Part shown: positions 1 through 60,973 of the stretch, piece by piece
Layout: every line of letters begins with the position of its first letter
How positions within the stretch are numbered: position 1 is the stretch's first letter
Assembly: GCA_027622665.1 (NCBI GenBank)
Contig: JAQBYT010000021.1
Span: 1-60,973 of the forward strand
DNA length: 60,973 nt
Source of the DNA: Verrucomicrobiota bacterium
GTDB lineage: Bacteria > Verrucomicrobiota > Verrucomicrobiia > Opitutales > Seribacteraceae
Reading direction: 5' to 3'
Notes under the pieces: generated by a model
The model's database searches: none
Seen by the model: the letters and a program-made list of their open reading frames with translations, nothing else
What the model was told of the DNA's origin: nothing
Made by a program: the position numbers and the translations under genes

Positions 1-159
1 TAGAACAGCGTCTACTCGGGTGAAATTCCATAAAAATTCAATTTGGGAGTGAATGCGGAAACATTGTTGACACTTTGTGCGAGAAACATAGTTTATAATG
101 ATAATAGGTTGTGTGTTCTATGCATCCCAATAAATAAATATTCAAAGGAGACCAAAGTT

Positions 160-765
160 ATGAAGATAAAACTTAAAATCATTCCCTTAATCATTTTCAT
201 CCTATTCTGTGGCGGGGGCGGGGCCTCTTTCGGCAAATCTCGAACAATCGATATTCTAGCCTCTGTGTTACCCAAACAACAAACTGCCGCAGGTACTTTT
301 ACTCTAAAGGATGATCACTTGCTCGGTTCTGCTCAAAGCGTGTTAGAGACTTCCATGGACTTGCCCGAGGAATATGATGTTGTCTGGGAGTTCTCATCTT
401 CAAGTACAGCAATCAACCTCTTGCTCGTTAGTCCCAAGGGAAAACGTTTTGAATGGATGATGAAAGGCTATGAGCATCTCCTTTGCGGTTTGCGTGAAGT
501 GGATGGCAAGGAAGTTAATGAAAATGCAACCACTACAAAGTTTGGCATGGAAAGCGATCGTCGTTATCGTTGTGAGGTGCGTGTTCGCAAGGATCGGTTT
601 GTTGCTCTTGTCGACGACAAGGAAATTCTCAATTATCTTACGGATTGGAGTGATGTAGCAATCGTGCATCCTTGGCATAAAGTGAAACTACGTGATCGCA
701 GTCTTGGTATATGGCTGAACAAGCACTACACGAAAACCTACAAACTCTTGGTTCGCATTCCCTGA
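160..765 (+). CDS. Secreted hypothetical protein, single beta-sandwich (ConA/DUF1080-like) domain, paralogous to the N-terminal domain of the next gene
   Basis: AAGGAG at 145-150 before ATG 160; signal-peptide-like MKIKLKIIPLIIFILF; aligns closely with the N-terminal ~200 aa of the 819-2675 product; fold guessed from the beta-rich pattern. Confidence 0.75.
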   Translation: MKIKLKIIPLIIFILFCGGGGASFGKSRTIDILASVLPKQQTAAGTFTLKDDHLLGSAQSVLETSMDLPEEYDVVWEFSSSSTAINLLLVSPKGKRFEWMMKGYEHLLCGLREVDGKEVNENATTTKFGMESDRRYRCEVRVRKDRFVALVDDKEILNYLTDWSDVAIVHPWHKVKLRDRSLGIWLNKHYTKTYKLLVRIP

Positions 766-818
766 TGGTTAGCTGTGATGCACCTCGTTAAATTGTAACA
801 CCTTAATTGAATGAAACC

Positions 819-2675
819 ATGAAACAACTTTTACTACAATCTATCCTTCTGCTTTTGACTGTTAAATACGGTTGCATTGCTCTTCTTGGCGTCGGCACTG
901 TAGATGTTTACAAGACCATCCAACCCGACAAGCACACGCGGCAAGGAACCTTCGAGTCAAGGGAAGGATACCTTCTAGGCCATGCAAATAGCGTTTTGGA
1001 AACATCCTACGACTTGCCAATCGAGTACGATGTGACTTGGGAGTTCGCGTCGTCCAGCACGGCTGTCAACCTCTTGCTGGTAAGTCCGAAAGGCAAGCGA
1101 TTCGAATGGATGATGAAAGGCTATGAGCATCTCCTTTGCGGTTTACGTCAAGTCAATGGAAAGGAAGCAAATGCAAACCCTACCACGGTAGAATATGCTT
1201 TCGAATCGGATAGGCGTTATCGTTGTGAAGTCCGAGTTCGGAAGAATCGTTTCATTGCTCTCATCGACGGTAAGATGATTCTTAATTATCGGACTGATTG
1301 GAGCGAGGTTGAAATTATTGTTCCTTGGCACACCACCAAACTCCGACCTCGGAGTCTTGGGATTTGGCTGAACAAACACTTCACCAAAACCTTCAAGTTG
1401 GAAGTTCGAGAGCTTTCTGAGCAAGATTTGAGAATTATTACTGGTAAAAACGGCAATGAAATTGAAGTTGTTATTCTAAAACAGGGTGAGAGATCTATGA
1501 CAGTGCGGCGCAAGGATGGGATTGTGTTTGATTTTGCATACGATCTCCTCTCGGATGCTGACAGGCGTGAACTCGATCCCGCTAATAGGGACAAACTTGT
1601 TGATCTCCCTAAACACGACAACCTAACCGAACCCGAACTCGTCGAGGAATTGCAGGCTAATCTGAGGAAGGTCAACAAGCTCCCCAAATTGACTGTGGAA
1701 TGGAATGCTAATTTGAAAACATTACAAGTTAGAGGAAATGGTAAGGGGTTCACGAATCTTGATCCGATTGCCGCTACTCCCTTGAAGATAGAAAATCTCG
1801 ATTTATCCCGTCAACACGAACTCACTAACAAGAGCCTGCGCTCACTTGCTAAGCTCCAACTAAAGTCCCTGTTCTTGGCGGGTTCCAAGATCGACGACAT
1901 CTCCGTGCTTCAAGGGATGCCGCTCGAAAAGTTGCGGATCAACTGCTACGGCGACAAATATTTTCCTTCATGCAAGGTGCAAGACCTTTCCCCTCTCAAG
2001 GGGATGCCGTTGAAGGAATTGTTCATAGATGCTTGCGATGTTAGATCTCTGGCCCCCTTGGAAGGCATGCCGTTGGAGCGTCTTTTTATGCGTGGAGTGT
2101 CTGGAGTTTCTGACTTGTCTCCACTGAAGAACACCCAATCGCTCAAGGTGTTGTATGTTGATGGTACGGACATTCGTTCACTTGAGGATCTCTCCATCAT
2201 CAAACTAGACGAGTTGCACTTCAACCAGACAAGGGTTTCAAGTTTGGAACCACTCAAGAACATGACTCTCTTGAGTTTGTCTGGCGACAAAACAATGGTC
2301 TCAAGTGTTGCCCCGATAAAGGGGGATCGGTTGCAGCGTCTTTATCTGCAATCGACTCATCTGAACGATCTTTCTCCCTTGAGTGAAATGCCGAATCTCA
2401 GGTACTTTGGATTTGCTGATTCGCAAGTGAAGGACTTTTCTCCTTTGGCTAAATGCAAACAATTGACAACCCTCACCCTGACTGATCCTCGGAAGGCTGA
2501 AAACCTTGAAGTTCTCCGTGGTTTGCCCTTATCTCTAATATCCTTTAAGCCAAGTGCACCTTATAGGCATACTTGGCTTTCTGTGTCAGATTTCTGGAAG
2601 TGGGTAGCTGATCCATCCTTGGAACTGGTTAATCATGGGTGGGATAAATTGGTGCCCAGAGATTCTAAGAAATAA
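819..2675 (+). CDS. Secreted multidomain protein: ConA/DUF1080-like domain, SHD1-like domain and internalin-like leucine-rich repeats
   Basis: Hydrophobic N-terminus; TGKNGNEIEV...VRRKDG...LSDADRREL resembles SHD1; repeated xLSPLKGMPLxxLxL LRR units; start could instead be TTG 807. Confidence 0.8.
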   Translation: MKQLLLQSILLLLTVKYGCIALLGVGTVDVYKTIQPDKHTRQGTFESREGYLLGHANSVLETSYDLPIEYDVTWEFASSSTAVNLLLVSPKGKRFEWMMKGYEHLLCGLRQVNGKEANANPTTVEYAFESDRRYRCEVRVRKNRFIALIDGKMILNYRTDWSEVEIIVPWHTTKLRPRSLGIWLNKHFTKTFKLEVRELSEQDLRIITGKNGNEIEVVILKQGERSMTVRRKDGIVFDFAYDLLSDADRRELDPANRDKLVDLPKHDNLTEPELVEELQANLRKVNKLPKLTVEWNANLKTLQVRGNGKGFTNLDPIAATPLKIENLDLSRQHELTNKSLRSLAKLQLKSLFLAGSKIDDISVLQGMPLEKLRINCYGDKYFPSCKVQDLSPLKGMPLKELFIDACDVRSLAPLEGMPLERLFMRGVSGVSDLSPLKNTQSLKVLYVDGTDIRSLEDLSIIKLDELHFNQTRVSSLEPLKNMTLLSLSGDKTMVSSVAPIKGDRLQRLYLQSTHLNDLSPLSEMPNLRYFGFADSQVKDFSPLAKCKQLTTLTLTDPRKAENLEVLRGLPLSLISFKPSAPYRHTWLSVSDFWKWVADPSLELVNHGWDKLVPRDSKK

Positions 2676-2690
2676 CGATTGGACTTTGCT

Positions 2691-4208
2691 TTACTTTTTC
2701 CTCTTTGGTTTCCCGACTGGACGGGTGTCCTCGGGTACCTTGTAGAGTTCGCGAAGGCGATCCAGTTCCGTTTTGAGTTCCTTGGTAAGGGCGGCGTATT
2801 TGGGTTGTCCGTAGACGCTCTTTAATTCGTTGGGATCTTGTTCAAGGTCGTACATTTCCCATGCGTCCAAGTTGTAGAAATAGATGAGCTTGTGCTTGTC
2901 GGTACGAACGCCGTAGTGGCGGCGTACGCTGTGAGCTCCCGGGAACTCGTAATAATGGTAATAGAGGGACTTTCGCCAGTCGGATGGTCTTTCCCCTTTC
3001 AGGAGGGGGACGAAGGACGCTCCCTGCATGTCCTCGGGAATCTTGACGCCGCACAAGTCCAGAGCGGTTTCGGCATAATCGAGGTTTTGCACCAAGTCGT
3101 AGTTCTTGCTTCCGGGCTTGATCACCTTGGGCCAACGCACGAGAAGTGGCGTACGGAAGGATTCCTCGTACATCCAGCGCTTGTCGTACCAACCATGCTC
3201 GCCAAGATACCAACCTTGGTCGGATGAATAAATGATGACCGTGTTCTCGGCGAGACCACTTTTATCGAGGTAGTCGAGGAGTCGTCCGACGTTTTCATCC
3301 ACCGAGTCGATGCATCGCAGGTAGTCCTTCACGTAGCGTTGGTATTTCCACTTGAAGAGGGCTTCGCCTTCCAGTTTCGCTTCTGCAAACGCCTTGTTCT
3401 TGGGCCCGTAAGCAGCGTCCCACTTTGCCTTTTGTTCGGGCGTGAGGTTTCCCGGGGTTCGAAGCTTTAGATCGTTCGACGAGAGATGGTTCCGGATCGT
3501 CATTGCCTGCGTGGAGGCGGCGGATGATCGCGTCTTGTAATCATCACGAAGTGTTTCGGGTTCGGTGATTTCGACCCCGTCGTATTTGTTTAGGTGTTTT
3601 GGGCCGGGTTGCCAGTTTCTGTGAGGTGCCTTGTGTTGGCTCATTATGAAGAAGGGTTTGTCCTTGTCCCTGCTGTTCTTCAGCCATTCGAGGGTTAGGT
3701 CGGTGATGATGTCCGTTGTATATCCGGTGATTTTCTTTACACCGTCGGCGGTGTTCATTTCGGGGTTGTAGTAGGGACCCTGTCCTTGCAGCACTTGCCA
3801 GAAATCGAAACCGGTTGGATTGCTCTTGAGGTGCCATTTCCCGATCATCGCGGTCTGGTATCCACCTTTTTGAAGCAGCTTCGGAAAGGTTTGCTGTCCC
3901 CCGTCGAAACGCATGCCATTTGTCAATTGACCGTTGAGGTGGCTGTGCTTGCCAGTAAGGATTACGGCTCGGCTAGGGGCGCAGATGGAATTGGTGACGA
4001 AGGCGCGATGGAAGATCATGCCCTCATTGGCGATTCGGTCGATATTCGGAGTCCTGTTCCTGTTGGATCCGTAGGCGGATATGGCTTGGTAGGCGTGATC
4101 ATCGGCAAAGAGAAACAATACGTTGGGTCTTTGCTGCTTGACGCCTTTAAGACCTAGTGGGCCCAATGCGGTAAAAACGGTGAGGAGAAAGTATGATAGA
4201 AGTTTCAT
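2691..4208 (-). CDS. Type I (formylglycine) sulfatase, N-acetylglucosamine-6-sulfatase-like, exported
   Basis: [22 protein letters not shown] signature, GKWHL, SSDQG...GEHG; N-terminal signal peptide. Confidence 0.93.
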
Positions 4209-4280
4209 TGGGTTTTAGGGTGTAGTTGCTCAGCGTTAAAGCAATATGTAAAATTGAAAGTTGGGAATTGAACAATCTTC

Positions 4281-5561
4281 ATGTTTGGCAAAAATGCTCA
4301 TTCCGTAATGATTGATTTTTCCGACAAAAGTTATCGCTTTTTCGAGCCTAGCCCTAATCGGTTTGTGGAAGCTTTTCTTCACTGGGTGAACCGCAAGATT
4401 TATTTGGGAGGGTCTTCGCATCTTATCGAAGAAGTCGTTGTCATAAATCCGGAGGTGGTAGGGGAAGCAAGAAAACATGTGGGCAATCGTCTACTTTTTC
4501 TTCCCAACCATCCGACCCACAGTGATCCGCCAATCATGATAGAGGTTTTCAGGCAACTTGGTTTGCCCGTTTCCTTCATGGCTGCCTATGACATTTTCCT
4601 TCAGAGCAAACTTAACGCCTGGTGTATGCAGAGAACGGGATGCTTCTCGGTGGATCGAGAAGGAAGTGACCGCAAATCGATGAAGGAGGCGCTTCGCATA
4701 TTGAAGGAAGGTGAGCGTGGGTTGATCATTTTCCCTGAGGGCAATGTTTACCTCACGAACGATAGGGTGACTCCCTTTCTCGATGGTCCCGCCTTCATCG
4801 GCATGAAGGCACAGCAGCACTTGGGGGTCGATCACCCCGTTTTTGCTATTCCCGTAAGCTTGAGGGTTACTCACTTATCCAATGCTGCGGGTGAAGTTGT
4901 GGATTTGTTTCGTCGATTGGCTCTCGAGGTGGACGAAGAATATCTCGAGTCGGCCGATCATGTAGCTGAGGTCAAGCGTCTCGGTTGGTTCGCACTGAAA
5001 AAGGTGATGAGCGGTTTGGCCAAGCCTTTGGACGGTGATGTCGGAGACGACTTGGCTAGTGAGCTTAGGAACATTGCTGCAAATTTGATGGAAAAGCTTG
5101 AATCCGAGCTTGAATTGTCCGCCAAGGAAGGGGAAGACTTGGTCGATCGCATCCGGGCAATTCGTCGCAGGATTCACGCCCTTCGGATCGCGGACAAGCC
5201 GACCTTGGCCGACTTCAAGGCTCGAACCTTGGCTGCCGAGGCCATGCTGGCCTTTCGCCTGCTTAGCTATCCGGGTACTTACCTTGAGGAAAACCCAACC
5301 CTCGACCGTATGGGTGAAACGATACAGAAAGTGCTGGAGGATCTCCGATCTGCCATCCTTCCACCTTACGCAGGTCGTAGGGCTCTGGTCCGTTTTGGCG
5401 AACCCATTGATCTTGCTGCTGAATCCGCTAACGGCAAAGGCCGCATCCAAGTCGCTGAACTCTCCAGAAGGTTCGAAATAGCCGTTCAGGAGGGACTCGA
5501 TCTCCTCAACGCCGATAACGAGTGCATCGGCGGCGAGTCTTTCCAATCACTTTTGTCGTGA
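4281..5561 (+). CDS. 1-acyl-sn-glycerol-3-phosphate acyltransferase-family (PlsC-like) protein with C-terminal extension
   Basis: NHPTHSD (HX4D), FSVDR and IFPEG motifs. Confidence 0.85.
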   Translation: MFGKNAHSVMIDFSDKSYRFFEPSPNRFVEAFLHWVNRKIYLGGSSHLIEEVVVINPEVVGEARKHVGNRLLFLPNHPTHSDPPIMIEVFRQLGLPVSFMAAYDIFLQSKLNAWCMQRTGCFSVDREGSDRKSMKEALRILKEGERGLIIFPEGNVYLTNDRVTPFLDGPAFIGMKAQQHLGVDHPVFAIPVSLRVTHLSNAAGEVVDLFRRLALEVDEEYLESADHVAEVKRLGWFALKKVMSGLAKPLDGDVGDDLASELRNIAANLMEKLESELELSAKEGEDLVDRIRAIRRRIHALRIADKPTLADFKARTLAAEAMLAFRLLSYPGTYLEENPTLDRMGETIQKVLEDLRSAILPPYAGRRALVRFGEPIDLAAESANGKGRIQVAELSRRFEIAVQEGLDLLNADNECIGGESFQSLLS

Positions 5562-8125
5562 ACAAATCAGGCAAGCGTTTGCGGGATGCCGTTTGGCTGT
5601 TGATTGCCCAGACAATCGGAGCTTTCAACGACAATGCAGTGAAGTCGATGTTGCTCTTGATGGCGGGAGCATTGTTCGGCGAAGTCGAAAAGGACCGTGT
5701 GAATCAACAACTGGGCTTGATGCTTATCGTGCCGTTCGTGCTTTTTGGCCCCTTGGCCGGGTGGTTGTCGGATCGTTTTTCGAAGAGGTCGGTAGTCAGT
5801 CTGGCACTTCTTGCTCAAGTGGCGGGGTTGCTCGTGATCGGCATTGGCATAGGGATGCAGTGGTTGAACTTGGCAATACTGGGTTTCTTTCTACTGGCCA
5901 CTCAATCCGCAATGTTGTCTCCGGGAAAAAAAGGCATCCTCAAGGAATTGGTAGGCTCGGAGAAACTCGGCATGGCTGTCGGTTGGATGGAAATGCTCAC
6001 GATGGTGGGAATCCTTGGTGGGATTTACGTCGGAGCTTTGGCCTTCGGTTTTCTCAATGAGGATGGGACTCCCTGGGAAGCCGGGCAATTGGTGGTCTTT
6101 TCGGTGGCGGGGTTGGCTTTCTTCTCTTGGCTAATATTCAAGCCGACGCCTTACACCGAGCCGAAAAGCGTCAAACCATTCGAGACCCCCATCCTATGGA
6201 GCCATTTTGGAGCGTTGCGTGAACTTCGCTCGTCTCGCCCTTTGTTTTTGGCAGCACTTGGAGACGCTTGGTTCTGGGCTTTTGGCGGCTTCTTCTTTCT
6301 GGTTCTGGTCAAGTGGGCTGCCATAGTCGGGGATCCCGAACGTTTTGGTTTTTGGTTCGGGTTACTGGGAGTGGGCATTATGCTTGGTAGCATGATTTTC
6401 GCTTACGTGGGCAGGGGTAGAGTAGAACTCGGGATCGTTCCCCTAGGAGCATTGGCGATTCCGGTAACGTTGGTTTGCCTTACCCTTTCGGATCCGATGG
6501 GCACTAGCTTTAACGCGTGTTGCGTGCTGCTTGGTATGGCCGGGGCATTCTTTTTCGTTCCCCTGAATGCCTTTCTGCAGGATCGGGCGGGTGAGGAGAG
6601 GCGGGGGCGTGTCGTAGCCGCCTCAAACCTTCTCACGAATTTGCTGAGTGTTGCATTTATCGGGATTCACGCCTTGTTGTCGTACCTGAACTTTAATCCG
6701 CTCGAGGAACTATGGGTAATGGTTGTGCCCTCTGTCTTGATTGCCGGTTTCGTGTGGTTTTTGTTGCCCGAGGAAATTTTCAGAATAGCGACAAGAGCTC
6801 TAACCCGAATTTTTTATCGATTGAGCGTTAAGGGGGTAGAGAACCTTCCGAAAAAAGGCGGAGCGTTGATTCTTTGCAATCACGTGTCTTACGCCGATCC
6901 AGTGATGATTGGAGTGAGTCTGCCGCGTTATCTTCAATTTATCGCCTTTTCCGGTCTTGCTGAAAGTCGGTTGGTTCGTTTTGTGTTTCGTCTTACTTCA
7001 GCCATTCCCGTTTCTCCGAGTCGGGCCAAGGAAGCCATCGTCAAATCCTCGGAGATATTGCGTTCCGGGGATGCCATTTGTATCTTTCCCGAAGGAGGTA
7101 TTTCCCGAGTCGGTCCGTTGCTCGGTTTTAAAAAGGGCTTCGAGTTGATCGCTCGAAAGGGGCAAGCACCCGTTGTGCCGGCATATTTAGACGGTGTGTG
7201 GGGGTCCATCTTTAGCTTTTCGGATGGGAAGTTCCTTCGGAAATGGCCTCGACGGCTTCCTTATCCCGTTCGTTTCCATGTTGGCGAACCAATTCCCGCG
7301 AAGGAAGCCACTGTCGATCGCGTTCGCCGTTCGATGTTTCGCTTGGCTCGGGAAGCTTTCTCGGAAAGGAAGGACTTGGTGCGACCTTTGAGTTTGGCGA
7401 TAAAGGCTTCCTTATTACGAGACCGATCAGCACCGTTCCTTGTGGAGGTCGGCGGGAAAATCTGGACACGGGAAGAGTTTTACGGAAAAGCCAAAAATCT
7501 GACCGGTTCCGAAGTGAAGTTCGAAGAAGTGGAAGGTGTCGCTTGTATTCCTGATGTTTGCCTTCGTTTGGCAGGTTGCTCTCTCCGTGATGAGGAAATT
7601 CAGACTGCAGGGTTTTCTTGGCCGACCCCCGAATTGATCGCTAGCGTTATGCGCATCATGGAGACCAATCTCTGGAACGAGCCCGCTTTTCGAATTCAAA
7701 TGGAGGGGGCGTTCGATTCGGCTTGGGATCAAACTTGGTGCTTGTGGGCACCCCTGCTGGGAGATTTGTCCGTAAAGGATGAGGGAGATGGAACGCTCAC
7801 GCTCGGTAATCCCGGAGACTTGAACTCATTTACCGCCAAAACCTTCACTGGTCTTGCGGTCTCCGGTTTAGGTGTAGTCGCGATGAATCTTCCCAACCCT
7901 CCCGAGGAAATTAATCCTGATGGTCAAAAAGGAACCACTGAGGGGTCGGTTGGTCGAATCCTTCCCGGTGTGGAGGCTAGGGTGGTGTCCGATGGTTCGG
8001 ATGAGGCACTACCGGTTGGGGAAGAAGGCGATCTTCAAGTGGCGGGTGTCTCGGGAGAATGGACATCAGCAAATCTCAAAGCCCGTTTCGACATTGAAGG
8101 ATTTCTCTGGTTGACGGAGACGTGA
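5558..8125 (+). CDS. aas: Aas-like fusion: LplT-like MFS transporter, acyltransferase and degenerate acyl-ACP synthetase remnant
   Basis: AFNDN and GWLSDRFSKR MFS motifs; NHVSYAD and IFPEG acyltransferase motifs; C-terminal GSVGRILPG..LPVGEEG..FDIEGFL remnants; GTG overlaps the upstream stop (GTGA). Confidence 0.85.
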   Translation: MNKSGKRLRDAVWLLIAQTIGAFNDNAVKSMLLLMAGALFGEVEKDRVNQQLGLMLIVPFVLFGPLAGWLSDRFSKRSVVSLALLAQVAGLLVIGIGIGMQWLNLAILGFFLLATQSAMLSPGKKGILKELVGSEKLGMAVGWMEMLTMVGILGGIYVGALAFGFLNEDGTPWEAGQLVVFSVAGLAFFSWLIFKPTPYTEPKSVKPFETPILWSHFGALRELRSSRPLFLAALGDAWFWAFGGFFFLVLVKWAAIVGDPERFGFWFGLLGVGIMLGSMIFAYVGRGRVELGIVPLGALAIPVTLVCLTLSDPMGTSFNACCVLLGMAGAFFFVPLNAFLQDRAGEERRGRVVAASNLLTNLLSVAFIGIHALLSYLNFNPLEELWVMVVPSVLIAGFVWFLLPEEIFRIATRALTRIFYRLSVKGVENLPKKGGALILCNHVSYADPVMIGVSLPRYLQFIAFSGLAESRLVRFVFRLTSAIPVSPSRAKEAIVKSSEILRSGDAICIFPEGGISRVGPLLGFKKGFELIARKGQAPVVPAYLDGVWGSIFSFSDGKFLRKWPRRLPYPVRFHVGEPIPAKEATVDRVRRSMFRLAREAFSERKDLVRPLSLAIKASLLRDRSAPFLVEVGGKIWTREEFYGKAKNLTGSEVKFEEVEGVACIPDVCLRLAGCSLRDEEIQTAGFSWPTPELIASVMRIMETNLWNEPAFRIQMEGAFDSAWDQTWCLWAPLLGDLSVKDEGDGTLTLGNPGDLNSFTAKTFTGLAVSGLGVVAMNLPNPPEEINPDGQKGTTEGSVGRILPGVEARVVSDGSDEALPVGEEGDLQVAGVSGEWTSANLKARFDIEGFLWLTET

Positions 8126-8225
8126 GCAAGCTCTTGACCTTTCCCTCTTTCCACTGGGCAGTCTTTTTGCTAGTAAAGGCAAGCTTTTGCAAAGCAAGGA
8201 ATTCTCAGCTTTCCGAACTTCAATT

Positions 8226-9233
8226 ATGACAAAACCCTATTTCCCCGAGGAATCCATTACATTTGCCCGCAATATCGAGCTGTTGCGGGGACATCGCGTT
8301 GCTGTTCTGGGACATCGCAGACCCGATGGCGACTGCATCGGGTCTCAAATCGCCCTTGCTAGAGTATTAAACGCTACAGGTATTGAAGCAGTGGCCGTGA
8401 ACGCCGACCCTATTCCGAGGACCCTGAAGGCTTTCGTCGGAGATACGCCGTTCTTTCTCGCTGTCGATTTGCCTGAGGGCGAATTTCTCGCCGTCTCGGT
8501 AGATTGCGCAGACCATGGGAGAGTCGGGGACTCCGTTCGTGATCGATTTCCCAAGGTCCTTTTGAATATCGACCACCATGTTTCCAATACCCTTTATGGG
8601 GAGACGAATCTCATCTTGCCCGAGGCCTGCGCAACTGGAGAAATTCTTGCGGGCCTTTTCTTCGATAACGAGTTGACGGTGGATTCTGTAGCTGCCCAAG
8701 CCCTTTATCTGGGGATAGCGACCGATACCGGACAGTTTTGTTATTCCGGCACCACGGCCAGTGTGTTCGACATATGCAGGAGGTTGTGCGAACTTGGCGC
8801 CAGTCCTTCCCAAGCTGCTCATGAACTTTACGAATGTGAAAAACCGGGTCGTATTCAGTTGTTGCAGCGTTTTCTGGCAAGCTTTCGAATGGAGCATGAC
8901 GATCGCGTATGCATCGGTTCCATCACCGATGACTTTTATAACGAAACGAATACAAAGCCCGAGGATGCAGAAAATTTCGTGGATTATTCCCGTTCTCTGG
9001 ATGGCGTCGAAATCGGAAGCCTTCTCGAGGAGCGTAACGGTCAGTTGAAAGGAAGTCTGAGGGCGAAGGAGAATCGTTATCGTGTAGACCTGCTGGCCAA
9101 GCGGTTTTCGGGTGGTGGTCATGCTTGTGCCGCCGGGTTCAACGTGGAACGAAAACTGGAGGATTTTTATCCTGAATTTGTAACTGCCATTGGTGAACAC
9201 CTGAGGCAGGTCGAAAACGGAGGGCTTTCCTGA
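8226..9233 (+). CDS. nrnA: DHH-family phosphoesterase (nanoRNase/pAp phosphatase)
   Basis: HRRPDGD, NIDHH, TDTG, SLR and GGGH motifs; lies upstream of truB. Confidence 0.9.
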
Positions 9234-9961
9234 TGAATCAAAGAGGCGGAGATTTCGAGGGCATATTACTTGTCGACAAACCACAGGGGATAACTTCCCA
9301 TGACGTTGTCGACCGTTTGCGGCGCAAGATCAGCATGAAGCGCATCGGTCACGCCGGCACACTTGACCCGATGGCCACCGGACTGTTGATTATGCTGATT
9401 GGCAAGGCGACCAAGACATCGCAATATCTGATTAGCCTCGGCAAGACTTATGAGGGGACCATTAAGTTTGGCGTCGAGACCGATAGCCAGGATGCCGATG
9501 GCGCGATAGTGGCCGAGAAACCTTTGCCCGATGATCTTTCCACTGAAAGAGTGAGTAAGGAGATGGAGGGATTTCTGGGCGACCAATACCAGCTCCCTCC
9601 GATGTTCTCCGCCAAGAAAATCGGTGGTGTGCCACTTTACAAGCTGGCTCGGAAAGGCAAGACCGTGGAGCGCGAGCCACGCTTCATTCGCATCAACAAA
9701 TTCGAGCTTCTTCGTTTTGAATCGCCCGAGGTCGACTTTCGGATGTCGAGCAGCAAAGGCACTTACGTGCGGACTGTCGCCCATGACCTCGGCCAGAATC
9801 TCGGTTGCGGCGCTCACCTGATCTCATTGAGGCGTACCCATATCGACCAGTTCGACATCGAGGACGGCAGAACTCTCGAGGCCATTGAGCAAAGCCCACT
9901 TTCTGAATTCGGCGACATGCTTATTCCCGTACACAAGGCAGTTCCTACACACGTGCTGTGA
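9233..9961 (+). CDS. truB: tRNA pseudouridine(55) synthase
   Basis: [29 protein letters not shown]. Confidence 0.97.
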
Positions 9962-10917
9962 ACCTTCCCTCGGTCGTCGGTTCCCTCGCCGAGTTGGGAG
10001 AACGGGAATCGAAACCGATTTGCTTAGCCATCGGCATGTTCGATGGGGTTCATCGTGGGCATCGAACAGTGCTCGAACTTGCCGTGGGTGAAGCCCGCTC
10101 TGTCAATGGACTGGCAGTTGCTCTCACCTTCCCTGAGCATCCTGCCAAGTTTCTAAGACCGGGGAAAGAGCCTCCTCTGCTTATGAATGCCGAGGCAAAG
10201 GCGAAGCTCCTACTCGATTGTGGGGCGGATTGCGTGGTGTTGAGGACCTTCGACGAGTCCTTTGCCGATGTCCCTTCGGAAGACTTTCTCGCTTACTTGA
10301 AGGAAAACCTTTCCTCTCTTCACTGTGTTTGCGTGGGAGAAAATTTCCATTTTGGTAAGGATAGAATTGGAGACGCCGATTATTTGCGAAAGAATGGCGA
10401 TCGGTATGGATTGAAGGTTTGCATCGCCGATGGCATTCTGGATGGCGACGAACCCATTAGCAGTTCCCGTATTCGTGAAGCCCTGTCTTCCGGCCGGATC
10501 AAAAAAGTCAACCGGATGCTCGGTTATTCGTACTCTGTTTTCGGAGAAATGGCAAAAGGCAGGGGCTTGGGTAGTGAAATAGGCTTTCCCACCCTCAACC
10601 TGCCATGGGTTCCCGAGGCTCGACCTGCTTACGGGGTCTATTTAGTCGAGGTCACCTGTCCGAATCCGTCCGGGCCTAAATACGCTGTGGCCAACTACGG
10701 TGTTCGTCCGACGGTCGAAGGGGTGGATGTTCAGCCGCTATTGGAAGTACACCTCCTCGGGGAAGAGGACTTTTCATCTTACAAGCCCGGTGACGAACTT
10801 TCTGTGGAACTGCATCGCTTTCTCCGCCCCGAACGCAAGTTCGATTCCCTCGATTCCCTGAAAACCCAAATTGCCGCAGACAAGATAGAAGCCGAAAAGC
10901 TTGTCCTCACGCTTTAG
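9958..10917 (+). CDS. ribF: Bifunctional riboflavin kinase/FAD synthetase
   Basis: [33 protein letters not shown]. Confidence 0.96.
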
Positions 10918-11397
10918 TACAAGGGGCGATGCAAGGTAACCCTTACCTTTGGGTTGAGCTTTCGCAAAGCCTGTATCTCGTCCGATATGTATAGCTTTTC
11001 CGGGGCCACAATGCATTGGCGACGGAGACCTGTCCTCCTCCCTTCTTTTGAACTTCCTTCAACCCCCAGTTTGAGGCCCGAGAACTCGGCGTGTAGTCGT
11101 TCGCGCCCCAGAGGCTCGCCTTCCTTGTAAGGGAACGAGGGGAACTCGAGAGCCTTGGCCATTTCGGTTTCGGTTTCGGTTTCTCCTCTTGCCCCGGCAT
11201 AAGTCATGGCGAGAGCGGTGGAGATGCTGTAGGGCGAAAGGAACAGGTTACCTTTCTCGTCGTTCAACTGGTCAATACAACTTGAGAGTGAACTGGGTGT
11301 TCCCTGCGACCATGGCTCCGACGTCGGCAATGGGCTTAGCTACGGTGGTGGTCGCGAAGACCACGAGGGTGAGCAGGATGCTGACAGAAGTTTTAAT
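10918..11397 (-). pseudogene. Serpin (serine protease inhibitor) pseudogene, N-terminal third only
   Basis: Reconstructed across frames: (ATT)KTSVSILLTLVVFA signal, GNTQFTLKLY / DQL..NLFLSPYSISTALAMTYAGARGET..EM / LKEVQKKG..VSVANALW; apparent ATG>ATT at 11397, frameshifts near 11275 and 11065, truncated at the ribF stop. Confidence 0.88.
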
Positions 11398-11419
11398 GGT
11401 TGATTGAGGGTTTCCCGGA

Positions 11420-14400
11420 TTATTGTGTGGGCGGTTTGGCCTCACGAATCATGGCCCCGGCTTCGTCGTTGAGGATGAGAACGGCGAAACGGTCGACGTC
11501 GTCGAGCTGGCCCGTGTTGAGAGAAACGTAGTCGAACTTTCCGCGCAGGTCCGTGTATCCGTCCTTGTAGAACTTGACTCTTCCGTCGTTCATCCGGGCG
11601 TAGACCTTGACGTAGGTGAAGGGCAAGGGTTTGGCGTTTTCTTCCCCGGTCACTCTAACTCTGCCGTAGCTTTCCGTAACCTCGACTCGCAGGCGGTTCG
11701 CGTAATAGGCCTTGGCCTTGCGGATGCCGCCCGCCTCGATCTCGATCATGACGTTGGCCTCGCGGTACTTCTCGGGCAAGGCGAAGACGTGGTTCTCGGC
11801 GTCGGGAAGCTTCACGCTCTGCGTCCCGTTGGGCAGGACGAATGTGAATTGCTCGGTGTCGTCGCTGACGAAGGGTCGTCGGGAAAACAGGAGTTCGACC
11901 TCCATCGGGTAGTAATTGATCCGGACGTCCTTCAGGTTGCGGTAGTTGATGGTTACTTCACCATTCACAACCTCGAAGTCGAAAGCCGGTTCGGTTGCCG
12001 CCAAGTCCTCGATCTTCTGTTCGCGGTTTTCTTCGTCGATTACCTTGGGCGCCGCACCTTGCTCGATCTCCTTCACCTGTCCGGTCACCGAGGCGAAACG
12101 TTTGCGCCAGCGTTCGACCGGGTAGTCCGCGTACTTGGCGGACAGTTTTTTCGCCTTTGCGACGTCGCCCTCGTAAAAGGCGACGTAGGAGGCGAGGTAG
12201 TCGTACTGGAGTTTCTCGTCTACGGCAACCGGGTCGACCTTGCCGAAGAACCCGATCCCCTCCTCCACGCGGTCCTGCAGGAACAGGTAGTAGGTGGCCC
12301 CCAACACGTCGTCCGCATCGGGCGAAGCCTTGTACTTCAGGATGTCGAGGAAGCGATGGTACTGCTCGTGGAAGCGGTTGTTCAGGATGTTGCGGGTCTT
12401 GCCGAGCCTGTGGGTCCGGGCGTTGACCAGTGGTTCGTACTCGAGTTGCTCGTACCAACGGCGCTCGACGGGGTCGACGTTCAGCAACGGACTCCGCAGG
12501 AACCTCCCGCATGCTCCAGCCAAGGCCGACTGGGAGAGGAATTCTCGCATGCGTGGCTCATCCTTGTGGTAGACGGCATAGGACCATAGGGTGGAATCGA
12601 AGTGAAAGCGTCCGGCGACCTGCTCTAGCACTTTCTCATAGAAGGCCCTTCCACTCCCACCTTCGGGGTTGGCCCGGAGGCGGAATGCGATCTTGCTCAA
12701 GTCGAGGCGGTTGAGGTTGTTGTCGGTCAAGTACTGGAGGACGTCCTTGCTCGATCCGTTTTGCGAAACCCAGGCCCATGCCCCCTTGTCCTTGCGTGTT
12801 AGGATATCCACGACGTTGAAGGCAAAAGGTTCAGCGCCGGCCACGGCCCCCTTGGGTCCTGACACTTGGGCCGGGTAGATGGGGAATTTTCCGGACTCGG
12901 GGAAGTAGAAGGCGTAGTCGAAAGTTCGCGTGGAATAGCCTTCCAGCGTGACGGGGAAACTCTTGGAGAAGTAGCCACGGTTCAGGGGGATGGCACCTGC
13001 GGGAATCTGCAGCAGTAGGCGTAGTTTACGCCGGGATGAGGTCGGGTTGGTCAAGGTGACGTGGCATCCGTGGGCGATGCCCTTCAGGAACTCCTCCCGT
13101 ACGAAATTGTCGACACGCTCGCCATTCTCGTAGCGGTAGCGTGAATCCAGTCGGTAGAAGCGCTGACTAAGCAGGACGTCGCGCGGACCCTTCGGGGCCT
13201 CGGTCTCAAGCAATTCCTCGTGAAACGCCACCAACGGACTTTCGGCCTCGAGGCGAAACTTGCGGTCCTCCGTATCGGTTTCGTGCTCCCCGGCCTCGAA
13301 CGGCAAATCCAGAACCGCCAAGGCGAGCAGCATCTCCGTGAAGTTGCGTGTGGCGTAGACCACGTTGCCCGAGAAGAAGGGCTTGCCGGGCTGGGCGGCG
13401 GCATAGTCGCGCCAGAAGGCGTTCACTTGCACGAGGGAGCCGTTCCGTTGCTCCTTGGGCACATGGTAGTAGTTGTTCTCGGCCCATTCTTGGGTCGCCT
13501 CAAGTTGGCGGAAGAACTGTCGCGCATTTCGCCTTTGCCCGGCTCCGGAGCGGAAGAATCCATAAGTGGCATTGTCTTTCTCGTCGACAATGCCTGCTGC
13601 GTTGTGCCACTCCCCATCGCTTCTATCCCCACTTGTTCGCATCTCTCCCTTGCTCTTTCTGCGTCCGTCCAGTTTCTCCATGGACTTGGATGAGGGTGAG
13701 AGCGTCATGGGTGGTGGCGCGGCTGGCGCGGCTATACCTCCACCTATGCCGCCCAAGCCAGGTTTTGCGCCATCCCTCGCCGCATTACTTCTGTAGGAGG
13801 AATCAGCCAAACCGTTCAACGCCAAACCTGACACCTCATCCCGGATTGCGAACCTTCCGAACGACACTTCCCTCTGTTGGAGCTTTATCTGCTCCATCTT
13901 CGCCAGTTCTCCTTCGCCGTCTCCCTTCAGGTCGGCGGTCTTGAGGGCGACCTCGAAAAGCCGGTCGAATTCCTCCGGGTTGGGCGGAATCAGTTCCCAC
14001 TTGTCCCGCACGTATCGGGCCATGGAGGCCGCCCCGGCGGGTCCCTTGCGGGCCAGCAGGATCTTTTCGAAGGCGTTCAGTTGGCCGAACCGAAAGGGAT
14101 CGAGGTGTTTCTTCAGGTCGTGCCCGAGGAACCAATCGTCGAGGAAGGTCGGTTCCTTCTTGTTGGCGAGGTAGGGCTTGACGACCCCGTTGAAGAATTT
14201 CGGATCCCTTCGCAAGAGGAAGAAATTCAGTTCGTGGCAGGCGTACTTGGAATACTTCTCCCGCTTTTCCTCCTCCTTCATGCCGGGCCAGTCGAGGATG
14301 AATTCGAACTCACGCAGGGTGGCGTTGTCGTTGAGGGTGAGCAACAGGTCGTGAATGTCGCGTAGGTCGTCGAGTACGCGCAAACGGGAGGTCGTCGCGT

Positions 14401-17400
14401 CGGCTAACTCGAAGGCCTTCCCCGCGTCCACGATCGTCATGCGCTTCTGCTCGGAATAGACCTTTTTCGGATCAAGGTCCGATACCATCCGCAGTTCACT
14501 CCGAACGACGGGTGCTTCGGGAAGGGCCATCACGGCGGAAGCCAACTGGACGGGGTCAGCCGCCACTATGCGAACCTGACGCAGTCCGGCTCCCTTGGGA
14601 AGGTCGACTTCTATAAAACCGTCCTCACCAACTTCGAGGTTGGCGGCCAGGAAGGTAGAGTTCTTGAGGAAATCGAGGCTGGCGAAATCAGCTAATCCTT
14701 CGGCTCCTCCGCCTCCGAAGGGGCCTCCCTCCGCCTTCTCTTCACTGGCGTTCCGCAAACGTTGGTAGTCACCGCCTTTTTGGGCGTCCTGCAAGGTGGT
14801 GCTGGTCTTGCGTAGGGACCACGGGTTGAGGATCAGCCCGGGGCGGGTGAGCATGTTGCCGGGAAACTTCTCGGCCTGTCGGCGCTCGAGCACGTAGCGG
14901 TATTCCTCGCCTATGTCGCGCTCGGCCACGTAGAGGGCCCGAGGGGCGCTCAGTTTCACCCAATAGGGGGAGGGGACGCCGCCGTGGTCGAGGGCGGCAT
15001 GGGCGTCGAAACGCGGAACGTACCGGGTGGCGAGAACGTGAACCCGGGCGAAGGCATGGGCGTTGGCCACCTTGGCCCTAAGCTTGCCGTCTTTAACCGT
15101 CAGGTCGGTGACCTGCAAGGGGGCGACCCGGTTGTCCTCGAGAATGCGGTTGGCGGAGGCGACGAAACCGAAGCGACGGTCGCCTGGGGTTACCCGTATT
15201 TGCACGGTCTCGCCCGTGTCCTTGAGGAAAAGCTCGTAGTCTCCGGGGGGAAGGTTGCTCAAGCTGAGGAAACCGTTGCGGTAGGAGGCTTGGTCGACGT
15301 GATCGGTCACGTAGAAGGCACCACGCCTCTCGAGAAGGGAGCACTTGGCTTCCTCCCGGCCCTCGGCCCACGAACCCGACACGGCCAGGCGAACGTCCTC
15401 GCCCGACGCAGCATGCAGGTGGGAAGGTTGCCCCACTTTGCCCTCGCGTTGGCCCGCGATCGTCCATCGGTAGACCTGACCATCGGCATTGCGAGCCGCA
15501 ATCCACTGTATGTCATTCAACTCCCCGAGTGTTATCTTTCCGGACTGGTCGCTTTTCAGGCTGATGCTGTGTGACTGGCGGAAGGCGGTGTGCTTGACCT
15601 CGAGGACTACGGGACGGTCGATGCGGGCTTCCCCGTTCTTTCCCAGGACATCCAGACTGTAGCCGTCCCGCGACCAACCGAGGTGGAGAGCGTCGACGAA
15701 ACCGCCTTGCTCAATCGCGTTGACGGAGAAGGTGGCGGAGTCCCGAAGGTCCTGCTTTTTGCCATGGCTGAGGTTCTCGACCTTCGCCTCGAGGACGACG
15801 GTCAGCTGAGAAAGCTTCTCGGGTACGGTGAATTCATGCAGGTAGTCCTCGCCTTCCTTGAGTTTGTCGATCGCTACTTCCGTGCGGTTCGGCGTTCCCT
15901 CGTAGTCGACCGCGAGCATGACTAGTTTGACCTCCTCCAGCGGATCCAGCGAAGCGGGACGGCCGTTGACCCGTAGGGATGGGCGAACGATTACCTGTGC
16001 CTTTTTTCGGCTCAACAAGGCTTCGCGGTCGACGTATAGTCCCGCCTGCAACTCGTAGCTCTCGCCGAGATGGTTGAAACGGGAAAGCGAGGAGAAGTCT
16101 CCGTCGCGCAGGATAACGGTCCTCTGGCCGGGACGATTGCTGAAAGGAACCGTCACAAGGCCATTCTTGGCCGGCTTGTGTTCCTTGCCGTCGAGCCAGA
16201 CGGTGGCCTTGGGACGCGCTTTGTTCGCCTCGTCGAGCACGCGGAATTCGTGACCCGCCGGACCAACCTTCTCCAGCAGGCGCAGGGCGCCTTTGCTAAC
16301 GAGGACCCGACTACTTATGCCGTTGCCGATGAACTCGACCACATAGACGCCACGTTTCTTGAGTTCGGGAAATGCGAAGGAGCGGGTGATCCGACGCATG
16401 GGCGCTTCCTTGAATTGGATGGTCCGTTCACGGGTGGCAGCGAGGCCGTCCAACTCGATACCCGTGTCGATCTCCTTGCCCTTGCGAAGGTAATAGTTGA
16501 AGGCATTGATCTCGAATTCCTTTACCAGAAGCGTCTCGATATTTTTGGTCCAGAGGGAAATCTTCACTTCTTCACCTGGGGCGAAGCGTTCCTTGTTGGA
16601 GTAGGCGAAGTCGAGGTCTACGCGATCCTTGATGGTCTTCACCTCACCCGAGTTCAGCATCGAGTACCATTTCTCGGGATTGCCAAGTCCCGCCGTCAGC
16701 TTAGCCTCGGCGAAGACCCTCTTGAGGTAGTCATCGCGCACGTATTTCACGAAACCGTCGTAATCCTTGTCCTGAAGAAAGAAATGAAGGAGATGGGAGC
16801 GGACAAGGGAATCGTCGTTGCCGATTAGAGGAAATCCGCCGCGTGAACTGTAGTCGGCGTTGAGGTCGACCCGGCAATCGCCCCGGCGCTTGATTTCCGC
16901 ATCTCGCCAGACGGGGTTTACGTAGTTGGTATAGCGTGGCAACTTGAGGTACTCGAGGAACAGTTCGCGATCCCAAACACCCTGCTTCCGCTTGAAGGCA
17001 AGCAGGTGGTGCAGAACATTCGCCTTGAGGGTGTTGAAGGCGGGAGACAAACCGCGTGTGAAGCTGAGCTGGCGGTTTAGCCACTTGCTCATCTCCGCAT
17101 CGTCCTGACGGGGGTCGACATCAGCGGAGGGCGCCAGTTTCGGGAGGTAGGCATGGACGAAGTTGGCATTGTCGATGAACTTACGGTCAATCTGTAGCAA
17201 CCCTTCCATTTGCGCCTGCGTGAGGTTGCGGTGGATGGTGTGGGAGCCGAAACCTTTGTTGTACTTGCTTTTCAGGTCCTTGACGATGAGTGCGGGCAGG
17301 TTGGGGACGTCGGGACGTATCAGGCGACTGAGGAAGTGCTGCAACCGGATGTCGTTCAGTTCGTCGAGGTCGAGAAGAGTGAGTCCCTTATCCTCTATGC

Positions 17401-17866
17401 CTTGCAGGTCCTTGTGCCGGGCGAGGGCCTGCTGGAGATAGACTACGAAACTGATCCTTTGTGGATCCAGCTTGGTCGGGTGGTTGGGCTTGCGACCCTC
17501 GACGACGCGACTGTGGTTGAACAGCAGGTTGAGCTCGCGCTTGACGTGGGCCAAGGTCGCCTCGGGGTTTTCCCCGTAGCGGAGCATGGCCGAACGATTT
17601 TCGATTTCCTTTGTTTGCAGGGTGTGCCCGTACCGCTTGACCCAGATCTTCATGAGGCGCTCGACTTCCTGGTGGTCTCCCTTGCTCAGGGCGTGCAGGG
17701 AGGAGTAATAATAGTATTCCTGCGTGCCGGAGACCAGTTCCTTGAGGGCTTCCTCGCGGTCTTCGGCTAGGCTGAATCTTTCCACGAACCCGATCTCGCG
17801 GGCGGTGAGGCAGGTCCCGGCAAAAATGATTCCGAGGGCGAAGGTGGTGACGTTGCGAATATTCAT
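11420..17866 (-). CDS. Giant secreted protein (2148 aa), paralogue A, alpha-2-macroglobulin-like features
   Basis: Uninterrupted ORF with strong GC3 bias; Sec-type signal; colinear full-length similarity to the 17906-24346 product; function is inference. Confidence 0.9.
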   Translation of the reverse strand: MNIRNVTTFALGIIFAGTCLTAREIGFVERFSLAEDREEALKELVSGTQEYYYYSSLHALSKGDHQEVERLMKIWVKRYGHTLQTKEIENRSAMLRYGENPEATLAHVKRELNLLFNHSRVVEGRKPNHPTKLDPQRISFVVYLQQALARHKDLQGIEDKGLTLLDLDELNDIRLQHFLSRLIRPDVPNLPALIVKDLKSKYNKGFGSHTIHRNLTQAQMEGLLQIDRKFIDNANFVHAYLPKLAPSADVDPRQDDAEMSKWLNRQLSFTRGLSPAFNTLKANVLHHLLAFKRKQGVWDRELFLEYLKLPRYTNYVNPVWRDAEIKRRGDCRVDLNADYSSRGGFPLIGNDDSLVRSHLLHFFLQDKDYDGFVKYVRDDYLKRVFAEAKLTAGLGNPEKWYSMLNSGEVKTIKDRVDLDFAYSNKERFAPGEEVKISLWTKNIETLLVKEFEINAFNYYLRKGKEIDTGIELDGLAATRERTIQFKEAPMRRITRSFAFPELKKRGVYVVEFIGNGISSRVLVSKGALRLLEKVGPAGHEFRVLDEANKARPKATVWLDGKEHKPAKNGLVTVPFSNRPGQRTVILRDGDFSSLSRFNHLGESYELQAGLYVDREALLSRKKAQVIVRPSLRVNGRPASLDPLEEVKLVMLAVDYEGTPNRTEVAIDKLKEGEDYLHEFTVPEKLSQLTVVLEAKVENLSHGKKQDLRDSATFSVNAIEQGGFVDALHLGWSRDGYSLDVLGKNGEARIDRPVVLEVKHTAFRQSHSISLKSDQSGKITLGELNDIQWIAARNADGQVYRWTIAGQREGKVGQPSHLHAASGEDVRLAVSGSWAEGREEAKCSLLERRGAFYVTDHVDQASYRNGFLSLSNLPPGDYELFLKDTGETVQIRVTPGDRRFGFVASANRILEDNRVAPLQVTDLTVKDGKLRAKVANAHAFARVHVLATRYVPRFDAHAALDHGGVPSPYWVKLSAPRALYVAERDIGEEYRYVLERRQAEKFPGNMLTRPGLILNPWSLRKTSTTLQDAQKGGDYQRLRNASEEKAEGGPFGGGGAEGLADFASLDFLKNSTFLAANLEVGEDGFIEVDLPKGAGLRQVRIVAADPVQLASAVMALPEAPVVRSELRMVSDLDPKKVYSEQKRMTIVDAGKAFELADATTSRLRVLDDLRDIHDLLLTLNDNATLREFEFILDWPGMKEEEKREKYSKYACHELNFFLLRRDPKFFNGVVKPYLANKKEPTFLDDWFLGHDLKKHLDPFRFGQLNAFEKILLARKGPAGAASMARYVRDKWELIPPNPEEFDRLFEVALKTADLKGDGEGELAKMEQIKLQQREVSFGRFAIRDEVSGLALNGLADSSYRSNAARDGAKPGLGGIGGGIAAPAAPPPMTLSPSSKSMEKLDGRRKSKGEMRTSGDRSDGEWHNAAGIVDEKDNATYGFFRSGAGQRRNARQFFRQLEATQEWAENNYYHVPKEQRNGSLVQVNAFWRDYAAAQPGKPFFSGNVVYATRNFTEMLLALAVLDLPFEAGEHETDTEDRKFRLEAESPLVAFHEELLETEAPKGPRDVLLSQRFYRLDSRYRYENGERVDNFVREEFLKGIAHGCHVTLTNPTSSRRKLRLLLQIPAGAIPLNRGYFSKSFPVTLEGYSTRTFDYAFYFPESGKFPIYPAQVSGPKGAVAGAEPFAFNVVDILTRKDKGAWAWVSQNGSSKDVLQYLTDNNLNRLDLSKIAFRLRANPEGGSGRAFYEKVLEQVAGRFHFDSTLWSYAVYHKDEPRMREFLSQSALAGACGRFLRSPLLNVDPVERRWYEQLEYEPLVNARTHRLGKTRNILNNRFHEQYHRFLDILKYKASPDADDVLGATYYLFLQDRVEEGIGFFGKVDPVAVDEKLQYDYLASYVAFYEGDVAKAKKLSAKYADYPVERWRKRFASVTGQVKEIEQGAAPKVIDEENREQKIEDLAATEPAFDFEVVNGEVTINYRNLKDVRINYYPMEVELLFSRRPFVSDDTEQFTFVLPNGTQSVKLPDAENHVFALPEKYREANVMIEIEAGGIRKAKAYYANRLRVEVTESYGRVRVTGEENAKPLPFTYVKVYARMNDGRVKFYKDGYTDLRGKFDYVSLNTGQLDDVDRFAVLILNDEAGAMIREAKPPTQ

Positions 17867-17905
17867 GGCTTCAAAACTCCGTTTTATGGTAAAGGTTTCC
17901 GGTGG

Positions 17906-20900
17906 TCACTGCGTGGGTGGTTTGGCCTCGCGTATGGCGGCCCCGTGACGGTCGTGCAGGACGAGGATCGAGAAGTCCCGAGCGTCGTCAAGATCGCCCG
18001 TGTTGAGCGAGGCGTAGTCGAAACGTCCGCGCAGGTCTGTGTAGCCGTCCTTGTAGAAGCGCGCTTGGCCGTTGCCTAGCTTGGCGTAGACCTTGACGTA
18101 TGTCTCGGGCAGGGGCTTGCCCGTGTCGGAGTGGGTCACGCGCACCTGCCCGTAGTTCTCGATGATTTGTACGGCCAAGTCGTTCGCGTAGTAGGCCTTG
18201 GCTTCGCGGATGCCCGCGGCAACCACCTCCACCATGACGTTGCGGTCCGCGAACTCGTCTGGCAACGGGAAGGAATGACCGTCCTTCCCTTTCGGCAGGT
18301 CGATCTCCCGGCTCAGGTTGGGTACGATGCTGGTGAAGTGCTCGGTGTCCTCCTTCACGAAGGGCTTTCTGGAGAAGAGTAGTTCCACGTCCATCGGGTA
18401 GAAGTTGACGGTGCAGGACTCGAGGTTGCGGGCCCGGATGGTGACCTCCCCTTTCTCGACCTCCAGTTCGAGGCCGGGTTCAGTGGAGGCGAGGGCGTCC
18501 TGAACCTGTTCGCGGTCCTCATCGTCCACGGGCTTGACGCCCTTGCCGTCGATCTCGTCGAGTTGACCTAGTGCCTCGCGGAACAGGTTCCTCCAGCGGT
18601 CGACCGGGTAGTCCGCGTATTTCGCGGCCCGTCGGCGAGCCGACGCGAGGTCGCCCTTGTAGAAGTCGACGTAGGTGGAGAGGTACTCGTGCTGGAGTTT
18701 CTCCGCCACGTTTTCGGGCTGGACGCGTCCGAATAACTTCAGTCCCTCGTTCACACGGTCCTGCAAAAATAGGTAATAGGAAACGGCGAGCAGATCCTCA
18801 TCTTCCAGAATCGGGTGGTACTTCAGGACGTTCATGTACCGGTGGTACTGCCCATGCAATCGATCGTTGAGGACTTTGCGATCCTTCCCCAGTCTGTGGG
18901 CCCGGGCATTGACCAGAGGCTTGTACTCGAGGTGCTGGTGAAAATTGCGTTGCACGGGATTGATGGTCAGGAGTGGGCTGTTCAGGTACAGGCCGCAACG
19001 ACTCGTTATGCCGGAACGCGACAGGTATTCACCCATCCACTTCGCATCCTTGTGGTACAAGGCGTAGGACCAGAGTGTGGAATTGTAGGACAAACGATCC
19101 GAGAGAAGCTTCAGGGCCTTCTCGAAAAAGGCTTTCCCTCCGCCACCCTCGCGGTCATGGCGCATGCGGTAGGCAATCTTGTCGAGGTCGATCCGGTTCA
19201 TGTTGTGGTCGCGGAGGTATTGCAGCACTTCCTTCTCGGTGCCGTTCTGGGAGATCCAAGCCCATGAGGTCATGTCCCGCTTGCTCAGCTTGTCGACCAC
19301 CTTGAAGACGAATGCGGCGGCTCCCGCCACCCGACCCTTGTCGTTCGCCACTTGGATGGGGTAGATCGGGTATTCGCCGGTTTCGGGGAAGTAGAAATAG
19401 AAGTCGTGGGTCTGGGTGGAGTAGGGCTCTAGCCGGAAGGGTCGCCCGTTCGAGTAGAAACCGTTCTGCAGGGGAATGGCTCCCGCGGGAATTTGGGTCA
19501 GGTAACGGAGCTTGCGGACCGAGGAGGTCGGGTTGGTGATAACCACTTGGCAACCGTAGGCGATCTGCTTGAGGAACTCGTCCTTGACGAAGTTGTCCAG
19601 CCGTTCTCCTCGCTCGTGGCGGAAACGGGAATCCGCTCGGTAGAAGTTCTGGCTCAAGAGGATGTCGCGGGCGTCCTCGGCGTCCTCGGTTTCACGGATT
19701 TCCTGATGGAACACCACCAGTGGCTTGTCCGACTTGAGGGCGAAGGTGCGTCCCTCGTTCTCCACTTCGTGATCGGCCGCGTCGAAAGGCAGGTCGAGGA
19801 CCGCCAGGGCGAGCATCATCTCGGCGAAGTTGCGCGTGGCGTGGATGAAGTTGCCCGAGAGGAAGGGCTTTCCTTCGGGATTGGCCGCGTAGTCGTTCCA
19901 GAAGGCGTTGACCAGGATGAGGTCGGCGTTCTGGCGCTCGATCGGCAACTTGTAGTAGTTGTTCTCGGCCCATTCCTCCGTGGGAGGGAGCTTTCGGTAG
20001 AATTGACGGGCCTTGCCCCTTTCCTTCAAGTCTGCCGACAGGTAGCCGGCCTCGCCATCTTTCTTTTTTTCACCTGTCCATGCACTCTTGTCCCGTGAAC
20101 GCTTGGCCTGGATCAACATGTCGTTATCTATGTCCTCCAAAGCCTCGGAAAGATATCGTGATTCCGCCTGCTCAGCATACGCTTTCTCGGCTTCCGCTAG
20201 CTCGAAAATGGGCAGAGGTCCCGATGCGGCTGTTGCCTGCGGTTTAGAGGCGACTTTTCCCGCAAAACCCCCCGAGAAGTTGGAGGCGAGTGAATCGACA
20301 ATCCTATTCTCCACTGGCGCCGATTGCTTCTTCAGGCTCTCGACTAGGCGCCTGTTCTGGGACGATTGTTGTTCACGCAAGCCGAGTTTGTCGCCGGTCT
20401 CCAGCGCCGAACTTCCGACCGCCGCGTCGAAGAGGCGGTTGTACTCCTCGGGATTAGGCGGGATCATGTCGTGCAGTTCGCGGACGTAGCGCTCCATCGC
20501 CTTGGCTCCACCGGGCCCCCTGCGGGCCATGAGGATTTTCTCCACCGCGTTGAGCCGCGAAAAGGCGAAGGGCTCGAGATAGCGTGACAAATCCGCCTCC
20601 AGCAACCAGTGGTCCATGAAGGTCTTGTCCTTCTTGTTGGCGAGGTAGGGCTTGATGACCTTCCCGAAGAACGCGGGATCCTTGTGGAGAAGGAAGAAAT
20701 TCAGTTCGTGGCAGGAGTACGCTGAGTATTTCTCGCGCTTTTCCTCGGGCTTGAGACTCGGCCAGTCCAAGATGAAGCCGAACTCGGCGAGGTTGGCGTC
20801 GCCATTGAGGGTCGAGAGCAGCCCGTAAACCCGGGACAAGGTGTCGTAAAGCTGGATTTCGGAGGTGGTGACGTCGGCTAACTTGAATTCCTTGCCCTTG

Positions 20901-23900
20901 GCTAGCGTGGATATGAGCTTTTGCTCAGAGAAGGGCTTCTTGGGGTCGAGCGTGCGAGCCATGCGCAGTTCCTTCCGCTCCAGCTTGGCGGCAGGCAGGG
21001 CGACCGGACGGTAGGCCACGTTCCACGAGTCGATGGCGTAAACATGAAGACGCTGGTGGCCCGAGAGGCCTTCCAGATCGATGACGGCGACGCCGTTCTC
21101 GTCGGGTTTCACATTCGCCCAGAGTAAACCGTTGGTCTGGAGGAAGTCCAAGTTGGCATAGTCGGTCGCCGAACCTGCCCCCGAAGAGCGACCCTGGCCC
21201 GCCTTTTTCGAATCTTTAGCCAAATCCATTTTCTTAGCATATTCTCCACCCTTGGCGGCGGCCTGTCTGCCGGTGTCGGTTTTGCGGACCGACCACGGGT
21301 TGAGAATCAGGCCGGGGCGCTTGAGCATGTTTCCCGGATATTTTGGTGCGTACCTGCGATCCAGCACGTAGCGGTATTCCTCTCCGATCTGGCGCTCCTT
21401 CACATAGAGGGAGCGCTGCTTGGTCAAGCGCATCGAGTAGGGCGACGGGATACCGCCCACGTCGATGGCGGCGAACCCGTCCCAATGCGGGACGTAGCGT
21501 GTGGCGTAGACATGCAACCTAGTAAGCTTGTCGGCGTTCCCGAGGCGAACCGTCGCCTTGCCGCCCTCGATGGCGACCGAGCGAATCTGGACGGGATCGA
21601 GCCGGTTGTCCTCAAGGACACGGTTGCCTGATAAGACGAAACCGTGTCCACGTTTTCCCTCCGTCACTCGGATGGTGATCTTCTGGCGGGTGTTCTTGAG
21701 GAATAATTCGTAGTCACCCGGGCCGAGTCCGCGAACGAGAAGAAATCCGCCACGGAGGGAACCCGCCGCCGAATGATCTCTCTCGTAGAAGGAACCTCGC
21801 TTCGAGAGGAGGGAATAGACAGAGGTGTTGTCCGTGTTGTCCGAGACTCCCGGCACGACGACCGCGATGACTTCATCGACCGCGGCATGAATGGACGTCG
21901 GCTGGGCGTTGCGCCCTACTTGGTCGCGGTGAATGGGCCACATGTAGCTTGAGCCATCCGGGTGACGAATACGAATCCACTCGATGCGTGGCATCTTTCC
22001 TAGTCCGATGCGGCCATTCTGGTCCGTCTTCAGACCCAATGTGCGGGTACTGACGAAATCGAGGTGCTTGACTTCTGCGGTCACGGCCCTGTCGACCATG
22101 GACTCCCCGTTTCGACCAAGAACGTCCAAATAGTAATCTCCCTTCAGTTGGCCAAGGTGGACGGCTTCCATCTTGAGGGTGCGTTCCACTTGGTTCACGG
22201 TGAAGGAACGATTGCGAGAGAAGCTTTCCTTTGTCGCGCGGCTAAGGTTCTGTACTTTTCCCGTGAGGATTAGACTGATAGTCGACAATTTATCCGGTAC
22301 AAGAAACTCGTGAATGAAATCTTTCCCTTGTTCGAGCTTCGGCAAATCCATTTCTGTCATGCTCGGGACGCCGTCATGGTCAACCGACTGCACGACGAGT
22401 TTTGCATCCTCCAGCAGTTCGGAAGAAACCGGATAGCCGTTCAGGCGAAGGAGCGGACGGATGACGGCCTTGGCGGTGGTTCCCTTGACGAGGGTCTCCC
22501 GGTCGATGTGGATGCCGGCGTCGAGTTTGTAGTTCTCGCCGAGATGATCAAAGGTGGTCAGAGCGCAGAATTCGCCATCCCGAAGGACTATGCTTCGGCG
22601 ACCGGGACGGTTGCTGAACGGAACCCTCAGGATACCGTGTTTGTCCGTGGAATATTCGGTGCCTTCCAGCCAGATGTCGGTCTTCGGCCGATTCTTGTTG
22701 TTTTCGTCGACTATCCTGAACTCGTGGCCGGCCGGACCAACTTTCTCGAGAACCCGCAGGTTGCCCTTCGTGACGAGGGCCCGACTGCTCTTCCCGTTCC
22801 CGATGAACTCGATGACGTAGACCCCGCGCTTGTTCAGTTCGGGGAAATCGAACTCTCTCTCGGCTCGCAGCATGGGAGCATCCTTGTACTTGAGGACCCG
22901 CTCCCAGGTCGCCGACAGACCGTCCAGGTTGATCGCAGTGTCGACAGGTTTCAGGTTTCGGCTGTAGAAGTTGAAGGTGTTGATCTCAAAGGCCTTTACC
23001 AGGAGCGTGTCGACGTTCTTGACGGCGAGCTTGAGCTTCACTGGTTCAGTTGACTTGAAGAACTCCTTGTTGTCGGCGGGGAAATCGAGATCGATTCGGT
23101 TCTTGAGGGCGTTGACCGCCACCGAGGACAGCATGGAGTACCACTTCTCGGGGTCGCCGACGCCCGCCGTCAGCTTGGCCTCCGCAAACAACGGTTTCAA
23201 GTAGTCGTCCCGCACGAGCTTCGCAAAAGCCTCGTAGTCCTTGTCCTTGACGAAGAACTTGAGGAAAAAGGACCGCACGAGTTCCAGATCGTTGCTGATT
23301 CTGCTCAATCCCGTGTAGGCACTGTAGTCGGCGTTCAGGTTTACCTCGATTCGCCGATCCTTGCGCAACGCTTCCTCCCAGCGCTTTGGGTGGACGTAGA
23401 TTCCTCCGCGCGGAAGTGAAAGGTACTCCAGAAACAACTGGCGATTCCACTCACCCTGTGAACGCTGGAAGGAAAGCATGTGGTAGATGGCGTTTGCCTT
23501 GAGTGAGTTGTGGGCAGGAGCCAAACGCTTGGAGAAATTGTAGATGCGATTGAGATGCTTCCGCTTCTCCTCGTAGTCGTAGGTCACGTCGACGTCGTCG
23601 GACGGCGCCATTTTCGAGAGGTAGACATTGATGAAATTCGAGTTGTCGATCAGATTTGGCTCCAACTGGAGCAGTTCGTCCAGTTGAGGCAGGGTCAAGT
23701 TGCGGTGGATACCGTGGGAACCGAATCCACGACTGAACTTGGCCCTGAGATCCTTCACGACGAAGGCGGGCAGATCGGGAACGTCCGGCCTTTGCAGGCG
23801 ACTCAAGAAATGCCGGAGGCGATCCGGGTTGAGTGCCCCGTACTTGAGGTTCTCGAGACCACGATCTGAAACGCCTTGTAGGTTTTTATACTGGAGAAAC

Positions 23901-24346
23901 GCCTGCCCAAGGAAGGTGTCGTAGCTAATGGCAACGGGGTCGATGTTTGTGGGATGGAGTGGTTTTTGGCCCTCGACGAAGCGACTGTGGTTGAAATTCA
24001 GCCCCAATTCGTTCCTCAGGTGGGTGATGGTTCCGTTCGGGTTCTGCTCGAAATCCAGCAAGGCTTGCCGATTGCGGACTTCCTGTACACGCGATGTGTG
24101 TCCGTGCCGCTTGATCCACAACCCGAGGATACGATTGAGTTCCTGCTGGTCGCCAAGATTCTGGGCGTGCAGGGCATGGTAGTAATAGTAATCGCGCGTT
24201 CCGGGAATCAACTCCTTGAGGGCTTCGGCTCGATCTTCGGCAATGGCGAACTTCTCGACATAGCCAATTGAGTTGGCGCCAAGGTTCCCGAAGATCAGGC
24301 AAGCCATTGTGAAGGAGAAGGAAACAGGAGTCATTCTGATTTTCAT
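17906..24346 (-). CDS. Giant secreted protein (2146 aa), paralogue B, alpha-2-macroglobulin-like features
   Basis: Uninterrupted ORF; signal peptide; shares N-terminal IG(F/Y)VE.F..AEDR.EALKEL and C-terminal YVKVYA..FYKDGYTDLRG.FDY..IREAKPPTQ with paralogue A. Confidence 0.9.
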   Translation of the reverse strand: MKIRMTPVSFSFTMACLIFGNLGANSIGYVEKFAIAEDRAEALKELIPGTRDYYYYHALHAQNLGDQQELNRILGLWIKRHGHTSRVQEVRNRQALLDFEQNPNGTITHLRNELGLNFNHSRFVEGQKPLHPTNIDPVAISYDTFLGQAFLQYKNLQGVSDRGLENLKYGALNPDRLRHFLSRLQRPDVPDLPAFVVKDLRAKFSRGFGSHGIHRNLTLPQLDELLQLEPNLIDNSNFINVYLSKMAPSDDVDVTYDYEEKRKHLNRIYNFSKRLAPAHNSLKANAIYHMLSFQRSQGEWNRQLFLEYLSLPRGGIYVHPKRWEEALRKDRRIEVNLNADYSAYTGLSRISNDLELVRSFFLKFFVKDKDYEAFAKLVRDDYLKPLFAEAKLTAGVGDPEKWYSMLSSVAVNALKNRIDLDFPADNKEFFKSTEPVKLKLAVKNVDTLLVKAFEINTFNFYSRNLKPVDTAINLDGLSATWERVLKYKDAPMLRAEREFDFPELNKRGVYVIEFIGNGKSSRALVTKGNLRVLEKVGPAGHEFRIVDENNKNRPKTDIWLEGTEYSTDKHGILRVPFSNRPGRRSIVLRDGEFCALTTFDHLGENYKLDAGIHIDRETLVKGTTAKAVIRPLLRLNGYPVSSELLEDAKLVVQSVDHDGVPSMTEMDLPKLEQGKDFIHEFLVPDKLSTISLILTGKVQNLSRATKESFSRNRSFTVNQVERTLKMEAVHLGQLKGDYYLDVLGRNGESMVDRAVTAEVKHLDFVSTRTLGLKTDQNGRIGLGKMPRIEWIRIRHPDGSSYMWPIHRDQVGRNAQPTSIHAAVDEVIAVVVPGVSDNTDNTSVYSLLSKRGSFYERDHSAAGSLRGGFLLVRGLGPGDYELFLKNTRQKITIRVTEGKRGHGFVLSGNRVLEDNRLDPVQIRSVAIEGGKATVRLGNADKLTRLHVYATRYVPHWDGFAAIDVGGIPSPYSMRLTKQRSLYVKERQIGEEYRYVLDRRYAPKYPGNMLKRPGLILNPWSVRKTDTGRQAAAKGGEYAKKMDLAKDSKKAGQGRSSGAGSATDYANLDFLQTNGLLWANVKPDENGVAVIDLEGLSGHQRLHVYAIDSWNVAYRPVALPAAKLERKELRMARTLDPKKPFSEQKLISTLAKGKEFKLADVTTSEIQLYDTLSRVYGLLSTLNGDANLAEFGFILDWPSLKPEEKREKYSAYSCHELNFFLLHKDPAFFGKVIKPYLANKKDKTFMDHWLLEADLSRYLEPFAFSRLNAVEKILMARRGPGGAKAMERYVRELHDMIPPNPEEYNRLFDAAVGSSALETGDKLGLREQQSSQNRRLVESLKKQSAPVENRIVDSLASNFSGGFAGKVASKPQATAASGPLPIFELAEAEKAYAEQAESRYLSEALEDIDNDMLIQAKRSRDKSAWTGEKKKDGEAGYLSADLKERGKARQFYRKLPPTEEWAENNYYKLPIERQNADLILVNAFWNDYAANPEGKPFLSGNFIHATRNFAEMMLALAVLDLPFDAADHEVENEGRTFALKSDKPLVVFHQEIRETEDAEDARDILLSQNFYRADSRFRHERGERLDNFVKDEFLKQIAYGCQVVITNPTSSVRKLRYLTQIPAGAIPLQNGFYSNGRPFRLEPYSTQTHDFYFYFPETGEYPIYPIQVANDKGRVAGAAAFVFKVVDKLSKRDMTSWAWISQNGTEKEVLQYLRDHNMNRIDLDKIAYRMRHDREGGGGKAFFEKALKLLSDRLSYNSTLWSYALYHKDAKWMGEYLSRSGITSRCGLYLNSPLLTINPVQRNFHQHLEYKPLVNARAHRLGKDRKVLNDRLHGQYHRYMNVLKYHPILEDEDLLAVSYYLFLQDRVNEGLKLFGRVQPENVAEKLQHEYLSTYVDFYKGDLASARRRAAKYADYPVDRWRNLFREALGQLDEIDGKGVKPVDDEDREQVQDALASTEPGLELEVEKGEVTIRARNLESCTVNFYPMDVELLFSRKPFVKEDTEHFTSIVPNLSREIDLPKGKDGHSFPLPDEFADRNVMVEVVAAGIREAKAYYANDLAVQIIENYGQVRVTHSDTGKPLPETYVKVYAKLGNGQARFYKDGYTDLRGRFDYASLNTGDLDDARDFSILVLHDRHGAAIREAKPPTQ

Positions 24347-24478
24347 GGCGGGAATTAGGTTCGTTTGGGAAGTGTTCTCGGGAATGGGCTATTACTGTTC
24401 CATGACAGGATGCACATGGAGTCAAAGCATATTAATACTGACGCACGGGAAAGGAACCTCTTAGAACTTTTTTCACAT

Positions 24479-25279
24479 TTACTTCAAATGTTGGCGATAC
24501 GGGCACCAACAGGTCGTGCGTCCTGCGATTTGCTCGCGGACGAGGCTTTTGCCTGAAGCAGGACATGTTCCGCCGTCCTTCCAACGGAAGTGGAATAGCC
24601 AGTCTGGTGGTGGGTCGCCTCCGCGTTTGCCTACCGTTGCGAGGGCTCCGGAGGCGACAAATCGGGTTTCTTCCCAAAGGGCCTTGGACTTCATTGTCGA
24701 AAGTTTACCTGCGGGATGGGCGGGATGAATACGGGCTCGCCAGAGGATTTCGTCGACCATCCAGTTGCCGACCCCCGGAAAGAACTCCTGCATTAGCAGG
24801 ACCGCTTTCACTGGGGAACGAGCACGACGCTTCAGGACGATCCTTACTAGATCGAGTGTAAATAAGTCGGAAGTCACCTTGGGTGGAAGATCGCTCCACC
24901 AAATCGGGGCATCCTTTCCTCGATGGTAGAGAACGCGCCCAAACTGCCTAGGATCCCGAAAGACCAGGCTTCGTTCGTTTTGTCGCAGGACAAGAGCGTC
25001 ATGCTTCCCCGCGAGGTAGTCTGAATCTTCGGTGAACAACCAGCCCGTCATTCCGAGATGCAGACCGAGCCAACGATTATCCGAAAACCGGAACAGCATC
25101 TTCTTCCCGTGCGTTTCCGAACCTGTGAGCGTGGCGCCACGCAACCCCTTTTTTACCTTTGCCGGATCGGTGTCCCGAAAGACACGCGATACGTCTTTTG
25201 TCTCCACCTTGTCGACCACATCACCCATACCGCCTTTCCATGCTTTGCTGGCGAAAGCGACCTCTGCCAGTTCGGGCAT
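24479..25279 (-). CDS. Fpg/Nei-family DNA glycosylase/AP lyase
   Basis: N-terminal MPELAEV, HGK, HLGMTG, DPRQFG, H2TH motif GVGNWMVDEILW, C-terminal GRTTCWCP. Confidence 0.92.
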   Translation of the reverse strand: MPELAEVAFASKAWKGGMGDVVDKVETKDVSRVFRDTDPAKVKKGLRGATLTGSETHGKKMLFRFSDNRWLGLHLGMTGWLFTEDSDYLAGKHDALVLRQNERSLVFRDPRQFGRVLYHRGKDAPIWWSDLPPKVTSDLFTLDLVRIVLKRRARSPVKAVLLMQEFFPGVGNWMVDEILWRARIHPAHPAGKLSTMKSKALWEETRFVASGALATVGKRGGDPPPDWLFHFRWKDGGTCPASGKSLVREQIAGRTTCWCPYRQHLK

Positions 25280-25291
25280 GGGAAATCAGTC

Positions 25292-27022
25292 TCAGGTCGA
25301 GGGACCGAGAGAGAGAAGGTTTTGCCGTGTCTTGACATCGGACTTTCGGTCCGTCACGACCTCGATGACCCGTATGCCCTGTTCCACAGGCTCGCGAATC
25401 AAATTCTCGAAGGTCGTCCAATTCTCGGGTTTTGCGTGCGTGATTTCATGTGCTTCGCAGAGTTTGCCGATGTTCACCTCCTGCGGGGTGGCGAAACATT
25501 TTTCGAAAGGTGGCAGATTCGCGATCGGCAAATTCTCGAAGATGCCTCCGCCATGATTGTTGACCACTACCACCGTAAGACTCCCGTTGGAAATATTCTT
25601 GGCTAGCAAGCCGTTGATGTCATGGAGGAAGGCGAGATCTCCCGTTAGCAGGAAGGTTGGACTTCCAGACGCATGAGCCACGCCCAAGGCAGTTGAAAGT
25701 GTACCGTCGATACCGTTGGCACCTCGATTCCCCCACAGCCGCCTTTTCCCTTTTCCCGCCTGCCAAAACCACTCGACGTCGCGAACCGGCATGCTGCTCG
25801 CAACCACGACGTCGCAATCATCAGGTAATATTTTGGATAAAAGGTGGGTAACTTTTCCCTCGAATAGGTTGGTGATTTGAGCAAAAGCCTCGCTTAACTT
25901 AGCTTCGACTTCCGCCTCGGCTTCCATCCATCTTTCGATCCAACCTTTCTCTGTCTCGATCTTCGGCAAAGACTCGGCCAGTTCCTCGAAGTCGCAGGCA
26001 AGGTGAACGGCTCGCCTGTGCAACCCGTCTACGTTACGACCTGAAGGTTCGACCACCCAAGTGGGTAAATCGAGTCGGTTCAACCACGATCGCAAGGTCT
26101 TGCTCGTGGGGAGAGGACCGAGACTAAGGACGGCGTCGGGAGTTGCTTTGGCCCTAAATGCCTCGTCACGCAGTAGATTTTCAAAATGCAGGACACGTTT
26201 CTGGCAGGTTTCCTCTCGAACTGGTGAAAAGGCGTCTGCCAAGAGGGGGGCGCCCAATTTATTCGCTACTGCTGTGGCGGAATCTCTGAAGCAAGTTTGA
26301 CCTGCTAATACGAGCCAACGGCGAAAAGGTCTTAATGTCGAGAGGTTTTCCGCAAGCAGAGTTCGTGTGGCCACCGGATGGGAAACTTGTTGAAGGAAAT
26401 GATCCCATTCCAAATCTTCCGGCATCGGAGGATTCGCCCATTCCTCTTCCACAAAAAAGGGTTCTCGAAAGGGGAAGTTGAGGTGTACGGGGCCGGGGTT
26501 TGATCCGGTTGCAGTTCCGACAGCTTGCACGATTGTCTGTCTAAGGTAGGAAAGAGCGTCCAAATGGAAGCGAGGTAACGATAATTCATGAAACCATCTG
26601 ACTTGAGTTCCGAAAAGCTTCGTTTGGTCTATTGATTGACCTGCTTGACAGTCTCTGAGTTCGGGTGGTCTATCCGCCGTTAGCAAAAGCAAAGGGATTC
26701 CGGACATGTTTGCTTCGACTGCAGCGGGCAAGAGGTTAGCTGGAGCCGTGCCCGAAGTGCAGACGACCGCAACGGGTTTCTTTGATGTCTTGGCTAGGCC
26801 GATTGCGTAAAAACCGGCGGAGCGCTCGTCGAGTATGGGAAGCGTCTCTAACCCCTTGCATGCTTCGCAAGCTAGAATCAAAGGTGTAGATCGCGAACCG
26901 GGAGAAAAAACCACGTATCGAACGCCTATGGCCGAGAGTGTGCGGGCCAAAGTCGCACCCCAAGATTGAGTGGCTCGGGCGTTGGTTAAACTCGATTCGT
27001 TCATGGAAATATTTCGTATCAT
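25292..27022 (-). CDS. menD: SEPHCHC synthase
   Basis: SPGSRSTPL, DERSAGF, CTSGTA, TADRPPEL, NRGANGIDG, GDLAFLHD, NNHGGGIF; start may be 27004. Confidence 0.96.
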   Translation of the reverse strand: MIRNISMNESSLTNARATQSWGATLARTLSAIGVRYVVFSPGSRSTPLILACEACKGLETLPILDERSAGFYAIGLAKTSKKPVAVVCTSGTAPANLLPAAVEANMSGIPLLLLTADRPPELRDCQAGQSIDQTKLFGTQVRWFHELSLPRFHLDALSYLRQTIVQAVGTATGSNPGPVHLNFPFREPFFVEEEWANPPMPEDLEWDHFLQQVSHPVATRTLLAENLSTLRPFRRWLVLAGQTCFRDSATAVANKLGAPLLADAFSPVREETCQKRVLHFENLLRDEAFRAKATPDAVLSLGPLPTSKTLRSWLNRLDLPTWVVEPSGRNVDGLHRRAVHLACDFEELAESLPKIETEKGWIERWMEAEAEVEAKLSEAFAQITNLFEGKVTHLLSKILPDDCDVVVASSMPVRDVEWFWQAGKGKRRLWGNRGANGIDGTLSTALGVAHASGSPTFLLTGDLAFLHDINGLLAKNISNGSLTVVVVNNHGGGIFENLPIANLPPFEKCFATPQEVNIGKLCEAHEITHAKPENWTTFENLIREPVEQGIRVIEVVTDRKSDVKTRQNLLSLGPST

Positions 27023-28446
27023 GTGCGTTGAAGCGATTCAAGCATGGCGGCAAGCTTGAGGTCGGTTTCCAGCTTTTCGCTAACGGGATCGGAACCTTTT
27101 ACAATTCCTGATCCCGCGTACAAAGCGACTTGTTTGTCGTTAAGGTGACCGCAGCGAAGGGGCACTACGAATTCACCTTCTCCCTCATGGTCGAACCATC
27201 CCGCAACGCCACTGTACCAATCTCTCGAAAATCCTTCGAGCTCTCTCAGGTGCGGCAAGGCTAATTCGCGAGGACTTCCCCCTATGGCCGGAGTGGGGTG
27301 AAGTTCCGCAAGAATGTCGAGGGGATGAAGATTCTTTGACAAGCTCGCTCGAAGGGGGGTTCGTACGTGTTGGAGGTTTGATAAGCGGAGAAGGCGCGGG
27401 CGACCTTCTTCACAATGCTTTAGGCCGAGTGCTTGCAGGCGACGTATAATGGATTCGACGACCAATCGGTGTTCGCGTCCTTCCTTTTCACTATCGAGAA
27501 GAGCTTGGCCCAATTGAGCGTCGGTTCCTGCGTTACCACCTCTGGCGGTGGTGCCGGCAAGTGCTTCCGTTTCGATTCGATCGCCTTCTATGCGCAGGAG
27601 GTTTTCGGGAGTCGCTCCTACCAGCATGCCCGGTCGACGGTCACCGAGGCAAAAAGTGTGGCAGTCCGGAAAACGTTCGCGGAGTTGGTGTGCGAGGGCA
27701 AAAGGAGATAGAGAGCGATCCGAGTCGAAAGTGATTTTGCGCGACAACACGATTTTGTCGAAGCTTTCCGCATCAAGGAGGTCAAGGGCTTTGGCCACGA
27801 TCTCCTCGTAGTCGTTTTGTTCTCGATGTGGCGATAGAATGGGCGGGGGGAGTTGAACGAAGTTGGGAATTTCGGTTTGGTTGCGAAAGTGTGCTAGTTT
27901 TGCGTGCGCGGCCCAAATGCCTTGTGCCATCTCATGAAGGTTGGAGTCTGGTTCAATCTTTGCATTCGCAATTGCATAGTGCCGACCGCCTTTCCGAAGT
28001 ACTTGCCAGCGGGGCATGAACACGGCGAGCGGTGCGGGGTGACCCTCGTTCACGTCATTGTTTTCTTCAAAGGTTGCGGCGAGAGCGAACATGGGGCCGG
28101 CACCGCCGGACGCTAGGTCGCCCGTGGCAATGGTTCGGGAAAATACTTCGGCGGCGAAGCCACGGGCCTCGGAAAAACGAGCGTGACCCGAAAATTCTTG
28201 GTATGCGACTGCTTCTCCACACGATAGCGCGAATTCCTCCGATGGGCGCTCGACGTACCACAAGGGCTTTCCCTCCTCACTGATCGCCTCGAGGATAGCA
28301 AGTGGGTCGATGAAATTAGTTTCGACCGTGATGGAACCGAAATATGGAGAATCTTTTCTTCGGGCTTCACTTTTGCAACGCTCCAAAAATGCGACAAGTG
28401 CCGCTTCATCGCGTGAGGGAAAGTTTTCGACGGGGATGATGCGCAC
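27019..28446 (-). CDS. menF: Isochorismate synthase
   Basis: KIVLSR, GATPE, ALAGT, LHPTPAIGG, YAGSGIV; overlaps the menD start. Confidence 0.92.
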   Translation of the reverse strand: MRIIPVENFPSRDEAALVAFLERCKSEARRKDSPYFGSITVETNFIDPLAILEAISEEGKPLWYVERPSEEFALSCGEAVAYQEFSGHARFSEARGFAAEVFSRTIATGDLASGGAGPMFALAATFEENNDVNEGHPAPLAVFMPRWQVLRKGGRHYAIANAKIEPDSNLHEMAQGIWAAHAKLAHFRNQTEIPNFVQLPPPILSPHREQNDYEEIVAKALDLLDAESFDKIVLSRKITFDSDRSLSPFALAHQLRERFPDCHTFCLGDRRPGMLVGATPENLLRIEGDRIETEALAGTTARGGNAGTDAQLGQALLDSEKEGREHRLVVESIIRRLQALGLKHCEEGRPRLLRLSNLQHVRTPLRASLSKNLHPLDILAELHPTPAIGGSPRELALPHLRELEGFSRDWYSGVAGWFDHEGEGEFVVPLRCGHLNDKQVALYAGSGIVKGSDPVSEKLETDLKLAAMLESLQRT

Positions 28447-28449
28447 GGG

Positions 28450-28767
28450 TCAATTGTTCTTTTGGGACCGGCGATCCTCATCATCGCTGATGACTGGGTC
28501 ATAACCACCCGAGTGAAGAGGGTTGCATTTGGCTATTCGACGGATGCTTTTCCAGAGAGCCATAGGGAGAGGGAATCGTCGTAGGCATTCCAGTGTATAG
28601 GCCGAGCAGGTGGGCGCAAAGCGGCAACCTGCCGTCGGTCCGAGCAAATATTTTTTGAAAGGCGAGAAAAAACGATAGACATGCACGAGAATCACGATAG
28701 GAAACGCGACAATTGCGTTGGCAATGTGGAGGAGTGATCGTTTCGGCGTGAGCCGGTTCTCAGCCAT
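28450..28767 (-). CDS. yidD: Membrane protein insertion efficiency factor
   Basis: CRFAPTCSAY and RIAKCNP..GGYDPV. Confidence 0.92.
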   Translation of the reverse strand: MAENRLTPKRSLLHIANAIVAFPIVILVHVYRFFSPFKKYLLGPTAGCRFAPTCSAYTLECLRRFPLPMALWKSIRRIAKCNPLHSGGYDPVISDDEDRRSQKNN

Positions 28768-30610
28768 TCTCTTTCTGTACTTTGGGCCTAGGAAGGGCCT
28801 TGGTTTTTACTTCCTCAAGGAGTTTAGCCAGACATTCGTCTACGGTCATGGGGCCATCCAGTTCGGGGTTGGCTCGTGAACGGACGGAGATTTTCCCTTC
28901 CTCAGCTTCGCGTTTCCCGAGAACCAGCATGTGGGGGATCTTGTCGTTTTCGGCGTTGCGGATCTTGGCTCCGAGCTTCGCTGCATGTTTATCCACGCTC
29001 CCTCGAAGTCCGGCGGATTGGAATTTTTCTAGAATTTCTTGAGCCTGAGGAACCAGGTCGTCGTTCATCGGGAGCAGACGCACTTGCTCGGGTGCAAGCC
29101 AAGTCGGGAAGCTTCCAGCAAAGTGCTCGATGAGAACGCCGCAGAATCGCTCCATGGAACCGAACGGCGCTCTATGAATCATGACGGGGCGATGCTCCTT
29201 GTTGTCGGAACCCACGTAGGAGAGATCGAAGCGCTCGGGCAGGTTGTAGTCTACCTGCACCGTCCCGAGTTGCCATTCACGACCGATGACGTCCTTGACA
29301 ATGAAGTCGATCTTCGGGCCGTAAAACGCTGCCTCGCCTGGTTCCTCAACGTAATCTACGCCCATGGCCTTGACTGCTTCACGGAGGTCGGATTCCGCCT
29401 TGTCCCATGCGGCGGGATCTCCAACGTACTTGTCGGATTCGGGATCACGCAAACTAACGCGAACTCGATAATCGTTCATTCCCAGAATGGAGAAAACTAG
29501 CTTCACCAATCCCAGACAACCTTGAATCTCATCCTGAAGTTGATCTTCTCGGAGAAAGAGGTGAGCGTCGTCCTGAGTGAAACCGCGAACACGAGTCATG
29601 CCGTTGAGTTCGCCAGATTGCTCCCAGCGATAGACCGTACCGAACTCGGCGAGGCGAACAGGGAGATCGCGGTAAGAGTGCTGTTCGGAGCGAAAGATGC
29701 GGATATGCATCGGACAGTTCATCGGTTTGAGCAGGTACCCCTCGATTTCCCCTTGATCTAGCTTGTTGGAGAGTTCTGAGCAGGAACAACCTTCTTCAGC
29801 TAGCGCTTCGAGGCATTCGCGATGAACGATTGGCGGGTATTGCGATTCTCGATAGTATGGGAAATGGCCCGAAGTGCGGAATAAATCTAGTTTCCCGATG
29901 TGTGGAGTGTATACTTGCGAGTAGCCTTGCTTGGTGAGTTCTTCGGAGATGAACCTCTCAAGCTCTTGTCGAATGATAGCACCCTTGGGTTTCCAGAGGA
30001 CCAAGCCTTGCCCTACCATTTCGTCGATGTGAAATAGCCCGAGTTCGCGACCGAGTTGGCGGTGGTCTCGCTTCTTAGCTTCCTCTAATTGTTCAAGGTA
30101 TTGAGCTAATTCATCCTTGGTGGGAAAGGCAGTCCCGTAAATTCTTTGCAGTTGCTTGTTCTTTTCGTCTCCTCGGTGGTATGCTCCCGCTATGCTGAGA
30201 AGTTTGAAGGCTTTGAGCTTTTTCGTGTAACCGACATGGCTCCCGGCGCAAAGGTCTAGGAATTCCCCGTTCCGGTAAAAGGAAATGTCTTCCCCTTCCG
30301 GGATGTCCTGAAGTCGACCTAACTTGTAGGTTTCCTGTCCCATCTCGGAGATCAGCTTTATGGCCTCGTCCCGATTTACCTCCATTCGCACGAACTTCTG
30401 GTTTTCTTTCACTACTTTTTTCATTTCGGATTCGATGGATTCCAAATCCTGAGCAGTGAAATTGTGATCGAGATCAAAATCGTAGTAGAAACCGGTGTTA
30501 GTCGGAGGACCTATATCCAGTTTGGTCTCGGGGAAAAGACGCAGCACAGCAGTCGCCAAGATGTGAGATGCCGAGTGGCGAAGTTCCTCAATCGGAGTCA
30601 TTTGCTTCAT
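28760..30610 (-). CDS. thrS: Threonine--tRNA ligase
   Basis: RHSASH, DLCAGSH, RDHR, KPMNCP, RVRGFTQDDAH, FYGPKID, HRAPFGSMERF. Confidence 0.98.
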   Translation of the reverse strand: MKQMTPIEELRHSASHILATAVLRLFPETKLDIGPPTNTGFYYDFDLDHNFTAQDLESIESEMKKVVKENQKFVRMEVNRDEAIKLISEMGQETYKLGRLQDIPEGEDISFYRNGEFLDLCAGSHVGYTKKLKAFKLLSIAGAYHRGDEKNKQLQRIYGTAFPTKDELAQYLEQLEEAKKRDHRQLGRELGLFHIDEMVGQGLVLWKPKGAIIRQELERFISEELTKQGYSQVYTPHIGKLDLFRTSGHFPYYRESQYPPIVHRECLEALAEEGCSCSELSNKLDQGEIEGYLLKPMNCPMHIRIFRSEQHSYRDLPVRLAEFGTVYRWEQSGELNGMTRVRGFTQDDAHLFLREDQLQDEIQGCLGLVKLVFSILGMNDYRVRVSLRDPESDKYVGDPAAWDKAESDLREAVKAMGVDYVEEPGEAAFYGPKIDFIVKDVIGREWQLGTVQVDYNLPERFDLSYVGSDNKEHRPVMIHRAPFGSMERFCGVLIEHFAGSFPTWLAPEQVRLLPMNDDLVPQAQEILEKFQSAGLRGSVDKHAAKLGAKIRNAENDKIPHMLVLGKREAEEGKISVRSRANPELDGPMTVDECLAKLLEEVKTKALPRPKVQKENG

Positions 30611-30697
30611 TGTTACTAGCGGTTTTTGAGGGTCGAGTAATTAATGCAGGCGGGCCAATACCGGCAACGCCAAAGGAAATACCTCCTTGCTCTCCCT

Positions 30698-33600
30698 TTA
30701 GGAGGCAAGGTTTGGCCTAAGCCACTTTTCCGCTTCCTCTACAGTCCAATCTTTACGGGCGGCATAGTCTTTCACTTGATCTTGGTTTATGCGACCCAAG
30801 TTGAAATAGTTTGCTTTAGGGTTGGAGAAATAGAGACCGCAAACAGAGGACCCCGGATTCATCGCCCGAGATTCCGTCAACTGAACGCCAGTCGATTGTT
30901 CCGCATCCAGAATGTTCCATAACGTGTCCTTCTCGGTGTGGTCGGGTTGGCAGGGGTAGCCTGAGGCGGGACGGATGCCTTGGTATTTTTCCGCAATGCG
31001 GGCATCACTGTCGAGATTTTCTTTTTCTCCGAACCCCCACCAACAGCGAATCTTGTGGTGCATGTATTCGGCCATCGCTTCCGCAAACCGATCTCCCAGA
31101 GCCTTGACGATGATTGACGAGTAGTCGTCTCCCGTATCTTGAAAAGTTCTGGCAAAAGTTTCTACTCCGGATCCTGCTGTTACGGCAAAGCCGCCAAGGT
31201 AGTCCGTAATGCCTGATGACTTTGGGGCTATGTAGTCAGCCAAGCAGTATTGGGTCTTTTTGCTCAGGATTTCTTGTTGTCGGCGAAGGAACCTAAAGGT
31301 GGCAAGGGTGGTGTCCCTTGACTTTCCGTCATATAATTCGACGTCATCCCCAATGGAGTTGGCATGCCATAGACCTACCGCGGCGCGGCATTGAAAACGT
31401 TTTTCGGAAATGATTTGATCGAGGATTTTCCTGCCATCGTCATAAAGTGATTTGGCTTCTTTGCCTAAATCCCCTTTTTGGAAAATATCGGGGAATTTGC
31501 CTTTTAGCTCCCATGACCAGAAAAAGGGTGACCAATCGAAATATTCCACGACCGTTTCAAGTGAAACTTCTTCGAAAACACTTACTCCGAGCCTATTCTC
31601 TGCCGGTTCCTCGATTCTTTCGGAAGACCAGTCCAGCGATAATTTTCGGCTTCGGGCCTCTTCGAGTGAAAGTAGTTTCGGTCCGTTTGCAGTGGCATGC
31701 TTTTCACGCAATTCCGCCTGTGTCTTCCTTAGCGATTCGACAAAGTCCTTCTTCTTTTCCGGATTGGTCAACTCATTGCAAACATTGACCACGAGGGAGG
31801 CGTCGGCGACTTGAACCACAGGCTGGTCATAGTGTGGAGCTAGTTTTATGGCAGTGTGAGCTTTGCTTGTAGTGGCGCCCCCGATGAGTAAGGGGATGGT
31901 CCATCCTTGCCGCTTCATTTCGGCGGCATTGCTGGCCATTTCGTCAAGAGATGGTGTGATTAAGCCGCTCAAGCCGATAATATCGGCATTTTTCTCCTTT
32001 GCCGCCTGTAGAATCTTTTCGCAGGAAACCATTACTCCGAGGTCTTCGACTTCCCAGTTGTTGCATGCGAGAACTACGGCGACTATATTTTTGCCGATGT
32101 CGTGGACGTCTCCCTTGACGGTGGCAATGATCATTGTGCCCCGTTTGCTGCTTGCGCCAGCTTGTTTCTCGGCGTCCATGAACGGCTCCAGATAGGCGAC
32201 TGCACGCTTCATGACTCGTGCGCTTTTCACTACCTGTGGAAGGAACATTTTACCGTCTCCAAACAGCTTGCCCACAATCTTCATGCCATCCATTAGCGGT
32301 CCCTCGATGACCTCAAGGGGGCGACCCAGTTCCTGTCTGGCCTCTTCGGCGTCTTTCTCGACGTAATCGCCGATGCCTTTAACCAAGGCGTGGGCCAGTC
32401 GCTCCGTTACGGATAATTCTCGCCAAGAAAGATCAGGTCCCGAAGACTTCTTGCCCGAGGCTTGATCTTTTACCTTTTCGGCATGTTCTAAAAGTTGATC
32501 CGATGCATCCGCCCTGCGGTTTAATATGACATCCTCAACCCTTTCACGCAATATGGGATCAATTTCGTCATAGACCTCCAGCATGCCGGCATTGACGATA
32601 CCCATGTCCAAACCCGCCTTGCGCGCATGATATAGAAAAACAGTGTGCATGGCCTCGCGGACAGTATTGTTTCCTCGAAAAGAAAAGGAGACGTTACTTA
32701 TTCCACCGCTCGTTCGAGCATGCGGGCAACGTTTCTTGATCTCGCGTACTGCCTCGATGAAGTCTATGCCGTATGAGTCGTGTTCGGATATACCTGTGGC
32801 GACTGTTAGGACGTTCGGGTCGAAAATTATGTCTTCCGGTGGGAAACCGACCTCCTCCACTAATATTTTATAAGCCCTTTCACAGATCCGGATTTTGTCG
32901 TCCAGGGTGGCCGCTTGTCCTTTTTCATCAAAAGCCATGACCACGATTGATGCACCGTAGCGAAGGGCAAGGTGTGCTTGCTTCCTAAAGGAATCTGCCC
33001 CTTCCTTTAAGCTGATCGAGTTTACGATGCACTTTCCTTGAGTTACCTTCAATCCCGCCTCGATGACAGACCATTTCGAACTGTCTATCATTATCGGTAC
33101 TCGAACAATGTCGGGTTCGCCTGCCACTAGATTGAGAAAGCGAGTCATACAGGCTTCGCCGTCCAGAAGAGGGGCGTCAAAGTTGACGTCGATGACGTTG
33201 GCCCCGGTGTCCACTTGTTGCTTGGCCACGGAGAGAGCTGCTTCGAAGTCCTGGGCTTCGATGAGCTTACGAAAACGGGGAGATCCCATGACGTTCGTTC
33301 GTTCACCGATCATCAGAAACGGGGCGTCGTTGCCCTTTAGATGAAAGGGTTCTAGTCCGCTTAGCCTTAGGGCAGGCTCGATTTTAGGCGCATGCCGAGG
33401 AGGGTGCTCGGAAAGCTTTTCCACGATGGCGTGGATGTGTTCAGGGGTTGTTCCGCAACAACCACCCGCAATGTTTAGCAGACCTTCTTTGGCAAAGACG
33501 GAAAGGGAGTCGGCTGTGTCATCCGGGGTTTCATCGTAACCCGTAGGGGCTAGTGGATTTGGTAGTCCGGCATTCGGGTAACAGTGTATGAGACAGCTGG

Positions 33601-34411
33601 CGTTACGGGAGAGTTCTTGGAGATAAGGACGCATCGCGTCCGCACCTAATGCGCAGTTGAGACCCACGCAGAGTGGGTTTGAATGAGAGATGGAATTCCA
33701 ACTGGCCTCGGTTGTCTGACCGGAGAGAGTTCGACCTGAGGCATCCGTGATCGTTATGGACAAGATGAGCGGGAGTCGTCGACCGATCTCGTCAAATAAA
33801 TCCTCGATGGCAAAAAGAGCTGCCTTTAAATTGAGAGTGTCAAAGGTTGTTTCGGGCAAGAGCAGGTCGACGCCACCTTCAATTAAGGCTTTTGCTTGGT
33901 TGCGGTAAGCGGTTACAAGTTCGTCAAAGGTAACGTTTCTTTTGGACGGGTCGTTGACGTCGGGGGAGAGTGAGGTGGTGCGGTTTGTGGGTCCGATGGC
34001 ACCGGCCACGAAACGAGGTCGACTCGGGTCCTTTTCCATTGCTTCGTCTGCTGCGGCACGAGCGAGCAGAGCCGCTGCGACATTCAGGTCATGAACGATT
34101 CCCTCTAGAGAATAGTCCGCCATTGCGATGGAGGTTCCGCTGAAGGTGTTGGTCTCCACCATGTCGCTTCCCGCCTCGAAGTAGGCACTGTGGATATCCT
34201 TTATTATGTCAGGTCGCGTGAGGCAGAGAAGATCGTTGTTGCCCTTCAGCTCTTTGTCGTGAGCCTTAAATAAGTCTCCACGAAAGTCGTCCTCCTCCAG
34301 CTTGTGTTGTTGGATCATGGTGCCCATGGCACCATCCAAGTAGACAATACGTTGCTCTAGTAATTGTCGAAGGTCGGCTTCGCTTGGCTTGTCTTTTGAA
34401 AAATTCCTCAT
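30698..34411 (-). CDS. metH: Cobalamin-dependent methionine synthase
   Basis: [27 protein letters not shown]...SGL B12-binding motif, C-terminal reactivation domain. Confidence 0.98.
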
Positions 34412-34417
34412 CTTTTT

Positions 34418-34453
34418 AAACGCATCAACATATCATGATGCGTTGATGCGTTT
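34418..34453. promoter_or_regulatory. Nested palindrome upstream of metH, candidate repressor operator (SahR-like spacing)
   Basis: AAACGCATCAAC (34418-34429) and GTTGATGCGTTT (34442-34453) form a perfect inverted repeat; inner CGCATCA-N8-TGATGCG; 6 bp from the metH start. Confidence 0.55.
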
Positions 34454-34559
34454 TTGGCAAACCCAAACGATGATTATGACTGAACGATCAATATTTTGAA
34501 GATTGATTGGAATTGCTTTGCTTGTCTCCTTGAAATATCTATCATTTATTTCTTTGTTT

Positions 34560-34637
34560 CGGGACGTAGCGTAGTCTGGTTAGCGCGCCTGCTTTGGGAG
34601 CAGGAGGCCGAGAGTTCGAATCTCTCCGTCCCGACCA
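34560..34637 (+). tRNA. tRNA-Pro(UGG)
   Basis: CGGGACG/CGTCCCG acceptor stem, CCTGC-TTTGGGA-GCAGG anticodon arm, GTTCGAATC, encoded CCA. Confidence 0.97.
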
Positions 34638-34655
34638 TTCCTGCTCACTTGAATA

Positions 34656-35135
34656 ATGACCGCCAGGGAAGTCATCGAAAGCCTTGAATTGGAACGGCAT
34701 CCTGAAGGTGGTTGGTTTCGCCGGACTTTTGAATCAAGTAGTAAAATTCCCACGCCACATGGTGCACGTGCACTGGGTTCTTGCATTTACTATTTGCTAG
34801 CTGGGAATGAATACTCGGCTTGGCATCATTTGAGGAGCGACGAGACCTGGTTCTTTCACGCCGGTTGCGGTCTACAGGTACATATGTTTGGGGTTGATGG
34901 TTATGTGAGCCAAACTCTTGGACCTGAAATGTCTACAGGCGCTAAACCACAATTCACGATTCCAGCCCAAACCACTTTTGCGGCTGAGCTTTGTAACGTC
35001 GGTGAATGGTGCCTTATTGGTTGTTCAGTCTTTCCGGGGTTCGATTTTGCCGATTTCACTTGGGGCGATATTGATGGCTTTTGTGAAAGTTTTCCCGAGC
35101 AAACCGAGCTCTTGCTGCGTTTGGGGAGGAAATAA
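34656..35135 (+). CDS. Cupin superfamily protein (DUF985/Cupin_5)
   Basis: LERHPEGGWFR, IYYLL, WHHLRSDETWFFHAG, PGFDFADF. Confidence 0.92.
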   Translation: MTAREVIESLELERHPEGGWFRRTFESSSKIPTPHGARALGSCIYYLLAGNEYSAWHHLRSDETWFFHAGCGLQVHMFGVDGYVSQTLGPEMSTGAKPQFTIPAQTTFAAELCNVGEWCLIGCSVFPGFDFADFTWGDIDGFCESFPEQTELLLRLGRK

Positions 35136-35146
35136 TTTCCAATTCC

Positions 35147-35743
35147 ATGGAAGGATTCGAAAAGTTGTCGTTTGCCGGAAGAGACATTTTTCGGGGGCAT
35201 TTGCCCGATCACGCTCAACGAACTTCTCGTTTGTTGCATGAATTGCATGCTGGAATGAAAGACTTTTCTTTTTCTCACAAGATTGGCGGACGATGGGAAA
35301 ATTCCTACCTACCCATAGAAAAGGTTCCCAGTGTTCGCGACATTGTACGTCCTGCACGGGATTTGGCGGTGAACCTTTATGGGGATCCGTTGGTGGCGTT
35401 GTACGATCCACCCTCTGGACTTGAGCACCCGCCTTTCTGGTTTAACCTTGCTGCCACCGGAGAGAGTACCGGCGTACACAATCATGCCCGAGATTCTGTG
35501 GTTTCCGGTGTTTACTATCTTAATACGCCTATTGATTCAGGTGAACTCTTCTTCAGGTCCGAAGGAGCGGAGGACTTAACTCTTGCTCCTGAAACAGGAG
35601 TTTTAATCCTGTTCCCTTCGGTGCTGCGCCACGGTGTACGAAGAAATTATGCATCCGGAAAACGCATCTCCATGGCGTTCAATTTATTCGCTTTTCCTCT
35701 GCCAATCTTCCGGATGGAAACATTTGGGGCTGAGGTCCCTTGA
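35147..35743 (+). CDS. Putative 2OG-Fe(II) oxygenase-family protein
   Basis: WFN...HNH...SGVYY...GEL...LFPSVLRHGV...RISMAFN pattern. Confidence 0.8.
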   Translation: MEGFEKLSFAGRDIFRGHLPDHAQRTSRLLHELHAGMKDFSFSHKIGGRWENSYLPIEKVPSVRDIVRPARDLAVNLYGDPLVALYDPPSGLEHPPFWFNLAATGESTGVHNHARDSVVSGVYYLNTPIDSGELFFRSEGAEDLTLAPETGVLILFPSVLRHGVRRNYASGKRISMAFNLFAFPLPIFRMETFGAEVP

Positions 35744-35886
35744 TCTTTTCTCGTGCGAGATCACGAAAATCTTGTTTTCAAGCTTGAAATTACTGCAAAA
35801 AAGCTACATTTCGGAATATGTAAATTGTAACTATTTTGTTCGCTCACTTCGTCTGCTAATCTGACTTTTCGTTGCCCATTGTTGCT

Positions 35887-37731
35887 ATGGCTCAAGCCAA
35901 AGATAGTTTTATTGAAATCGAGTCGGCGGTCGTCCGTTTCGCGGGTGATTCCGGTGACGGTATGCAGACTGTGGGTGAACGCTTTACGGACAGTAGTGCA
36001 TTTGCCGGAAACGACATTGCCACATTGCCTGATTTCCCTGCTGAAATTCGAGCCCCCGCTGGAACCTTGGCGGGTGTTTCCGGTTTTCAGGTACAGTTCG
36101 GTAGCCGGGAAATTCTTACACCCGGCGACGAACCCGATGCACTTGTCGCCATGAATCCGGCTGCTCTCAAGTCGAATTTAGCCGATTTGCCGGCTGGCGG
36201 CATGCTGGTAGTCAATACGGCAGCCTTTAAAAAGATGAACTTGGCCAAGGCGGGTTATGAAACTAATCCGCTGGAAGACGAGGACTTGCGGAATAAATAT
36301 CATCTTGTAGAGATTGATTTCACGAGCTTGACGAAGGAAGCGCTTTCCGAAAGCCCTCTCAAGCCTACGGACAAGGCACGTTGCAAGAATTTCTTCGCTC
36401 TCGGCTTCATGTACTATGTGTACGGACGTCCCTTAGACCCCACTCTCAAGTTCTTTCAAGACAAGTGGGGCAAGCGCCTGCCGGACTTAGCAGAGGCTAA
36501 TACACTTGCGCTCAAAGCCGGTTTCAACTTGGGCGACACGATGGAATCGGCCCGAAATCGTTACCAAATCATCAAGGCTCCCTTTGATTCAGGTGTTTAC
36601 CGTAAAATTTCAGGGAACGAGGCATTGGTATACGGGTTAGTCGCTGCATCTAAGCAATCCAAGCGCGAATTAGTCTACGCAGGTTATCCCATAACCCCTG
36701 CATCTCCGATCCTGGAAGGTCTTTCCGCACTCAAGCATTTTGGCGTAAAGACAATTCAAGCCGAAGACGAAATTGCTGCCATGGGCATGGCCTTGGGCGC
36801 TAGTTTTACAGGCAAGCTTTCTGTATGCGCCACCAGTGGTCCGGGAATGTGCCTAAAGAGCGAGTTTATTGGTTTGGCTTCGATTACTGAATTGCCCTTG
36901 ATCATTTGCAACATTCAGCGTGGTGGTCCAAGCACGGGTTTGCCTACTAAAAACGAGCAGAGCGATCTTTTGCAAAGCATGTTTTCTCGAAATGGCGACA
37001 GTCCGATCCCCATTATCGCCGCCCATTCTTCTTCCGATTGCTTTGATTGCGCTATCGAGGCGGCAAGAATAGCCATTACATACAAAACGCCCGTCATTCT
37101 CTTGAGCGATCTTTATATCGCTAATGGAGCTGAACCTTGGCTGGTACCGAATGTTTCCGACCTGCCTGATCTTGAGGTTCCGTTTGCCGATTCAAGTAAA
37201 GAGTACGTTGTTTATAAGCGAGACCCTTCCACCCTTGCTCGCGAGCAGGCTATCCCCGGGCAAGCCGGATTGGAGCATCGAGTTGGCGGTTTGGAAAAAA
37301 ATGAGGAAGGCGGCGTCAGTTATGATCCCAACAACCATGAAGAGATGACGCGACTAAGGGCAGACAAGGTCAATGCCATCGCCAACTCCCTCCCGCCATC
37401 CGAGTTGTTTGGCGATGCTGAAGGCGGAGAACTTCTGGTTCTTGGCTGGGGCGGCACTTATGGCGCAATTACTTCTTCGGTTCGCAACTTACGAACCGAA
37501 GGTTTTTCGGTCAGCAGTCTACATCTCCGCAATCTGAATCCCTTTCCCAACGATTTGGGTGATATCCTCTCCAGGTTCAAAAAAGTTCTGATTCCTGAAC
37601 TGAACATGGGGCAACTGAGCCTCTTGATCCGTTCGAAGTATCTCATCGATGCAATTTCTTATTCAAAGGTGCAGGGTCAACCTTTCAAGGTTTCTGAGCT
37701 GAGTAATAAGATAATTGAAACGATTCGCTAA
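35887..37731 (+). CDS. korA: 2-oxoacid:ferredoxin oxidoreductase alpha subunit
   Basis: RFAGDSGDG, YPITP, QAEDEIAA, TSGPG, QRGGPSTGLPT, ELNMGQL; substrate specificity cannot be determined. Confidence 0.92.
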   Translation: MAQAKDSFIEIESAVVRFAGDSGDGMQTVGERFTDSSAFAGNDIATLPDFPAEIRAPAGTLAGVSGFQVQFGSREILTPGDEPDALVAMNPAALKSNLADLPAGGMLVVNTAAFKKMNLAKAGYETNPLEDEDLRNKYHLVEIDFTSLTKEALSESPLKPTDKARCKNFFALGFMYYVYGRPLDPTLKFFQDKWGKRLPDLAEANTLALKAGFNLGDTMESARNRYQIIKAPFDSGVYRKISGNEALVYGLVAASKQSKRELVYAGYPITPASPILEGLSALKHFGVKTIQAEDEIAAMGMALGASFTGKLSVCATSGPGMCLKSEFIGLASITELPLIICNIQRGGPSTGLPTKNEQSDLLQSMFSRNGDSPIPIIAAHSSSDCFDCAIEAARIAITYKTPVILLSDLYIANGAEPWLVPNVSDLPDLEVPFADSSKEYVVYKRDPSTLAREQAIPGQAGLEHRVGGLEKNEEGGVSYDPNNHEEMTRLRADKVNAIANSLPPSELFGDAEGGELLVLGWGGTYGAITSSVRNLRTEGFSVSSLHLRNLNPFPNDLGDILSRFKKVLIPELNMGQLSLLIRSKYLIDAISYSKVQGQPFKVSELSNKIIETIR

Positions 37732-37752
37732 TTACATTCTTTCGCCATCACG

Positions 37753-38787
37753 ATGAAAACGGCTCTGCCCAAAGAGGAACACGCTCTTAATAAAAAAGAT
37801 TTTGTTGCACCCAACGATGTCCGGTGGTGCCCGGGTTGTGGCGATTACGCTATTCTCAACGCCATACAGCGCACCTTCCCCGAGCTTGGAGTACCGAAGG
37901 AAAATTTTGTGGTCGTCAGCGGGATTGGCTGCTCCAGTCGGTTTCCTTATTATATGAATACTTATGGTTTTCATACCATTCATGGACGAGCACCTACCGT
38001 TGCCACAGGCGTGAAGGTCTCCAACCCGGAACTCTCCGTTTGGCTGGTGACGGGCGATGGCGACGGTCTCTCCATTGGCGGCAATCACCTCCTTCATCTC
38101 CTCCGGAGGAACCCTGATGTAAACGTACTGCTTTTCAATAACCGCATATATGGACTGACCAAAGGCCAATACAGTCCCACTTCCGAGGTTGGGAAAAAGA
38201 CGAAGAGTACGCCTTTCGGTTCGATAGACTACCCCGTTAACCCGCTTCTCTTTGCACTAGGAAGCGAGTCTACCTTTGTGGCTCGTACTAGTGACACCGA
38301 TATGAAGCACATGGTGGAGACTTTTAAGGCTGCCCATGCTCACAAAGGTACCTCATTCATCGAAATCCTTCAGAATTGCGTAATATATAACAACAAAACA
38401 TGGGAACCTGTAACAGGGAGAGAGGGCAAGAGCGAACAAAGCCTGTTTTTGGAAGAAGGTAAGCCGTTGCTTTTTGGAGCCGAACGCAACAAGGGAATTC
38501 GAGTAAATGGTTTTGATCCCGAAGTTGTCACTTTAGGTGAAGATGGCGTCAGCGAGAGCGATCTTTTGGTTCACAACCCCAAAACGTCCAATCCGGCCTA
38601 TCCGGCATTGCTTTCCCAGTTGAATTATCCGACGTTTCCGACGCCATTTGGTATTTTTCGCCAACTAGAAGGTCGGGAAACCTACGAGAATGCCCTTACC
38701 CAGCAGTTGGCGGCCTCCCAGTCAAAGCAAGGCGAAGGCGATCTCCAAGCCCTTCTCACCGGCTCGGATTCTTGGGTGGTGGAATAA
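37753..38787 (+). CDS. korB: 2-oxoacid:ferredoxin oxidoreductase beta subunit
   Basis: WCPGCGD, SGIGCSS, HGRA, GDGDGLSIGGNH, NNRIYGLTKGQYSPT. Confidence 0.93.
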   Translation: MKTALPKEEHALNKKDFVAPNDVRWCPGCGDYAILNAIQRTFPELGVPKENFVVVSGIGCSSRFPYYMNTYGFHTIHGRAPTVATGVKVSNPELSVWLVTGDGDGLSIGGNHLLHLLRRNPDVNVLLFNNRIYGLTKGQYSPTSEVGKKTKSTPFGSIDYPVNPLLFALGSESTFVARTSDTDMKHMVETFKAAHAHKGTSFIEILQNCVIYNNKTWEPVTGREGKSEQSLFLEEGKPLLFGAERNKGIRVNGFDPEVVTLGEDGVSESDLLVHNPKTSNPAYPALLSQLNYPTFPTPFGIFRQLEGRETYENALTQQLAASQSKQGEGDLQALLTGSDSWVVE

Positions 38788-38824
38788 CTGGAAGTAATGG
38801 GTGCTCCTTAGGCGAGCTCTTTTC

Positions 38825-39724
38825 TTACTTTCTCCAGCAGCTTCTTTGTCGCGAGAATACCTGCGTCTTCAGATACTCCCCTTCGTACTCAATACCGACC
38901 CAACCGCGATACCTTGCCGCCTTTACTGTTTTCATCATCTTGAGATAGTCGGTTTTTGTTTCGTTGCCCTTGATGTCGAAATCGTGGGATTTAGCACCCA
39001 CGGTCTTCGCGAACGGCAACAGTTCGCGCACTCCTTCGTAGCGATCGTACCATTCGTCTCCTTTTAGGCGAAAGTTCCCAAAGTCGGGAAGGGTGCCACT
39101 TCGGGCATCGTTGACGCTCTTGATGACCGTGGCAAACCACTTGCCCGTTGTAGCAGAGTCCGCCATGGTTTTCCGCGATAAGTTTGATACCGTGCTTGTC
39201 TCCATATATGGTTAAGCGAGCCCGTCCGTAGCGAATTTCACTTGTTCGTCATAGCTTTCCTTGAAGCGAGCATTTACACGGATGGAGTGACCACGGAGGA
39301 ATTTAGCGCATCCACCCATTTGTAATGATTCTCTATAACCTTGCATCGGGTATTCTCATCCGGTTCGCCAAGGTTGCCCTCGCCATAAATCATAATAAGC
39401 AAGTCTGTGACTCCCGAGCCCTTCGATCGCTTCTTTATTTCCTCTAGGTATTTCTTGTCTTTCGCCTTATCCTGGGAGAACTGATTTAAGTATTCCACGG
39501 CCTCAATTTCGAAATCTTTTTTTGCCTTAGCCGCGAAGTCGAGGTTGCCTATGACCTTATTCACACCCACGAACCAGTGATTTAAGAAGCGACCATTGGA
39601 ATAAAGAAATGCGGATCCATGGTTCATTCTTTTTCTTTGCCGATAGAGATGAGGATAACGCTACAGATACAACTCCGGAAACCTTAGTGGTAAGGAAACA
39701 GCGACGAGAGAATGCTCAGGTCAT
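38825..39724 (-). pseudogene. Tat-exported sugar-phosphate isomerase/epimerase (xylose-isomerase-like TIM barrel) pseudogene
   Basis: ATG 39724 followed by TGA at codon 3, then SRRCFL twin-arginine; fragments [31 protein letters not shown] and GIEYEG lie in different frames. Confidence 0.85.
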
Positions 39725-39845
39725 GTCAAGATATGTTATTTGAAAAAACTTACTTTTAACAGACTTACGAATTTATCTTTACGGTCAAGCACTTCAATAT
39801 TCCTTCTGGGTTGACCAGAAGGACGGATTCAACCACAAAGAAAGC

Positions 39846-40004
39846 ATGGATTTTATAGATGATCCCATAATTGGACACACGAAGTTTCGACTTCCGATCC
39901 TTCTCGTTCCGGTATTAATGTTTGCGGTTGTGATTTTGGGTATTGCCGCATCGAAGCTCTTTATAGCATCCGTGGTGGATCATTCACCGACGGCTCATCA
40001 TTGA
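39846..40004 (+). CDS. Putative 52-aa small membrane protein
   Basis: MDFIDDPIIGHTKFRLPILLVPVLMFAVVILGIAASKLFIASVVDHSPTAHH; one hydrophobic helix; stop is 7 bp before the CDGSH gene start. Confidence 0.55.
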   Translation: MDFIDDPIIGHTKFRLPILLVPVLMFAVVILGIAASKLFIASVVDHSPTAHH

Positions 40005-40011
40005 GGAACTG

Positions 40012-40257
40012 GTGAAGATGAGTGAAGACCCTATCGTTGCTTCCAAGACCCCCGCCGTCCTCAAGTTGGAACCTGGCGAATACTGGTGGTGTTCTTGCGG
40101 TCGTTCCGCGAAACAACCTTTTTGCGACGGATCTCACAAGGGTACTCGTTTTTCCCCCGAAAAAGTCGAGATTACCGAAACTCGCAACATTGCCCTGTGC
40201 AACTGCAAGCATTCCTTGCAAGGTGCCCTCTGCGATGGGTCGCATTCAAGCCTCTGA
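40012..40257 (+). CDS. CDGSH iron-sulfur domain protein (two motifs)
   Basis: WCSCGRSAKQPFCDGSH and LCNCKHS..ALCDGSH. Confidence 0.95.
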   Translation: MKMSEDPIVASKTPAVLKLEPGEYWWCSCGRSAKQPFCDGSHKGTRFSPEKVEITETRNIALCNCKHSLQGALCDGSHSSL

Positions 40258-40386
40258 TTCGGATCTAACCCGGCGGGAGAATCCGGCCCTCAATCAGATC
40301 AATCCTGCCAAGGGTCTGGAACCTGTTTTGCTCCCTGTCTCGTCCGTTGGAATCTTGTTGTACAAGTTAGACGGAACGTTCGCAGG

Positions 40387-41223
40387 TTAGGGCGACTTGA
40401 GCATGGCCCGCAGGCGGGCTTGCGGACTGTTCCCTGCGATTGCCTTGTCGCCTTCCCACAAGCCCGAGAATATAATGAAACCTTGTGCTGAAAAATGCGT
40501 GCCGTATCCGTAGGGTTTCCCCTGTTTGAATTCTCCGAAGAACCGCTCGCCGTCCGGTGATTGTATACGACCATAACCGTGAGGAAGCCCGTCTTTTAAA
40601 TCACCAAAGTATTTGTGCTCGTTTTGAAAAAGATATTCGCCCCGTTTCTTGGTAGGAGAGGGTGGGGTGGGGCTGCGTTCCTTGAGATGCAGGATTTCCC
40701 CTTTTATTTCCTTCAATCTTTCATGGGCGAGTGCCAAGGTCTCTTCCGACATCCCCTCGGCCAGTCGGTCTCGTCGTTCCGTCCATGCAGTTTCCCCGTT
40801 CTCCACGGCTAGGGCGTACCATGCGTGAGCCAGTACTTCATCAGTATTGTTTTCCTCGTCCACTGAGATCAAATCACCCAGTTTTGCCATGGCAGTCGCA
40901 CACCCTCTTAAGGCGGCATTTTCGTACCAGAATTTCGCTAACTCTAGATTCAGAGGTGTTCCTCGGCCGGTGGCGTAAGCCTTGGCGACATAATGACAAG
41001 CCGAAGGTGCTCCCGCCTTTGCAGCCTTCTCAAACCAAAAGAAAGCTTCAGCAAGGTTTTCATTGGCTGAGGAGTAATGGAAGCCCAAGCGAAATTGTGA
41101 GCTCGGATCTCCCCTTAAAGCCTTCAGTTTGATTTTGCCAAGATCGTTTAGATCGTTCGCATTTACTGCAGTGACAGCTATTGATACGACGAACCAGAGG
41201 AAGACCAGTAAAAATTTAGTCAC
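40387..41223 (-). CDS. Secreted Sel1-repeat plus MORN-repeat protein
   Basis: Signal peptide; AFFWFEKAA, AKFWYENAA and AHAWY Sel1 units; YFGDLKDGLPHGYG and FFGEFKQGKPYGYG MORN units. Confidence 0.85.
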   Translation of the reverse strand: MTKFLLVFLWFVVSIAVTAVNANDLNDLGKIKLKALRGDPSSQFRLGFHYSSANENLAEAFFWFEKAAKAGAPSACHYVAKAYATGRGTPLNLELAKFWYENAALRGCATAMAKLGDLISVDEENNTDEVLAHAWYALAVENGETAWTERRDRLAEGMSEETLALAHERLKEIKGEILHLKERSPTPPSPTKKRGEYLFQNEHKYFGDLKDGLPHGYGRIQSPDGERFFGEFKQGKPYGYGTHFSAQGFIIFSGLWEGDKAIAGNSPQARLRAMLKSP

Positions 41224-42059
41224 TCTTTGCTTTCCCGCCCGAAAAGTCTTCCGAAAAACCCTTTACTTTGGGTTGGGGATTTACCTTTTGACGGTTTTTT
41301 CTCTCTGCTAAAACCCTCCCCCCCCTCGAAAACCCACAATTGCACCTTGTCTTTCGTGGGGGCGTTCCCGATCAAGGCGTCGTATTTCCCCTTTAGCTTT
41401 AACTCCTGCGAGTAAATGGCCAGTCCAATACGTTCAAAAGTGGGCAGGGGATCGGGAAAAGAGTTTATTAGAAGACTCGAACGTAGCATAAGCATGAGAT
41501 CAATGTCGTAGGCATCACCGAAATTAGATGGGTTATCTACGACAAACAACAACTGCCCGGCTCTGGCTTCCTTTTTTCCATCTTTAGCGGTGCTGAAATA
41601 TCCTTTGGCTTCCAAGGGTATCAACTTGAAACCTCCGTTTCCAGTGGTTTCAAGAATGATCGTTCCTCTTCCTTCGAAGGTGGCGGATGACTGGAGGGAT
41701 GAGAAGCGAACGGTGGTGGGGACGGTGGAGCAAAAAAGAAGGCTTCCGGAGTGAATCCAGTATGAACCGCTTTCCTCCTCCTTGGCCACTGTGTTGGCTC
41801 CGAGGCGAAGGATTGTATTCCCTTCGTGGATTTCAGTCCTGGAACCTCTTCCCGTGCAAACTATCCGCTTGGGAGCAATAGTAGAGTTGATCTCCAATAG
41901 CGAAATCGACTCATCACCGGACAAAGTGGGATCGATGACCTCCACTTTGCCGCCGACATATCTCGTAGTGGCGGCATTTGAAAATGCCGCACTCAAGAGA
42001 AATGCAGTATAAAAATACTTTGGCTTTATGCTGATCAATAGATTTATGATCCTCAGCAA
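41220..42059 (-). CDS. FecR-like beta-domain exported protein
   Basis: TGRGSRTEI..GNTILRLGANT...IHSGSLL...ATFEGRGT resembles the FecR domain; start uncertain (TTG). Confidence 0.6.
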   Translation of the reverse strand: MLRIINLLISIKPKYFYTAFLLSAAFSNAATTRYVGGKVEVIDPTLSGDESISLLEINSTIAPKRIVCTGRGSRTEIHEGNTILRLGANTVAKEEESGSYWIHSGSLLFCSTVPTTVRFSSLQSSATFEGRGTIILETTGNGGFKLIPLEAKGYFSTAKDGKKEARAGQLLFVVDNPSNFGDAYDIDLMLMLRSSLLINSFPDPLPTFERIGLAIYSQELKLKGKYDALIGNAPTKDKVQLWVFEGGEGFSREKKPSKGKSPTQSKGFFGRLFGRESKE

Positions 42060-42125
42060 AAGATAAAGTGGAGGTGGGTATCATCCGTCGGACCTAAACC
42101 TAGGCCGATCTGGAGGATGAAACTT

Positions 42126-43124
42126 CTAGAAACGGGCGTTCAGCGAAAGACCGGCGCCGGCATCTACGTTTTCGAAGTCGAGATCCAATCCGGACGCTAC
42201 CCCGGAGGTGGCGCGCTTGGTGTATGCAGTCGACAGATCAAGTGTTACTGAAGATGCCAACTCGTAGGCAATTCTCAGTGATACCATGTTGGTGAGATCA
42301 TCTCGATCCTTGTTAGAGCCATCGTCGTAGACCTTATAGCTCAAGCGATACTGTGGTCCAAAAGAAAGCCTTTCACTAGGTCTCCACCTTAGTCCGTATG
42401 ATGCAGACATCTCCCAATTATCGAGGGTCCCAGCATCGGTTCCCTTTACTAAGTCGAAAGAGTCAGTAATGTGCTTGCCGACAGATGCGTCGAATATTCC
42501 GAGAGTGGAATCACTGAGCGAATATGCTTTCATCACCCCGATGCTAGGAAAGAATTCCTTGTAGTCTTCAGTATCGTTTTCTGTGCTACGATCACTGGCG
42601 TAGCTTACTCCGGCACGAGTCGACCAACCATTTCCATATTGAGCCATAAGAAGCGCGTAGGCACCGCTGGAGTTGTAATTAAATGGGGACAGTTCCCCTT
42701 TGATGTAATCATTGATTGTCCAACTGCCACCAACATAAGGGGTGATTACCGATGAATCGGTTTCTATCACACCCAAGCCCGCTCCGGCAAAGAATGTATT
42801 GGTCCACATGGCTGATTTTTGTTCGCTCGCTCCGCTAGTCATCAGAGCATTGGATCGGTAAAAGTACTTTGAGCTGTAGCCAAAGTAAGTCGATACGCCT
42901 TTTTTCTTCAGCTTGACTGGGCGTTGAGCTCCCGCATCGCTGGCTGCAGTTCCAGCAGCTTCTCCGGATGCGACGGTTCCGTTAGCGGGTTGACCAAGAT
43001 TTGCGGGAACGCCGGGGCGATCGGTCGCTTCTAGGCTACGCTTGTCTTGGGCAAAACCAACTTGAGCTACGGATAAGCCGATTGTGGCTAGTACGAGTTT
43101 ATTAAGAGTATTTAGCTGCTTCAT
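42126..43124 (-). CDS. Outer-membrane beta-barrel protein
   Basis: Signal peptide, amphipathic beta strands rich in Y/F, C-terminal GLSLNARF. Confidence 0.85.
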   Translation of the reverse strand: MKQLNTLNKLVLATIGLSVAQVGFAQDKRSLEATDRPGVPANLGQPANGTVASGEAAGTAASDAGAQRPVKLKKKGVSTYFGYSSKYFYRSNALMTSGASEQKSAMWTNTFFAGAGLGVIETDSSVITPYVGGSWTINDYIKGELSPFNYNSSGAYALLMAQYGNGWSTRAGVSYASDRSTENDTEDYKEFFPSIGVMKAYSLSDSTLGIFDASVGKHITDSFDLVKGTDAGTLDNWEMSASYGLRWRPSERLSFGPQYRLSYKVYDDGSNKDRDDLTNMVSLRIAYELASSVTLDLSTAYTKRATSGVASGLDLDFENVDAGAGLSLNARF

Positions 43125-43173
43125 GGGTAAAATTATAATTTTCAGGAATTGTATTTATCTAGTTGGACAAGCC

Positions 43174-45021
43174 TCAGAAACCACGAACCTTGATGGCGGC
43201 TTTTCCGTTGGGTAAGGTAAGTTCTGAGGAGTCCCAGTGACCAGCTGCACCGTTGAACTGACCGGCGGATTCGATGGCAGTAGCGCCGTATTTGACGTTT
43301 TGTATGAAATTAACACTGCCTACGGCTCGGTCGGTTGCGCCGAAATTCATGGAACCATCTCGACTGCGGAGCATTACATCGGAGTTCTGTGGAAAGGTGA
43401 CATTGCTGAGGTCGATGGTTATGGCGTCCATGTAAATGTCGTCCATGCCCGAGCCGAACTCAAGACCGTTGATACTGATCAGGTTGTTGGCGTAGAGATA
43501 GACATTGTCTTCAACTCCCACTTCGAATTTGGAGGTGCCATTGGTGGTGGAATAGTTTATTCCGTGGGTTTGACCTTGGTCTCCGCCATCCTTGATGGAA
43601 CCGGATCCTACGTACAGCTGATCGAGTGTACCTATTGCCAGATTACCTCCGGTCTTGATGTCCACGTTTATGAGCCGCATCGTATCATTGGAACCCAATC
43701 CCAAGTTGGAACCAGTATATGTCAGTGTGACTTTTTCGTTTTCAACATAGTCTTTGTCCTGACCTCTCAACTGTAAGTCATCAGCTGCACCAATTACTAA
43801 AGCGTGGTCCTCAACAGTGTTGGTGTTGGTGAAGGTGACGTCACCCGCGATGGTCAAATCCTTGGCTGCTCCTAGAATGGCAACCTTACGTTCCTCATTC
43901 GAGTTAGCCTTGGTAAGGACATCTGATACGTCGATCGTGGAAGTCGAACCTGAAGCTCCAACGGTAATATTGGCGCCAGGCGCCAAGGTGACGTTGCTCA
44001 TTGCGACTTGCAAAACGGTGGAATCTTGAACGCCAGAGGGTAGGGTGCGAGTCCCCAAGCTGGTCTTGAGTTGTCCGACGTGACCACTTGTATTGGAACC
44101 CAAGAAGCTAAGCAAGCTTGTCCCCATTTTTGTCGAGGAGGCAAAGTCGGTGCCAAAGAAAGCACTGGCTAGTGTGTCGGAAAGAGCTGAAGCGTCGGAA
44201 CCGATGGCTCCGTACTTACCTAAAAGGCGAATGAATTCCAATGTTTGAGGGCTTGCAGTAAGACTTGCTACTGAAACTTCCGGTATACTGTCAAAGTCGG
44301 ATGCCGAGGTGATTGTCCGGTCGGTAAGGACAGTGTTGGCAAAAGTCACGGCACTTTCCAAGTAAGTCTGAAAGTTGGTAAAATCAGTACTTCCTGCGAC
44401 AACATCACGCGTAGATTGTTTGAGATCCTCGATTGAGGTTAAGGCTAAAGCTGAATCTAAAAGTGTGTTGTCGATGCCTGTAGTTTTACCATCCAAGATA
44501 TCTTTAAGGTCGTAACCAGATTTAATGTCCTTGGAGAGCTTGTCGAGATAATCGGAGTCGCCCCCTTCTTTAGCTTCCTTTGATGCCTTTGCCGTCTTTT
44601 CAGCATCATCTATATCGAGCCCAAGATCTAAAGTAAAAACCAAATCATCAGCTGTATAGGTTTTTGCTTCAATTGCTTTTGCAATTGATATAAGCTTAGT
44701 TATGCTTCCTCCAGCCGACGCTATTTTTATTAAATCACTAATTTTAATTGATTTGGCGCTCTGGAAATTTAATCCAGCCCTTACCAGAGTGACTACAGGG
44801 TTACTTTCACTCGATCCCGATGCTGCTGCTGCTGGTTGAGCCGAACCGCCCGAAGTTACGGCAGCCTCGGCAGCAGAACCACCTCCGCCGGCATCTCCGC
44901 CTGCATCGTCACCTCCGCCTGCATCGTCACCTTCTTGACCCCAAAGGGCGATGCCAGGCAAAGCCAACGCTAAGAATGAAAGGATGAACCATTTTTTAAA
45001 TGTGTCTAGTGGGTTCTTCAT
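43174..45021 (-). CDS. Secreted/surface protein with low-complexity N-terminus and beta-rich (beta-solenoid-like) C-terminal half
   Basis: Signal peptide, GDDAGG repeats, G/T/N/S-rich C-terminal region, no Cys. Confidence 0.8.
   Translation of the reverse strand: MKNPLDTFKKWFILSFLALALPGIALWGQEGDDAGGGDDAGGDAGGGGSAAEAAVTSGGSAQPAAAASGSSESNPVVTLVRAGLNFQSAKSIKISDLIKIASAGGSITKLISIAKAIEAKTYTADDLVFTLDLGLDIDDAEKTAKASKEAKEGGDSDYLDKLSKDIKSGYDLKDILDGKTTGIDNTLLDSALALTSIEDLKQSTRDVVAGSTDFTNFQTYLESAVTFANTVLTDRTITSASDFDSIPEVSVASLTASPQTLEFIRLLGKYGAIGSDASALSDTLASAFFGTDFASSTKMGTSLLSFLGSNTSGHVGQLKTSLGTRTLPSGVQDSTVLQVAMSNVTLAPGANITVGASGSTSTIDVSDVLTKANSNEERKVAILGAAKDLTIAGDVTFTNTNTVEDHALVIGAADDLQLRGQDKDYVENEKVTLTYTGSNLGLGSNDTMRLINVDIKTGGNLAIGTLDQLYVGSGSIKDGGDQGQTHGINYSTTNGTSKFEVGVEDNVYLYANNLISINGLEFGSGMDDIYMDAITIDLSNVTFPQNSDVMLRSRDGSMNFGATDRAVGSVNFIQNVKYGATAIESAGQFNGAAGHWDSSELTLPNGKAAIKVRGF
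44895..44930. repeat. 18-bp tandem repeat x2 encoding GDDAGG, plus a partial copy
   Basis: CTCCGCCTGCATCGTCAC at 44895-44912 and 44913-44930. Confidence 0.9.
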
Positions 45022-45168
45022 AACCGTAATAGGGATCGGAATTTATAGTTTGTTTTATAGGGGTTGGAAAAGAATGGTCGAAAAGTGACTGGCAAATGAT
45101 CTGTGCGCAAGCTTTTTTTAGGTTTTTTTGGCAATGATCTTGTGGGGTGGTGTACTGAAATGGTGGCT

Positions 45169-45255
45169 TGGTGCCGAGGGCGGGACTTGAACCCGCACGT
45201 CCTTGCGGACACTAGGTTCTGAGCCTAGCGCGTCTACCAATTCCGCCACCCCGGC
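45169..45255 (-). tRNA. tRNA-Leu(CAG)
   Basis: Reverse complement GCCGGGGTGGCGGAATTGGTAGACGCG-CTAGG CT CAG AA CCTAG, long variable arm, GTTCAAGTC...CGGCACCA. Confidence 0.97.
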
Positions 45256-45329
45256 ATAGAGTAAATTGGAGAAAATGAAGATTTTGTGGGCTATGGTCGA
45301 GCAAAAAGCTAGGAGGAGCTGAGCGGTTC

Positions 45330-45992
45330 TCAAAATGGTAGGGGGATTCGCTTGGCTCTTTCTCCTGAGGGGAGGCGTTCAAGGTATGGGTCGGTTAGGT
45401 CGGAGTCTAGGTCTTCCTCGAGATCGAACACCTGGGAAATACGTCTAGGGGTGAGGTCGAGTATTATTGCAGGGTTGGCGATACGGTCTTTGCGAACGTT
45501 CTCGACGAGGAATGGCATTCGCATGGATTCGTAACGCACCTTGAACTCCTCAATTAACTTGCGATTTACTCCTTCTCGGCGATTTAGTAGTGCGATGTCG
45601 GCGAAGTGTGCGCAGGCGTCGTGCCACTCTTGCAACCGGGGTGAGATTTTCTCTAATAGTCCGCAGTGGACGACGAAGAGAATGCGAGCGAGAGTTATTC
45701 CCTCATCTGCGTCGAGGAGGTCGAGCGAGGCTTCGATTTGTTCGGCGAGATCAAGGTAGGGCGAAAATATCAGGAATTGGTGGGTGGCTTGTGATTCGTT
45801 TGTTTCCTCGGGAATCTGGAAGGTGTCGTTTTCCCAATGCCATGAGGTGAATCCTTTCATGTCGTGAGATTCCTCGTTGGTGTGGGTGAGGGCGGATTCT
45901 TTATCTGTGAGTCCTCCATCGATTAAATCTTGAACGATGGCTCGGCGACCCGAGTCGGGAGCCCCGAGTACGAGGTAGAGGAGGCGTTGCAC
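45330..45992 (-). CDS. Hypothetical protein, degenerate P-loop (CobW-like) fold
   Basis: YLVLGAPDSGRR Walker-A-like and ADIALLNRRE G4-like segments. Confidence 0.6.
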   Translation of the reverse strand: MQRLLYLVLGAPDSGRRAIVQDLIDGGLTDKESALTHTNEESHDMKGFTSWHWENDTFQIPEETNESQATHQFLIFSPYLDLAEQIEASLDLLDADEGITLARILFVVHCGLLEKISPRLQEWHDACAHFADIALLNRREGVNRKLIEEFKVRYESMRMPFLVENVRKDRIANPAIILDLTPRRISQVFDLEEDLDSDLTDPYLERLPSGERAKRIPLPF

Positions 45993-46003
45993 TTATATTG
46001 GCC

Positions 46004-47092
46004 TTAAAACGAGAAGGTTTCGCATTGGGCGGCGTGGCGCATGCGATGGTCGATCAGCACGAGTGCGGTCATGGCTTCGACGATGGGGACTGCTCGGGGG
46101 AGGACACATGGGTCGTGACGTCCACGCCCGATAAGTTTCGTTTCGTTGCCATCGACGTCTACGGTGTCTTGGGACTGGAGCACGGTGGCGGTGGGTTTGA
46201 AGGCAATGCGGAAATAGAGTTCCTCTCCGTTGCTGATTCCACCTTGGACGCCGCCAGATCGATTCGTTTTGGTGCGTATGAGGCCCTTGCGGTTTTCGAA
46301 GGCGTCGTTGTGTTCGGATCCCTTGAGCAAGGTGCCCGCGAATCCGCTGCCGACCTCAAAGCCCTTTGTTGCGGGAAGCGAGAGCATGGCTTTGGCGAGA
46401 TCGGCTTCGAGACGGTCGAAGACAGGGGCGCCGAGTCCCGTGGGCATTCCTTGAACGCGACAGCGTATCAAGCCACCGACGGAGTCTCCCGCTTTTTTGA
46501 GGTCCAAGATGTGGGCCACCATCTTTTGGGCTGTTTTGGGATGCGGGCAACGCACGGGTGAGGCGTCCACTTCTTCCAAAGTGGGAAACTTTTCGATCTC
46601 AGGCGCTTCGATTTCGTGTACCCGCTCGACATAGGCTCGAATCGCGATGCCGGTCGAGATCAGAATCTTCTTGGCGATTGCCCCTGCAGCAACGCGCCCG
46701 ATGGTCTCACGGGCAGACGAACGCCCTCCGCCCTCGTGGTTGCGAATGCCGAATTTCTCTTGGTAGGTGAAGTCGGCGTGCGAAGGACGAAACTTTTCTT
46801 TCATCTCGTCGTAGGCTTGCGGGCGGGCATCCTCGTTCCTTACTAGCATGGCAATGGGGGTGCCGAGGGTTACTTCCTCGAACACGCCTGAAAGGATTTC
46901 GACTTGATCGCTCTCTTTGCGAGGGGTGGTGATCTTGCTTTGCCCGGGGCGTCGTCGCTCCAAGTCGACTTGAATGTCTGCAGCCTTTAGCGGTAGTCCG
47001 GGCGGGCAGCCATCGACGACAACGCCGATGCCGCCACCATGGCTTTCGCCCCAAGTCGAAATTCGAAAAAGTGTACCGAAAGAATTGCCCAC
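46004..47092 (-). CDS. aroC: Chorismate synthase
   Basis: [44 protein letters not shown] start at 47092. Confidence 0.97.
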
Positions 47093-47219
47093 GCCATTAG
47101 AGAGTGAAAATGAGGGCGAAAAGGCAAAGCGAAAAATCGCCGAGAATTTCCGGGACAGGTTTTGCACCTAAGAAAAATGTTTGCTTCGAGTGCCAAAATT
47201 TTAGATAAAGGCAACTAAA

Positions 47220-47314
47220 GGTCGGGTCCCATGCGACTACGGACTAACGAACCCCGTCAGGCCCGGAAGGGAGCAGCGGAAGTTTCGTTTGTGTGCGCTG
47301 TGGGGTGCCTGGCC
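47220..47314 (+). ncRNA. ffs: Signal recognition particle small RNA (4.5S)
   Basis: Helix-8 core GAACCCCGTCAGGCCCGGAAGGGAGCAGCGG; 5'/3' ends pair; T-run after; classic position upstream of dnaX. Confidence 0.93.
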
Positions 47315-47431
47315 TTTTTTTGTGCTCGGATTTGGCGATTTTTTTTGCTTTCCGGCTTCCGACGATTGAATAAGTTGCGGTTTCGCTTGCGTGCGTTGCT
47401 GTTGGTCGCAATTAGTCGCTAGACAATATTC

Positions 47432-49009
47432 ATGGCAGAAAAAGGTTATCAAGTCATTGCCCGTCGGTGGCGTCCAAAGCAGTTTTCTGAACTTGTGGGG
47501 CAGGATCACGTGGTGCGGACCTTGGGCAATGCCATCGAGATGGGGCGTATTGCCCATGGCTATTTATTCGTTGGACCTCGTGGCACCGGCAAGACCACCA
47601 CTGCTCGACTCTTTGCCAAATCCCTGAACTGGGAGGATGGACCCTCTCTTGAAGTTCCCGAGGATTCGGAACTCGGGCAAGCCATTATGGACGGGAGATG
47701 TCTCGACGTCATTGAGATAGACGGCGCTTCCAACAATTCCGTGGATCAAGTTAGAGACCTGCGAGACGAATGCCAGTACGCTCCCGCTCAGTGCCGCTAC
47801 AAGATATACATTATCGACGAGGTGCATATGCTAAGCCAGCAGGCTTTCAATGCCTTGCTCAAGACGTTAGAGGAACCTCCGCCGCACGTTAAGTTCGTAT
47901 TTGCGACCACCGAGGCGCGCAAGGTACTTCCCACGATCGTCTCCCGTTGCCAGCGATTCGAGTTTCGTTCCATTCCCGCGGATTTGATCTCGGGTAAACT
48001 TCGTGAGATTTGCGACACCGAAAAAGTCGAGGTGGAAGACGCCGCTCTCGCAACCATTTCTCGAATGGCTATGGGCGGCATGCGAGACGGGCAGAGCATT
48101 TTAGATCAAATGATCTCCTTTTGTGGGATGAAAATTTTGCAGACCGACGTGCTCGAGGTTTACGGACTGGCCTCTCCGGAGCAAATTGTCGAACTGGCTC
48201 GAGCGCTGAGCCGGGCTGACTTTTCTGCCATTCTGAAGTCTGCGGATGCTTTTGCGGACGAAGGAATTGATCTGTACCGGGCCTTACAGGATCTTCAGGA
48301 GCATATGCGTTCCGGTTTGGTTGCTTGTATTCGTGGGGACTCTGATAGCCTTGAGCTTTCCTCCGAGCAGTATGCCCGAATTTTGGATGCTTTGCGAGCG
48401 GGTGAGGAATCCGTTCGTTCCGGACTTTCCGACAAGGCTAATTTCGAGGTCACTCTCTTTCGAGGAGTGGAAGCATGCAGATCGCGGGCCATCGATTCGG
48501 TGATTCGTGAAATCTCGGGTATGGTTCCGCCTTCCGAATCCAAAAAAAAAACTGAATCGGTAACTCCAGCTCAGCAAATACCAGCTTCTGCCGTCGAGGA
48601 GAAACCCGAGGTCGCGGAATCTGAAGCCGAACTTGAGCCCGCACCTGAAGTCGATCCCAAACTTGAAACTACGGCTGAGACGGAAACCGTAGTCAAACCT
48701 GAATCCATCGAGACTCTGCCCAAGGTGGTTCTCGACGCTGAGGATGCGGAGGGACTTCTCCCGGCTCAGATGGTTCAGGAAGAACAGGAACCGATTAGGC
48801 TAGCTGCCAGTTCCGCTCCCAGTCCGGTGACAGTCGACGATGATTGTGAGAGCGGGAAATCCAAGTTGCCTGATTCTCAAGTCGTCGATGAGGCAAAGAT
48901 CGCCGAGCGGGTAAAAACCTTGCCTGAGACTACTCGTAAGATTTTCGAGGAGGATTTTCGCGGAACTTACGTTGCGATTGAGAGAATTGACCACGACAAG
49001 TTGATCTAG
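47432..49009 (+). CDS. dnaX: DNA polymerase III subunit gamma/tau
   Basis: [39 protein letters not shown]. Confidence 0.97.
48542..48563 (+). other. A10 slippery run in dnaX with early stops in both shifted frames
   Basis: TCC AAA AAA AAA ACT GAA TCG GTA; -1 frame TGA at 48553-48555, +1 frame TAA at 48561-48563. Confidence 0.75.
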
Positions 49010-50496
49010 TTCGCTTTCCGATAGAGAGACAGGTAACGAGATTCCAAGTATTGCAATAGGCATCGAGGACCAAGAGAGTCGCCTGTCGCATCTTCAGTAA
49101 GTTCCAGCAAGTTCATGCGCCTGCCATGCCGATGCACCTTAAGTTGTAACCAAGACAAGAATTTCGATGGATCGTCCGGATCTGGCACATCTTCTTCCAC
49201 TGCCTTATCCCAAAGCTGGGCCGCCAGCAAATTTCCTAGACAGTAACTTGGGAAATAACCGAATGCTCCACCCGACCAGTGAACGTCTTGCAGGACGCCT
49301 TCCGAATCGCCGGTCGGTTGAAGTCCGAGAAGTTTTACCGCCTTTTCGCTCCACGCTCCCGGAAGATCTTCCACTTTAAGATCGCCTGCAAAAAGGGCTT
49401 GTTCCAACTCGAAGCGAAGAATTACGTGCAAGTTGTAGGTTACCTCGTCGGCGTCGACTCGGATGGGGTTTCTGGAAACCTTGTTGACGGCGAGGAACAG
49501 TTGCTCCGAAGAGATGTCCGCCAAAGGTTCGGGGAATAGTTCGCGAAAGCGAGGTTCCCACCTATTCCAAAAAGCAGGCGAACGTCCCACTTGGTTTTCC
49601 CATATTCTGCTTTGCGACTCATGCACGCCCATGCCGGCGGCCTCCGCGAGTGGCGTACCTAGCCATTTGTGGGGCAATCCTTGTTCGTAAAGACCGTGAC
49701 CGGCCTCGTGTATGGCAGAGAAGAGAGAATCCAGCGGGTTTTCCGAATCGTAGCGGGTGGTGAGTCGCGTGTCGGATCCGTTTCCGGAGCAAAAGGGGTG
49801 CACGGCGACGTCTATTCGGCCTCTCGTGAAATCGAATCCCAGGCTTTCCACTACCTCTCGGAGAAATGTTTCTTGTTTGTCTTTCGGAAATCCTTTCAGC
49901 TCTGGAATCGTCGCCTCTTCGGATAAGGAGAGGATTTGCTCGGCGAGTGGAACGAGTCCAATTTGCAATTCATCGAAAAGCTTGCCGATGCCACAGGCAT
50001 CCATGCCGGGGTCATGCTTGTCCAAATGGTAGTCGTATGGATTTTCGCCATATCCGATGTAGGCAGCTTCCTCTTGGGCGAATTGCATGGTTTTCTCAAG
50101 CGCGGGGGCAAATGCAGTAAAGTCGTTTTTCTCGCGAGCACTCTTCCATACGTGATACGTCGAACTTTCATGAGACGCTTTTCGGGCTACGAAATCGTTT
50201 GGTAGCTTTTGAGCTCGGTCGAGGTCGCGACGAACTTCACGAAGAATAATTTTGAGGTCTTTGTCCGGTTCGTCCGTCTCGTCTTCCAGTCGTTTCAGCA
50301 AATCACTAAAAGCGGATCCTGTGAATTCACGATGAACCAGTTCAGCCAAGGCCGAGCTTTGAGCCGCCCTTTGCGAGGCAGGAGCTTCTCCGGAGGGCAA
50401 GTTCACCTGCTCGTCCCAACCTAGAATCGAGCTTACTTGAGATAGACTGTCGATTCGACTAAGCTCGTTAATAAAGGTTTCTCTTAAAGCGGTCAC
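49006..50496 (-). CDS. Carboxypeptidase, M32 (Taq) family
   Basis: LGWD, HPF, TRLTTRY, HEAGH, HESQSR, IRVDADE, QDVHW, GYFPSY; likely GTG start at 50496. Confidence 0.94.
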
Positions 50497-50506
50497 GGCG
50501 AGTGTG

Positions 50507-51319
50507 TCATTGGAGGATCCGTTGCAATTCCTTGTCCGTGGCCCAACCTTTTTTGTCCCCGGAAACCGAGCGGGCAAGATACCACTTTACTTCATCTTTC
50601 GTGACATGCATTTTCAACTGGCCTTTCTCGTCTTTATCGATTCTTACGACCTCGCCCGGTTTGAGTTCGGCATTGGCGTCGTTGGCACCACCGGCGTAGC
50701 GGCGAAGCCGAATAACGGCAGTTTCGTTACCTTCGTTGGTTTTAGCCGGAAGCACGGCGACGGCTTCACGCACGAGGAAGTCTATGTTGCGGTCTGCTCG
50801 CCATATCGCGTAAGTCCCAAAGGCCACAATTCCCGCCCAACCGATTACCCCGGCGATTTTAGCGAATCCGGAAATATAAGATCTAGTTAGAATCAAGCCC
50901 AAGCAGATGCCTAGCCAGAAGGCTATTGTAGTAGCCCATACCCAAATGCTTATTGATTCGGGAGCGAAGTAAAAATCGTCGATTGAAGGGGTGACGGGAG
51001 GTAGTCCCACTGTTTTCCGGACGAAGGCTAGATTGGAACTGAATTCCGGATTTCCAGGATCCAGTAATAATGCTTTTCGATAGTGGAGGATCGCCTTACC
51101 CGAGGAACCCGTCTTGTAGTGTAGATTGGCCAGATTGCCGTGTAGATTGGCCGAATGGGAAATGGCAACGGCTTTTCCATAAGAGGCAATGGCTGTTTCC
51201 AAGTCACCTGACGCCTCCGCCCTAACGCCGTCGTAGAATGGACGGTTTGCCTCGTTCCCGTTAACTCCGCAGGCAAATGTCGCGGAGATAAGGTATACCA
51301 CTAGTCTTACTAGCTTCAT
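50507..51319 (-). CDS. batE: BatE-like TPR membrane protein
   Basis: TPR NLANLHYKTG..KAILHYRKALLLDP, two TM helices, SH3-like end; operon position. Confidence 0.75.
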   Translation of the reverse strand: MKLVRLVVYLISATFACGVNGNEANRPFYDGVRAEASGDLETAIASYGKAVAISHSANLHGNLANLHYKTGSSGKAILHYRKALLLDPGNPEFSSNLAFVRKTVGLPPVTPSIDDFYFAPESISIWVWATTIAFWLGICLGLILTRSYISGFAKIAGVIGWAGIVAFGTYAIWRADRNIDFLVREAVAVLPAKTNEGNETAVIRLRRYAGGANDANAELKPGEVVRIDKDEKGQLKMHVTKDEVKWYLARSVSGDKKGWATDKELQRILQ

Positions 51320-53139
51320 GCTAAGGAACGAATGTTTTTGAGGAGGCGCTTGATCCGTACCTGCCAATCCAGAAGAGGTAGGTCTGATTTGGCGTCTCCG
51401 GCAAACTCGTGAGCGTCTGCAGTTTCGAAAACTTCATTGATCTCGGATATAAGTACGTCGGAGGCTTTTCTTTGTAGTAAGATGGCGAGTACCTCGTCTC
51501 GGGCCAGAGTCTCTGGCTTTTCTTGTCCTGACAACGCACCGACCTTTTCTCTTATTGCCCCTCGAGTTGCTCGGAAAAACCCCATGGTGTCGTTGAAACG
51601 AGTCGCTCTTTTCATGTCGTCCCGCAATTTTGCGAATCGTTTGGCTGAGCTATCCCTTGAAGAGCTTCTTTGCCGTATTCTCCATCCTATAATCCCGCAG
51701 AAGCAGATGAGTGGCGCGATTTGCGCATACCAGAAAGCGGAGGAACGGAAGACTGGTTCGGTAGTAAGGGACTTACGCCATTCGCTTGGCTCGCTTTCAG
51801 TTTGAAAGAGATTGCGGGCCAGTTCTGAGTTTGGTTGTTTCTCAGTAAATGCGAATTCAGGTGGAGACGGGTCCACCCATGTTTCGCCGGCATCGACACG
51901 AAGGATATGCGAATTTCCCGATGCATCGACGTATCGTTCCGAGGTCGGATCGAAATAGGCAAAGGGAACGGCGGGGATTTCTATCTGTCCCGGTCGCAAC
52001 GGAGTTACCACATAGTCGAAACTTTGGGTTCCTTCGTATCGAAGGTTTTCATCGCCCTCGAAGGAGAATGCAGGCGGTCCCACCTTTATCTTTTCACTGG
52101 AATCGATTTCTGGAGCGGGCATTACCCCGAAATTTCCTTTGCCCGTTACTGTGAAGGTTATGCGCACGGGGTCGCCAACAGTTACTCGTTCCGCGTCCGT
52201 TGCCGAATTCGTGGAAACGGTGCCAATGGCACCACGGAACGCTTGCGGTCTTCCTTCCATCGGAAGAGACCTCACCTCAAGTTTTAGTTTTTCGGAGGTT
52301 ACCGACATCGCTTCTTCTCGACCGAATCCAAAAAATGGATCACGGAAAAATGGATCCTGTAAAAACGGATTGCCCGAAGGAGAATTTCGATTGTTTTGAA
52401 CACGAACGCGAACGGTCATTTTATAGAATAATTCGTGCATGCCTTCCATTGCTGCGGTGAGAGCCACGGGCCATGAATAAACAGTATAGCTTTTCCCGTT
52501 GCGGGAGGTGTGTTTCTCGATCGGACGGTTGATCTCGCTTTGGGAAAAAGCATCTCCGTTTTTTTGAGGAAGTTGCACAAGACGAGTTATGGGTAGGCGC
52601 TCCCAAATATAAAGGTCGACTGAGCCCAGCGTGGTTTCACCCTCGTAGAGGTATTTGCGAGGAAGGTTTACCTCTAGGAACAGAGCCTGACGAAGGTCGG
52701 ACTCTTGTTGTTGAAGAGCTTGTGCTCGAAGCACATCTTCTTGGTTCGGTGGAAGGACGCGGAGGGTGGCGGCAGGAACACGATGAGGAGTGCCTTTCAC
52801 CGAGAGGTTCCATGCAGGGATGGTGAAGTTTCCGTGCCTTTCGGGTTTAACGGCAAAGGAGAGTTCGAGGCGAACGGAAGGCACTCCATTGAGAAAGCTT
52901 GCTGCGCGAAATACGCGCGGATTACCGGAAATGCCAAGTCCGGCGACGGCGGGGAGACTGCCTGCAGGAGATTGTTGTGAACCGTGAATAGTTACTTTGT
53001 AGGTGGTCTGTAGGTTTAAGGTGATGGCGGAAGGTGAAAAGTTCGCCTCGATGCGAATCTTTTGTTGTTGTCCGATTGCCGAAAAACCGACCAAAAGGAA
53101 AGGCCACAGACAATGAAATAGGTGAATGATTCTTGTCAC
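51316..53139 (-). CDS. batD: BatD-family protein
   Basis: Signal peptide, repeated beta domains, FRGAIG, VTVGDPV, PFAYFDP, C-terminal TM; operon position. Confidence 0.85.
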   Translation of the reverse strand: MTRIIHLFHCLWPFLLVGFSAIGQQQKIRIEANFSPSAITLNLQTTYKVTIHGSQQSPAGSLPAVAGLGISGNPRVFRAASFLNGVPSVRLELSFAVKPERHGNFTIPAWNLSVKGTPHRVPAATLRVLPPNQEDVLRAQALQQQESDLRQALFLEVNLPRKYLYEGETTLGSVDLYIWERLPITRLVQLPQKNGDAFSQSEINRPIEKHTSRNGKSYTVYSWPVALTAAMEGMHELFYKMTVRVRVQNNRNSPSGNPFLQDPFFRDPFFGFGREEAMSVTSEKLKLEVRSLPMEGRPQAFRGAIGTVSTNSATDAERVTVGDPVRITFTVTGKGNFGVMPAPEIDSSEKIKVGPPAFSFEGDENLRYEGTQSFDYVVTPLRPGQIEIPAVPFAYFDPTSERYVDASGNSHILRVDAGETWVDPSPPEFAFTEKQPNSELARNLFQTESEPSEWRKSLTTEPVFRSSAFWYAQIAPLICFCGIIGWRIRQRSSSRDSSAKRFAKLRDDMKRATRFNDTMGFFRATRGAIREKVGALSGQEKPETLARDEVLAILLQRKASDVLISEINEVFETADAHEFAGDAKSDLPLLDWQVRIKRLLKNIRSLA

Positions 53140-53145
53140 GATACT

Positions 53146-55578
53146 CTAATAGTCCCTTCCTCGTCGGGGAGTTTCGACCACTTTGCCCTCGATGTCCAGT
53201 GGCTCAGAGTTGGCCTCGATTTCCTGAAGTAGGCGTTCATAGAGAGCGTTCACTTCTTGGGGGACTTCCGGTGGTGATGCCGCAGTCTCGTTTTCGCCGT
53301 CCTTGGGGTCTTGCGGGTTTGGGTCGGAATCCGAGTCTTTCGGGTCCGACTCTGAATTCTGATTATCTTTTTGTGAATCTCCTTGTCCTTCCTGCGGAGT
53401 GGAAACACCGAAGTCGAGATGTTGAGCAACCGTTTCAAAATCAACGGATGCCAAGTGAGCTTTTTCATCGTTTGCAGGAAAGGTGACGTTTGCATCCTCC
53501 CCCTCGACTTGAATGCATAGGACGTGTTGCCCGGGTGGGACGACTTGAGAGAACTCACCTGATTCGGATGGTTTGAAAGAAGTTTCGTTTTCATCGAGGG
53601 CGAGATTCCCGTTTCGATCGAGAAAGAGATTGGCTCCGGAAAACCCTGTTTCATTGTCGTCTCGATTACCGTCTCGGTTTGCGTCATTCCAGACAAAACC
53701 CTGCAACATGGGAGCGGCTCGATAGGAGAAGTGGACTTGGCGGTTGCCTGCTTTTGGCAGTTCCACGAACTGTGTCTTTAGGTTGTTCGGATTGAAGGGA
53801 GGTGGAGGTGGCGCGAGTAGTGGGAGCAGGGTGACGCCCTTTGTGCCATTACTTTCAGCGGGAACGCATCCAAGTTGAAAGGAAGTGGGGTAAGTCGCAG
53901 AAATCCACTCGATGGCGTATCGACCTTGATCGTCAGTTTCGACAAAAGGCTCCGATGAAGCGTTATGTTCGCCGTCGTTGTTTTGATCCCAATAGATTTT
54001 GCCTGGCAATCGCGGTTCTTTCTCTTGTGGTCGTCCGTCTCCATCGACATCTCTCCATGCAATACCTGAAACAAGAGAGAGCAACGACTTGATTCGGCTT
54101 TCGATTTGTTTGGCCAGTTCGTCTCTGTTGACATTGGCCTTTGGGTTGTCGTCAATAGACATGGCCGCTTCGTAGTGCTGCAAGGCCTTTTCCCACGCCT
54201 CGCGTGCCGACTTTACGTCTATCCGATCCAGAGCTTGATTGGCTCGGTTGTATTGAAGGTTCCCTAGAGCATTGAGAATTGTAGATTGAAGGGAAGGCTC
54301 GTCTACGGTTCCGTCCAGAGCTTTTTCGAGGAAAGTCTCGGCTTTTTCAAGGTTACCCGCATCCAGATGAGTGAGGCCGGCGTTTAAATGAAGGCGTGGG
54401 TCAACCTGCTTGTCTTCGCTTTTAGTGGCGTTTATCTCTGCCTCGTAATAGGCGGCAGCTTTTTCAAACTCCTTGTTTTTATGGGCTTCCTCAGCTCTTT
54501 TTATATTGTCCCTCCGGAAACAGCCAGAGATGAAGATCAATATCATCAATGCGAGCGAGGGGGCAATTGCACGAATCCGTCGTCGATTGCCAAGCAGAAA
54601 TTCGGTGGCAAGCATGAGCATAGCCAATGCCACAAAAGGTTGATAACGTTCGATTGGAAGTTCCTGTGAGAGAATGGTGTGATGTTTGCGGTGGCCGATT
54701 GCTTGAAGTTCATCGAAAACTCTAGCCAAACCTTCGCCGGCGGGTCCCAATTGGAAGTACTTGCCGCCGGTTGATTCTGCGATGGCACGTAGAGACGTGT
54801 CGTCGAGTTTTGTGACGACGGCTTTTCCTGCCGGATCCTTAAGGAAATTGCGTGCCCTCTGTGGAATGGGATCAAGAGGAATTTGAGCCCCTTCTTTGCT
54901 TCCAATCCCGATCGTGTAAATCCGCACGCCTTCCTTGGCGCTTTCCTTGGCTTTCTTCAAGCCTTCCCCTTCCAGATCCTCCCCGTCGGATATAAGTATG
55001 AGGAAACGGTCGCTATCATCCTCGGAAAAAGATCTGGCGGCCTCATCTATTGGGCGGGAGAGATCGGTTCCTTGGTTTTTAATTACGCCGACTTCCATTT
55101 CTCGCAAGGTTCGGCGAAAAGCGGAGTGGTCGAGGGTCAGCGGGCATTGAAGAAAAGAGGTTCCTGCAAAAGCTATGAGACCGAGTCGGTCACCCTTTAC
55201 TTTTTCGAGGAGATTGGAAATGCCTAGCTTTACCCTCTCGATCCGGTTCGGTCGCACATCGCGGGCGAGCATGCTTCGTGACACGTCCAAGGCGAGAAGC
55301 ACATCGATTCCGGTCGGGATCGCCTTCCGTTGGCTTTTGCCCCACTGGGGTTTCGCCAGTGCCAAGAAAAGTAGGAGAATGGCCGCGGCATATATGACGT
55401 TTCGAGCGATGGTCTTTGGTTTGGAGTGAGATTCGGCTAGCTTGGAAAGTAGCTTAGGTGCTGTGAATTTCTTCAACCGTCGAATTTTCCGTAGTTCCGA
55501 CCACCACAGGAAGAATCCGACTGCGGTAGTTGCAAGTAGGCCCGACAAAAGCCATTCCGGGTGGGCAAAGAGATTCAT
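53146..55578 (-). CDS. batB: BatB (VWA)-BatC (TPR) fusion with two SdrD-B-like Ca-binding domains
   Basis: LDVSRSM MIDAS, PLTLD, ISDGED; TPRs; WRDVDGDG and VWNDANRDG domains; acidic tail ending RDY. Confidence 0.85.
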   Translation of the reverse strand: MNLFAHPEWLLSGLLATTAVGFFLWWSELRKIRRLKKFTAPKLLSKLAESHSKPKTIARNVIYAAAILLLFLALAKPQWGKSQRKAIPTGIDVLLALDVSRSMLARDVRPNRIERVKLGISNLLEKVKGDRLGLIAFAGTSFLQCPLTLDHSAFRRTLREMEVGVIKNQGTDLSRPIDEAARSFSEDDSDRFLILISDGEDLEGEGLKKAKESAKEGVRIYTIGIGSKEGAQIPLDPIPQRARNFLKDPAGKAVVTKLDDTSLRAIAESTGGKYFQLGPAGEGLARVFDELQAIGHRKHHTILSQELPIERYQPFVALAMLMLATEFLLGNRRRIRAIAPSLALMILIFISGCFRRDNIKRAEEAHKNKEFEKAAAYYEAEINATKSEDKQVDPRLHLNAGLTHLDAGNLEKAETFLEKALDGTVDEPSLQSTILNALGNLQYNRANQALDRIDVKSAREAWEKALQHYEAAMSIDDNPKANVNRDELAKQIESRIKSLLSLVSGIAWRDVDGDGRPQEKEPRLPGKIYWDQNNDGEHNASSEPFVETDDQGRYAIEWISATYPTSFQLGCVPAESNGTKGVTLLPLLAPPPPPFNPNNLKTQFVELPKAGNRQVHFSYRAAPMLQGFVWNDANRDGNRDDNETGFSGANLFLDRNGNLALDENETSFKPSESGEFSQVVPPGQHVLCIQVEGEDANVTFPANDEKAHLASVDFETVAQHLDFGVSTPQEGQGDSQKDNQNSESDPKDSDSDPNPQDPKDGENETAASPPEVPQEVNALYERLLQEIEANSEPLDIEGKVVETPRRGRDY

Positions 55579-56636
55579 GGAATCCTTAAGAATACAGTTA
55601 GCGACAGGACTATTTCAATCAAAAGAAGAAAAATCCCTGCAGTCAAAGGCCAATGAAAGAGTTCCTCGTAGAGAGCGTTCACTTCGTATGCGACTTCAGT
55701 TTTTTCTAGTTGATCGATCTCTTCGTAAATATCACGAAGAGCGGTTTCGTCTCCTGCCTCGAAGAACTTGGCGCCCGTGGTTTCGGCGACTTTGCGCAGT
55801 ACTTCCTTGTCCACCGGATAATGGGCAATGGTCACTTCCGGATTGCCGGAGGAGTTGCGAAGCAAGTCCCCCGTCCGTCTATCATAGATGTAGGTTCGAG
55901 TTCGAGTCGCTTGTCCTACCGCAATTGTATAAATTTTTATTCCGTCTTTCTTCGCGCCTTCGGCAAAAACCAGTGGGCTGTGCCGGGGTGGCGGGTCGTC
56001 CTTGCCATCGGTCAGAAGAATGACGATGCGACTCTTTGCTTCCAGTTCTCGAACGCGGTTGATGCCTTCACCCAAAGCTCCCCCGATGTTTGTTCCCGTC
56101 TGGAGCGTGAGACCTACTCGCATACGGTCGAGATTGCGGTGCAGGTGTTCCTTGTCCAAGGTTAGAGGGCTGAGTAAGTAGGGGTTTACGGAAAAACCTA
56201 TCAATCCGATCCTGTCGTGCTTTCGCATGGAGACGAAGTCCTTGATCACTCGTTTCACTACTTCGAGGCGGGTGATGGGTTTGCTCGGACTCTCACTCAT
56301 GTCCAAGGCAAGCATGGACGCGGAAAGGTCAACTGCCAGAACTATGTCCACGCCACTCTCTTGAATGGTGCGAGTACTTTCATCCAATTGTGGTCGAGCA
56401 AGAGCGATTGGAAGGCAGACCAAAGCGAATAATCGTAAGGTTGGCGGAATCAAACGAGCAGGCCAAGCGCTTCCTGGTTCCGCACAGCGCAAGAGGGCCA
56501 ACGATGAAAACTTGAGAGTGGAGTTTCTTTGCTTCTGTCGAAACCTTACGATTATTAGCGCTATTATCACCAGGATGAACCACAACCAGTGAGGCTCTGC
56601 CAATCGAAAGCGTTCCCAGTGCCCGAAAGGGTTCAT
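55575..56636 (-). CDS. batA: BatA-like VWA domain protein
   Basis: ALARPQ, AVDLSASM, DRIGLI, PLTLD, LLTDG, IDQLEKT. Confidence 0.88.
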   Translation of the reverse strand: MNPFGHWERFRLAEPHWLWFILVIIALIIVRFRQKQRNSTLKFSSLALLRCAEPGSAWPARLIPPTLRLFALVCLPIALARPQLDESTRTIQESGVDIVLAVDLSASMLALDMSESPSKPITRLEVVKRVIKDFVSMRKHDRIGLIGFSVNPYLLSPLTLDKEHLHRNLDRMRVGLTLQTGTNIGGALGEGINRVRELEAKSRIVILLTDGKDDPPPRHSPLVFAEGAKKDGIKIYTIAVGQATRTRTYIYDRRTGDLLRNSSGNPEVTIAHYPVDKEVLRKVAETTGAKFFEAGDETALRDIYEEIDQLEKTEVAYEVNALYEELFHWPLTAGIFLLLIEIVLSLTVFLRIP

Positions 56637-57292
56637 CCCATGTCCTCCGACGGTTGGTCGTTGCTTTTCGTTGCTTCTTCTTCAAGTCGACGGTGAGAGT
56701 CTTTCACAAAGTGGACGGCGGAATCGAGCAACAATCGAAGCCCCTCCGCGTCAATGCTTTCTCTCGAGTACTTCACCATATCGCTACGATCTACGAATTC
56801 GTGCAAGAGATCGTCGTATCTTTTGCTGAAAAACTTGTGTTCCGCTACTTCTCGGAGGAATTCCTCGCTTGTCAATTCCATTGCAGGAAGAGCAAAGCAG
56901 CGCTCGACGTACACGCGAAGCACTTCCGAAAGACGGAACACAAAAGGCTTTGCATCCATTCTGTGACATTCCGCATCTAGGGCATCCAGTGCCTCGATGG
57001 CCTCCTCGTACGGATCGCGTGTGGGGATCGCAGTTTCTGCGGTTTCACCTTTGTTCCACCGCTGTCGCAACCAAAAGACAAAGATTATTGTTATGGCGAT
57101 TCCTCCCGCCAGAGCCAGAATCCACCAGTTTTCCGTTAAGAGTTCAGAAATGCTTTTGTACAGGGGGATCGGTTCGTCGCGTTCTCTTTTTTTTTCTAGA
57201 TAGGAATCTTGATTTTGGGCGTAACCAATTCCCTTTATTGCGATGCTAAAAAGGGACAAGAGCGTTAGTTTTGCAGATGCTGGAAACATCAT
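56633..57292 (-). CDS. Bat-operon single-pass membrane protein (DUF4381-like)
   Basis: TM helix, PYEEAIEAL, LRVYVE..ELTSEEF..DMVKY pattern; operon position. Confidence 0.75.
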   Translation of the reverse strand: MMFPASAKLTLLSLFSIAIKGIGYAQNQDSYLEKKRERDEPIPLYKSISELLTENWWILALAGGIAITIIFVFWLRQRWNKGETAETAIPTRDPYEEAIEALDALDAECHRMDAKPFVFRLSEVLRVYVERCFALPAMELTSEEFLREVAEHKFFSKRYDDLLHEFVDRSDMVKYSRESIDAEGLRLLLDSAVHFVKDSHRRLEEEATKSNDQPSEDMG

Positions 57293-58221
57293 CCTCTTCT
57301 GCGGTTTCCCCTGAGTTTGAAGAATTCTCTTAAACGGTTAACGTAGTCGGTGTCCGTGGATAAACCAAAGCAGTCGATGCCTCGCCTGAGAAGTCGTTTT
57401 TCGAACCCCACTACCCAGTCTCGAGATCTTTCGAAGTAACGCTGGCGAAAGGCCTTGTCGGTTGTATTGACTTCAATGAGTTCTCCTGTTTCCAAATCTT
57501 CAAGAAGAATGTGGCCGACGTCCGGCAATTCGGTGTCTCGAGGGTCTTCGACGCGGACGCAAACGAGATCGTGTCGTCTTCTAGTCGTTGAAAGTTCCTT
57601 GAAGAGGATATCTTCGGCGGGTTCCTCCTCGTCCCCGTTTTCGGGTATCATGAAGTCGGAAAGCAAGAACACGATCGATCGTCTTCGCATCACTCTGTTG
57701 AGAAAGCGAAGACAGCCTCTAAGGTCGGTTCCTTTACCCTTGGTTTGGTTGAAGAGAATTTCACGGAGGATACGCAAAACATGCTTTTGTCCCTTGGCGG
57801 GAGGTAGGTAGTGTTCTACTTCGTCAGTGAAAAGAATTAGACCGATTTTATCATTGTTGCGGTCGGCCGAGAATGCGAGGAGCGCGGCCAGTTCGGCGAG
57901 TCGCTCTCGTTTGCTTTGCTCAATTGAGCCGAAGGAACCGCTAGCACTTATATCTACCGCTAGCACGATCGTGAGTTCTCTCTCCTCTCGATACTGTTTC
58001 ACGAAGGGAGCATTCATTTTTGCGGTAACGTTCCAATCGATAGATCGGACTTCATCCCCCGGTTGGTATTCTCGTACTTCCTCGAAATCAATGCCCTGAC
58101 CTTTGAATGCACTATGGTATGATCCTGCAAGCGCTTCCGAGACCAATCTATTCGATCGAATCTCGATTTGTCGCACCTTTTTCAGAATCTGGCGCGTGAA
58201 CTCTTGGTCGGGTTCTTCCAT
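57289..58221 (-). CDS. DUF58 domain protein
   Basis: GIDFEEVREYQPGDEVRSIDWNVTA, EERELT, DISAS. Confidence 0.95.
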   Translation of the reverse strand: MEEPDQEFTRQILKKVRQIEIRSNRLVSEALAGSYHSAFKGQGIDFEEVREYQPGDEVRSIDWNVTAKMNAPFVKQYREERELTIVLAVDISASGSFGSIEQSKRERLAELAALLAFSADRNNDKIGLILFTDEVEHYLPPAKGQKHVLRILREILFNQTKGKGTDLRGCLRFLNRVMRRRSIVFLLSDFMIPENGDEEEPAEDILFKELSTTRRRHDLVCVRVEDPRDTELPDVGHILLEDLETGELIEVNTTDKAFRQRYFERSRDWVVGFEKRLLRRGIDCFGLSTDTDYVNRLREFFKLRGNRRRG

Positions 58222-58250
58222 CCTATATTGTCCTCGATCGGGGTAGGCTT

Positions 58251-58277
58251 TCTACCACCTGGTTTCAAGGTGGTAGA
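58251..58277. other. 10-bp perfect hairpin just after the moxR stop
   Basis: TCTACCACCT-GGTTTCA-AGGTGGTAGA; no U-tract on the operon strand. Confidence 0.6.
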
Positions 58278-58278
58278 T

Positions 58279-59295
58279 TTAGGGTACGGGTATGGTTTCG
58301 AAGATTTTCCGTATCACGTCGTCGCTGGTTATATTCTCGGCTTCCGCTTCATAACTTACGATGACTCTGTGCCTGAGCACGTCAAATCCAACGTCTTTGA
58401 TGTCTTGAGGGGTCACGAAACTACGCCCTTGCATGAATGCTATCGCCTTGGATGCAAGAGCCAAGCTGATAGTGGCTCGGGGCGATGCTCCGAATCGAAT
58501 AAAGGCTTCCAGTTCGGACGCTCCGTAACTTGCTGGCTCTCGGGTGGCAAGTACCACATCCACTAAATACCCCTTGAGCTTTTCGTCCACATAGATTTTA
58601 TCCACCAATTCGCGAGACCTCAAAATAGTTTCTGCTTCGACCACCGTGTTGACCTCGTGCTGAACGTTCACGTTTGCGTTGGCTTCTAAGATTTTCAGTT
58701 CTTCTTCTCGATTTGGGTAGTTTACCACGAGCTTCAACATGAATCGATCCATTTGAGCCTCGGGAAGAGAGTAAGTGCCTTCTTGATCGATCGGATTCTC
58801 CGTGGCAAGGACTAGAAAAGGTTTTGGCAGAGGATAAGTGACGTCGCCGATGGTCACTTGCCTCTCCTGCATCCCTTCGAGCAGAGCGCTTTGAACCTTT
58901 GCAGGGGCTCGGTTTATTTCATCTGCAAGCAAAAGGTTGGTAAAGATAGGACCTTTCTTCGTTGTGAACTCACCCTTGCTTGGACTGTATATCAAGGTGC
59001 CCACGACATCTGCGGGGAGCAGGTCGGGAGTGAACTGGATGCGCTTGAAATCAGCCCGTATGCACCGGGCAAGTGTTTTTACGGCCAAGGTCTTGGCCAG
59101 TCCCGGCACGCCTTCGAGAAGTACGTGACCATTTGCCAAGAGACCTATGATCAGGCGGTCGACCAAATACTTTTGCCCAACGATGACTCGCCCGATTTCC
59201 CGTCGCAGTAAATCGACCCAAGCGGCTTCGTTCCGCATCTTTTCTTGTTGTTCTGGAGCGGGAGGCATTTGAGATGCTATGGAATCCTGTTGCAT
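58279..59295 (-). CDS. moxR: MoxR-family AAA+ ATPase
   Basis: LLEGVPGLAKT, RIQFTPDLLPAD, ADEINRA, EGTYSLPEAQMDRF, GASPRA; ATG 59295 chosen. Confidence 0.95.
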   Translation of the reverse strand: MQQDSIASQMPPAPEQQEKMRNEAAWVDLLRREIGRVIVGQKYLVDRLIIGLLANGHVLLEGVPGLAKTLAVKTLARCIRADFKRIQFTPDLLPADVVGTLIYSPSKGEFTTKKGPIFTNLLLADEINRAPAKVQSALLEGMQERQVTIGDVTYPLPKPFLVLATENPIDQEGTYSLPEAQMDRFMLKLVVNYPNREEELKILEANANVNVQHEVNTVVEAETILRSRELVDKIYVDEKLKGYLVDVVLATREPASYGASELEAFIRFGASPRATISLALASKAIAFMQGRSFVTPQDIKDVGFDVLRHRVIVSYEAEAENITSDDVIRKIFETIPVP

Positions 59296-59474
59296 ATTTA
59301 ATTTTCGATAAGAATTGAAACATATAAACCTTAACGAAGCTTTGCTATTGTCCAAGCGAAATGATTTCCTTAAAGTCATTATATGTTTGAAAGTTTGCTT
59401 TTCACTTGCCGAGTTCCTGTTGGTGATTTTTAGAATCTTTTGATTAATCATCAACCCCATCTATCTCGATTGTC

Positions 59475-60973
59475 ATGTTCAAGCTTAGCAAAGAATCTAA
59501 GATAACTTTCTACGCTTTAATGGTGGTGCCCTGTCTCTGGATTGCTCTCAATTCGTACGGCGTACTTGATGGTTGGAAGGTTTGGACCTTGGATCAACGC
59601 ATGACTTGGAACCCGTTTGGTCTCTTTCGCGGGGAAGTGTCGCATCGCGAGGCGTCTAATGCGGATGATCCCGTGAGAGTAGATGAGAATCAAACGGTTC
59701 CCCGAGTGCCTCAGGTCATGTATGTGAACTTCGATGCCAAGACTCTTGAGATGGAGGGTGTGGGCGAACGTCCGTGGGATAGGGCGTTTTTCCGTGACGT
59801 TGCTAAGGTTTTGCTGGAAAGGGGGAACGCTCGCGTTGTTGCCTTTGACTTCTTGTTCTCCCCCAAGAGCGCATCTCGTATGGTTCCCGAGGATAATGTC
59901 TACCGAAGTGACGGCGCTGTCGGTGAACTTGTGGCCGCATATCCAGACCGCGTTGTGTTGGGATCAGGGTACACTGGAGTTCAGACGATGCTAATGAAGG
60001 TTCCTGACGTCAGTGCTAATCCCCCAGTTTTCATCGAAGGTTTCGATGAGTCGATGATCGAAGGCAAGTATCCTTATCCTGAAGCTCCGACCTATCCGAT
60101 GCAGAACTTTGTGGATGGAGAGTACGTTGGCCGTATTGGTTCTATAACGGTCATTCCGTATCGTGCCGTCGACAATGTCCCTCGATGGGTGCCTTTGTGG
60201 TTCCCAGGCGGCGGAAAGGCGCACGCTTATAATGTGCTTGGAGGAAAGCGAAAAAAACTTGCCCTCGATTTACTCAAGGGTAGCTCCGCTGAAATCAGTG
60301 AAATCCAGACTTTTCTCGCTAATTTGAAAACAAAAAGGGAAGCGGTTCAACAAGATCTGGCATCTAGCGGTGGTTTATTGGCATCTCTGAGTGAAGGGAA
60401 AAACACACTCGAGCAGAAGATTTCAAAACTACAGGCGGAATTAGCCATGGCGCTTAAGGGGAATGCAGTCTCTGACTCGAATAATTCTAGGGTTCCTTCG
60501 GGGGAAGTGGAAAAGGTAGAGGCCAAGATTGGGGAACTGGACGAGGTTATTGGCAATTTCCGGACGACCTTGAAAGCGAATCCCGTACTTGCAGCAATTG
60601 TGGGACCGCAATTGAAAGCTCGAGAGGAGGAGCGGGCTGAATTGATTTCGCAGTTGGCGGAGTTGAATAAAGATACGCCCAAACCTTCTCCACAAGATCA
60701 ACCCGATCCGGTTGCTTTAGCAAAGCTAGAAGCCCAAATCAGCGAACTGGACGAGGTTATTGGCAATTTCCGGAAGACCTTAGAAGCGAATCCCGCACTT
60801 GCAGCAATTGTGGGACCGCAATTGAAAGCTCGAGAGGAGGAGCGGGCTGAATTGATTTCCCAGTTGGCGGAGTTGAATAAAGATACGCCCAAACCTTCTC
60901 CACGAGATCAACCCGATCCGGTTGCTTTAGCAAAGCTAGAAGCCCAAATCAGCGAACTGGACGAGGTTATTGG
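59475..60973 (+). CDS. CHASE2-domain membrane sensor (3' end outside window) with coiled-coil tandem-repeat insertion
   Basis: Missing from the ORF track because it has no stop; my translation is open from ATG 59475 to the end; TM helix, then VMYVNFDAKTL..GERPWDR..GNARVVAFDFLF CHASE2 signature. Confidence 0.85.
   Translation, partial: MFKLSKESKITFYALMVVPCLWIALNSYGVLDGWKVWTLDQRMTWNPFGLFRGEVSHREASNADDPVRVDENQTVPRVPQVMYVNFDAKTLEMEGVGERPWDRAFFRDVAKVLLERGNARVVAFDFLFSPKSASRMVPEDNVYRSDGAVGELVAAYPDRVVLGSGYTGVQTMLMKVPDVSANPPVFIEGFDESMIEGKYPYPEAPTYPMQNFVDGEYVGRIGSITVIPYRAVDNVPRWVPLWFPGGGKAHAYNVLGGKRKKLALDLLKGSSAEISEIQTFLANLKTKREAVQQDLASSGGLLASLSEGKNTLEQKISKLQAELAMALKGNAVSDSNNSRVPSGEVEKVEAKIGELDEVIGNFRTTLKANPVLAAIVGPQLKAREEERAELISQLAELNKDTPKPSPQDQPDPVALAKLEAQISELDEVIGNFRKTLEANPALAAIVGPQLKAREEERAELISQLAELNKDTPKPSPRDQPDPVALAKLEAQISELDEVI
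60534..60973 (+). repeat. 210-bp (70-codon) tandem repeat, two full copies plus the start of a third
   Basis: GAACTGGACGAGGTTATTGG begins at 60534, 60744 and 60954; 6 substitutions counted between copies 1 and 2. Confidence 0.97.

Follow-up and report, generated by a model that had tools for sequence, protein, structure and literature searches.

Tandem CAGE-family genes in a Verrucomicrobiota genome: likely descent from alpha-2-macroglobulin and a possible role against proteases

CAGE is a newly solved and widespread megadalton cage without known function. The preprint that describes it (bioRxiv 10.1101/2025.09.22.677704, PMC12485934) reports a 1-MDa homotetramer determined by cryo-EM, with D2 symmetry, slit-like openings and a cavity of ~600 nm3, in which the maps contain no substrate density. 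The family numbers ~3,500 members, among them CAGE1-3 of Tetrahymena and AbpF of Dictyostelium (PDB 11KS/11KT, EMD-75779/75780; PMC12485934). The structures of the family are eukaryotic, and bacterial members are known without purified protein. According to the same preprint, eukaryotic CAGEs carry no signal peptide and have actin, IFT proteins and Asf1 as contacts, an aminopeptidase is among the cross-linked partners within the Tetrahymena cage, and the three Tetrahymena paralogues form self cross-links only (PMC12485934). The fold is called novel there, with A2M-like hits to single domains only (domains 4-6). The words 'serpin', 'thioester' and 'operon' are absent from its main text, and neither tandem paralogues nor inhibitor neighbours were found in the available parts of the preprint (PMC12485934). 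Literature searches on AbpF, and on ecotin, serpin and macroglobulin together, found nothing about CAGE function.

Another close system is alpha-2-macroglobulin (A2M). Bacterial A2Ms (E. coli ECAM/YfhM, 4ziq and 4zjh; Salmonella, 4u48) have several features in common with the two proteins described here, A and B: export, the domain order NIE-MG1-MG2 and onwards, an MG7 domain, and, judged by structure, a split MG6 with a flexible loop at the putative bait slot. We included in the comparison the ~2,000-aa type with a helical N-terminus (Pfam PF01835/PF00207/PF17973). To trap a protease, A2M is described as needing an arm of TED, CUB and C-terminal MG domains that moves (PMC4498604). Human tetrameric A2M (7o7p, 7von), reported to form a hollow cage of four subunits able to shut proteases away by physical means (PMC12939704), and the C3/C4/C5/TEP/CD109 superfamily have the MG scaffold in common with A and B (Z 11-12.6). 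The CAGE cage is larger than human A2M, has another shape, is without a matched thioester domain and is not known to switch conformation.

Two paralogous genes of the CAGE family

The window analysed here is a stretch of 60,973 nucleotides (contig JAQBYT010000021.1), and all features given with coordinates below lie on its (-) strand. Gene A (P0001; 17906..24346, 2146 aa) and gene B (P0002; 11420..17866, 2148 aa) are separated by 39 bp. B is a deep paralogue of A with the same layout (52% identity across 2150 aligned residues, colinear end to end). The coordinates confirm the original prediction of two co-oriented ~2150-aa signal-peptide genes at this spacing, followed 22 bp downstream by a serpin remnant. 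A is predicted to have a Sec signal peptide without a lipobox (aa 1-24; 24275..24346). By the same hydropathy heuristic A and B each carry a hydrophobic N-terminal leader, and neither shows a lipobox or an additional membrane segment; among leader-bearing homologues, this heuristic returns a hydrophobic core in 200 out of 205 and a lipobox pattern in 10 out of 205. The CxEQ thioester motif is found in neither protein. Besides the serpin remnant, the locus has fpg and ribF as neighbours, and no pbpC is among the annotated or sized ones. The predicted absence of CxEQ, lipobox and neighbouring pbpC was therefore borne out.

Purifying selection acts on A as well as on B (dN/dS about 0.1). Scans for promoters and terminators found no more of them than in shuffled sequence, and a search for repeats returned none that was informative. 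In two RNA libraries, 27-28 of 30 bins have contig coverage; as this extends to the flanks, it does not demonstrate expression or co-transcription.

Searches of Pfam, NCBIfam and the PDB with A, B or their profiles returned nothing significant. Pfam assigned no family to A or B at E<=0.1, NCBIfam gave a single chance-level match, to B (E 0.23), and the PDB sequence search with A had no significant match; 11KS/11KT did not come up in the PDB searches. The ESM Atlas led to MG2/A2M clusters, all below 0.9. Judged by sequence, A and B are nevertheless members of the CAGE family, which is already described, contrary to the original prediction. We found six of seven checked accession-bearing homologues in Table S2 of the CAGE preprint. 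They align over 97-100% of the length of A at 46-72% identity (46-55% identical to A, plus one cluster member whose cluster representative is 72% identical). For these homologues Table S2 gives 28-31% identity and 86-93% cover with eukaryotic CAGE, so that the homology of A and B to the eukaryotic proteins is indirect and passes through the Table S2 homologues rather than through direct alignment. Moreover, two AlphaFold models (pLDDT 84.7 and 72.4) display a helix/strand layout with the 15-domain order of the preprint, in matching positions. This order consists of helical domains 1-2, beta domains 3-8 (8 being split), a split domain 10 with helical 11, beta 12, helical 13-14 and beta 15 (PMC12485934). 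A and B thus have in common with the family its sequence, length (~2,100 aa) and helical/beta domain order, its distribution in PVC and Desulfobacterales and, like other bacterial members, a predicted N-terminal signal peptide. This membership also supports the cage type that had been predicted. By analogy with the eukaryotic cryo-EM structures, four copies of A, and likewise four of B, would likely build a hollow cage of ~1 MDa, presumably a D2 homotetramer of about 8,500 residues with slit-like openings.

The original prediction had also raised a heterodimer of A and B. The tandem order is kept in six genomes (G003, G004, G005, G049, G051, G057), and together with purifying selection on both genes this would fit a necessarily mixed A-B cage that, with the serpin, makes up a system of three parts. 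However, G009, G013, G015 and L022 have an A-type gene on its own, and G012, L037 and L047 a B-like gene on its own, the Tetrahymena paralogues are reported without mutual cross-links (PMC12485934), and the serpin of the source genome is dead. An obligate A-B heterodimer is therefore unlikely, and the three-part system is very improbable. In G049, an apparent 4,055-aa fusion of A and B runs across a stretch of N and is a scaffold-gap artefact.

Alpha-2-macroglobulin domain order and two flexible loops

Behind its signal peptide, A begins with an all-helical region (aa 25-415; 23102..24274), for which we obtained weak TPR-like fold matches only (Z up to 8.6). A run of beta-sandwiches follows (aa 416-1121; 20984..23101), colinear with bacterial A2M from NIE and MG1 to the split MG6. 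Between MG6b and MG7 lies a CAGE-specific insertion (aa 1126-1553; 19688..20971), made of a small split beta domain with an inserted helical domain, and then an MG7-like domain (aa 1554-1686; 19289..19687). Where A2M has CUB-TED-MG8, A has a helical region ending in TPR-like repeats (aa 1690-1945; 18512..19279). A second NIE-MG1 module (aa 1950-2142; 17921..18499) ends the chain. This second module is likely an internal duplication, with a direct comparison of the two copies reaching only E 8e-4 (profile). Overall, the ring of A and B probably has one MG domain fewer than that of bacterial A2M.

The A2M-type order NIE-MG1...MG6-MG7, with a second NIE-MG1, is supported by structure and by profiles. 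In a fold search against 48,161 chains, the top five hits all belong to the A2M/TEP family (Z 14.6-11.0) and the next, unrelated hit has Z 8.6. Residues 416-1121 of A match residues 156-1011 of Salmonella A2M (Z 14.4, 372 aligned, rmsd 12.5), residues 1950-2142 match E. coli NIE-MG1 (Z 13.5, rmsd 3.0 over 179), and residues 1554-1686 match MG7 of C3 (Z about 10, rmsd 2.4-3.1 over ~105). The last segment scores lower against MG8 (Z 8.7-9.1) than against MG7 (10.7). Although the model of A keeps the A2M order, it superposes poorly as a whole (rmsd 12-13 A; Foldseek TM about 0.1), and the geometry of the ring therefore differs or is mispredicted. As for sequence, no Pfam family of A2M matches A or B, but both NIE-MG1 modules match bacterial A2M in profile-profile comparison with a 52-row alignment (E 2e-9 to 3e-6, with 30 reversed controls at E 0.065 or worse). 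A diverse A2M profile is needed: a low-diversity one reaches only E 8e-5 against CAGE, and the CAGE HMM is not significant against 120 close A2M sequences (best E 0.02). CUB, TED and MG8 have no listed fold match with a 1,147-residue model and no profile match (E 0.09-0.43), which leaves room for degenerate versions, and the N-terminal helices of CAGE have no profile match to the helical N-terminus of A2M or to the C-terminal helices.

Taken together, A and B likely descend from bacterial A2M, without the thioester motif. This agrees with the predicted A2M-like descent and MG-type beta-sandwiches, and the domain-by-domain link goes beyond the CAGE preprint. The motifs on which the original prediction drew all lie in B, except DFLQTNGLLWAN...RLHVYA, which lies in A. 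LYVDRE, taken as a sign of an MG domain, matches the start of MG2, and the DFLQ...RLHVYA segment does fall at the post-bait MG6b position. In contrast, YFPESGKFPIYP had been assigned to the last MG domain, whereas the domain matches MG7 better (E 1.6e-4 vs E 0.15).

A further explanation would be that A and B belong to the common bacterial A2Ms of the YfhM/YfaS type, with covalent trapping of proteases. They have the NIE-MG7 scaffold in common with these proteins, but differ in the lack of CxEQ, lipobox, pbpC neighbour and matched CUB/TED/MG8, in the ~430-aa insertion between MG6b and MG7, and in a C-terminal third made of TPR-like helices and the second NIE-MG1. Of 236 CAGE sequences, only 4 contain CxEQ, each at a different and unrelated position, compared with 112 of 119 in the A2M set. 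This explanation is refuted at the motif level, and we regard it as practically untenable.

Two low-confidence loops could act as bait. Loop 1 of A is Gly/Ala/Lys-rich (aa 1026-1062; 21161..21271; 37-45 aa in homologues) and sits at the A2M bait slot by structure, with a weak profile match of MG6b (E 0.03-0.05). Its counterpart in B (aa 1024-1061; 14684..14797) is 26% identical to it. The hypervariable loop 2 of A, a candidate second bait (aa 1325-1440; 20027..20374), is only 5% identical to that of B (aa 1323-1442; 13541..13900). Loop 1 is fairly constrained (dN/dS 0.08-0.53). Loop 2 of A has a dN/dS of 0.8-1.1, against 0.08-0.11 elsewhere in A; the range for loop 2 is 0.44-1.11, which fits relaxed constraint as well as selection. 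Between orthologues that are otherwise 92-98% identical, loop 2 retains 45% identity. Loop composition correlates with that of the A2M bait (r 0.92-0.93, compared with 0.49-0.64 between bait and folded parts), a bait-like composition being frequent in disordered linkers generally.

Protease inhibitor genes beside CAGE

The serpin of the source genome is a dead deletion-fusion pseudogene. It retains the 5' third only (10973..11397), starts 22 bp past the stop of B (11397) and is recognized by Pfam Serpin (E 5e-11) over profile positions 13-70 of 370 only. Compared with the intact allele in L031, it has ATT in place of the ATG start, insertions of +1, +6 and +1 (near 11274, 11162 and 11067), with frameshifts, and a deletion of ~1.93 kb that ends it at the junction 10973-10984. 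Through this deletion, ~135 codons from the serpin start are fused to the final ~20 of a leucine-rich-repeat gene that lay downstream (remnant at 10914..10984). No single open frame holds the full ~370-aa fold with its reactive-centre loop, the 3' two thirds being deleted. This refines the serpin remnant of the original prediction.

Intact serpins (PF00079; 412-436 aa, leader peptide, hinge AAAATAVV) adjoin CAGE, on its 3' side, in six relatives. Within the own family, where we searched 61 genomes, a serpin lies directly 3' of CAGE in seven of the eight serpin-bearing genomes, and the eighth is interrupted by a contig end. Several relatives lack the serpin at this place; since it is also destroyed in the source genome, it appears to be accessory. 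Another family (f46), whose CAGEs form a distant branch of the CAGE tree, has ecotin (PF03974) directly 3' of CAGE in 4 out of 5 CAGE genomes, from two genera with differing flanking genes. Ecotin is rare (11 of 301 phylum genomes) and has no match in the source genome. CAGE is thus repeatedly adjacent to genes for serine-protease inhibitors.

The majority of CAGE loci nonetheless have no inhibitor neighbour. Of 80 GTDB loci, 46 of which extend 1.5 kb or more past the gene, 2 have a serpin beside CAGE, and these two belong to relatives of the source lineage. In none of the 17 phylum genomes that carry CAGE and serpin do the two share a contig, and genus g5 has CAGE in 15 and serpin in 0 of 29 genomes. 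The operon with an inhibitor that had been predicted therefore holds as a link in two lineages, serpin in one and ecotin in the other, but neither as a working three-gene operon here nor as an arrangement conserved across the family.

Possible protease trapping and other explanations

CAGE would likely serve protease defence, because it adjoins a serpin in the source lineage and the unrelated inhibitor ecotin in another. We give nearly even credence to the fuller reading, in which A and B are exported, A2M-derived, thioester-free CAGE paralogues that form four-copy ~1-MDa cages and act as non-covalent protease traps or decoys. A foreign protease would cut loop 1, loop 2 or both, and the cut cage would then hold it in or by itself, away from large envelope substrates, much as tetrameric A2M does in its physical 'Venus-flytrap' mode. 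Two paralogues with almost completely diverged loops might answer a wider range of proteases, and the serpin may have been a formerly co-transcribed, accessory second inhibitor. A wider proposal, which we regard as possible rather than probable, is that CAGE is an unrecognised thioester-free branch of A2M/complement, in which a duplicated helical plus NIE-MG1 module and a second, fast-evolving bait replaced the CUB-TED-MG8 arm, so that bacteria and microbial eukaryotes would possess a preformed protease trap of megadalton size.

The aminopeptidase inside the Tetrahymena cage (PMC12485934) speaks for trapping. Several observations speak against it: the moving TED/CUB/C-terminal MG arm is unmatched in A and B, leaving the closing motion unexplained; the reported cavity is empty of substrate density, and eukaryotic CAGEs have other partners and no signal peptide (PMC12485934); inhibitor neighbours are the exception; the serpin died while A and B stayed under purifying selection; loop 1 is constrained, the MG6b match weak and the rate of loop 2 ambiguous; and the source genome already carries two canonical CxEQ A2Ms.

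A rival explanation is an ATP-independent holdase, or a container, for exported proteins that are unfolded or fragile; inhibitor genes would lie beside it as fellow members of envelope protein quality control. A holdase is the first suggestion of the CAGE preprint itself and fits cytosolic eukaryotic members with varied partners (PMC12485934); human A2M is also described as chaperone-like (PMC9352918), and the missing thioester and mostly inhibitor-free neighbourhoods agree with it. We consider it somewhat unlikely: the examined CAGE loci show no recurrent chaperone or protease gene as a neighbour, whereas two unrelated inhibitors do recur, and the retained bait-slot loop and fast-changing loop 2 are left unexplained. 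The same aminopeptidase, in a 600-nm3 cavity with openings (PMC12485934), could instead belong to a cage that houses or delivers the cell's own cargo, such as a secreted hydrolase or peptidase, with the adjacent serpin or ecotin restraining it, or the particle could be a structural part of the envelope. High conservation across phyla (45% identity) and invariant C-terminal motifs do suggest fixed partners or interfaces. Such a cage is clearly unlikely, given that no conserved cargo gene was found in the 80 GTDB loci or the phylum loci and that the cavity is reported as empty (PMC12485934).

If protease trapping is the right reading, the independent pairing with serpin and ecotin would be the first functional clue for the CAGE family. 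The A/B locus offers a specific and cheap test, namely whether cleavage of either of the two loops makes the cage hold a protease. If the A2M link is true, the A2M/complement superfamily would extend to ciliates, amoebae, fungi and green algae; this ancestry would constrain the nature of the cage even if trapping fails.

Across 300 phylum genomes, serpins occur in 17 of 27 CAGE genomes and in 62 of 273 others, a co-occurrence that we did not use as evidence because it is confounded by kinship and genome size, as is that of A2M (19 of 27, compared with 134 of 273). The presence of A2M in 19 of the 27 indicates that CAGE is no replacement for it.

Two tandem members of the CAGE family

Both genes, the gap between them and the serpin remnant were found again in the window as originally described. 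A (24346-17906, minus strand, 2,146 aa) and B (17866-11420, minus strand, 2,148 aa) share 52% identity along their whole length, and this 93.5%-complete genome contains no other full copy. Their nearest named relatives belong to Opitutia/Verrucomicrobiota, and the stretch occurs in sequencing runs from aquatic, estuary and marine metagenomes. The contig start, a lower-GC stretch (44%), encodes a 622-aa leucine-rich-repeat (LRR) protein (807-2675, plus strand).

A full-length search returned 1,946 homologues out of 7,999 scored candidates. The best 120 of the 1,946 have no Pfam domain, share 43-55% identity and span Verrucomicrobiota, Planctomycetota and Desulfobacterales; a C-terminal-half profile matched 2,087 clusters (E<=1e-30). 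Six of the seven accession-bearing A homologues that we looked up (WP_207681440.1, MDM8525676.1, NQU24829.1, MBL63421.1, MEC8928494.1 and MCP4107944.1) are present in Table S2 of the CAGE preprint (PMC12485934), and MHC4404176.1 does not appear there. The preprint describes CAGE as a homotetramer with D2 symmetry, measuring about 22 x 16 x 12 nm, with no known function, with structures solved in Tetrahymena and Dictyostelium and signal peptides in bacterial members. AlphaFold models of A residues 25-1150 (pLDDT 84.7) and 1000-2146 (pLDDT 72.4) agree with the preprint in the order of helical and beta domains. Judged indirectly, from Table S2 homologues and modelled domain order, the membership of A and B in CAGE is secure. 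They are new members of an already known family, and not of an undescribed one as originally predicted, since the available preprint text describes it. Some homologues lie in longer frames of 2,370-2,570 aa (contigs G082:C8 and G110:C246, proteins P0265 and P0270), which suggests extra domains.

In a midpoint-rooted FastTree phylogeny of 35 rows, A and B fall with full support into separate clades, and some members of each clade are found singly in other genomes. These lone members, the serpin, which comes directly after whichever CAGE copy is the last one, and the cross-link data in the available preprint text (PMC12485934) argue that A and B would form separate homotetramers; the proposed heterodimer therefore lost support. 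An independent tandem pair, whose copies are mutually closest relatives, occurs in a planctomycete (L087:10001-22965). We rejected an apparent 4,055-aa A-B fusion in genome G049 (L110:4357-16521), which arises where the scaffold sequence is filled with N.

Relationship to alpha-2-macroglobulin

Structure and profile comparisons point to a descent of CAGE from alpha-2-macroglobulin (A2M). The available preprint text reports single-domain matches to YfaS_2nd, A2M_N_2 and MG4, and nonetheless calls the fold novel (PMC12485934). We took A2M domain names from PDB titles and the available text of PMC12939704 and PMC4498604. Among the Foldseek matches listed for the N-terminal half, almost all were A2M, complement, TEP or CD109, with E about 1e-11 but TM just about 0.1. 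When 48,161 chains were searched by structure, the top five all belonged to the A2M/complement/TEP/CD109 superfamily (Z 14.6-11.0), and the next unrelated one scored 8.6. Residues 416-1121 of A are colinear with the part of A2M that runs from NIE to the end of MG6, at 156-1011 in the Salmonella protein and 166-1019 in the E. coli one (rmsd 12-13 Å). For residues 1554-1686, C3/C4 MG7 is a closer match (Z 10.7, rmsd 2.6 over 103) than is MG8 (Z 8.7-9.1), an assignment that presupposes where MG7 begins and ends in C3. A TPR-like stretch covers residues 1847-1951, and at 1950-2142 the match is to NIE-MG1 of E. coli (Z 13.5, rmsd 3.0 over 179).

Profile-profile comparison (236-row CAGE against 52-row bacterial A2M, pairwise E-values) aligned CAGE 432-688/784 with NIE-MG1-MG2(-MG3) (E 1e-9 to 8e-9) and CAGE 1966-2112 with NIE-MG1 (E 2e-8 to 3e-6), and all 30 reversed controls gave E 0.065 or worse. 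MG7 matched with E 1.6e-4 and 3.8e-3, MG8 with E 0.15. The post-bait segment lies at the expected position with a weak score (E 0.03-0.05, ranked second-best with one template). The A2M likeness originally noticed is largely upheld by the NIE to MG6 colinearity, the MG7 and NIE-MG1 matches and the profile E-values. CxEQ is found in 112 of 119 A2M sequences; among 236 from CAGE it turns up in 4, each time at an unrelated position. Since structure and profile matches place the domains so, the layout reads signal, helices, NIE, MG1...MG6a, loop 1 and MG6b, followed by an insertion of 430 aa that contains loop 2, and then by MG7, helices/TPR and NIE'-MG1'.

Loop 1 (A aa 1026-1062; 37-45 aa) lies, by structural alignment, at the A2M bait position. 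Loop 2 (A aa 1325-1440; 56-132 aa) is CAGE-specific and hypervariable, with 45% identity between orthologues sharing 92-98% elsewhere. Across five orthologue pairs, dN/dS was 0.08-0.12 in the folded parts, 0.08-0.53 in loop 1 and 0.44-1.11 in loop 2; both loops were saturated in the fifth pair. Both loops are rich in Ala, Gly, Glu, Lys and Arg, resembling A2M bait, and their position, variability and composition are compatible with a putative bait function. Three of the most conserved motifs are NPWxxRxT, TxEWAENNYY and LEYxPLVNAR (A aa 1017-1024, 1456-1461 and 1806-1809); from positions, not coordinates, we infer that they match the small three-part domain 9 in the available preprint text. 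Because two of them flank the loops, loops 1 and 2 may both leave from one small sheet, again judging by positions and not coordinates.

Serpin and ecotin neighbours

Compared to the intact allele of a relative (L031), the window serpin no longer has its start, contains three insertions and is missing about 1.93 kb, a loss that removed the remaining serpin and most of the downstream LRR gene at a junction with short homology. This deletion is not an assembly error, because a 517-base contig from run X10, which is not flagged as source, matches 10904-11420 without gaps. Further X10 contigs depart from the window sequence at 10985 and 11065, as expected of an undeleted allele, so that deleted serpin-LRR alleles seem to occur together with apparently intact ones in this one seawater sample (X10, 10904-11420). 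In run X15, two of the insertions are missing from a contig. In relatives, an LRR gene (~370-390 aa, leader peptide) follows 3' of the serpin (L108:16505-17671, L031:9408-10571, L023:13256-14374, L106:3480-4598 and L111:2971-4089); only its last ~20 codons remain in the window. The unit may thus have had this LRR gene as its fourth member.

Serpin matches occur in 8 of 61 genomes of the same family. The serpin directly follows a CAGE gene in the window genome (G000) and in G003, G004, G005, G009, G011 and G013, and in G001 the match, cut by the contig end, adjoins the same LRR-ribF genes. As these genomes are kin, we scored them as one event. In genus g5, 15 of 29 genomes have CAGE and none of the 29 a serpin.

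Ecotin matches were detected in 12 of 80 CAGE-bearing genomes searched, and in 11 of 301 phylum genomes. In another family, f46 (G119, G154, G316 and G354), ecotin shares the strand of CAGE and starts within about 20-180 bases of its stop, amid flanking genes that differ; the other eight ecotin-bearing genomes have no CAGE inside the 1.5-kb ecotin flanks. In two distant CAGE branches, therefore, the next gene encodes a serine-protease inhibitor, and the two inhibitors are structurally unrelated. By a rough, after-the-fact estimate, which assumes about 60 distinct downstream contexts and no more than one gene of this kind in a few thousand, about 0.01-0.02 such pairing events are expected by chance. 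Against such a pairing, the remaining downstream contexts are unrelated housekeeping or uncharacterised genes, and in none of the 17 phylum genomes that have CAGE as well as a serpin do the two share a contig. In G381, a serpin-like open frame directly 5' of the ecotin match (L158:1-2055) forms a small inhibitor cluster without CAGE, the CAGE gene lying elsewhere.

Possible functions

The whole main text of the preprint (PMC12485934) lacks the terms 'serpin', 'thioester' and 'operon'. In the literature searched, which omits most subscription journals, 'CAGE complex' with 'macroglobulin' since 2025 returned that preprint alone, and neither the A2M domain map nor the inhibitor pairing was found.

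We tentatively favour, at somewhat less than an even chance, that A and B are exported, thioester-free A2M derivatives, which would assemble as a preformed cage and trap proteases, or act as a decoy for them, through the loops. CAGE may alternatively be a chaperone, which we regard as less likely, or a cargo container, which is less likely still. Both are serious rivals to the protease trap or decoy because the moving arm on which A2M closure depends (available text of PMC4498604) is not matched in CAGE, eukaryotic members are not secreted according to the available preprint text (PMC12485934), and the genome already has two canonical A2Ms. These carry CxEQ (CSEQ and CVEQ) and lie on contig G000:C24 at 945-7007 and 28080-33488 (L104 and L105); one belongs to the type that has ~2,000 aa and a helical N-terminus, and the other has ~1,790 aa.
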